Assembly (NCBI GenBank): GCA_046757665.1
Contig: JBHHYO010000023.1
Location: forward strand, 1 to 33,464
Length of the DNA stretch: 33,464 nucleotides
Direction of reading: 5' to 3'
Source of the DNA: Nitrospinales bacterium
GTDB taxonomy: Bacteria > Nitrospinota > Nitrospinia > Nitrospinales > JAJDAT01
Below, piece after piece: positions 1 through 33,464 of this stretch. The number at the start of each line of letters is the position of its first letter. Positions within the stretch are counted from its first letter, which is position 1. The notes below the pieces were generated by a model, which ran no database searches, was not told the DNA's origin, and was given only the letters and a program-made list of their open reading frames with translations. A program made the position numbers and the translations under genes.

Positions 1-19
1 AGCGCGGCTCGATTGCGCC

Positions 20-49
20 TTGCTATAACGATTTTGTTCATGCTATAAG
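20..49 (+). promoter_or_regulatory. Putative sigma70 promoter of the exbB/exbD-like operon
   Basis: TTGCTA (20-25), 18-bp spacer, extended -10 TGcTATAAG (41-49). TGCTATAA occurs twice (21-28, 41-48). Confidence 0.4.
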
Positions 50-55
50 AAGTTT

Positions 56-883
56 ATGTTTTTTAACAGTAATCCATCGGGAAAATCGGGGATGATATTT
101 TTATCGCGAGGGCTGGGGCGGGTTGGCATTGGCCTGTTGATTGCCATGGTATGGCCCGTGGTGGCGTTTGCCCAGGCGCCGCCGGAGACTGACTGGCAGT
201 TGATTTCGATTGTCGAAAAGGGCGGGGTTTTGATGTATCCCATCATTTTCTGCTCTATTTTGATGGGAGGAATCGCCATCGAACGGGCCAACAGCCTGAG
301 ACGCAAAAACATCATCAATTCGGAATTTTTGAAAAACGTGCAGGCCCACTGGGACTGGAAAGACATCCAGAAGGGACTGCAATTGTGCAAATCCTACGAC
401 AATTCCTTGTCCCGGATTCTCAAGGCGGGGCTGTTGCGTTTTGGCGGCAAGGTGGATGAAATCGAGCGGGCGATCGAGGGCGCCGGGCAACACGAGGCCT
501 CCTTGCTGAATTCGAATCTGCGCGTCCTGGGCGCCGTGGCCAACATCACCCCCATGCTGGGACTGCTGGGCACGGTGTTTGGCATGATCAAGGCGTTCAA
601 CGTCATTTCCCAAAGCGGAACGGGCAACCCCGGCCTGGTGGCCAGCGGCATTTCCGAAGCGTTGATCACCACCGCGGCGGGGATGGTGGTGGGCATCCCG
701 GCGCTGGCCTTGTACCATTATTTCCGGGGCAAGATCGACCGCTACGTTTTTGAAATGGAGGAAATTTCTTTTCAACTGGTCGAAGAACTTTCCTACGAGG
801 CCCTCCGGCAGAGGCGGCGCGAGCCTGCCCGGGAGGCCGGGCGCGACCGGTTGGGCGTGCCCTCCCGATCCGAAGCCACCTGA
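56..883 (+). CDS. exbB: MotA/TolQ/ExbB proton channel family protein
   Basis: GGVLMYPI TM segment, then NITPMLGLLGTVFGMI...GISEALITTAAGMVVGIPA signature. Start may be ATG 92. ExbB versus TolQ cannot be settled from this window. Confidence 0.88.
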   Translation: MFFNSNPSGKSGMIFLSRGLGRVGIGLLIAMVWPVVAFAQAPPETDWQLISIVEKGGVLMYPIIFCSILMGGIAIERANSLRRKNIINSEFLKNVQAHWDWKDIQKGLQLCKSYDNSLSRILKAGLLRFGGKVDEIERAIEGAGQHEASLLNSNLRVLGAVANITPMLGLLGTVFGMIKAFNVISQSGTGNPGLVASGISEALITTAAGMVVGIPALALYHYFRGKIDRYVFEMEEISFQLVEELSYEALRQRRREPAREAGRDRLGVPSRSEAT

Positions 884-913
884 CCTTGTCCCCTGTTCCC
901 CCAAGAGGCCGAT

Positions 914-1309
914 ATGCGGTTCCGTAACGAGGAGGAGGAAGATTTCAGCCTGGACATGACACCCATGATCGATGTGGTGTTTCTCCTGCTGATCTTCTTC
1001 ATGGTCTCCACGGCGTTTGTGGATTTTTCGCGGCGCATGGATATAGCCCTGCCGACATCCAAGTCCTCCACGGAAGAAGAGGTCGCCAAGCCACTGCTCA
1101 TTGAAATGACCACGGACAAGCGCATTTTTCTGAACGGCAAGGAAGTGGTGTTGAAACAGCTGGAACTTAAACTCAAACGATCCTTGAAAACAAAGCAACC
1201 CAGCGCCACCATCAAGGCGGACAAAGCCCTGCCTTACGGGAATGTGATCAAGGTCATGGGCATTCTGCAAGGCACGGGGATCAAGGATATCAGTGTTGCC
1301 GTAAAATAA
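914..1309 (+). CDS. exbD: ExbD/TolR biopolymer transporter
   Basis: DMTPMIDVVFLLLIFFMVST and IKADKALPYGNVIKVM motifs; follows the exbB-like gene; GAGG RBS upstream. Confidence 0.92.
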   Translation: MRFRNEEEEDFSLDMTPMIDVVFLLLIFFMVSTAFVDFSRRMDIALPTSKSSTEEEVAKPLLIEMTTDKRIFLNGKEVVLKQLELKLKRSLKTKQPSATIKADKALPYGNVIKVMGILQGTGIKDISVAVK

Positions 1310-1311
1310 CA

Positions 1312-1494
1312 GGCATCTCTAAAAATTTGTGTATTGAACAAGGAAAAAAAAGCACCCAAAATGTCATGCTGAGCTTGTCGAAGCATCTCAGCCGTATTTT
1401 TAGCGGGGAAACAGGTGGTCACCTTTCGACAAGCTCAAGGTGACAATTTTCCCCGCGTCATTTTTCTCAAAAAGATCGAATTTTTAGAGATGCC
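1312..1494. mobile_element. MITE-like element (183 bp) with nested palindromic REP-like core
   Basis: Perfect 16-bp terminal inverted repeats GGCATCTCTAAAAATT (1312-1327 / 1479-1494). Inner inverted repeat TGAGCTTGTCGAA (1370-1382 / 1425-1437) bounded by GTCA...TGAC. No clear target-site duplication. Confidence 0.7.
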
Positions 1495-1497
1495 CTG

Positions 1498-2286
1498 ATG
1501 TTTTCCCAACAGGCGAAACATTTTCTGGTCGCCTTTCGCCACCTCTCGTTTCTGTCCGCCGGCCCGTCCTCCCCCGCCGACCCGGAAGAACTGGGTCATT
1601 CCACAATCTATTTTCCGCTGGTCGGTTTTCTTTTAGGCCTGGGTTTGATGGTTTTTTATTACGGTTTGTCAGGGGTCCTGGGCCATGAAGTGGTTTGCCT
1701 GCTCATTCTTTTCCTGATGTTTCTTTTTTTTAACGGCAAGCAATACCGGGCTTGTGTCGGCTTCATGGAGCATTTGTCCGGCCCGGCCCCCCGCCCGGCA
1801 GGGGAGTCCGCCGCCGCGTTCGGCAATGATGTGTCGAGGATTGCCGTTCTATTTTTTCTGTTCATGCTCAAGTTTTTGGCGTTACTGCATGTCGGCGAGG
1901 GATGGATGGCGGGGATGCTGGTGTTGTTGCCGACGTTTTCCTGCTGGTCTCTGGTGTATCTTAATCATTCCCTGGCGTTCACCGCGATGGCGAACAACGC
2001 CCGGGTCCCCTATTTGCGGTTCGTCAAGGCCCGGGAATTCTGGGGAGCGACCTTTTTTACCACGGTGGCGGCGGTGCTGTTCCTGGAGTTGAAAGGACTG
2101 TTTCTCCTCATGCTGGTTTCCCTGTGGACCGCGGTGTTTGAACGGTTGTTTCTGCTGAAGCGCGGCGGACCAATCGACGCGGCCCTGGGCGTGGTGATGG
2201 AGTTGAATGAAATTTTCCTCTTGCTGATGGCGATCATAATGCGAAAAGGATTTTTGGCGGCGCCGGCGGAGGGGATTTTTTTGTGA
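1498..2286 (+). CDS. CobS-like (adenosylcobinamide-GDP ribazoletransferase family) membrane protein, divergent
   Basis: N-terminal AFRHLSFL...YFPLVGFLLG and C-terminal GGPIDAALGVVMELNE align with the CobS layout; multiple TM helices; central CobS motif is degenerate. Confidence 0.65.
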   Translation: MFSQQAKHFLVAFRHLSFLSAGPSSPADPEELGHSTIYFPLVGFLLGLGLMVFYYGLSGVLGHEVVCLLILFLMFLFFNGKQYRACVGFMEHLSGPAPRPAGESAAAFGNDVSRIAVLFFLFMLKFLALLHVGEGWMAGMLVLLPTFSCWSLVYLNHSLAFTAMANNARVPYLRFVKAREFWGATFFTTVAAVLFLELKGLFLLMLVSLWTAVFERLFLLKRGGPIDAALGVVMELNEIFLLLMAIIMRKGFLAAPAEGIFL

Positions 2287-2300
2287 AAGGACGCCGGCAG

Positions 2301-3614
2301 ATGGAAGATCGCGCCGACAAAACCAACCGGGAACCCGGCTTGAACGCCGCCCGGGACTTGCTGGAATTTATCGACCGAAGCCCGACGCCTTTTCACGCGG
2401 TGGCCGAGCTTCGGCGAATGTTGCACGAGCGCCAGTTTGTGGAACTGCATGAAACCGATTCCTGGACGCTCGCCCCGGACGGCAAATACTTTGTCGTCCG
2501 CAATGCGTCCTCCCTGGCGGCCTTTAAAATCGGTTCGCCGCCGCCCGAAATGATCGGCTACAAAATCATCGGCGCCCATACGGACAGCCCCAACCTGCGT
2601 CTCAAGCCCAACCCGTTTTACCGGGAAAACGGTTACGCGCAACTCGGCGTGGAGGTGTATGGCTCTGTCTTGCTGTCCACCTGGACCGACCGGGATTTGT
2701 CCCTCGCGGGCCGAGTGATTCTGCGCGCTGACGGAACGGGCGCCGTTGCAAAACTGTTCATGGCGGAGCGCCCGGTGCTTCGCATCCCGCAACTGGCCAT
2801 CCACTTGAACCGCAAGGTCAATGAAAAAGGCTTGATCCTGGACCGGCAGAAGCATCTGCCGCCCATCTTTTCGACGGCGGAGGGTTGTTCGGACAATGCG
2901 TTGAAGGAATGGGTGGCGGACCAGTTGCCCTGCCGGCCCGGCGACATTCTGAATATGGAATTGTCCCTGTATGACGTGCAAAAAGGCGCGCTGGCGGGGC
3001 CGAATGACGAGTTCCTGTGCGCCTCGCGGCTGGACAACCTGGCCTCTTGCCACGCCGCCACGACGGCGTTTTTGGAGGCGGACGCGCCGGGCGTTGTGGT
3101 TTTTTACGATAACGAAGAGGTGGGCAGTGTCACCGCTCAGGGCGCGGGGTCGCCGTTTTTAAGGGATGTGCTGGAACGCATCGGCGGCCAGGCGGGCGGC
3201 GGCCGGGAGGCGAACATGCAAGCCATCGCCCGGGCGGTTTTTATTTCCGCGGACATGGCGCACGCGGTGCATCCCAATTACGCGGACAAGCACGACCCCC
3301 GGCACATGCCGGTGATCAACCGGGGGCCGGTGATCAAGGTCCACGCCGGGAAAAACTACGCGACCGATGGGCAAACGGCGGCTTGTTTTGAATTGCTGTG
3401 CGAGCGCGCGGGCGTGGCGGCGCAAAAGTTCGTCATGCGCTCCGACCTGGCCTGCGGAAGCACCATCGGCCCCGTCACCGCGGCCAACCTCGGTATCCGG
3501 ACGGTGGACGCCGGTAATCCCATGTTGTCCATGCACTCCATACGCGAAATGGCGGGGACAAAGGATCATGCCGACCTTATTCGCGTGTTCAAGGAATTTT
3601 TTAAAGCCGAATAA
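2301..3614 (+). CDS. M18 family (aspartyl) aminopeptidase
   Basis: SPTPFHAV, GAHTDSP, RLDNL, DNEEVGS, SADMAH and SMHSIRE motifs. AAAGGA RBS before ATG 2301 (alternative GTG 2283). Confidence 0.95.
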   Translation: MEDRADKTNREPGLNAARDLLEFIDRSPTPFHAVAELRRMLHERQFVELHETDSWTLAPDGKYFVVRNASSLAAFKIGSPPPEMIGYKIIGAHTDSPNLRLKPNPFYRENGYAQLGVEVYGSVLLSTWTDRDLSLAGRVILRADGTGAVAKLFMAERPVLRIPQLAIHLNRKVNEKGLILDRQKHLPPIFSTAEGCSDNALKEWVADQLPCRPGDILNMELSLYDVQKGALAGPNDEFLCASRLDNLASCHAATTAFLEADAPGVVVFYDNEEVGSVTAQGAGSPFLRDVLERIGGQAGGGREANMQAIARAVFISADMAHAVHPNYADKHDPRHMPVINRGPVIKVHAGKNYATDGQTAACFELLCERAGVAAQKFVMRSDLACGSTIGPVTAANLGIRTVDAGNPMLSMHSIREMAGTKDHADLIRVFKEFFKAE

Positions 3615-3625
3615 GCGTCAGGGAA

Positions 3626-3910
3626 TCAGGCGGGAAGCGAGTTGCACGCGGACCGGATGGCTTCGACCACTCCGGGTTTGACGGCGGCCCAGCGGGCCGT
3701 TTCGTCCTTGGTCACGTCGATCGCGTTGTCGAGTATCCACACACTGCACACCCCCTTGACCTGGAAAATAGCCCTGGCCACGGGGTGCGACTCGGCGGAA
3801 GCCGCATTCGGGAAAGACAAGCCGGTGCCGGGCGGTATCAGCGCGCGGTTCAGTTCGAAGGTCAGCAAATTTTCCGTCCGGGTGGGAATGACGGTGATCT
3901 CAACAGACAT
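3626..3910 (-). CDS. Nfu/NifU N-terminal scaffold domain protein
   Basis: IPT..ENLLTFEL...HPVARAIFQVKGVCSVWILDNAIDVTK...W pattern is typical of the Nfu_N domain. Confidence 0.8.
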   Translation of the reverse strand: MSVEITVIPTRTENLLTFELNRALIPPGTGLSFPNAASAESHPVARAIFQVKGVCSVWILDNAIDVTKDETARWAAVKPGVVEAIRSACNSLPA

Positions 3911-4012
3911 AGGCGATTCGACCAAGTTTAAACAAACGCATAATGATTGTCAGGACAAAAAGCAGGAGCAATTTTACTTGCTCGGCGGGTGTTTAGCAAG
4001 CCTTTCCGAAAA

Positions 4013-4187
4013 GAGAGCTTTGCATAAGTCGAGATTCCCGCCGCCCTTGCTGTCATCGCGAGCCGCCACCGGCGGCGTGGCGATCCAGCCGGGCCACGCC
4101 CGGTGGGAATGGGTCCTTTCTGGATTGCTTCGTCGGCTTCGCCGCCTCGCAATGACGATCAGACAAGGATACTTATGCAAAGCTCTC
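4013..4187. mobile_element. MITE (175 bp) with 17-bp TIRs, 9-bp target-site duplication and nested palindromic core
   Basis: TIR GAGAGCTTTGCATAAGT (4013-4029 / 4171-4187) flanked by direct repeat TTCCGAAAA (4004-4012 / 4188-4196). Inner palindrome GTCATCGCGAG (4052-4062) ... CTCGCAATGAC (4146-4156). Confidence 0.85.
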
Positions 4188-4208
4188 TTCCGAAAAAAGG
4201 CGAGGGGC

Positions 4209-5768
4209 TTATTTTTGCTTGCGCCGGGCAAAAGCCGCGAGCACCAGCGTCATCAGGATGCAGGCGTGGCTGAAGCTGTCGCCGTTTCGGGTGTAGTAGG
4301 TTTTGGGGCCGTCGGTGAGGTGGATTTCCGTCAGCACCAGGTCTTCGGTGAACAGTGGCGTGGTGTCGCGGATTTTGCCCGTGGGGTCGATGACGCCGGA
4401 GATTCCGGTGTTGGCGGCGCGCACCAGGGGGACCCGGTTTTCCACCGCCCGCAGGGCCGCCATGGCGATGTGCTGGTAGGAGGCGGCGCTTCTGCCGAAC
4501 CAGGCGTCGTTGGTGATGTTGACGAGGAACCGCGCTCCCCGGTTCACCGACTGCCGCACCAGGTCGGGGAAGGTGACTTCGTAACAAATGGAGACGCCGA
4601 ACGGCTGGCCCGCGACGCGGAACACCGTAGCCTGCTCTCCCCTGCCGAACTGGCCGATCCCCCGCGCCATTTTGCGGACAAACCACAACAGCTTGCGGAA
4701 GGGCACAAACTCGCCGAACGGCACCAGGTGCATTTTGTCATAACGCGCCGGGACACTGCCGGAGGGCAGAAGCAGGTAGGCGCTGTTGTAACTGGTGGCG
4801 CCCGTGGCGTCCTGTTCGTAATAAGGACTGCCGAAGAAGATGGGAACCCCCGCCTGGCGCGCCAGGTGTTTCAGGGCGGCGGTTTCCGGTGCGTCCAGAT
4901 TGAAATAGTAAGGGGTCGCCGCCTCCGGCCAGACGATGAAATCGGGCTTGCCTGCCGCGCCTTTCAGCGTCAGCCTCTTGTACGTTTCCATAACCCGGTC
5001 GCGATGCCGGGGGTCCCATTTGAACGGCTGGCCGATATTCCCCTGCACCAGGGCAACCCGGATGCCGCGCGCACCGGGAGGATGTGTCTTGCCGTATTCG
5101 GCCAACGCGGAGTTGCCGTAAACCAGGCAAAAGGCAAGGGTAGGCAGGGTGATGGCCAAAACCGACAGGGCCTGGCGCGTCGAATAAGGTGCGCCGCCGC
5201 GCGCCAATCCAAAACGAATCAGGTAGTGCACTCCGGCATTGACCAGCACAATCAACGCCGTAACGCCATACACGCCTGTATAGTCTGCGATTTGAATAAC
5301 CGGCAAGGTCTTGAACTGCGAGTAACCCAGCCCCAGCCAGGAAAACCCGTATTCCAGGTGCGTCGAGCGAATGTATTCCAGGCCGGTCCAGGCCACCGGG
5401 GCCAGCATGAAGGTGTAAATCGGCCGGTCTTCACCCACCCGGCGCACCAGGTAAGCAAACAGGGCAATGTAAAAACTCATGTACGCCGCGAGGATGGCCA
5501 GCGCCGGATAGGCCAGCGGTCGCGGCACCTTGCCGAAATCAATGATGGTATTGAGAATCCAGGTCAGGCCCAGGAAATAAAACACCGCGCCGGCGATAAA
5601 ACCGCACAGCGATGCCCGGCCCGGGCTTTGATCCTGGATCGCGCACAAAAGAGGAACCAGCGCGAACCAGGCCAGGATTTCCAGGTCGAAACGCGGAAAA
5701 ACCAGCGCCAGTAACAACCCGCTCAGGGCCGATAAAAGATAAGGTCGAGCGATTTTAAGGATTTGCAC
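4209..5768 (-). CDS. lnt: Apolipoprotein N-acyltransferase
   Basis: VQGNI, VWPEAA, YNSA, YDKMHLVPFGE, ICYE, NITNDAWFG, QH and RAVENR...RAANTGIS motifs. Confidence 0.97.
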   Translation of the reverse strand: MQILKIARPYLLSALSGLLLALVFPRFDLEILAWFALVPLLCAIQDQSPGRASLCGFIAGAVFYFLGLTWILNTIIDFGKVPRPLAYPALAILAAYMSFYIALFAYLVRRVGEDRPIYTFMLAPVAWTGLEYIRSTHLEYGFSWLGLGYSQFKTLPVIQIADYTGVYGVTALIVLVNAGVHYLIRFGLARGGAPYSTRQALSVLAITLPTLAFCLVYGNSALAEYGKTHPPGARGIRVALVQGNIGQPFKWDPRHRDRVMETYKRLTLKGAAGKPDFIVWPEAATPYYFNLDAPETAALKHLARQAGVPIFFGSPYYEQDATGATSYNSAYLLLPSGSVPARYDKMHLVPFGEFVPFRKLLWFVRKMARGIGQFGRGEQATVFRVAGQPFGVSICYEVTFPDLVRQSVNRGARFLVNITNDAWFGRSAASYQHIAMAALRAVENRVPLVRAANTGISGVIDPTGKIRDTTPLFTEDLVLTEIHLTDGPKTYYTRNGDSFSHACILMTLVLAAFARRKQK

Positions 5769-5872
5769 TAGGTTTTTCCCCGGTTATCCTCTATAGTATT
5801 AATTGTGCCCCTGTATTATGGAATGGGCCGATCATGGACTAAACACCAATCCCGCTTCGGGAATTTGCGAAT

Positions 5873-6142
5873 TTGAAGACACAAAAACAGTTAATAGAAA
5901 ATTTCAAGAAGGTTTGCATCTGCCGTAACGTTAAAAGAATCACGATCATGAAGGCCATCAGCGACGGAAATTTGTCTTTCGCGGCCTTGAGACGTTCGAT
6001 CGGGGTGGGAACCGGGAATTGCAAGGCCAAGCGTTGCCGGGCGAAAATAGAAAAAATGGTCAAGGCCTACAAGGAAAGTTTGGATACGGAACCCTTCGAA
6101 TCCGAAACCACCACCACGACTTCGCGCTCCGGCAGAGTCTAG
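5873..6142 (+). CDS. BFD-like [2Fe-2S]-binding protein
   Basis: VCICRNV...GVGTGNCKAKRC four-cysteine motif; TTG start. Confidence 0.8.
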   Translation: MKTQKQLIENFKKVCICRNVKRITIMKAISDGNLSFAALRRSIGVGTGNCKAKRCRAKIEKMVKAYKESLDTEPFESETTTTTSRSGRV

Positions 6143-7332
6143 CGCAAACGGGCCAGCGCGCCCGCGATCCGGTCCAGTCCCTCGGACAAGGTTTCCAGGG
6201 AAGTGGCGAAGGAGATTCTTGCGTGGGCGTCCGCCCCGAAAGCGATTCCCGGAACCAGGCCGACCTTGGCCTCGCTGAGCAGATAATCCGTCAGCGCCAG
6301 AGAGCCGTCGATTGTCCCGCCATTATACCGTTTTCCAAACACGCCGGAGAAGTCGGGGAACGTGTAAAACGTGCCCACGGGTTTGTAGCAGGTCACTCCG
6401 GGTATGTTTTCCAGGCGTTCGAGCAGGTTGTCCCTGCGGCGCTGGAACTGCCGGACTTGCTGTTCGACCGTTGCCTGCGAGCCCCGTAGCGCTTCAATAG
6501 CCGCCGCCTGCGAGATGGAGCACGGATTGGACGTGCTTTGTCCCTGGAGCTTGAGGACCGCCGCGGCGATCTCCGGCTCCGCCGCCAGGTAACCGATGCG
6601 CCAGCCGGTCATCGCGTAGGCTTTCGATACGCCGTTGATCACCACGCAGTTGCGTTGCACCTCCGGGTCGAGCGAGGCGATGCTGTGGTGCCGGAATCCG
6701 TCGAAAACGATTTTCTCGTAAATCTCGTCCGAAATGATCAGCAGGCCATGCTTCAAGGCGGTTTCGGCCAGGGCTTCCAGTTCCGGGCGCGTGTAGGCAG
6801 AGCCCGTGGGGTTGCAGGGGCTGTTGAGCACCAGCGCCCGGGTGTTCCGGGTGACGGCGCGGTCGATTTGTTGCGGCGACACTTTGAATCCGCTCTCCAC
6901 GGTCGTGTGGACGATGACCGGCGAGGCGCCGGACAAGCGGATCATTTCCGGGAAGGAAACCCAGTAAGGGGCCGGGACGATCACTTCGTCGCCGTCTTCC
7001 CACAGCGCCTGGGCCAGATTGTAAAATGAGTGCTTGCCGCCGTTGGAGACGACGATCTGGTTGCGTTGATAAGCGAGGCGGTTGTCGCTTTGCAGTTTTT
7101 CGAGGATGGCGTCCTTGAGGGCGTCGGTCCCGCCTGCCGGGGTGTAGCGGGTCTGGTTTTGCCGGATAGCCGCGATACCCGCCTCCTTGATGTTCTCCGG
7201 AGTGGGGAAATCCGGCTCGCCCGCGCCGAATCCTATGATGTCCTCTCCACGCGCTTTCAATTCGCGCGCCTTGGCGTCTATAGCCAGCGTCATGGAGGGT
7301 TGCACTTTCTGGATGCGCCCGGATAGTTTCAT
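6139..7332 (-). CDS. aspC: PLP-dependent class I aminotransferase (aspartate aminotransferase type)
   Basis: GAGEPDF, NSPCNPTG, SDEIY and SKAYAMTGWRIGY motifs; overlaps the coaD stop by 4 nt. Confidence 0.9.
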   Translation of the reverse strand: MKLSGRIQKVQPSMTLAIDAKARELKARGEDIIGFGAGEPDFPTPENIKEAGIAAIRQNQTRYTPAGGTDALKDAILEKLQSDNRLAYQRNQIVVSNGGKHSFYNLAQALWEDGDEVIVPAPYWVSFPEMIRLSGASPVIVHTTVESGFKVSPQQIDRAVTRNTRALVLNSPCNPTGSAYTRPELEALAETALKHGLLIISDEIYEKIVFDGFRHHSIASLDPEVQRNCVVINGVSKAYAMTGWRIGYLAAEPEIAAAVLKLQGQSTSNPCSISQAAAIEALRGSQATVEQQVRQFQRRRDNLLERLENIPGVTCYKPVGTFYTFPDFSGVFGKRYNGGTIDGSLALTDYLLSEAKVGLVPGIAFGADAHARISFATSLETLSEGLDRIAGALARLR

Positions 7333-7814
7333 GGTTTCAACTTTTCGATTGACTTGAGCACGCTTTGCGGAACAAAGTTGTCGATATCCCCGCCGTGGCG
7401 GGCGATTTCCTTAACGAAGTTCGAGCTGAGGAAGGAGTATTCCTGGCTGGGGATCATGAACATGGTTTCCACCTCTTCGTTGAGGTTGCGGTTCATCAGG
7501 CCCATTTGCAGTTCGAACTCGAAATCGGTGACGGCGCGCAGTCCCCGGATGATGACCCGGGCGTTGTGTTGCGCCGCAAAGTCGATCAACAGGTTGTTGA
7601 AGGGCAGAACTTCGATATGGTCCAGGTTTTGGACCGTCTCGCGGATGAAACGCACACGGTCCTCCAAGGAAAACAGCGGGCTCTTCTTGGGATTGTGGGC
7701 GACGGCGACGATCAGCTTGTCGAACAGTTTGAGCGCCCGGGTCATGATGTCGATATGGCCGATGGTTACCGGATCGAAGGTTCCCGGGTAAATGGCAGTG
7801 CGTTTTGTTTTCAT
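7329..7814 (-). CDS. coaD: Phosphopantetheine adenylyltransferase
   Basis: YPGTFDPVTIGHIDI, IRGLRAVTDFEFE and SSNFVKEIA motifs. Alternative start TTG 7838. Confidence 0.97.
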   Translation of the reverse strand: MKTKRTAIYPGTFDPVTIGHIDIMTRALKLFDKLIVAVAHNPKKSPLFSLEDRVRFIRETVQNLDHIEVLPFNNLLIDFAAQHNARVIIRGLRAVTDFEFELQMGLMNRNLNEEVETMFMIPSQEYSFLSSNFVKEIARHGGDIDNFVPQSVLKSIEKLKP

Positions 7815-7845
7815 GATTGGATGCCGGCCGGTGAGCAAAGGCGGA

Positions 7846-7873
7846 ATTATAGCGTTAATTTGACGTTCCGCAA
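7846..7873 (-). promoter_or_regulatory. Putative sigma70 promoter of coaD-aspC
   Basis: Minus strand TTGCGG-16 bp-TATAAT (perfect -10 at 7851-7846). Confidence 0.45.
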
Positions 7874-7981
7874 AGACAAAAAGCGGGCCGGGTTGCGGAC
7901 TTTTTGCCGCCGCGTTTTCCAGCGGTTGCCCGCGGGACGTTTTTCAACGGGGTCGGCGGCGGGCGGAAACACGGAACATCC

Positions 7982-8010
7982 TTTACAACAAAAAGAAAAA
8001 GCGGTATAAG
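7982..8010 (+). promoter_or_regulatory. Putative sigma70 promoter of the orphan gene at 8049
   Basis: TTTACA-17 bp-TATAAG. Confidence 0.5.
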
Positions 8011-8048
8011 CGGACCCGCGTTGAGAGCCAATCTCCACTGTGTTGCGT

Positions 8049-9002
8049 ATGTCATCGGAAAACTTCCCTAAAGCTTCCGGGCCGGTGTTCACGGACGATA
8101 ACCGGATAAACCTTTATTTCCTGAATGAGTTGTACGGGAATATTGCCGCGGACGTGTCTCGAAACCTGCGCCCCGTTCTGGGGTGCGACCTCCCCATCAC
8201 CGCCGGGGTGTGGGGCGGTACCTACTTGATCGCCGAGGCCGACGGCCGGTCCAAGCGCAGGATATGGCGGCTTTACTGCATTGTCAACCTGCCGCGCAAC
8301 AGCCCCCTGGACCAGCACGAAAACCTGGAGCATCTGATCGGCTTTTTCTGCCGGGCGCTCGAAACGGCTTTCCGGCCCTACGGCCTGGAGCTTAGCCTGA
8401 ACATGTGGGGCGGCAGACTGCCCTACAGCAACGCCGCCAAACCCAGCATCACCCTGCACATGACCGACGCGAGCCGGCGCGTGAAATGGTTGCGCGTCTT
8501 TTTCGTGTGGAACTCCGCCACCTGGGAGGAGTCCGTGATTCATGACACCGGCCGCAACATCAAGGTCCTCAAGGAGTCCCTGGACCTCGACCGGCGCCCC
8601 CCCGTCCGCGGAGTCGATGAACTCAAGTTTCTTCTCCAGGACGTGATCATTACCTACCGCACCCTGGAAAAAGCCTGCCACCCCGATTTTATCGAACACG
8701 CCGAACCGATTATAGAGGAAGTTACGGAACGTTTCCTCTCCGGGCTGTTCGATGAGGAACTGATCCGGGAACTTTATTTGAAAGTGTATCAAAATGCTCT
8801 GGTTTACGGATTTGAGCAGGCCTTGGAAGGCCCTTATCGCCAGGCCGGGCTCGACGTTCGGCGCATCGAGGGCTGGCCCGTGGAAAAAATCAACTGGGTC
8901 CCGGATGAACTGAAAGAAAAACTGATCCCACCCATCATCGACCTGTTTGCGGGATTCCGGGCCAACCTGGAAAAGAAATATCCGCACCTGTCGGCTTCCT
9001 GA
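8049..9002 (+). CDS. Hypothetical cytoplasmic protein (about 317 aa)
   Basis: Long ORF with protein-like composition and an upstream promoter; no family recognised. Confidence 0.8.
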   Translation: MSSENFPKASGPVFTDDNRINLYFLNELYGNIAADVSRNLRPVLGCDLPITAGVWGGTYLIAEADGRSKRRIWRLYCIVNLPRNSPLDQHENLEHLIGFFCRALETAFRPYGLELSLNMWGGRLPYSNAAKPSITLHMTDASRRVKWLRVFFVWNSATWEESVIHDTGRNIKVLKESLDLDRRPPVRGVDELKFLLQDVIITYRTLEKACHPDFIEHAEPIIEEVTERFLSGLFDEELIRELYLKVYQNALVYGFEQALEGPYRQAGLDVRRIEGWPVEKINWVPDELKEKLIPPIIDLFAGFRANLEKKYPHLSAS

Positions 9003-9030
9003 AACCGATCTCCGGCAGAACAGGCAACGG

Positions 9031-10143
9031 CTACTGGCTTTTTGCGTCAGTCGGCGGGTTGGCGTTCAACGCATTGGCGAACGCCTTGACGGATTTCTGT
9101 TGCTGTCGGATCTCGCGGTACAACTCGCCCAGGGCATAATGGGCGAGGGAGTTCTTCGGGTTGATCCGAATCACTTCATTAAATTCCGCTATGGCATCGT
9201 CGTACCGGCCTTCTTCCCGGTATATCGACCCCAGGTAGGAGTGCGCGACTTCCAGATTGGGATTGAGCCGGACGACTTCCTTGAATTCCCGGATGGCCTT
9301 CGGAGATTTCTGTAGCCCGCCCGAATGGCTTTCGAGGTTCCGGTAGGCGATTCCAAGATTGAGATGGGCGGCGAGCAACTCCGAATCAATTTCCAGCGCT
9401 TGTTTGAACTCCGCGATGGCTTCATCGTACCGTCCGAAGGCAATGTAAGTCTCGCCCAGGGCCAGGTGAATCAAGGCATTTTCCGGTCTGAGCTTCAAGG
9501 TTTCCTTGAGTTCGCGGGTGGCTTTCTGGTAGCGGCCGATTTTTTTATAGGCGAGACCCAGGGAAAAATGGGCTTCGGTGTTTTTCGGATCGACTTCGAC
9601 GGCCTTTTTCAGGAACGGGATCGCTTTTTTGTATTTTCCCGCTTTCTTGAGAATATGGCCGATAGGGTAATAAGCCTCGACCACTTTCGGTTTCAGTTTG
9701 ATGGCTTGATTTAATTCTCTCAGGGCGTTTCGGTATTGTCCGATTGTTTTGTAGGCCAGGCCCAGGTTGTAATGGGCTTTGGGGTCGTTCGGATGGTCCT
9801 TGACCGCCCGCATGTATTCCCCGATCGCTTGCTTGGCCTTGGTTTTTTTCTTGTTGGCGTCCTGGGATTTACCCAGGGCGACGTAAGCGCCGCCCAGGGC
9901 GATCTGCGCCTGGGTGTTCGCCGGGTTGATTTTTACCGCTTCCTTGAGAGCGTCGATGGCCTTTTGATACTGCCCGAGTTTCTGATAGGCGACGCCCAGA
10001 TCATAATAGGCCTTGCCGTTGGCGGGATTTTTTTGAACGGCTGTTTTCAAGGTTTCGATTGCGGGGTCCTCCGCGGCGGTTTCCGCGGCAAACCCGGCAA
10101 GGCAAAGCAAAACAATCAAAAGGGTGCTTAATGTTTTATTCAT
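9031..10143 (-). CDS. Exported tetratricopeptide-repeat protein
   Basis: Signal peptide MNKTLSTLLIVLLCLAGFAA followed by many AHYNLGLAY...A...L...P TPR units. Confidence 0.92.
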   Translation of the reverse strand: MNKTLSTLLIVLLCLAGFAAETAAEDPAIETLKTAVQKNPANGKAYYDLGVAYQKLGQYQKAIDALKEAVKINPANTQAQIALGGAYVALGKSQDANKKKTKAKQAIGEYMRAVKDHPNDPKAHYNLGLAYKTIGQYRNALRELNQAIKLKPKVVEAYYPIGHILKKAGKYKKAIPFLKKAVEVDPKNTEAHFSLGLAYKKIGRYQKATRELKETLKLRPENALIHLALGETYIAFGRYDEAIAEFKQALEIDSELLAAHLNLGIAYRNLESHSGGLQKSPKAIREFKEVVRLNPNLEVAHSYLGSIYREEGRYDDAIAEFNEVIRINPKNSLAHYALGELYREIRQQQKSVKAFANALNANPPTDAKSQ

Positions 10144-10272
10144 GAAAACCGCCCCCATAGTGGATTTTGGATTAAGGACCACTATACCACTTTGGATTTG
10201 ATTTAGACATATGATTAAACCCGAATGCGCGAACGGCTCGGCGGGGAGATTCGAGTCTTGGCCCGCGCGCCG

Positions 10273-10593
10273 TCATTCGGTTTCCACGGGCCATCCCTGC
10301 TCGCGCCACCGTTGCATACCGCCGTCCTTGACGCAGACAATGTTGGTCAGCCCGGCGTCTGTCAGGGTTTGAGCGGCCATTTGGGCGCGGCCGCCCATTT
10401 TGCAATGTACGTACACCGTCCGGTAGGAACGAAGCTCGTCCACGATGGAATCCACTTCTTCGTGATTGGTGTTTTTAGCCCCCTTGATATGGCCTTCCCT
10501 GAATTCTTCCGCGCTCCGCACGTCCAGGATGAGTTCGTTCGATTCCAGTTTGTCGTACCGGTCATGAAGTTGATCGACAGAAATAGTTTCCAT
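10273..10593 (-). CDS. Single-domain rhodanese-like sulfurtransferase
   Basis: ILDVRSAEEFREGHIKGA, active-site loop CKMGGRA, GGMQRW; GAGGT RBS. Confidence 0.92.
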   Translation of the reverse strand: METISVDQLHDRYDKLESNELILDVRSAEEFREGHIKGAKNTNHEEVDSIVDELRSYRTVYVHCKMGGRAQMAAQTLTDAGLTNIVCVKDGGMQRWREQGWPVETE

Positions 10594-10656
10594 GGGTGTT
10601 ACCTCGAAAAAAGGGTTTGTCACGGATGAAACCGGCCCGGTTGGACGACGCGACGA

Positions 10657-10669
10657 TAATTTTTTGATT
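10657..10669 (-). promoter_or_regulatory. Candidate IHF site upstream of the flgF promoter
   Basis: AATCAAAAAATTA matches WATCAANNNNTTR exactly. A one-mismatch copy (TTTCAATATATTA, minus strand) lies at 10793-10805. Confidence 0.35.
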
Positions 10670-10721
10670 AGTTAAATATAAAAAGGATTCACCCGGTTGC
10701 AAAGGGATTTTTTTCTCGAAA

Positions 10722-10734
10722 GGCAGAAACTGCC
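10722..10734. promoter_or_regulatory. Candidate enhancer for a sigma54 activator (GGCA-N5-TGCC)
   Basis: Palindrome GGCAGAAACTGCC about 130 bp upstream of a -24/-12 promoter; similar motifs occur upstream of flgJ. Confidence 0.45.
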
Positions 10735-10852
10735 GACGGTTTTTTGACGTCGGCGGCGGCGCGGTGGTTTTTCATCCTGTGTCCCAATCTCATAATATAT
10801 TGAAATCAAACAAGTTGTTGTCAATGTTCCGACGTTTTCCCGTAGCTTCGGC

Positions 10853-10871
10853 TTTTGGTATAGAAATTGCT
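10853..10871 (+). promoter_or_regulatory. Sigma54 (-24/-12) promoter of the flgF operon
   Basis: TTTTGG-TATAGAAATT-GCT: GG 10857-10858, N10, GC 10869-10870. Confidence 0.75.
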
Positions 10872-10907
10872 TTTATTCGTCATGAAAATCTGGTTCAGGA
10901 GAAAAAA

Positions 10908-11702
10908 ATGAATGAAGGCATCTTTATAGCGGTTTCCGGGGTCATGAAGCAGACCCGCAAGATGGAGGTCCTGAGTAATAATCTGGCCAACCTGAACAAC
11001 GTGGGATTCAAGAAAGACCAACTGGTCTTTGAGGCGTTGATGCCCCCGTTTAAACAGGATACGAGTTTAGAGGCCGGCCGCAACGTTTTGTTGCCGGCGT
11101 CGCAGTCGAATGCAAACGTGGCTTATGTCGGCGTGTCCGGGTTTGCCACCGACATGGCGCAGGGGACATTGGAAAAAACCGGCAACATGTTCGACCTGGC
11201 ATTGGACGGGGAAGGTTATTTTGCCGTGCAAACTCCCGATGGCGTCCGGTACACGCGCAAGGGCAACTTCCAGTTGGATACTAAACTCCAACTGACGACG
11301 CAAAACGGGTTTCCGGTTTTGAACGAGCAGGGCAACCCCCTGGTTATTCAGCAGGGGGGGAGCAATGTCAGCATTGACGTCAACGGCACGATTTCCTCCG
11401 GCGCGGCCTTGAACAATCTGCCGGTGGGCAAAATCAGGGTTTTGAAATTCACTGATGGCGCGTTGCTGGAAAAACAGGGCGACGGTTTGTACAAGACGGT
11501 GGATCCGACCCAAACGGGACAGCCGGCGCCGGGTACCGTGGTGCGCCAGGGGTTTCTTGAACAATCGAACGTCAACAGCGTCGAGGAAATGACCAAAATG
11601 ATCACGACGGTTCGCGGCTTTGAAGGCATGCAACGGCTGATTCGTGGTTTGGATCAAATTGACGGGCAGGCCGCCAACACTCTGGGACGGTTAAACCCAT
11701 AG
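10908..11702 (+). CDS. flgF: Flagellar basal-body rod protein FlgF
   Basis: SNNLANLNNVGFKKD, TGNMFDLALDGEGYF, YTRKGNF and LEQSNVNSVEEM motifs; precedes flgG; AGGAG RBS. Confidence 0.92.
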   Translation: MNEGIFIAVSGVMKQTRKMEVLSNNLANLNNVGFKKDQLVFEALMPPFKQDTSLEAGRNVLLPASQSNANVAYVGVSGFATDMAQGTLEKTGNMFDLALDGEGYFAVQTPDGVRYTRKGNFQLDTKLQLTTQNGFPVLNEQGNPLVIQQGGSNVSIDVNGTISSGAALNNLPVGKIRVLKFTDGALLEKQGDGLYKTVDPTQTGQPAPGTVVRQGFLEQSNVNSVEEMTKMITTVRGFEGMQRLIRGLDQIDGQAANTLGRLNP

Positions 11703-11774
11703 GGGCCGCTTCTCATCAAAGGTTAATCGGTTTCGCCGCCAGGCGATCCCAAAAATAGGAAAGGAAGGTTTTTT

Positions 11775-12563
11775 ATGATTCGTTCATTGTTTACCGCTTC
11801 CACGGGCATGAAAGCCCAGGACCTCAACGTGAGCGTGATCGCCAACAACCTGGCGAACGTGAACACGGTGGGATTCAAGCGAAGCCGGGCGGATTTTCAA
11901 GACCTGTTGTACCAAACCTTGCGATTGGTGGGAACGTTGTCGCAGAACGGCAACACCGTGCCTACCGGTATGCAGTTGGGACTGGGCGTTAAACCCGCCG
12001 CCATTCAGAAAACTTTTCTGCAAGGCGACTTCGCGCAGACCGAGAACCCTCTGGACCTGGCCATCCAGGGCAAGGGGTTTTTCCAGATTCTCGAGCCGAA
12101 CGGCACCATCGCCTATACCCGCGGCGGTTCCTTCAAGGTGGACAATATCGGCCGGGTCGTGAATTCCGACGGCCTGTTGCTCACTCCGGCCATCACCGTG
12201 CCGCCCAACTTCCTGGCGCTGTCCATTGACCCCCAGGGAACGGTTTCGGTAACGCAGTCGGGTTCGCCGGTGCCCGCCGTCATCGGCAACATCCAGTTGG
12301 CCACTTTCTTGAATCCTCCCGGTTTGTCATCCATCGGATTCAATCTGTTTGAGCAGAGCAATGCCTCGGGGCCGCCGACACTGGGCAATCCGGGGATCCT
12401 TGATGCCGGCACCATCCAGCAGGGTTTCCTCGAACTATCCAACGTCAGCGTCGTGGAAGAGATGGTGAACCTGATCACCGCCCAGCGGGCGTATGAAGTG
12501 AATTCGAAAACGGTGCAGGCCGCCGATGAAATGCTGCAAATTTCCAACAACCTCAGACGGTAA
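11775..12563 (+). CDS. flgG: Flagellar distal rod protein FlgG
   Basis: [37 protein letters not shown] and [23 protein letters not shown] motifs. Confidence 0.97.
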
Positions 12564-12617
12564 TTATTGTGAGACCGAGCAGGTTTTTCATGGTTGCACT
12601 TCTGGAGGCGTGAATCG

Positions 12618-13364
12618 ATGCGTAAAACCGAGAGAGTTTTTAAAATTGTCCTGACCGTATTCGGCGTTTGTTGTTTGACAACGGCATTTGCCCTGGCCGC
12701 TCCGGGAACCGGCTCCCGGGAAACGCAGACCTTGACTTCCGGGGAAATCGTGCGCCAGGGAACCGAATTCCTTCGCGGGATCATGGCTCAGGACGATGAA
12801 GATATTAAGATGACCGTGGAATACCGGGGCAAGGACATGGTTCTGCCCGCGGGTATTCTGCACCTGGAATTCCATCTTGACGGCGGTGTCCGGCGGGCTG
12901 GGCGAATACCCCTGATGGCGAAAATCAAGGTCGATGGCGTTTTAAAACGCGGCGTCTGGCTCACGGCTTTCGTCAAGGCGTATTCCGATGTCGTGAAAAC
13001 CCGGCATCCGCTTCGGGGCGGGCAGATTGTCACCGCGGACGACGTGGTCCTGGAACGCCAGTTGATGAACTCCACGAACGCCCGGGCGGCCACCACCCTG
13101 GACGAGGTGGTGGGGTTTAAAGCTCTCCGCAACCTCGGCGCCGGCGTCGTGCTGACCCCGGACGTGCTGAGGCAAGTCCCGCTCGTCAAACGGGGAGACC
13201 GCGTCCGCCTCATCGTCGAAAAAGGGATCATGAAAATCACCGCCCTGGGCGTTGTCAAGGAAAACGGGTTCAGGGGAAATTTCGTCAAAGTCGAAAATAT
13301 ACGATCCAAAAAAGTCGTTTATGGCCGGGTGGTTGATTCGCACACCGTACAGGTGGAATTTTGA
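12618..13364 (+). CDS. flgA: P-ring formation chaperone FlgA
   Basis: Signal peptide, SAF-like domain and PLVKRGDRV...G...VKVENIRSKKVVYGRV; position between flgG and flgH; GGAGG RBS. Confidence 0.92.
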   Translation: MRKTERVFKIVLTVFGVCCLTTAFALAAPGTGSRETQTLTSGEIVRQGTEFLRGIMAQDDEDIKMTVEYRGKDMVLPAGILHLEFHLDGGVRRAGRIPLMAKIKVDGVLKRGVWLTAFVKAYSDVVKTRHPLRGGQIVTADDVVLERQLMNSTNARAATTLDEVVGFKALRNLGAGVVLTPDVLRQVPLVKRGDRVRLIVEKGIMKITALGVVKENGFRGNFVKVENIRSKKVVYGRVVDSHTVQVEF

Positions 13365-13366
13365 CT

Positions 13367-14089
13367 ATGAATCTTTTGCCTCATTGGCATCGAATTGCCG
13401 CAATAGGGCTGGCGGGTTTGCTGACCGTCTCCTTGTCGGCCTGCGTAACGCATCATCCGGTGAAATCCTCCTTCCCGGAAAAGAAAGAGCGCATTTATCC
13501 TCAAGCGCCGCATCGGCAAGAGGGGTCTGTGTGGAAGGGCGACTCGTTCGATAACGTGCTGTTTTCCGATGCCAAGGCCCGGAACGTCGGAGATATCGTC
13601 ACCATCGTCGTCGAGGAGAACACGAGTTCCTCGCAGACCGCGACCACCCAAACTTCGAGACAAACGGATATGAACCTTCAAACCGGCAAGTTGCTGGGTC
13701 TGCCCAGCAATCTCGGCATCCAGAATTTCCTGGGTTTGGGGAATGGATTTAATCCCAATCTCGACGCGAAAACGGACAAGTCCTTTGACGGTTCGGGGAG
13801 CACGACCCGGAACGGCACTTTGACTTCGACGATCACCGCGGTGATCAAGGAGGTTCTGCCTGACGACAATTTTGTTATCGAAGGCCGCCGCTCGGTCACC
13901 ATCAACAACGAAGAACAGATCATGATTCTCACCGGCGTCATTCGCTATCAGGATATCGGGTTCGACAACTCGGTTTCGTCGCGGTTGATCGCCGACGCCT
14001 CCATCACCTACTCGGGCACAGGAGTGGTCGCCGACGAACAGCGGGTCGGCTGGGGGACTCGGCTCATCAGTTGGATATGGCCTTTTTAG
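13367..14089 (+). CDS. flgH: Flagellar L-ring lipoprotein FlgH
   Basis: Lipobox LSAC, DAKARNVGDIVTI, TGVIRYQDI...NSVSSRLIADA and C-terminal WPF. Confidence 0.96.
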   Translation: MNLLPHWHRIAAIGLAGLLTVSLSACVTHHPVKSSFPEKKERIYPQAPHRQEGSVWKGDSFDNVLFSDAKARNVGDIVTIVVEENTSSSQTATTQTSRQTDMNLQTGKLLGLPSNLGIQNFLGLGNGFNPNLDAKTDKSFDGSGSTTRNGTLTSTITAVIKEVLPDDNFVIEGRRSVTINNEEQIMILTGVIRYQDIGFDNSVSSRLIADASITYSGTGVVADEQRVGWGTRLISWIWPF

Positions 14090-14104
14090 GGGCATGGATT
14101 TAGA

Positions 14105-14515
14105 ATGATACCTAGAGCGAAATTTTTGTTGCTTGTGTTGTTATTCGGGTTCGCCGGCCTGGCCGGATGCGAGTCGGACGTGGCTAACCGCGTAGGAGTA
14201 AGCTCCGGCGGCCTCATCGTTGCCATCAAGCAATTTTCCGGCAATGCGGGACTTTCGGCGGACGGCGCCAGCCAGGCCACCATTCGAGTAGAAGTTTTCA
14301 CCAACGCCGGCCAGACGGTGGACGGCGCGCAGGTGTTTCTGACGACGACGCTGGGAACGCTGGGGGAAACGAATCTGACCACGACCGCCGGCGTGGCCTT
14401 GACCACGCTGACCGCGGGCACCGTGCCGGGAACGGCTTTTGTGGTTGCCTCCGTGGAAAATGTCAGCGCCACGATCGCCGTGCAAATCGTCAACATCAGC
14501 ACCGAGGCGGGATGA
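14105..14515 (+). CDS. Lipoprotein with one bacterial Ig-like (Big_1/invasin-type) domain
   Basis: Lipobox LAGC; ADGASQATIRVEV...G..V.G..V...TTLGTL...TT..G.A..TLTAG..PG.A.V.A pattern. Confidence 0.8.
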   Translation: MIPRAKFLLLVLLFGFAGLAGCESDVANRVGVSSGGLIVAIKQFSGNAGLSADGASQATIRVEVFTNAGQTVDGAQVFLTTTLGTLGETNLTTTAGVALTTLTAGTVPGTAFVVASVENVSATIAVQIVNISTEAG

Positions 14516-15477
14516 TCATGAGTGACTTGAAAGTTTTTCGGAAAATCGGCAGTCGTTCGTGGCTCGCGCCACATGCCGGACTCTTACTGTTGCTGGGCGC
14601 CGTGCTTCTTGCGGGGTGTGACAACTCCTCCAGCGGCGGCGGGCCGCTTGGCCCCTCCAACACCGCTACCTCCGCCGCCTTGATTCAGGTCACGCCGTCG
14701 TCGGCGACGGTTATCAAGGGAGACGTCATTACCTTCACCGCCGCGGGTGGCACGGGGACGTTCACCTGGAGCGTCAGCGATCCCACGCTGGCTTCCATTG
14801 TTTCCACCACCGGCGTGTTTACCGCCGCGAGCAAAACCGGAACGGTGACTGTCACCGCGATCGATTCCAACGGCGCGCGAGGGACGGCGACCATTTCGAT
14901 TGCCACGAAAACCCTGATCATTGTTCCCGCGAATTCCAAGGTCGGCAAGGGCGCGACACAGGCCTTTGCCGTCAACGGGGCCACCGCGCCCGTCTTCTGG
15001 TCAACGGACAACACGACCATCGGCAGTATAGACGTCAACACCGGCCTCTTTACCGCGGGGATCACCGCGGGAACGGTCAACGTAACGGTCCTGGATGCCG
15101 ACGGCGACACCGCTTCGGCGTCCGTGGAGGTCATTCCCAACGTCATTACCGTGACTCCGGCATCCGTCAGTTTTTCCGCGGTGCCGGTCCCCGACCCGGT
15201 ATTTACCGCGGCGGGTGGATCGGGATCGTTTACTTTCCTGCTTTCCGGAGCGACGAATTCCTTTGCCGGCGCGGCCATTGGCACCGCCGCCGGCAATGTG
15301 ACGGCAACCACCGCGTTGGTCGACGTCACAGCCATGCCTACGGGCAACACTCTGGTCGCCACCGTTTGTACCGCCGGCCAGGGCACGCAAACGCTGACGA
15401 TTACCGCGACGGACAGCAACGGCGACTCCGGCACCGCACAGTTGACATTGATTGCGACGGACGCATGTACTCTGTAG
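14512..15477 (+). CDS. Lipoprotein with about three tandem bacterial Ig-like (Big_2-type) domains
   Basis: Lipobox LAGC; repeated VTP...FTAAGG.G.F.WS.....I....G.FTA....GTV.VT..D..G units; ATGA overlap with the upstream gene. Confidence 0.82.
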   Translation: MIMSDLKVFRKIGSRSWLAPHAGLLLLLGAVLLAGCDNSSSGGGPLGPSNTATSAALIQVTPSSATVIKGDVITFTAAGGTGTFTWSVSDPTLASIVSTTGVFTAASKTGTVTVTAIDSNGARGTATISIATKTLIIVPANSKVGKGATQAFAVNGATAPVFWSTDNTTIGSIDVNTGLFTAGITAGTVNVTVLDADGDTASASVEVIPNVITVTPASVSFSAVPVPDPVFTAAGGSGSFTFLLSGATNSFAGAAIGTAAGNVTATTALVDVTAMPTGNTLVATVCTAGQGTQTLTITATDSNGDSGTAQLTLIATDACTL

Positions 15478-15491
15478 CCTCGAACACGGGA

Positions 15492-16640
15492 ATGAATCGT
15501 ATGTCTTTCTTTCAGGTTCAAAAAAAGTGGGTTGCCGCCCTGGCGCTGGTCTTTCTGATGGCGGATACGGCGGCCGCCGCCCGCATCAAGGACCTGGTGA
15601 ACATCCGGGGGGTTCGTAACAACCAGTTGATCGGCTTTGGGTTGGTGATCGGCTTGAGGAGCACGGGTGACACCGCGACCAACGTTTTCTTTGCCATCCA
15701 GACCGTGGTCAATATGCTGAAAAAGCTGGGGATCACCGTGCCGGACAACAAGGTGGACCAGTTGCAGTTCAAGAATGTCGCCACCGTGGTGGTGACGGCG
15801 GACCTGCCGCCGTTTTCCCTCCAGGGCGACCGCATTGACGTGGTGGTTTCCTCGCTGGGTAATGCCAGCAGTTTGCAGGGGGGAACGTTGCTGATGACGG
15901 CCTTGAAGGGGTCCGACGGCGAAACCTACGCCCTGGCCCAGGGGCCCTTGTCCATCGGCGGATTTTCGGTGCAGGGCGCCGCCCGCGGTGTCCAGAAAAA
16001 CCACCTGCTGGTCGGCCGGGTCGCCAACGGCGGAGTGGTGGAAAAAGAAGTGCCGAAATCCAAATCTTCCCAAACGTTCAACTCCAAGAAGGAAATCGTT
16101 CTTTCCTTGAAAAATAACGACTTCACCACCGCGGCAAGGATTGCCCGGGCCATCAACACCGAAATGAAAGAAGCCTTCGCCGCCCCTGTGGATGGCCGCG
16201 CGGTGCGCGTAAGAATTCCCCCGTTTTATAAAGACAACACCTCGGCCTTCATCACCCGGATCGAAAGTTTGGAAGTCCGGCCGGATTCCTCCGCCAAGGT
16301 GATCGTCGATGAGCGGACGGGCACCGTGGTGATGGGTGAAAACGTCCGCATTTCCACCGTAGCCGTAGCCCACGGGTCGCTTTTCGTGCAAATCCGCGAA
16401 CAACCGATTGCCGTTCAACCCGAGCCCCTCAGCCCAGGAGGGCAAACCGCGATTGTTCCCCGAACCCGGGTGACCGTCGAAGAGGGCGAAGACCGGCTTC
16501 TGGTCGTCCCTCATGGGGTCGGCATCGGCGATGTCGTCAATGCCCTGAATTCCATCGGCGTGACGCCGCGGGACCTGATCTCCATTCTCCAGGCCATTAA
16601 GGCCGCCGGCGCGTTACATGCCGATCTGGAGATTATGTGA
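15492..16640 (+). CDS. flgI: Flagellar P-ring protein FlgI
   Basis: ARIKDLVNIRGVRNNQLIGFGLVIGL, SLQGGTLLMT, DERTGTVVMG and ILQAIKAAGALHA motifs. Start 15492 or 15501. Confidence 0.97.
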   Translation: MNRMSFFQVQKKWVAALALVFLMADTAAAARIKDLVNIRGVRNNQLIGFGLVIGLRSTGDTATNVFFAIQTVVNMLKKLGITVPDNKVDQLQFKNVATVVVTADLPPFSLQGDRIDVVVSSLGNASSLQGGTLLMTALKGSDGETYALAQGPLSIGGFSVQGAARGVQKNHLLVGRVANGGVVEKEVPKSKSSQTFNSKKEIVLSLKNNDFTTAARIARAINTEMKEAFAAPVDGRAVRVRIPPFYKDNTSAFITRIESLEVRPDSSAKVIVDERTGTVVMGENVRISTVAVAHGSLFVQIREQPIAVQPEPLSPGGQTAIVPRTRVTVEEGEDRLLVVPHGVGIGDVVNALNSIGVTPRDLISILQAIKAAGALHADLEIM

Positions 16641-16700
16641 CCGGTGTTGTGGCTCGCCTCCTGTTCCTGATTTTTCACCGTTGCGCGCCTGCCGTCGAAG

Positions 16701-16742
16701 GGCAAATTTTTCCCCTGACTCGTTGAAACGGCAAAAATGGCC
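16701..16742. promoter_or_regulatory. Two candidate enhancer motifs upstream of flgJ
   Basis: GGCAAATTTTTCC (16701-16713) and GGCAAAAATGGCC (16730-16742), each one mismatch from GGCA-N5-TGCC. Confidence 0.4.
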
Positions 16743-16835
16743 CGACCCCTGCCTTTTGGCTCTCAAGGGCGGCTTCGCAATGGGTTGTTTTTCCACGAAT
16801 TAGATGGTCCGCGCAAAAAGGCGTTGCCTGCCGGT

Positions 16836-16854
16836 TTTTGGTATATGGTTTGCA
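16836..16854 (+). promoter_or_regulatory. Sigma54 (-24/-12) promoter of flgJ-flgN-flgK-flgL
   Basis: TTTTGG-TATATGGTTT-GCA: GG 16840-16841, N10, GC 16852-16853; shares TTTTGGTATA with the flgF promoter. Confidence 0.75.
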
Positions 16855-16944
16855 ACGATAAAGTTTGACTTCAGTTCCGACTTTTTCGGAACGGGTTTTT
16901 TGCGGGACCCGGATTAACGCAAACCTGGAAAATGTGAGGATTCC

Positions 16945-17367
16945 ATGGACATCATGCCTTCGGCGAGAATTCATCCCAGCATCTCAAACAAAATGAGCGA
17001 GCGGAAAATTGAAGACATCCGGATGAAATTGCAGATGCCCGGCACGGGAAAAACCGAGGATGAACTGATGTCGGTCGCCAGGGATTTTGAATCGATCCTG
17101 CTTTACAAAATGGTGGAGTCCATGCGAAGCACCGTGCCGAAATCGGGGCTTTTTGACAGTTTTTCCATGGAAACGTTTCAGTCCATGATGGATCAGGAAA
17201 TCGCCAATGAGATGGCCAAGAAAAAGGGAGTGGGTCTTGCAGACATGGTGTACCGGCAGTTGTCCCGCTTACAGGACATACAGGAGAAGCGCAATGCCGT
17301 TTCCCCGAATGCCGGACGTGAACAAAAACTCCCGATCAATGTCGGGACGCACGGAGAAAACAAATGA
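16945..17367 (+). CDS. flgJ: Rod-binding protein FlgJ (no muramidase domain)
   Basis: VARDFESILLYKMVESMRSTVP...FQSMMDQEIA...GVGLADMVYRQL motif. Confidence 0.9.
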   Translation: MDIMPSARIHPSISNKMSERKIEDIRMKLQMPGTGKTEDELMSVARDFESILLYKMVESMRSTVPKSGLFDSFSMETFQSMMDQEIANEMAKKKGVGLADMVYRQLSRLQDIQEKRNAVSPNAGREQKLPINVGTHGENK

Positions 17368-17867
17368 CCCGGTTATATAAATTGCTTGTTAGCCAGATGC
17401 GTCAGAAGATAGCTCTTTACAATGAATTGATCCCTCTGTTCCAGGAAGAATGGGATTCCATTGTCGATTATTCCCTGGATGAAGTGAGGGCGGTTTTGAA
17501 GAAGAAAGAAATCCTGGCTTTGAAAATGCAAATGCTGGAAGAGAACCGGTTGAAAGTGGTCGCCGAGATCGCAAACCATTTGGGCGTCGACCCCGAAAAT
17601 TTAACCTTAAGGGATATCATCAAAGTGTGCGGGCGTCCGTTGAGCACACAGTTGACCGCTCAAAGGGAAACCCTGCTGTCGCAGATCAGCGCCATTTTCG
17701 ATTACAGCGAAAAAAACAAACATCTGGTCAACCGGTCGTCGTTATCCATCAAGAAATCGCTGGTGTTTTTGCATCGCACCCAGGACTCCGCCGAGGCGGC
17801 CTATGGCGCCGATGGCCACAGGGGGGAAGGGAAAGCGCTGTGCCGAATGTTGAGCACCGAGGTTTGA
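17364..17867 (+). CDS. flgN: Flagellar export chaperone FlgN
   Basis: Helical protein of 167 aa with LEENR...LTL...N..L...Y...G pattern, directly before flgK. Confidence 0.8.
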   Translation: MTRLYKLLVSQMRQKIALYNELIPLFQEEWDSIVDYSLDEVRAVLKKKEILALKMQMLEENRLKVVAEIANHLGVDPENLTLRDIIKVCGRPLSTQLTAQRETLLSQISAIFDYSEKNKHLVNRSSLSIKKSLVFLHRTQDSAEAAYGADGHRGEGKALCRMLSTEV

Positions 17868-17882
17868 CGGGAGAACAGGCTT

Positions 17883-19568
17883 ATGGGTAGCAATGTTTTC
17901 AGCGTATTGAATACCGGAAGGGTGGGGTTGTTGTCCCATCAATTGGCCATCGAGGTGACCGGTCAGAACATCGCCAACGTGCAAACGGAGGGGTTCTCCC
18001 GGCAAAAGGTGGCTCTGGAAGCGGCCACGCCGCGATCCGTCGGCCTGGGCCAGTTGGGAACCGGCGTCCGGGTGGCGGGCATTGAGCGCGCCCACGATTC
18101 GTTTTTGTTCAGCCAGATCGTCGGCGAAAATTCCTCCCTCGGCGAGTTCAAGGCCCGGCAGAATGCCTTCGATCAAATGGAAACCCTTTTCAATGACGGG
18201 TTGGGCGGTAGCCTGAACAACTCCCTGAGCGATTTTTTCTCCAGTCTGCAAGACCTTTCCAACAACCCGTCCGGTTTGGCCGAGCGGGCCGTGGTTCGAG
18301 GGAATGCCCAGTCGCTGGCCTCCGTTTTCAACAACCTCGGCAACCAATTGTTCGATCAACGGGTGAACCTGGACAACGAAATCGGCGCCACGGCGACGGA
18401 AGTCAGCTCCCTGATTTCCCAAATCGCGCAAATGAACAAGGCCGTTCATGAAAACGAAACCAGCCAGGGGTTTGGCGCCAACGACCTGCGAGACCAGCGC
18501 GACCGGCTGGTCAACCAGCTGGCCGAAAAAATCGATGTCACCGTCGTGAATGAGCAGAATGGCCTCCTCAATCTGACGTTGAGCAACGGCCGTCCGCTGG
18601 TTCTCGGTCTTTCCACGTTTTCCTTGTCCACCCGACTCAATGGCGACAATAATGGTTTCCGGGATATTTTGCTGGATGACGGCCAGGGAAACCTGACCAA
18701 CATCACGTCTGACATTAAGGGCGGAAAACTGAAAGGCCTGCTGGACATGCGGGATGTGGAGCTTCCCGCCTCGCGGGACAAGGTGGACCGCCTGGCGGCG
18801 GGTTTCATTCAGGAATTTAATCGCGTTCACGGCCAGGGGTTCGGTTCCGACGGCAGTACCGGAGTTGATTTCTTTCGTCCCCTTTCGCCCACGGTATCGG
18901 CCAATACGGGGAATACCGGTAGCGCCCAGGTTTCCATGAGCAACGCGAACCCCAACCAGGTTTCGGTCGATAAATTTGAAATTACCATTACCGGGGCGAA
19001 CTCGTTTTCCCTGACCAACTTGACGACGGGGGCGGCGGCGGGCGCCTTCACGTTCGCCTCCGGGTCGGCGTTCAATCTGGCCGGCGGGCTGGCCGTGACC
19101 ATCAATGGAGCACCCGCCGTTGGCGACCGGTTCACCTTCTCCGTTTCCGAAAACGCCTCGACGTTGATTCGAGTGGATGATGCCGTTCTCAACGACGCGC
19201 AAAAAATCGCCGCCGGAACCACCCTCGGCGGCGACGGGGACAATGCCCGCCAACTGGCCAATATTCAAAACCGGCTGGCCTTCAATGGCGTGAGCATCGA
19301 CACGGCGGGGTCCGGGATGTTCACCTTCGATGATTTTTACAATTCCATCGTCAGCCAGGTCGGCGTCAGCGCCAGGGCCACGCGAACCACCATGACCCAG
19401 CAGGAAGGGGTGATGGTGCAACTCACCAACCGCCGGGAAAGCGCCGACGGCGTGTCCATTGATGAGGAGATGATCAATCTGATCAAATTCCAGCAGGCCT
19501 TCGCGGCTTCCGCGCGTTTGATTTCCACCGTGGATGAGATGATGAACATTCTGCAAGACAGAATTTAA
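17883..19568 (+). CDS. flgK: Hook-associated protein 1, FlgK
   Basis: TGQNIANVQTEGFSRQ, NDLRDQRD and GVSIDEEMINLIKFQQAFAASAR motifs. Confidence 0.97.
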   Translation: MGSNVFSVLNTGRVGLLSHQLAIEVTGQNIANVQTEGFSRQKVALEAATPRSVGLGQLGTGVRVAGIERAHDSFLFSQIVGENSSLGEFKARQNAFDQMETLFNDGLGGSLNNSLSDFFSSLQDLSNNPSGLAERAVVRGNAQSLASVFNNLGNQLFDQRVNLDNEIGATATEVSSLISQIAQMNKAVHENETSQGFGANDLRDQRDRLVNQLAEKIDVTVVNEQNGLLNLTLSNGRPLVLGLSTFSLSTRLNGDNNGFRDILLDDGQGNLTNITSDIKGGKLKGLLDMRDVELPASRDKVDRLAAGFIQEFNRVHGQGFGSDGSTGVDFFRPLSPTVSANTGNTGSAQVSMSNANPNQVSVDKFEITITGANSFSLTNLTTGAAAGAFTFASGSAFNLAGGLAVTINGAPAVGDRFTFSVSENASTLIRVDDAVLNDAQKIAAGTTLGGDGDNARQLANIQNRLAFNGVSIDTAGSGMFTFDDFYNSIVSQVGVSARATRTTMTQQEGVMVQLTNRRESADGVSIDEEMINLIKFQQAFAASARLISTVDEMMNILQDRI

Positions 19569-19582
19569 GGGGAGAGGCGGTT

Positions 19583-21103
19583 ATGGTGTTTCGAGTCACC
19601 AATCAGGCCCAGCAACAGGCGACACTGAATAATGTGTTCCGGCTCTCCGAGGACATTTTCAACACGACCAACGCCCTGGCGTCCGGCAAGCGCATTGCGC
19701 GGCCGTCCGACGACCCTTCGGGGACGCGGGAAACCCTGTCCCTGCGCACCTCGCTCCGCAAGACCGAGCAGTTCATCCGTAACATAAACGGCATCAAAAA
19801 TTTCACCGGGCGCGCCGATTTGGCGCTCGGTAGCGTCAGCAATGCGCTCACCCGCGCGAAGGAACTGGCCGTGAACCAACTGGGCGGCCTGGCCACCGCG
19901 GAAACGCGGGGGTTTGCCGCCTCGGAAATCGAAAGCCTGATCTCCGAGGTGTTGCAGGCGGGAAACACCCGGGTGGGCAACCGGTTCGCCTTCGGCGGAT
20001 CGAAGGCGGTCGTCGAGCCCTTTCAAAGAAGCGCCTCGGGCGCGGTTTACCTCGGCAACACCGAAAACATCTCCGTGGAAATCGCCCGCAGTCTGAACCT
20101 GAAAATCAATATCCCGGGATCGGATGTGCTGGCCACCGACCTGAACCCCGGCATCGACACGTCCACCTTGCTCTCCGACCTGAACCGCGGGGCGGGCGTT
20201 ACTGCGGGGGCGTTCACCCTTGCCGACCAGGCGGGCAACACCGGCACCGTAAACATCACGGCCTCCATGACCGTGGGTAACGCAATCGCCGCCATCAACG
20301 CCGCCGGCACCAACATCACCGCTTCCGTCAACAGCGCGCAAAACGGCATCAAGCTGACGGATTCCAGCGCCCTCATCGTGCAGGCCCTGACCGTGTCGGA
20401 AGTGAGCGGAGGCAGTACCGCCGCGGACCTCGGCATCCTGGGACAGCGCAATGGCAGTCTGGAAGGCCTGGACCTGGACCCGCGCTTGAACGGCTCGACG
20501 CGGATTTCCCAATTGAACGGCGGCCAGGGGCTGACCTTGTCGTCGATCAACATCGTCAACGGCAGTGCCTCCGGGGCGATCAGCCTGGCTTCCGCCAACA
20601 CCGTGGGCGATGTGCTGGGTTTGATCAACAACGCCGGCCTGAACGTGACCGCCGGAATCTCCAGCCAGGGCAATGTCCTGCGGGTGGTGTCCAACAACAG
20701 CGCCACCACTGCCATTGTCCGGGAAGTGGGAACGGGCACAACCGCCGAGGCTCTGGGCCTGGGAGGCGGACGCAACATCCTCACCTCGCTCATTCAACTC
20801 AAGGAAGCGCTGGGGAAAAACGATTCCACCGCCCTGGCCGCGGTGTTGGAAAACCTCGACACCGGCTTGCGGTCGCTGGGCGCGGCGCGTGCTTCGTTCG
20901 GCGCGGTTGCGCGCCGCGTGGAGGACAGCAACGCCGCCCTCGACCGGGAAACAGTGAATCAAACCGAACAATTGTCCAACATCGAGGACATTGATTTTGC
21001 CCAAAAAGCCTCGGAACTGGCCTCGTTGCAGGTGGCGTTCCAGGCGACCCTGAACTCGACCGCCCGCATTCTTCAGCCGAGCATCCTGGATTTTCTGGCC
21101 TAG
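19583..21103 (+). CDS. flgL: Hook-associated protein 3, FlgL (extended)
   Basis: FRVTN...LASGKRIARPSDDP, NRFAFGG, and C-terminal LSNIEDIDFA...QPSILDFL; follows flgK. Confidence 0.93.
   Translation: MVFRVTNQAQQQATLNNVFRLSEDIFNTTNALASGKRIARPSDDPSGTRETLSLRTSLRKTEQFIRNINGIKNFTGRADLALGSVSNALTRAKELAVNQLGGLATAETRGFAASEIESLISEVLQAGNTRVGNRFAFGGSKAVVEPFQRSASGAVYLGNTENISVEIARSLNLKINIPGSDVLATDLNPGIDTSTLLSDLNRGAGVTAGAFTLADQAGNTGTVNITASMTVGNAIAAINAAGTNITASVNSAQNGIKLTDSSALIVQALTVSEVSGGSTAADLGILGQRNGSLEGLDLDPRLNGSTRISQLNGGQGLTLSSINIVNGSASGAISLASANTVGDVLGLINNAGLNVTAGISSQGNVLRVVSNNSATTAIVREVGTGTTAEALGLGGGRNILTSLIQLKEALGKNDSTALAAVLENLDTGLRSLGAARASFGAVARRVEDSNAALDRETVNQTEQLSNIEDIDFAQKASELASLQVAFQATLNSTARILQPSILDFLA
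20138..20761 (+). repeat. Two tandem ~111-aa protein repeats inside FlgL
   Basis: DLNPGIDTSTLLSDLNRGAG...TVGNAIAAINAAG...TAADLGI versus DLDPRLNGSTRISQLNGGQG...TVGDVLGLINNAG...TAEALGL; starts 333 nt apart. Confidence 0.75.
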
Positions 21104-21107
21104 TACC

Positions 21108-21143
21108 TCGTTACAAAAATTCGTATACTTGTTTTTTTAACGA
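21108..21143. promoter_or_regulatory. 36-bp imperfect palindrome centred on a -10-like box upstream of fetAB
   Basis: TCGTTACAAAAATTC-GTATAC-TTGTTTTTTTAACGA; outer 12 bp match 11/12; contains TATACT. Confidence 0.4.
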
Positions 21144-21166
21144 AGCATAACCCCGGGAAGTTTCAG

Positions 21167-21886
21167 GTGCTGAAAGTCTCGAATATTTTTCTGGCCAAAG
21201 GCAAACCCATCCTCCGAAACGTGTCCTTTGAAATGCGCGGCGGAGAAATCCTGACCATCCTGGGGCCGTCGGGGTCGGGAAAATCCTCCCTGTTGCGGTG
21301 CCTCAACCGCCTTGAGACGATCGACCGCGGAGAAATTTTCCTGAACGGCGTGGAGACCCGCGGAATCGACGCCATCGAACTGCGCCGCCGGGTCGGCATG
21401 GTGTTCCAGACTCCCGCGTTACTGCCCCGGACCGTCCGCGAAAATTTGCTGATCGGCCCCGGGTTTCGCAAGCAATCCCCGGATGAAAAAGAATGCGAGC
21501 GTTTGCTGGAAAGCACCGGTTTGTCCGGAGAGTTTCTGGAACGCGGCGTCGAGGCGCTTTCCGTGGGCGAGCGGCAACGGGTGGCGCTGGCACAGGTTCT
21601 GGCGAACCGCCCGGACGCCCTGCTCATGGACGAACCCACCTCCGCCCTGGACCCGCCGGCGGCCCTGAAAATCGAGGAACTCATCAAAACCATCCACCGC
21701 AACCTGCGCACCATGACTCTGTGGGTTACTCACAACATCGACCAGGCGTTGCGCTTCGACACCCGGACGATCGTTCTGGTCGATGGCGAAGTGGTGGCGC
21801 AGGGCAATATCCGCGACCTGGTGGAGCGGCCCGCCAGCGACGCCTTGAAAACCTTTTTCGACAGCGGAAACAGCCATGAACATTGA
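21167..21886 (+). CDS. fetA: ABC transporter ATP-binding protein (FetA/YbbL/STAR1-like)
   Basis: Walker A GPSGSGKS, signature LSVGERQR, LLMDEPTSALD; paired with a FetB-type permease. Confidence 0.8.
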   Translation: MLKVSNIFLAKGKPILRNVSFEMRGGEILTILGPSGSGKSSLLRCLNRLETIDRGEIFLNGVETRGIDAIELRRRVGMVFQTPALLPRTVRENLLIGPGFRKQSPDEKECERLLESTGLSGEFLERGVEALSVGERQRVALAQVLANRPDALLMDEPTSALDPPAALKIEELIKTIHRNLRTMTLWVTHNIDQALRFDTRTIVLVDGEVVAQGNIRDLVERPASDALKTFFDSGNSHEH

Positions 21887-22640
21887 ATCGTTGGTGCTGG
21901 CGTATGGACTGGTCATCGCGGCGCTCTTGATCTCCTACTACAACGATCTGCGGTTGGAGCGGGACCTGGTTTACAGTTCCCTGCGCGCCACGTTGCAGTT
22001 GATTCTGGTGGGATTCATTCTGGAAGCGGTGTTGAAGATAGACCGGATGGATTACCTGGCCGGTATTTTGCTGTTCATGTGCGGCGTGGCCGCGGTCATT
22101 TCCGGCAAGCGGGGCGAGAAGATTCCGCGCGCCCGCTGGGTGGCGTTCGCGGGCATCGGCGTGGGGTCTTTTTCCACCTTCTGGGTACTGCACCTGGCGG
22201 GGGTGATCCCGTCCGAGGCGCGGTACGTGATCCCGTTGGGCGGCATGATCATCGGCAACGCCATGAAAGCTTCGTCGCTGACGCTGAACCGCCTGACGGG
22301 CGAACTGGAACAGCAAAGGCCGCGGATCGAGACCCTGCTGGCGCTGGGGGCGAACGCCCGGCAGGCCGCCGCGCAACCCGTGTGCCAGGCCGTCCGCGCC
22401 GCCATGATCCCCACCATCGACACCCTGAAAACCGTGGGCCTGGTGCACCTGCCCGGGATCATGACCGGATTCATCATCGCCGGCGGGTCGCCCTTGACGG
22501 CGGTCAAATACCAGTTGGCGGTCATGTACATGATCGCCGGGGCGACGGGCATCACCTGCCTGATCGTTACCCTGCTGGCTTACCGGCAATGTTTCACGGC
22601 GGACCTGCAACTGTCCGCCGGCTTTCGTCCTTCGGAGTGA
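21876..22640 (+). CDS. fetB: ABC transporter permease, UPF0014 (FetB/YbbM/STAR2) family
   Basis: RATLQL, YVIPLGGMIIGNAM, ALGA and KTVGLVHLPGIMTGFIIAGGSP..AVKYQ motifs. Confidence 0.9.
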   Translation: MNIESLVLAYGLVIAALLISYYNDLRLERDLVYSSLRATLQLILVGFILEAVLKIDRMDYLAGILLFMCGVAAVISGKRGEKIPRARWVAFAGIGVGSFSTFWVLHLAGVIPSEARYVIPLGGMIIGNAMKASSLTLNRLTGELEQQRPRIETLLALGANARQAAAQPVCQAVRAAMIPTIDTLKTVGLVHLPGIMTGFIIAGGSPLTAVKYQLAVMYMIAGATGITCLIVTLLAYRQCFTADLQLSAGFRPSE

Positions 22641-22649
22641 AGAGGCTTC

Positions 22650-23807
22650 TTACTTCCGGTATTTTGCGATCAGGGTTTTGACCGTGTCGATGACCCGCTC
22701 GACGTCGGCGGGTTGCATTTTGGGATACAGGGGCAGGGAGAGGACGCGCCGGGAATAGTCCGTGGCGACGGGCAGGGACTCGGGAGGGTGGGGAAACGTG
22801 TCGCGGTAAAACGGTTGCAAGTGCAGGGCGATGTAATGCACGGCGACGCCGATGCCGCTTTCCTGCATGACATCGAGAAATTCGTCGCGGTTGACGGTCA
22901 GCCGTTCGAGCTTAAGGGCGATGATGTAAAGGTGAAGCGCATGGCGGGCGTAATCTTTTGTCGCCAGGGTTTCCAACTCGGCAACGTCGCGGAAAGCCTC
23001 GTCGTACCGGGCGGCATGGCGCTCGCGGATTTCCAGAAACATGTCGGCTTTCTTTATCTGGTGAACGCCCAGGGCGGCGTGGATGTCGCTCATGTTGTAT
23101 TTGTAGCCGGGGGCGTCCAACTGCCAGTGGGCGAAACCGGATTTGCCGAAGCGTTTCCAGGCGTCGCGGCTGAGGCCGTGCAGGCGCATACGGCGAAACC
23201 GGTCGGCCTGCGCGTCGTCGTCGGTCACCAGCATTCCGCCCTCGCCGGTGGTGATGTTCTTGTTGGCGTAAAAACTGAACGCGGCCAGGTTCCCCAGGCC
23301 GCCGATCCGGCGGCCCTTGTAGGCGGTCCCCACGGCGTGGGCGGCGTCTTCTATCACGGCGAGGCCGTGGGCGCGGGCCAGGGCGCCGATGGCGTCCATG
23401 TCGCACGGATGACCGGCAAAATGCACCGGCAGAATAGCCCGGGTGCGTGGGCCGATCTTCGCCTCGATCTTGCCGGCATCCAGGTTCAGGGTGTCCGGTT
23501 CGATATCGACGAAAACCGGTTTCAGGCCGGACAGCGCGACCATGTTGGCGGTGGCCGGAAACGTCATCGGCGTGGTGATCACTTCGTCGCCGGCGGAGAA
23601 ACCCTGGTCGGTGATGGCCAGATGCAGTCCGGCGGTGCAGGAGTTGAGGGCGATCGCGTGCTTGCAACCGACATACTCGGCAAAGGCTTCCTCGAACCGG
23701 AACGCTTTGGGCCCCGTGGTCAGCCAGCCGGATTTCAGGGTATCGACGACTTCCCCGATTTCGTCGTCGTCAAGCCAGGCCCGGTGAAAGGGCAGGTCAG
23801 CGCTCAT
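22650..23807 (-). CDS. DegT/DnrJ/EryC1/StrS (ArnB-like) sugar aminotransferase
   Basis: SGWLTTGPK, NSCTAGLH, EDAAHA, FSFYANKNITTGEGG and GYKYNM motifs. Confidence 0.95.
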   Translation of the reverse strand: MSADLPFHRAWLDDDEIGEVVDTLKSGWLTTGPKAFRFEEAFAEYVGCKHAIALNSCTAGLHLAITDQGFSAGDEVITTPMTFPATANMVALSGLKPVFVDIEPDTLNLDAGKIEAKIGPRTRAILPVHFAGHPCDMDAIGALARAHGLAVIEDAAHAVGTAYKGRRIGGLGNLAAFSFYANKNITTGEGGMLVTDDDAQADRFRRMRLHGLSRDAWKRFGKSGFAHWQLDAPGYKYNMSDIHAALGVHQIKKADMFLEIRERHAARYDEAFRDVAELETLATKDYARHALHLYIIALKLERLTVNRDEFLDVMQESGIGVAVHYIALHLQPFYRDTFPHPPESLPVATDYSRRVLSLPLYPKMQPADVERVIDTVKTLIAKYRK

Positions 23808-24519
23808 CGGCGGTGACCAGGGAGGCGTCGATCTCCACGAATTCCATTTGCTCCCAGCCGTCGTTGTTGTTGGGGATGTAATAAAACCGGGTGTGGCCGC
23901 TGATGTGGGAGATATCCTTCAACAGGGTGATGACCCAGCGCCCGTCCACCTTTTCCCAAAAATCCACCACCGCAATGGTCACCGGGAATTCGATGTGCCC
24001 CCGCACGATGGCCGGGTTGAGCTGTTCTCTCCCCATAACCCGGCCTTCGACCTTGGCGAACCGCTTGTCGCGGCTGACGGCGATTTTGTCGATGACAAGG
24101 CTCTTGGGTGTGATCAGGGGGTCGCCGAACATTTGATATTTTGGGGGAACGGGAAACCCCAGGATATCTTTTTTCGCGGGATGGTTTTTGATGTACTCCC
24201 GGGTGGGGAGCCCAAAGCCCGATACATGCAGGGTTGCCGCTTGCCGGAAATTGTAAACGACCCGGCCCTGAAAGAATTTGAATTCCTCGATTGAAACGTT
24301 TTCCCTGAACTTCGGATGGTGGTAATCATAAATCGCCGGCCAGTCGCTGGTCAGGCGTTTTTGGAAATAGTCCATTTCAATGGCGCGGAGTTTCCTGGCT
24401 TCCTTCAGGAAATCGTCGGGAATGCCGGTCCGCCCGGCCGCCGGCGACGCCGTAGCCTGCAACAGGAAAATCCCCAGTATGACCAGAGAAAACCGTGTGG
24501 CAACCAATCGCATAATCAT
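23797..24519 (-). CDS. Exported hypothetical protein, possible NTF2-like fold
   Basis: Signal peptide; YF...DWPAIYDY..P.FR..VS.EEF and DFWEKVDGRWVI patterns; GGAG RBS. Confidence 0.7.
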   Translation of the reverse strand: MIMRLVATRFSLVILGIFLLQATASPAAGRTGIPDDFLKEARKLRAIEMDYFQKRLTSDWPAIYDYHHPKFRENVSIEEFKFFQGRVVYNFRQAATLHVSGFGLPTREYIKNHPAKKDILGFPVPPKYQMFGDPLITPKSLVIDKIAVSRDKRFAKVEGRVMGREQLNPAIVRGHIEFPVTIAVVDFWEKVDGRWVITLLKDISHISGHTRFYYIPNNNDGWEQMEFVEIDASLVTADER

Positions 24520-24579
24520 TTATCTCCGAAAAAATCAAGTAATTAAGATTTTCATTCTAATCGAAAACCTCGGCGGCGG

Positions 24580-26400
24580 TCAAACCTGTTCGGAAATTTT
24601 TTTCGCCAGGTCGTCGGTGATGCCGGGCACGCTTTTCAGGTCGTCCGGCGAGGCTTGCCGTATGCTTTCCAGACTGCCGAACTTCTTCAATAAAAGCAAC
24701 CGGCGTTTTTTGCCGATGCCGGGGATCGTCTCCAACGGCGACAGGAGACTTTTTTTGCCGCGCAGTTTGCGGTGGTGAGTGATGGCGAAGCGGTGGGATT
24801 CGTCGCGGATTCTTTGCAGGAGGAATCGGGCGGGGGAGTTTTTGCCGAAGACCGCGGGGGCGTTGTGCTGGGTGGAGAAGACTTCGTCGGTGTCCAGGTC
24901 GGCGCGGGCTTTGCCCTTGGCGATGGCGGCGAGATCGATTTTGTCCTCCAGTCCCAAATCCAGCATGACGCGCCGCGCCGCGCTCAGATGGCCCTTGCCG
25001 CCGTCGATTAGAATCATATCCGGCAGGGATTCGCCTTCCTCGATCATGCGGCCATAGCGGCGCACCATCACCTCGCGCAACATTTGATAATCGTCGATGC
25101 CGCGGACGTCGCGGATTTTGAAACTCCGGTAGCGGGCCTTGTCCGCCCTGCCGTCGCTGAAACAGACCATGGAGCCGACGGCGTGGGCGCCGGAGATGTT
25201 GGAGATATCGAACGCCTCGATGGTTTGCGGCAGGCTTTTGAGGGCCAGGGTGTTTTGCAATTCCTCCAGCGCGCGCAGGCGGGCCTCGTCGCTTTCGACC
25301 TCGTTGTTGACGGCGCGGCGGGCGTTCTCCTCGGCCATCTTGACCAGGCGGTGTTTTTTGCCGCGCCGGGGGACGTCCAGGCGGACGCGCAGGCCCTTCT
25401 TGTTGGAAAGCCAGTCGGCCAGCAAATCGAGGTCCTCGACAGGCCGGGGTAGCAGAATTTCCCGGGGCAACAGCGGTTCGTCGGCGTAATACTGTTTGAT
25501 GAAGGAGGACAGGATTTCGTCGTCGGTCATTTCCTTGCGGCTTTGCATTTTGAAATTTTTTTCGCCGATCATTTTCCCGCCGCGGATGATGAGGGTTTGC
25601 ACCATGGCGCAACCGCCCGCGCAGTGGCAGGCGATGACGTCCTGGTCCTGCATCGAGGTGGAGACGATTTTTTGTTTGTCGAAGACGGTTTTGACGGCGG
25701 CGATTTTGTCGCGGTACGCCGCCGCCTCCTCGTAGCGCAGTTCGGCGGCGGCTTGATCCATCCGGTGTTTCAGGTTGTCGAGCAGTTCGGAGTTTTTGCC
25801 TTTCAGGAAGAGGATGACGTCGTTGACGACGGCGGCGTAGTCGGCGGGCGTTACTTTCCCGGCGCAGGGCGCCAGGCACCGCCCCATCTGGTAATTCAGG
25901 CAGGGCCTGCGTTTCGGCGAGCCGTCCAGCTGGTCCCGGCTTTGGCGGAGCGGCAGGATTTTGTAGATCAGCCGCAGGGTTTCGCGCACTTCGCGCACCA
26001 TGGTGTAGGGGCCGAAATACAGGGCGCCGTCCTTGCGCGCCCGGCGCACCACCTCCAGGCGCGGAAACTTTTCCCGAACGGCCAGGCGCAGGTAGGGGTA
26101 ATGTTTGTCGTCCTTCAGCAGAACGTTGTAGCGCGGCTGAAACTTTTTGACGAAATTGCTCTCCAGGATGAGCGCCTCGCCCTCCGTCTCCGTGGTCAGC
26201 GCCTTGATGTCGCGGATGTGCCCGACCATCACCTGCGTTCGGGGAGCCATGCTCCGCGACTCGCGAAAATAGGAGCGCACCCGGTGCCGCAGGGATTTGG
26301 CCTTGCCGATGTACAGGATTTTGCCGCGCGCGTCCTTCATCATGTATATCCCCGGCGCGGCGGGGAGTTGATCCAGAATTTTCGTGATGCGGTCGTTCAT
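24580..26400 (-). CDS. uvrC: Excinuclease ABC subunit C
   Basis: GIY...LYIGKAKSLRHRV GIY-YIG domain, IEAFDISN, LIDGGKG, RDESHRFA and HhH IPGIG motifs. Confidence 0.98.
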   Translation of the reverse strand: MNDRITKILDQLPAAPGIYMMKDARGKILYIGKAKSLRHRVRSYFRESRSMAPRTQVMVGHIRDIKALTTETEGEALILESNFVKKFQPRYNVLLKDDKHYPYLRLAVREKFPRLEVVRRARKDGALYFGPYTMVREVRETLRLIYKILPLRQSRDQLDGSPKRRPCLNYQMGRCLAPCAGKVTPADYAAVVNDVILFLKGKNSELLDNLKHRMDQAAAELRYEEAAAYRDKIAAVKTVFDKQKIVSTSMQDQDVIACHCAGGCAMVQTLIIRGGKMIGEKNFKMQSRKEMTDDEILSSFIKQYYADEPLLPREILLPRPVEDLDLLADWLSNKKGLRVRLDVPRRGKKHRLVKMAEENARRAVNNEVESDEARLRALEELQNTLALKSLPQTIEAFDISNISGAHAVGSMVCFSDGRADKARYRSFKIRDVRGIDDYQMLREVMVRRYGRMIEEGESLPDMILIDGGKGHLSAARRVMLDLGLEDKIDLAAIAKGKARADLDTDEVFSTQHNAPAVFGKNSPARFLLQRIRDESHRFAITHHRKLRGKKSLLSPLETIPGIGKKRRLLLLKKFGSLESIRQASPDDLKSVPGITDDLAKKISEQV

Positions 26401-26548
26401 GGGACACCGTCGGGTTGCAGGCGGTTGTGATCCTGCCTGCTTAAATTATTTCGTATTTTGCGGCAATTGCCTAACGCAAATTTTACCGAGCCGAGGAAGC
26501 GAACAAAAATTTTTCCGCGGTTGAACATTCCGGTATACTTTCTCCCTG

Positions 26549-27898
26549 ATGGGAAACGCAAGTAACAATCGGGGATTCTGGGTGAGCCGCATAGGATTCG
26601 TACTGGCGGCTTCCGGCTCGGCGGTGGGCCTGGGCAACGTCTGGAAGTTTCCCTACATCACGGGGCAAAACGGCGGCGGGGCGTTTGTGCTGGTTTATCT
26701 GGCCTGCATCTTCGCCGTGGGGCTCCCCATCATGCTGGCGGAATTTACGCTGGGACGCAAAACCGGCCTCAACCCGGTGGGCGCGTTCAATGCACTGAAA
26801 CCCCGCTCCGCCTGGGTGGGGACGGGCGTCATGGGCGTGCTCGCCGGATTCCTGATCCTCTCCTTCTACGGCGTGGTGGGCGGCTGGACCCTCGCCTACG
26901 TCGCCAAATCCATCGGCGCCGGGGTGACGCACTTCGATTCGCCCCGGCAGGCCGGAGAATTTTTCGGCTCCTTCATCGCCAGTTCCGGCGAAATCATTTT
27001 CTATCACATGCTCTTCATGGCGTTGTGCGTCGCCATCGTGATCCGGGGTGTGAACAACGGCATCGAGAAAGCCTGCGAAATCCTGATGCCGACGCTCGTG
27101 ATCATTCTGGTGATCCTGATGGTCCGCGCCCTGACACTGCCGGGCGCCTGGGAGGGCGTCAGGTTTTACCTGTATCCCGACTTCGACAAGATCACCCCGC
27201 GGGTGGTTTTGATCGCCATGGGGCAGGCGTTTTTCTCGCTCAGCCTGGGCATGGGCGCCATGCTCACCTACGGCAGTTACCTGCCGGCGCGGGAAAACCT
27301 GACCTCGGCGACGGTGTACGTCGTCCTGTTCGACACCCTGATTGCACTGCTGATGGGCATGGTGATCTTCCCGGCGGTGTTCGCCATGGGACTGGAACCC
27401 GCCGAGGGGCCGAGCCTGGTGTTCAGCGTTCTGCCGGCGGTGTTTTCCCAGATGCCCTGGGGCGGGGCGGCGTCGGTGGTGTTTTTCATCCTGCTGTCCA
27501 TTGCCGCGATCACTTCCGGCATCTCCCTGCTGGAGGTGGTGGTGGCCTACTTCGTTGACGAGCGCGGCTGGCCGCGGAAAAAAGCCGTGCTGGTCATGGG
27601 CGGCGTGATCTTCGCGCTCGGCGTGCCGTCGGGGCTGTCCTTCGGGGCGTTGAGCGGATTCAAGCTGATGGGCATGACGTTCTTCGACCTGGTGGACAAC
27701 GTGGCGTCGAACTACCTGCTACCTGTGGGGGGGATGCTGACCGCCATTTTCGTCGGCTGGGTCTGGGGCGCCGGCGAGGCGCAAAAGGAAATCGAAAAGC
27801 ACGAGACGCGGTTTCATTACGCCGCCATCTGGGCCTTTCTCGTCCGCTACGTCGCCCCCGCCGCGGTGGCGGTCGTGTTCGTCGCGAAAATTTTTTAG
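26549..27898 (+). CDS. Sodium-dependent transporter (NSS/SNF family)
   Basis: GSAVGLGNVWKFPY, GGGAF, QAFFSLSLG and YGSY motifs; multiple TM helices. Confidence 0.96.
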   Translation: MGNASNNRGFWVSRIGFVLAASGSAVGLGNVWKFPYITGQNGGGAFVLVYLACIFAVGLPIMLAEFTLGRKTGLNPVGAFNALKPRSAWVGTGVMGVLAGFLILSFYGVVGGWTLAYVAKSIGAGVTHFDSPRQAGEFFGSFIASSGEIIFYHMLFMALCVAIVIRGVNNGIEKACEILMPTLVIILVILMVRALTLPGAWEGVRFYLYPDFDKITPRVVLIAMGQAFFSLSLGMGAMLTYGSYLPARENLTSATVYVVLFDTLIALLMGMVIFPAVFAMGLEPAEGPSLVFSVLPAVFSQMPWGGAASVVFFILLSIAAITSGISLLEVVVAYFVDERGWPRKKAVLVMGGVIFALGVPSGLSFGALSGFKLMGMTFFDLVDNVASNYLLPVGGMLTAIFVGWVWGAGEAQKEIEKHETRFHYAAIWAFLVRYVAPAAVAVVFVAKIF

Positions 27899-27917
27899 TC
27901 CGGTCGGCGGGGCATCT

Positions 27918-29003
27918 TTAAACTTTGCGAAACTTTTGCCCGCGGCCCACGAGGCGATATTTGGGGACCGTCACCTCCGTGCCCTCGCAGGCCTCGACGT
28001 GGCCGATGACCTGGGCGGCGGTTTCATGTTTTTCGCATATTTTCAGGATGTGCTCCGCTTGCTGTGCTCCCTCGACGACCAGGCAAAAGCCGATTCCCAT
28101 ATTGAACACTTCAAACATTTCGGCGTCGGAGACGCCGCCGCGCTCCTGAATCAGTTGAAACACGGGAGGAATGGGCGGCGGCGCGTCGATGACAAACCGG
28201 ATGTTGCCGCCGGCGACGCGGTTCAGGTTGTTCAGCCCGCCGCCGGTGATGTGTGCCATGGCCCGCGCCTCGATGCCGGACTCCCAGATGTCCAGGACTT
28301 CCGGAACGTAAATCCGCGTGGGTTCGAGCAGTTCCTCGCCCAGGGTGCGCCCCAGGGCGTCCTCGAACCGGTGGACGCGGGTGTTTTGCCCGTCCCGGTC
28401 GGCGCCCAGCAGGACCTTGCGGGCCAGGCTGAGGCCGTTGGCGTGCACGCCGCTACTCGCCAGGCCGACGATGAGATTCCCCGGACGGACGGCCTGCCCG
28501 GAATTGATGCGTTCAATGGGCAGGTGGCCGATGGCGGCGCCGATGAGGTCGATGCCGGAGATGATGTCGCCGATTTGCGAGATTTCGCCGCCGCAGATGC
28601 TGATATTCGCCTGCCGTGCGCCTGCCGCCAACCCCTTGCCGACGGCGGCGAACACCGCTTCGTCCGTCGCGGCGCAGGCGATGTAATCCACCATGCTGAC
28701 CGGGCGCGCGCCGACGCAGATGAGGTCGTTGACGTTCATGGCCACGCAGTCGATGCCGATGGTGTCGTATTTGCCCATCAACTCGGCGACGACCATCTTG
28801 GTGCCGACGCCGTCGGTGCAGAAGGCGACGCCTTCGCCGTTGCCCAGGTCGATGACGTTGGCGAAATACCCCTTGCCGCCGCGCACCGGATAGCGGGGAT
28901 TAAGCTCCCAGGTGGGCAGAAGGTGTTTCAGCAGTCCGGACAAGGCGTTTTCCGCCGCCGGGCCATTGACGCCGCTTTGCGCGTATTTGGAGGATTCGGC
29001 CAT
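27918..29003 (-). CDS. purM: Phosphoribosylformylglycinamidine cyclo-ligase (AIR synthetase)
   Basis: YAQSGV, TDGVGTK, GIDCVAMNVND, SSGVHANG, EPTRIY, HITGGG and FNMGIG motifs. Confidence 0.93.
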   Translation of the reverse strand: MAESSKYAQSGVNGPAAENALSGLLKHLLPTWELNPRYPVRGGKGYFANVIDLGNGEGVAFCTDGVGTKMVVAELMGKYDTIGIDCVAMNVNDLICVGARPVSMVDYIACAATDEAVFAAVGKGLAAGARQANISICGGEISQIGDIISGIDLIGAAIGHLPIERINSGQAVRPGNLIVGLASSGVHANGLSLARKVLLGADRDGQNTRVHRFEDALGRTLGEELLEPTRIYVPEVLDIWESGIEARAMAHITGGGLNNLNRVAGGNIRFVIDAPPPIPPVFQLIQERGGVSDAEMFEVFNMGIGFCLVVEGAQQAEHILKICEKHETAAQVIGHVEACEGTEVTVPKYRLVGRGQKFRKV

Positions 29004-29008
29004 CGGTT

Positions 29009-30982
29009 TTATTTTTGAGGATCGGACAGCTCAACGAGGAACAGCCGCAAGCCGTCGTAGGCGATCGATTGTCCTTTCACGCCTCCCAGATGCAGGCTCA
29101 GGGCGTAACGGCCGGGAGGGAAGTACCCCATGTAAGCAAAAAGAGTCCAGTTGCGTGTCCCGGTTGCGTTGGTGGTCTCCGGGAATTTACTGCGGATGCC
29201 GTAATTGGCCTGTCCGGCGCGCAGGTATTGGAATTGCTTGCTTTTCAAATCCTGAACGCCGATGAACGGAGCGGCTAACACATTTTCCGGCTTATTTTCC
29301 TCCGCGGTCAGATTGTAGCCGGCGGCCAGCAAAACCGCCAGGGTATTGCGTTTAAACCGCAGGTTGCCGGGGATTGGCGCTTGCGCGACCATTTGGCCCT
29401 GGCGGCTCGTTTCGAGGATTATAGCATGTTTGCCGGCCAGCTTATGGATATTGTCGAACCTGATTTTGCCGCGGCCGGCAACGATTTTCCATGCGGCGGC
29501 GGTTTCAAAATCTTCCGGAAGCAGGGCCCGGGAACCCGGTCCGGCCAAGGGAAATATTTTCAGGCCGGGCGCGACGGTCTTGCCCTGCAATGTTTGCGGG
29601 ACAACCAGGTTCTGAAAAACCGGAAACTCCCTGAAGCCGTTGTTTACTTTGTAAGCGGCGATTTCGGCGTCGTCCGCGGCGATGATTTTGATGCCGGACA
29701 GTTTGTTCAACCGGAAGATGTTTTTGAGGTTTTTCAGATAGACGCTACGGGCGTATAAGAATTTTTTTGAATCGGCGATGACAATCAAATCGAGGGGATC
29801 GCTGTATTTTTCCACAAGGCGTTTGTAGGCGTGGCCGTTCATGAGCGGGTGGTCCGGCAGGCGGTCGAACAGCGCGATTTTTACGGTGGCTAGGACGTAA
29901 AGCGCCGCCAGTCCGCCTGTCACCGCTACTGTCCTGTTGCCGGGGATGTTTGCTCTGTCGGCAAGGTATTGTCCCGTCCGCACCAGTCCGGCGGCCAGGA
30001 AGACCATGAACAACGGCCAGTTGAAGAGATAGTTTCTGGCGAACCCGGTGAGCCCTGAAGCCAGGTTGACGCCGAAGGGGATCAGGAAAACAACAAGCGG
30101 CAACAGGCGATACGCCGGGCGAGCCGTTTTACCCCACGCCACGCCCACCAGCAAAAACGGCAGAAACCACTGGAGCGCGCCCGGAAAAATTTCCTGAAAT
30201 ACGCGGCCGCTTAATTTCCAGACGGAACCCTCGACGCGCGGGAGATAGTACTCTTTGGCGGCCACGGCCATGTCCTGGAGAAACGGCCAATGCGCCAGGA
30301 GTGACAAGGCGCCCATGACCAGGAAAGCCGCGGCGAATGCCGCCAAACTCCGGTTGCGGGAAGTGGGAGCAATATCGAAACCCCGCGCCAACGAGGGCGT
30401 CAGAAGGGCCATGAGGACCCAGCCGGCAAGCGCCACCGCGAAGTAAACGTTGGTCGGAATGGTATAGACCGACAAAAACCCGCACACGACCAGCGCGCCG
30501 CCCCATCGCCAGGATGGTCCGGATTCCAACAGCCGAATGACGGCGTACGTCATGGCCGCCGAAAAAAACATGATGAGACTGTAACCGCGCGCCGTTTGCG
30601 AATAATGAATATGAATAGAGGAGACCGCGGCCAGGAGCAAGGCCAGCCACGCCGTCTCTTGCGAATGAAACAACCGTCTGGCCAAAAGATAAACCAGCCA
30701 CAGGCCGGCAACGCCGAAAACAAAGACGGGAAAGCGGATGGCAATTTCGTTTTCCTCGCCAAACGCAAGGATCATCAGGCGCACCAGAATGGCATGGAAC
30801 ACATGATCCCCGCCGGCGTTGTAGCGGGTCAGAATGAGTTCCATCGGCGAATACCCCCAGGACAACAGGAATTCGTTTTCGTCGCCTCCGCCCAGGGCTC
30901 GGTCCAGCCCATGGAAACGCAAGCCGATGCCAAGGGCCATCAGCAAGGTGACGATGATGAAGGATGGAATGCGGCGGGTCAT
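29009..30982 (-). CDS. GT-C fold (family 39/ArnT/PMT-like) membrane glycosyltransferase with C-terminal soluble domain
   Basis: First-loop DE motif (GGDENE), IRFP, HIHYSQTARGYSL; many TM helices followed by an extracytoplasmic tail. Confidence 0.82.
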   Translation of the reverse strand: MTRRIPSFIIVTLLMALGIGLRFHGLDRALGGGDENEFLLSWGYSPMELILTRYNAGGDHVFHAILVRLMILAFGEENEIAIRFPVFVFGVAGLWLVYLLARRLFHSQETAWLALLLAAVSSIHIHYSQTARGYSLIMFFSAAMTYAVIRLLESGPSWRWGGALVVCGFLSVYTIPTNVYFAVALAGWVLMALLTPSLARGFDIAPTSRNRSLAAFAAAFLVMGALSLLAHWPFLQDMAVAAKEYYLPRVEGSVWKLSGRVFQEIFPGALQWFLPFLLVGVAWGKTARPAYRLLPLVVFLIPFGVNLASGLTGFARNYLFNWPLFMVFLAAGLVRTGQYLADRANIPGNRTVAVTGGLAALYVLATVKIALFDRLPDHPLMNGHAYKRLVEKYSDPLDLIVIADSKKFLYARSVYLKNLKNIFRLNKLSGIKIIAADDAEIAAYKVNNGFREFPVFQNLVVPQTLQGKTVAPGLKIFPLAGPGSRALLPEDFETAAAWKIVAGRGKIRFDNIHKLAGKHAIILETSRQGQMVAQAPIPGNLRFKRNTLAVLLAAGYNLTAEENKPENVLAAPFIGVQDLKSKQFQYLRAGQANYGIRSKFPETTNATGTRNWTLFAYMGYFPPGRYALSLHLGGVKGQSIAYDGLRLFLVELSDPQK

Positions 30983-31116
30983 GGCTGGCGTGTTGGCGGC
31001 AGGGCGGGGCAAGAAAAACGTGTGGTGGCAAGAGGGCTCATCAGGGGGCGCCGGCGGTGAAACTCGATTCGTCCCGGTCGGTCAATTTTGTGGAAACGTC
31101 GCACGTGCCTCCGGGT

Positions 31117-32541
31117 TCAGGGATAAACGCCCAGTTCCTGCACCGTGCGAGCGATTTTTTCGATGGCGATGGCCATGGCGGCGATCCGGTAGCTGGGGAT
31201 ATCGTCGCGGCTCCAGAACCGTTGGTGGATTTCCTGATACGCCATGCGCATGGTGTCGTCCAGCCCGGAGCGCACCAGGTCGACTTCCCGGGCGCCTTCG
31301 AGGATTTTCCGGGAAAGCTCGCCGGGGACCTTGCCGCCGTTTTTCTCCATGGCTTCCATGAGCAGTTCGCTTTTGTGTTCTTCGTAACGGCGTTGCATTC
31401 TGCCGAAGCGGATGTGGGACAGGTTCTTGATCCATTCGAAGTAAGAAACCGTCACCCCGCCGGCGTTGAGGTAGGCGTCCGGAATGATGACCACGCCTTT
31501 CTTGCGGAGAATGGCGTCGGCGCCGAAGGTTACGGGTCCGTTGGCGGCCTCGGCGATGAGCTTGGCTTGAATGCGCGGGGCGTTTTCCATATTGATCGTG
31601 CCTTCGAGGGCGGCGGGGATGAGGATGTCACAGGCCTCCTCCAGCAGTACGTTGCCGTTCTGGAAATATTTTCCCTTGGGGTAGCCCTTGACGCCGCCCC
31701 GGTTTTTTTTGTATTGCGCGATATCCTCGATGTTCAGGCCCTTGGGGTCGTACAAGCCGCCGTCGTACTCGGCGAGGCCGATAATGAGGGCGCCGTCTTC
31801 CTCCTGGAGAATCTTCGCGGCGTGATAGCCGACGTTTCCCAATCCCTGAATGATGACTTGCTTGCCTTCGAGGGCGCCCTCGAGGTTGGCGTTTTTTTTG
31901 TCATTGGCATGGCGGAAGAATTCGCGCAACCCAAAGACCACGCCGCGGCCGGTGGCCTCGACGCGCCCGCGGATGCCGCCCTCGGCCACGGGCTTGCCGG
32001 TGACGCACGCCAGGTGGTTGATGTCGTTCGGGTTGTGGGACTTGAACGTGCTGGCGATCCAGGCCATTTCCCGCGGGCCGGTGCCCATGTCCGGAGCCGG
32101 CACGTTGGTGGCGGGAGAGATGCAACCCCTTCTCATCAACTCAAAGGCGAACCGGCGGGTGATGCGTTCCAGGTCCTCCTCGCGGTATTTTTTCGGGTCG
32201 ATGGCCAGCCCGCCCTTGGAGCCGCCAAACGGAACGTCCACCAGGGCGCATTTGTAACTCATCAATGCCGCCAGCGCTTCCACTTCGTCCTGATCGACCA
32301 TGGGGGCGAAGCGGATGCCGCCCTTGACCGGAAGCTTGTGTTCGCTGTGGGTGGCCCGCCAGCCGATGAAACTTTCGATTTTCCCGTTGATCTTGACCGG
32401 GAAACGCACCTGGTAAACATCGTGGACGGTTTCGATGTAGTAAGCCAGCCCCGGCGGCAAGTCCAGGGTCGCCTGGGCCATCTCGAAAGTAAGGTTGACG
32501 CTTTTTCTGAAACTGACTTCCCTGGCGGCTTTTGCGGTCAC
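31117..32541 (-). CDS. gdhA: Glu/Leu/Phe/Val dehydrogenase (glutamate dehydrogenase)
   Basis: KGGIRF, KCALVDVPFGGSKGG, PAPDMGT, ATGRG, QGLGNVG, EAANGP and NAGGVTVSYFEW motifs. True start is GTG 32541 with AGGA RBS, not 33219. Confidence 0.95.
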   Translation of the reverse strand: MTAKAAREVSFRKSVNLTFEMAQATLDLPPGLAYYIETVHDVYQVRFPVKINGKIESFIGWRATHSEHKLPVKGGIRFAPMVDQDEVEALAALMSYKCALVDVPFGGSKGGLAIDPKKYREEDLERITRRFAFELMRRGCISPATNVPAPDMGTGPREMAWIASTFKSHNPNDINHLACVTGKPVAEGGIRGRVEATGRGVVFGLREFFRHANDKKNANLEGALEGKQVIIQGLGNVGYHAAKILQEEDGALIIGLAEYDGGLYDPKGLNIEDIAQYKKNRGGVKGYPKGKYFQNGNVLLEEACDILIPAALEGTINMENAPRIQAKLIAEAANGPVTFGADAILRKKGVVIIPDAYLNAGGVTVSYFEWIKNLSHIRFGRMQRRYEEHKSELLMEAMEKNGGKVPGELSRKILEGAREVDLVRSGLDDTMRMAYQEIHQRFWSRDDIPSYRIAAMAIAIEKIARTVQELGVYP

Positions 32542-32727
32542 GGCAATTTTCCTGTGTGGATTGGTTTGGGGTTCAAAGCCAATGTATGTGATTTGCGGAC
32601 GGCGGGCGTCTTTTGCGCGCCCACAATTTTTCTGGTAGTGTAGTAGCAACGCCCTCTTCCAACAAGCATATTCCTTAAACTTTTTTGGTCCAAGGGGGGC
32701 GCCCTCCTGTCGCTTTCGAGGCTTGTG

Positions 32728-33147
32728 ATGCAACAGCGAACCCACGAATTTTATGCGCGCACCCGGGGCCAGGGGCTTTATTCCATTACGGGCGAGATCG
32801 AGTCGTGGTTGCGGGGGCAAGGGATGACGACGGGCATTCTGACGGTGTTTATCGCCCACACGTCGGCGTCGCTGGTGATTCAGGAGAACGCCGACCCGGA
32901 CGTGCTGGAGGATTTGAAGGGATTTTTCAGCCGGTTGGCGCCGGAGGGCGACCCCGTGTACCGCCACACGCTGGAGGGGGCGGACGACATGCCCGCCCAT
33001 ATCCGCTCCGCCCTCACGCAAACCCAGCTGGCCATTCCGCTGGTCAAGGGCAGGCCGGCGCTGGGCGTCTGGCAGGGAATCTACGTCTTCGAGCACCGCC
33101 ACGCCTCGCAAAACCGCAAGATCGTTCTGCACTTGCTGGGCGAGTGA
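32728..33147 (+). CDS. yjbQ: YjbQ/UPF0047 family protein
   Basis: HTSASLVIQENADPDV, H..EGADDMPAHIRS and LGVWQGIYVFEHR motifs. Confidence 0.95.
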   Translation: MQQRTHEFYARTRGQGLYSITGEIESWLRGQGMTTGILTVFIAHTSASLVIQENADPDVLEDLKGFFSRLAPEGDPVYRHTLEGADDMPAHIRSALTQTQLAIPLVKGRPALGVWQGIYVFEHRHASQNRKIVLHLLGE

Positions 33148-33464
33148 AATTGCGGCCGCCGGCAGGCGAATACGGTCACTGTACAAAAAGTGGTTAAAGC
33201 GGTTGATGGTGTTTTTCAATCAACCTCCTGGCCCAACTGACGGCCTTTGGGTCGGCGTGGACGACAAATTCCTGGCCCTTGGCCGCCGCCTTGAAGCCGC
33301 CATTTCCCCAGGCATCGGGATGATACGTGATTTCCAACGGCTTGAAAATTTTTGGGTCAAGATTCCACTCCGTGCGGCGATGATTCTCCTTCGTAAGAAT
33401 TAAATCGTTATCAGTAGTGTCCGGGGAAAATTAAAAGCTTCATTGAAAATATGAGGCTTAGTTA

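What the first reader, a model, noticed from the sequence alone, without database searches (positions are those of the whole stretch)
14105..15477. Two Ig-like lipoprotein genes inserted between the L-ring (flgH) and P-ring (flgI) genes: candidate uncharacterised flagellar outer-membrane or adhesin module
Seen: flgH and flgI are separated by two tightly packed same-strand genes (15 nt after flgH, ATGA overlap between them, 14 nt before flgI) with no room for an intergenic promoter or terminator. They should therefore be co-transcribed from the sigma54 flgF promoter. Both have a LAGC lipobox. One is a single Big_1/invasin-type domain. The other has about three Big_2-type repeats, a Ser/Gly linker and a C-terminal Cys pair (TVCT...DACTL) that could form a disulfide. 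Known: flgH and flgI are usually adjacent, and described accessory ring/disk lipoproteins (Vibrio FlgO/FlgP, Campylobacter FlgP) are not tandem-Big proteins as far as I know. Inference: these may form a lineage-specific collar or disk around the LP bushing, or a flagellum-linked surface adhesin.
Basis: partly seen in the sequence, partly recalled or inferred. Interest (0 to 1): 0.78.

Follow-up and report, generated by a model that had tools for sequence, protein, structure and literature searches.

The report
Ig-fold lipoprotein pair between flgH, flgI
Two small immunoglobulin-fold lipoprotein genes sit inside the flagellar ring operon of many Nitrospinota bacteria; they are probably an undescribed, dispensable add-on to the outer part of the flagellar motor, but no experiment has yet placed them there.

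Summary
Two tightly packed lipoprotein genes lie between flgH (13361-14089) and flgI (15492-16640). I call them BigA (14105-14515, 136 aa, one invasin-type Big_1 domain) and BigB (14512-15477, 321 aa, three Ig domains). The window belongs to a Nitrospinota genome.

- **Distribution:** across 120 species genomes of the phylum, FlgH is found in 85 and BigA in 54. All 54 also have FlgH. In 53 of them BigA lies directly downstream of flgH.
- **Absence:** no genome without FlgH has a BigA orthologue. Flagellated lineages without the pair have flgH abutting flgI.
- **History:** a FlgH+FlgI tree needs at least 4 changes, read here as one gain and three losses.
- **Transcription:** a sigma-54 -24/-12 element lies upstream of flgF in 22 of 22 relatives. 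None lies between flgH and flgI.
- **Divergence:** both proteins diverge about as fast as accepted flagellar proteins of the same operon.

My best reading, at about 0.55, is a lineage-specific, non-essential accessory of the LP-ring region. It would be analogous to YecR, FapH or FlgO/FlgP but not homologous to them. No physical association is shown. The C-terminal Cys pair is unique to this genome. I rate it a new variant of a known kind, of moderate interest.

The parts
10856..10870 (+). sigma-54-type -24/-12 element (TGGTATAGAAATTGC), 38 nt upstream of the flgF ATG
   Evidence: The pattern TGGYAY-N5-TTGC has 3 matches in the window against 0.25 expected. The same element lies upstream of flgF in 22 of 22 related loci.
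10908..11702 (+). flgF (proximal rod protein)
   Evidence: Pfam LlgE_F_G_D1, Flg_bbr_C and Flg_bb_rod.
11775..12563 (+). flgG (distal rod protein)
   Evidence: Pfam LlgE_F_G_D1 5.5e-24 and Flg_bbr_C 4.5e-22.
12594..13364 (+). flgA (P-ring assembly chaperone)
   Evidence: Pfam ChapFlgA 2.2e-27.
13361..14089 (+). flgH (L-ring lipoprotein, lipobox LSAC)
   Evidence: Pfam FlgH 3.8e-56; NCBIfam FlgH models.
14105..14515 (+). BigA: 136-aa lipoprotein (LAGC, Cys22) with one invasin-type Big_1 domain
   Evidence: Pfam Invasin_D3 33.6 bits and Big_1 30.5 bits. Model pLDDT 84. Invasin 1cwv at Z 14.5, rmsd 1.1 A over 92 residues. Found in 54 of 120 phylum genomes, and next to flgH in 53 of those 54.
14512..15477 (+). 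BigB: 321-aa lipoprotein (LAGC, Cys36) with a conserved GPLGPS tether motif at residues 44-49 and three Ig domains
   Evidence: Pfam BiPBP_C 46.2 bits in 2 stretches. Model pLDDT 85. Big_2 fold at Z 12.6. Directly downstream of BigA in 50 of 54 BigA-positive genomes. Tether motif found in 20 of 29 orthologues.
15492..16640 (+). flgI (P-ring protein)
   Evidence: Pfam FlgI 3.7e-134.
16839..16853 (+). second sigma-54-type element (TGGTATATGGTTTGC), upstream of flgJ; marks the start of the next transcription unit
   Evidence: The same position between flgI and flgJ carries the element in 15 of 17 related loci that reach it.
16945..21103 (+). flgJ (rod-binding domain only), flgN, flgK and flgL: the downstream flagellar unit
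   Evidence: Pfam Rod-binding 3.3e-20 and FlgN 1e-21. FlgK_D1 2.1e-64 and Flagellin_N/C.

Best explanation
BigA and BigB are a Nitrospinota-specific pair of periplasm-facing, Ig-fold lipoproteins. I infer that they are made together with the rod, the P-ring chaperone and the L- and P-ring proteins, from the sigma-54 promoter upstream of flgF. I also infer that they assemble next to the LP ring as a non-essential motor accessory.

- **BigA:** one Big_1 domain on a tether of about 10 residues. It would sit close to the membrane beside FlgH, as YecR does on the Salmonella L ring.
- **BigB:** a conserved tether motif followed by 1 to 5 Ig domains, depending on lineage. It would extend further into the periplasm.

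Shown here: the gene content, the folds, the lipoprotein signals, the conserved operon position and promoter element, the phylum-wide distribution, the repeated loss, and divergence rates like those of flagellar proteins.

Inferred, not shown: co-transcription, lipidation, which membrane holds the anchor, any contact with FlgH or FlgI, and any ring formation.
For: 1. **Conserved position.**
   - flgA-flgH-BigA-BigB-flgI was found in 11 of 11 order-level relatives.
   - It was also found in 23 of 26 public Nitrospinota loci; the other 3 are cut by a contig end.
   - Phylum-wide, BigA is in 54 of 120 genomes, all of them FlgH-positive, and directly downstream of flgH in 53. The exception, G045, has both genes at contig ends.
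   - BigB is directly downstream of BigA in 50 of the 54.
2. **A second, independent link for BigB.** In G046, from another order, a 433-aa five-Ig BigB-like lipoprotein is the first gene after the sigma-54 element. It is followed by flgF-flgG-flgA-flgH-BigA-flgI.
3. **Operon structure.**
   - The sigma-54 element lies upstream of flgF in 22 of 22 loci, and again between flgI and flgJ in 15 of 17. None lies between flgH and flgI.
   - Intergenic gaps are short. BigA-BigB has a median of 6 nt (range -4 to 58). BigB-flgI has a median of 13 nt (maximum 54).
4. **Sequence constraint.** Mean pairwise identity over 17 loci (136 pairs) is 49.1% for BigA and 39.1% for BigB. For comparison: FlgH 54.9, FlgF 51.3, FlgN 43.0, FlgA 38.5, FlgJ 37.1.
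5. **Vertical descent with the operon.** BigA identities correlate with those of FlgH and FlgI at r = 0.89-0.91.
6. **Lipoprotein signal.** The lipobox Cys is present in all 27 BigA and all 26 BigB sequences inspected and is invariant in alignments A1 and A4.
7. **Precedent.**
   - YecR is a single-domain lipoprotein bound to each FlgH (passages of bioRxiv 10.1101/2020.12.05.413195).
   - FapH is a lipoprotein ring that is not needed for motility (passages of PMC11756786).
   - FlgO and FlgP are a pair of lipidated ring proteins (passages of PMC13521929).
Against: - There is no evidence of physical association with the motor.
- The co-absence of the pair and of flgH is partly trivial, because they share one locus.
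- Big_1 and Big_2 domains are best known from extracellular adhesins and phage decoration proteins.
- The residue after the lipid-bearing Cys is Asp in BigB and Glu in BigA and varies among relatives. The anchoring membrane cannot be read from the sequence.
- BigB varies from 1 to 5 Ig domains, which argues against a tightly fixed geometry.
- The pair is missing from 31 of the 85 FlgH-positive genomes. [quoted passage not shown]
- A search for FlgH or FlgI columns that change after loss of the pair gave nothing convincing.
Confidence: 0.55

Rival explanations
1. Transient periplasmic assembly factors. BigA and BigB would help FlgH or FlgI insert or oligomerise, or help the rod and hook pass the wall and outer membrane. 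They would not stay in the finished motor, as with FlgA for the P ring or FlhE in Salmonella.
For: The genes lie in the same operon as flgA, between the two ring genes. Loss in several flagellated lineages shows they are not core structure. [quoted passage not shown]
Against: A lipid anchor and a string of Ig domains are more typical of fixed scaffolds than of chaperones. Two co-conserved proteins, one with a variable domain count, have no known chaperone parallel. Nothing here tells this reading apart from the structural one.
Confidence: 0.15
2. Flagellum-co-regulated surface proteins. The two lipoproteins would be exported to the cell surface and act as adhesins or a surface coat during the motile phase, without being part of the motor.
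For: The nearest solved folds are domains of invasin, intimin and InvE (BigA) and of LigA, S-layer and phage surface proteins (BigB). NCBI names for family members are 'invasin domain 3-containing' or 'Ig-like domain-containing' protein.
Against: BigA is a single domain of about 115 mature residues, with no beta-barrel anchor and no tip domain. Both proteins diverge at the pace of periplasmic flagellar proteins rather than faster. They have kept their place inside a rod-and-ring operon across the phylum.
Confidence: 0.15
3. Inner-membrane-anchored periplasmic scaffold. The lipoproteins would stay in the inner membrane and form a collar near the MS ring or the stators, as the collar or cage proteins of other motors do, rather than near the L ring.
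For: The window's BigB has Asp at position +2 after the lipid-bearing Cys. By recalled knowledge, not tested here, that residue retains lipoproteins in the inner membrane of E. coli. Three Ig domains could span much of the periplasm.
Against: The +2 residue is not conserved among orthologues: D, E, N, Q, S and T all occur. The sorting rule is known only for enterobacteria. The gene position points to the ring genes rather than the stator genes.
Confidence: 0.08
4. Passenger genes. An old insertion with an envelope function unrelated to flagella, kept in place only because it lies within an operon.
For: The flagellar genes persist without the pair in 31 of 85 genomes. A BigB-domain paralogue lies outside any flagellar locus in the same genome, on contig 118 next to FG-GAP and GspA-like genes.
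Against: The pair has been retained under constraint across family- and order-level divergence. BigB moved within the same operon, not out of it, in G046. No orthologue of BigA was found outside the flgH neighbourhood.
Confidence: 0.07

Closest known systems
YecR (Salmonella/E. coli L-ring-associated lipoprotein, Pfam PF13992)
   Same: A small single-domain lipoprotein belonging to the flagellar regulon, bound one-to-one to FlgH on the outside of the L ring, and not required for L-ring formation (passages). BigA is likewise a small single-domain lipoprotein, it is encoded next to flgH, and it is dispensable in evolution.
   Different: No sequence relationship. The Pfam scan of BigA and BigB lists no YecR match at E up to 0.1, and the genome has no PF13992 match. 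yecR is not inside the flg operon (recalled, not checked here). BigA has an invasin-type Ig fold. Binding of BigA to FlgH is not shown.
FlgO/FlgP of the Vibrio H ring, and the FlgP basal disk of Campylobacter and Helicobacter
   Same: A pair of N-terminally lipidated proteins that form concentric outer-membrane-associated rings around the LP ring. They are lineage-specific motor accessories (passages of PMC13521929).
   Different: BigA and BigB give no LPP20 (FlgP) match in the Pfam scan. The genome has no FlgT_N match. The two marginal LPP20 matches in this genome lie on another contig, outside the flagellar cluster. Ig folds have not been described for these rings in the passages I read.
FapH (Helicobacter pylori HP0838)
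   Same: A lipoprotein encoded beside a motor-accessory gene. It forms an outer-membrane-associated ring, is not needed for motility, and is proposed to protect the outer-membrane barrier during rotation (passages of PMC11756786). This gives a plausible role for a dispensable accessory.
   Different: A different lineage (Campylobacterota) and a different gene neighbourhood (next to flgP). Homology was not tested here because I held no FapH sequence.
FlhE (Salmonella periplasmic flagellar protein)
   Same: A lineage-restricted periplasmic protein encoded in a flagellar operon that guards correct passage of the flagellum through the envelope (abstract and section headings of PMC11247099).
   Different: By recall, FlhE is soluble rather than a lipoprotein, and is a single gene in the flhBAE operon. 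No relationship was tested.
Intimin/invasin inverse autotransporters (Big_1 domains)
   Same: BigA's domain is the same fold: 1cwv at Z 14.5 and intimin at Z 12.6-12.7, with a weak HMM match to one intimin repeat.
   Different: No beta-barrel, no repeat array and no lectin-like tip. NCBIfam intimin scores are about 20 bits against a cut-off of 1400. BigA is a lipoprotein of 136 aa.

Membership tests
Bacterial lipoproteins (signal peptidase II substrates) | N-terminal signal peptide ending in a lipobox with an invariant Cys | tested here: met
   LAGC in both window proteins. A hydrophobic stretch followed by [GAS]C was seen by eye in all 27 BigA and all 26 BigB orthologues printed; a stricter regular expression matched 22 and 24. 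The Cys is invariant in A1 and A4.
Bacterial lipoproteins (signal peptidase II substrates) | Actual lipidation, and the membrane in which the anchor sits | not testable with these tools
   No experimental data. The +2 residue is variable.
Big_1 / Invasin_D3 (PF02369 / PF09134) | HMM match over the curated cut-off | tested here: met
   Invasin_D3 at 33.6 bits against a cut-off of 33. Big_1 at 30.5 bits is below its cut-off of 34.9. Most listed homologues carry both families in the precomputed annotation.
Big_1 / Invasin_D3 (PF02369 / PF09134) | Invasin-type Ig fold | tested here: met
   1cwv at Z 14.5, rmsd 1.1 A over 92 residues, 27% identity.
Big_2 (PF02368) | HMM match | tested here: not met
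   No Big_2 match for the window's BigB at E up to 0.1; the match is to BiPBP_C (46.2 bits, cut-off 26.8). The G046 relative does match Big_2 (42.1 bits, cut-off 22.8).
Big_2 (PF02368) | Big_2-type Ig fold | tested here: met
   Domain 2 against the Big_2 domain of 7quz: Z 12.6, rmsd 1.5 A over 77 residues. Domain 1 against phage Ig-like domains: Z 10.8.
YecR (PF13992) | HMM match to the YecR family | tested here: not met
   Not among the Pfam matches of BigA or BigB at E up to 0.1. No match in the whole genome, while the E. coli control matched.
FlgP / LPP20 (PF02169) | HMM match to LPP20 | tested here: not met
   Not among the Pfam matches of BigA or BigB. The genome's LPP20 matches are other genes on contig 19.
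FlgT (PF16548 and related) | HMM match to the FlgT N-terminal domain | tested here: not met
   No match in BigA or BigB or in the genome.
FlgO, FapH | Sequence or fold relationship | not tested
   I held no family accession or sequence for either.
Inverse autotransporter adhesins (intimin/invasin) | N-terminal outer-membrane beta-barrel plus an array of Big_1 repeats and a tip domain | tested here: not met
   BigA has 136 aa and one domain. NCBIfam intimin scores are 20.2-20.6 bits against cut-offs of 1400-2050. No IAT_beta match.
Flagellar motor accessory proteins (functional class) | Encoded and regulated with basal-body genes | tested here: met
   Conserved position inside the flgF-to-flgI unit, behind a conserved sigma-54 element, with no internal element. 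This is in silico only; no RNA data were available.
Flagellar motor accessory proteins (functional class) | Physical presence in the motor | not testable with these tools
   This needs cryo-electron tomography or basal-body proteomics.

The most novel reading that the evidence does not exclude
BigA and BigB build a new kind of flagellar outer ring made of immunoglobulin-fold lipoproteins. [quoted passage not shown] BigB, held by its conserved tether motif, would project a lineage-tunable stalk of 1 to 5 Ig domains toward the P ring and the cell wall. Together they would form a collar that stabilises the outer membrane around the rotating bushing in Nitrospinota. No Ig-fold disk or collar of this kind turned up in the four literature searches I ran.
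Probability: 0.3. Interest if true: 0.72.

Novelty: new variant of a known kind. Interest (0 to 1): 0.55.

Why it matters
Lineage-specific accessories of the flagellar motor, such as the H and T rings, basal disks, FapH and YecR, are the main source of motor diversity. They have been found almost only in cultured Proteobacteria, Campylobacterota and spirochaetes.

This finding gives a named, testable candidate in a poorly studied phylum of marine and subsurface nitrite oxidisers. According to the passage I read, flagella have never been seen in cultured members of that phylum (PMC5029188).

The natural presence and absence of the pair among close relatives is a ready-made comparison for cryo-electron tomography. 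It also shows that common Ig modules can be recruited into a rod-and-ring operon and kept there across the deep divergences sampled here.

If the pair proves to be only co-regulated surface proteins, it would still show a link between motility and surface display.

Tried and rejected
- **Complex prediction.** FlgH (two copies, residues 28-242, alignment A3) with BigA (residues 22-136, alignment A4) returned 'no answer' with score 0.00, and the controls were not run. This is evidence neither for nor against binding.
- **Expression.** No RNA run holds the stretch. Only two DNA runs from one study hold it, and they may be the source sample.
- **FlgH and FlgI columns after loss of the pair.** I looked for columns conserved in pair-carrying genomes but changed in at least 2 of 3 loss clades. 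The counts were FlgH 6 of 72, FlgI 4 of 184, FlgA 2 of 15 and FlgJ 3 of 17. Two of the loss clades are neighbours on the tree, so shared ancestry explains most of these. I draw nothing from it.
- **Profile search of 1.84 billion representatives with A1**. It gave 2183 matches, but the list of 150 is dominated by giant multi-repeat Big_1 proteins. Only six single-domain proteins of 131-147 aa appear, so it says little about range.
- **Length-restricted search**. It gave 490 proteins, and every organism name shown among the best 120 is a Nitrospin* name. Most rows carry no name.
- **Pattern scan of genome contigs**. It finds close relatives only, so the absence of hits in other phyla is weak evidence.
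- **Fold searches.** No flagellar protein appears in the lists shown for BigA or BigB. By those tools' own rule this does not exclude one.
- **C-terminal Cys pair.** Rejected as a family feature.
- **'1 TAA inside' flags on many BigA matches**. I read these as the profile running a few residues upstream past the flgH stop, because the open frames are full length. They are not pseudogenes; this was confirmed for G015 and G031.
- **Literature searches**. I found no paper describing Ig-fold lipoproteins between flgH and flgI. Subscription-only papers and supplements were not seen.
Full report
**What is in the window**

The region holds a compact flagellar cluster on the + strand:

| Gene | Coordinates |
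|---|---|
| flgF | 10908-11702 |
| flgG | 11775-12563 |
| flgA | 12594-13364 |
| flgH | 13361-14089 |
| inserted gene 1 (BigA) | 14105-14515 |
| inserted gene 2 (BigB) | 14512-15477 |
| flgI | 15492-16640 |
| flgJ (rod-binding domain only) | 16945-17367 |
| flgN | 17364-17867 |
| flgK | 17883-19568 |
| flgL | 19583-21103 |

The cluster is flanked by non-flagellar genes. I call the inserted genes BigA and BigB; these names are mine.

**The two proteins**

BigA has 136 aa. It has a signal peptide ending in LAGC (Cys22), a short tether and one Ig domain.
- Pfam gives Invasin_D3 at 33.6 bits (cut-off 33) and Big_1 at 30.5 bits (below its cut-off of 34.9).
- An AlphaFold2 model built on 13 orthologues has pLDDT 84, and above 90 across the domain.
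- The model aligns to an invasin domain (1cwv) at Z 14.5, rmsd 1.1 A over 92 residues, and to intimin domains at Z 12.6-12.7. Foldseek agrees more weakly.

BigB has 321 aa. It has a signal peptide ending in LAGC (Cys36), a low-confidence tether carrying GPLGPS at residues 44-49, and three Ig domains at about residues 59-131, 136-208 and 213-313 (pLDDT 85).
- Pfam calls the first two domains BiPBP_C (46.2 bits, two stretches).
- By fold they are Big_2-like: 7quz at Z 12.6, rmsd 1.5 A over 77 residues, with LigA and phage Ig-like domains at Z 10.5-11.4. A profile search of solved structures finds a phage SU10 surface protein and LigA.
- The third domain is a more divergent Ig domain, with Z about 9.

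The two C-terminal cysteines (C286 and C319) lie in an insertion and a tail that none of the 12 aligned relatives has. The proposed disulfide is therefore a peculiarity of this genome.

A profile-profile comparison of the two families aligns only the signal peptide, the lipobox and the following '(V/L)GPS' stretch (probability 80%, 34 columns). The Ig domains themselves are not detectably related to each other.

**Whose genome it is, and how far the pair reaches**

The window is contig 23 of a 2.97-Mb genome in 160 contigs, 97.6% complete. A pattern scan of one genome per prokaryote species found 26 loci that encode a BigA relative. Of these, 25 carry Nitrospin* names in their record titles and one is titled 'uncultured bacterium'.
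- In 23 of the 26 the order is flgH-BigA-BigB-flgI. The other 3 end at a contig edge inside or just after the pair.
- Eleven of eleven loci from order-level relatives show the same order.

A census of all 120 Nitrospinota species genomes held, the window's own included, gives the following (my tally from the tables):
- FlgH (PF02107) is found in 85.
- BigA (profile A1) gives strong matches in 54. One further weak match (E 6e-6) lies inside a 1102-aa frame of a genome without FlgH, and is a different Big_1 protein.
- All 54 BigA genomes have FlgH. In 53, BigA lies on the same contig and strand directly downstream of flgH.
- In the remaining genome, G045, flgH starts one contig and BigA lies 151 nt from the end of another.
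- BigB (profile A2) lies directly downstream of BigA in 50 of the 54. One of these, G018, is split by a contig break. In one genome (G046) BigB is at the head of the same operon. In one (G045) only a 713-aa relative is found, elsewhere. In two incomplete genomes (G086, G087) it was not found.
- None of the 35 genomes without FlgH has a BigA orthologue.

This co-absence is only weak evidence, because the genes share a locus and would be lost, or left unassembled, together.

**Lineages without the pair**

Thirty-one FlgH-positive genomes lack BigA.
- In 26 of them I could check the locus, and flgH directly abuts flgI. Seventeen were read from fetched loci. Nine follow from the match coordinates, with gaps of about 110-190 nt.
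- Five could not be judged. G081 and G104 end at contig edges. G108 has flgH at a contig end. G052 and G112 were not examined.

A quick maximum-likelihood tree of concatenated FlgH+FlgI has 42 rows: 25 with the pair and 17 without. Rows were left out if either protein was truncated or the sequences were identical. The tree is rooted on the most distant family. It needs at least 4 changes of state, against a mean of 13.6 in 500 label shuffles, none as low. The simplest reading is one gain at the base of the order-level clade and three losses. Two families of other orders that carry BigA (f5, f6) are not on this tree, so the gain may be older.

The pair is thus old, vertically inherited and repeatedly dispensable. 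Vertical descent is supported by BigA pairwise identities, which correlate with those of FlgH and FlgI at r = 0.89-0.91.

**Operon structure**

- The pattern TGGYAY-N5-TTGC, a sigma-54 -24/-12 type element, occurs three times in the window against 0.25 expected. The sites are 38 nt upstream of flgF (10856-10870), upstream of flgJ (16839-16853), and on the other strand inside a permease gene (22373-22387).
- In 22 of 22 related loci that include the flgF start, the element lies just upstream of flgF.
- In 15 of 17 loci that reach the flgI-flgJ spacer, a second element lies there.
- None lies between flgH and flgI. The only other + strand matches are two in flgA.
- The consensus scan found no + strand terminator-like site between flgH and flgI.
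- Gaps between the longest open frames are short throughout:

| Junction | Median gap (nt) | Range or maximum |
|---|---|---|
| flgH-BigA | 14.5 | maximum 77; one value of 790 is set aside (see below) |
| BigA-BigB | 6 | -4 to 58 |
| BigB-flgI | 13 | maximum 54 |

The 790-nt value is L033. There flgH is duplicated and the script measured from the first copy. Measured from the second copy, the gap is 18 nt.

The inferred unit is P(sigma-54)-flgF-flgG-flgA-flgH-BigA-BigB-flgI. This is sequence inference only, because no RNA run holds the region.

**An independent arrangement**

In G046, a genome from another order of the same class, BigA alone lies between flgH and flgI. A 433-aa lipoprotein with five BigB-type repeats matches both Big_2 and BiPBP_C in Pfam and carries the same 'NPVGPS' tether motif. 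It is the first gene after the sigma-54 element and is followed by flgF-flgG-flgA-flgH-BigA-flgI. BigB-type genes have therefore been kept in this operon in two different positions. Simple passive linkage does not explain that.

**Constraint**

Over 17 loci with all nine genes complete (136 pairs), mean pairwise identities are:

| Protein | Mean pairwise identity (%) |
|---|---|
| FlgG | 75.5 |
| FlgI | 68.3 |
| FlgH | 54.9 |
| FlgF | 51.3 |
| BigA | 49.1 |
| FlgN | 43.0 |
| BigB | 39.1 |
| FlgA | 38.5 |
| FlgJ | 37.1 |

BigA and BigB fall inside the range of accepted flagellar proteins of the same operon.

BigB varies in its number of Ig domains:
- one domain (122-128-aa ORFs in G015 and G031; a 126-aa open frame in G078)
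- two domains (about 200-235 aa, either domains 1+2 or 2+3)
- three domains (about 295-321 aa)
- five domains (G046)

A motif of the form [GNKDE]P[LVFI][GAS][PT][ST] lies 5-9 residues after the lipid-bearing Cys in 20 of 29 orthologues. Near-variants occur in others. It is the best-kept feature across these length variants.

**What it most likely is**

The evidence fits a lineage-specific accessory of the outer part of the flagellar basal body, made with the rod and ring proteins. Known precedents are of the same general kind but unrelated in sequence:
- YecR is a single-domain lipoprotein bound to each FlgH on the outside of the Salmonella L ring, and is not required for ring formation (passages).
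- FapH is a Helicobacter lipoprotein ring that is not needed for motility but is needed to keep the outer-membrane barrier intact during rotation (passages).
- FlgO and FlgP are two lipidated proteins that form concentric outer-membrane-associated rings around the Vibrio LP ring (passages).

BigA and BigB give no match to the YecR, LPP20 or FlgT families. The genome has no YecR or FlgT_N match. Its two marginal LPP20 matches lie elsewhere.

I put about 0.55 on 'physically associated, non-essential accessory of the LP-ring region'. The rivals and their weights are:

| Rival reading | Weight |
|---|---|
| transient assembly factor | 0.15 |
| co-regulated surface protein | 0.15 |
| inner-membrane-anchored scaffold | 0.08 |
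| unrelated passenger | 0.07 |

The anchoring membrane cannot be read from the sequence. The residue after the Cys is Asp (BigB) or Glu (BigA) here and varies in relatives.

**What is not shown**

Nothing here demonstrates lipidation, localisation, co-transcription, ring formation or contact with FlgH or FlgI. The one complex prediction allowed gave no answer. A look for FlgH or FlgI columns that change after loss of the pair was inconclusive. [quoted passage not shown] No structural data exist to compare with.

**Novelty**

Family members with a source name are called 'hypothetical', 'invasin domain 3-containing' or 'Ig-like domain-containing' protein. The protein-atlas neighbours of both proteins are small Nitrospinota clusters without a functional name. 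Five full-text searches turned up no description of Ig-fold lipoproteins between flgH and flgI. Subscription-only literature and supplements were not seen.

Motor accessory lipoproteins are a known kind. An Ig-fold pair fixed between the L- and P-ring genes of a whole phylum is a new variant of it.

Noticed in passing
L005:31-1048 and L033:2449-3964 (G008 and a 'Nitrospina sp.' MAG): Two tandem flgH copies (about 44% and 56-60% identical to the window's FlgH) precede BigA in these two related genomes. A duplicated L-ring gene is unusual.
   Followed up: no
G000 contig 118, L072:4694-5137 (- strand): A 147-aa lipoprotein (VLGC) in the window's own genome has a single domain 47% identical to BigB domain 3. 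Its neighbours are an FG-GAP repeat protein, a GspA-like AAA_22+PG_binding_1 protein and an M23 peptidase. It is not in a flagellar locus.
   Followed up: partly
L074:2081-4222 (G045 contig 219): A 713-aa protein with about eight BigB-type repeats lies in a genome where BigA alone sits before flgI (297-nt gap, L070). Its neighbourhood was not examined.
   Followed up: no
window 22373-22387 (- strand): A perfect sigma-54 consensus (TGGCACACGGGTTGC) lies inside, and antisense to, a UPF0014 permease gene (21876-22640, +) that follows an ABC ATPase gene (21167-21886, +). No obvious downstream gene on that strand was identified.
   Followed up: partly
window 16945-17367: FlgJ here is only the rod-binding domain (140 aa) with no muramidase domain, so a separate wall-cutting enzyme is presumably used. 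Relatives are also short (93-241 aa).
   Followed up: no
G000 contig 19, L077:4113-5734: A 211-aa LPP20-family protein (the family that includes FlgP; 29.2 bits, cut-off 25.9) is directly followed by a trypsin-like peptidase gene. A 730-aa LPP20+DUF4384 protein lies divergently upstream. No flagellar genes were seen nearby.
   Followed up: partly
window 3642-5714 (+) and 8040-9002 (+): Two long open frames (690 aa and 320 aa) upstream of the flagellar cluster have no Pfam match at E up to 0.05. The second is followed, on the opposite strand, by a 383-aa TPR protein with a signal-like N-terminus (9031-10182, -).
   Followed up: no
window 16874-16892 (+): A terminator-like hairpin with a T run lies between the second sigma-54-like element (16839-16853) and the flgJ start (16945), that is, inside the predicted leader of the flgJ unit.
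   Followed up: no
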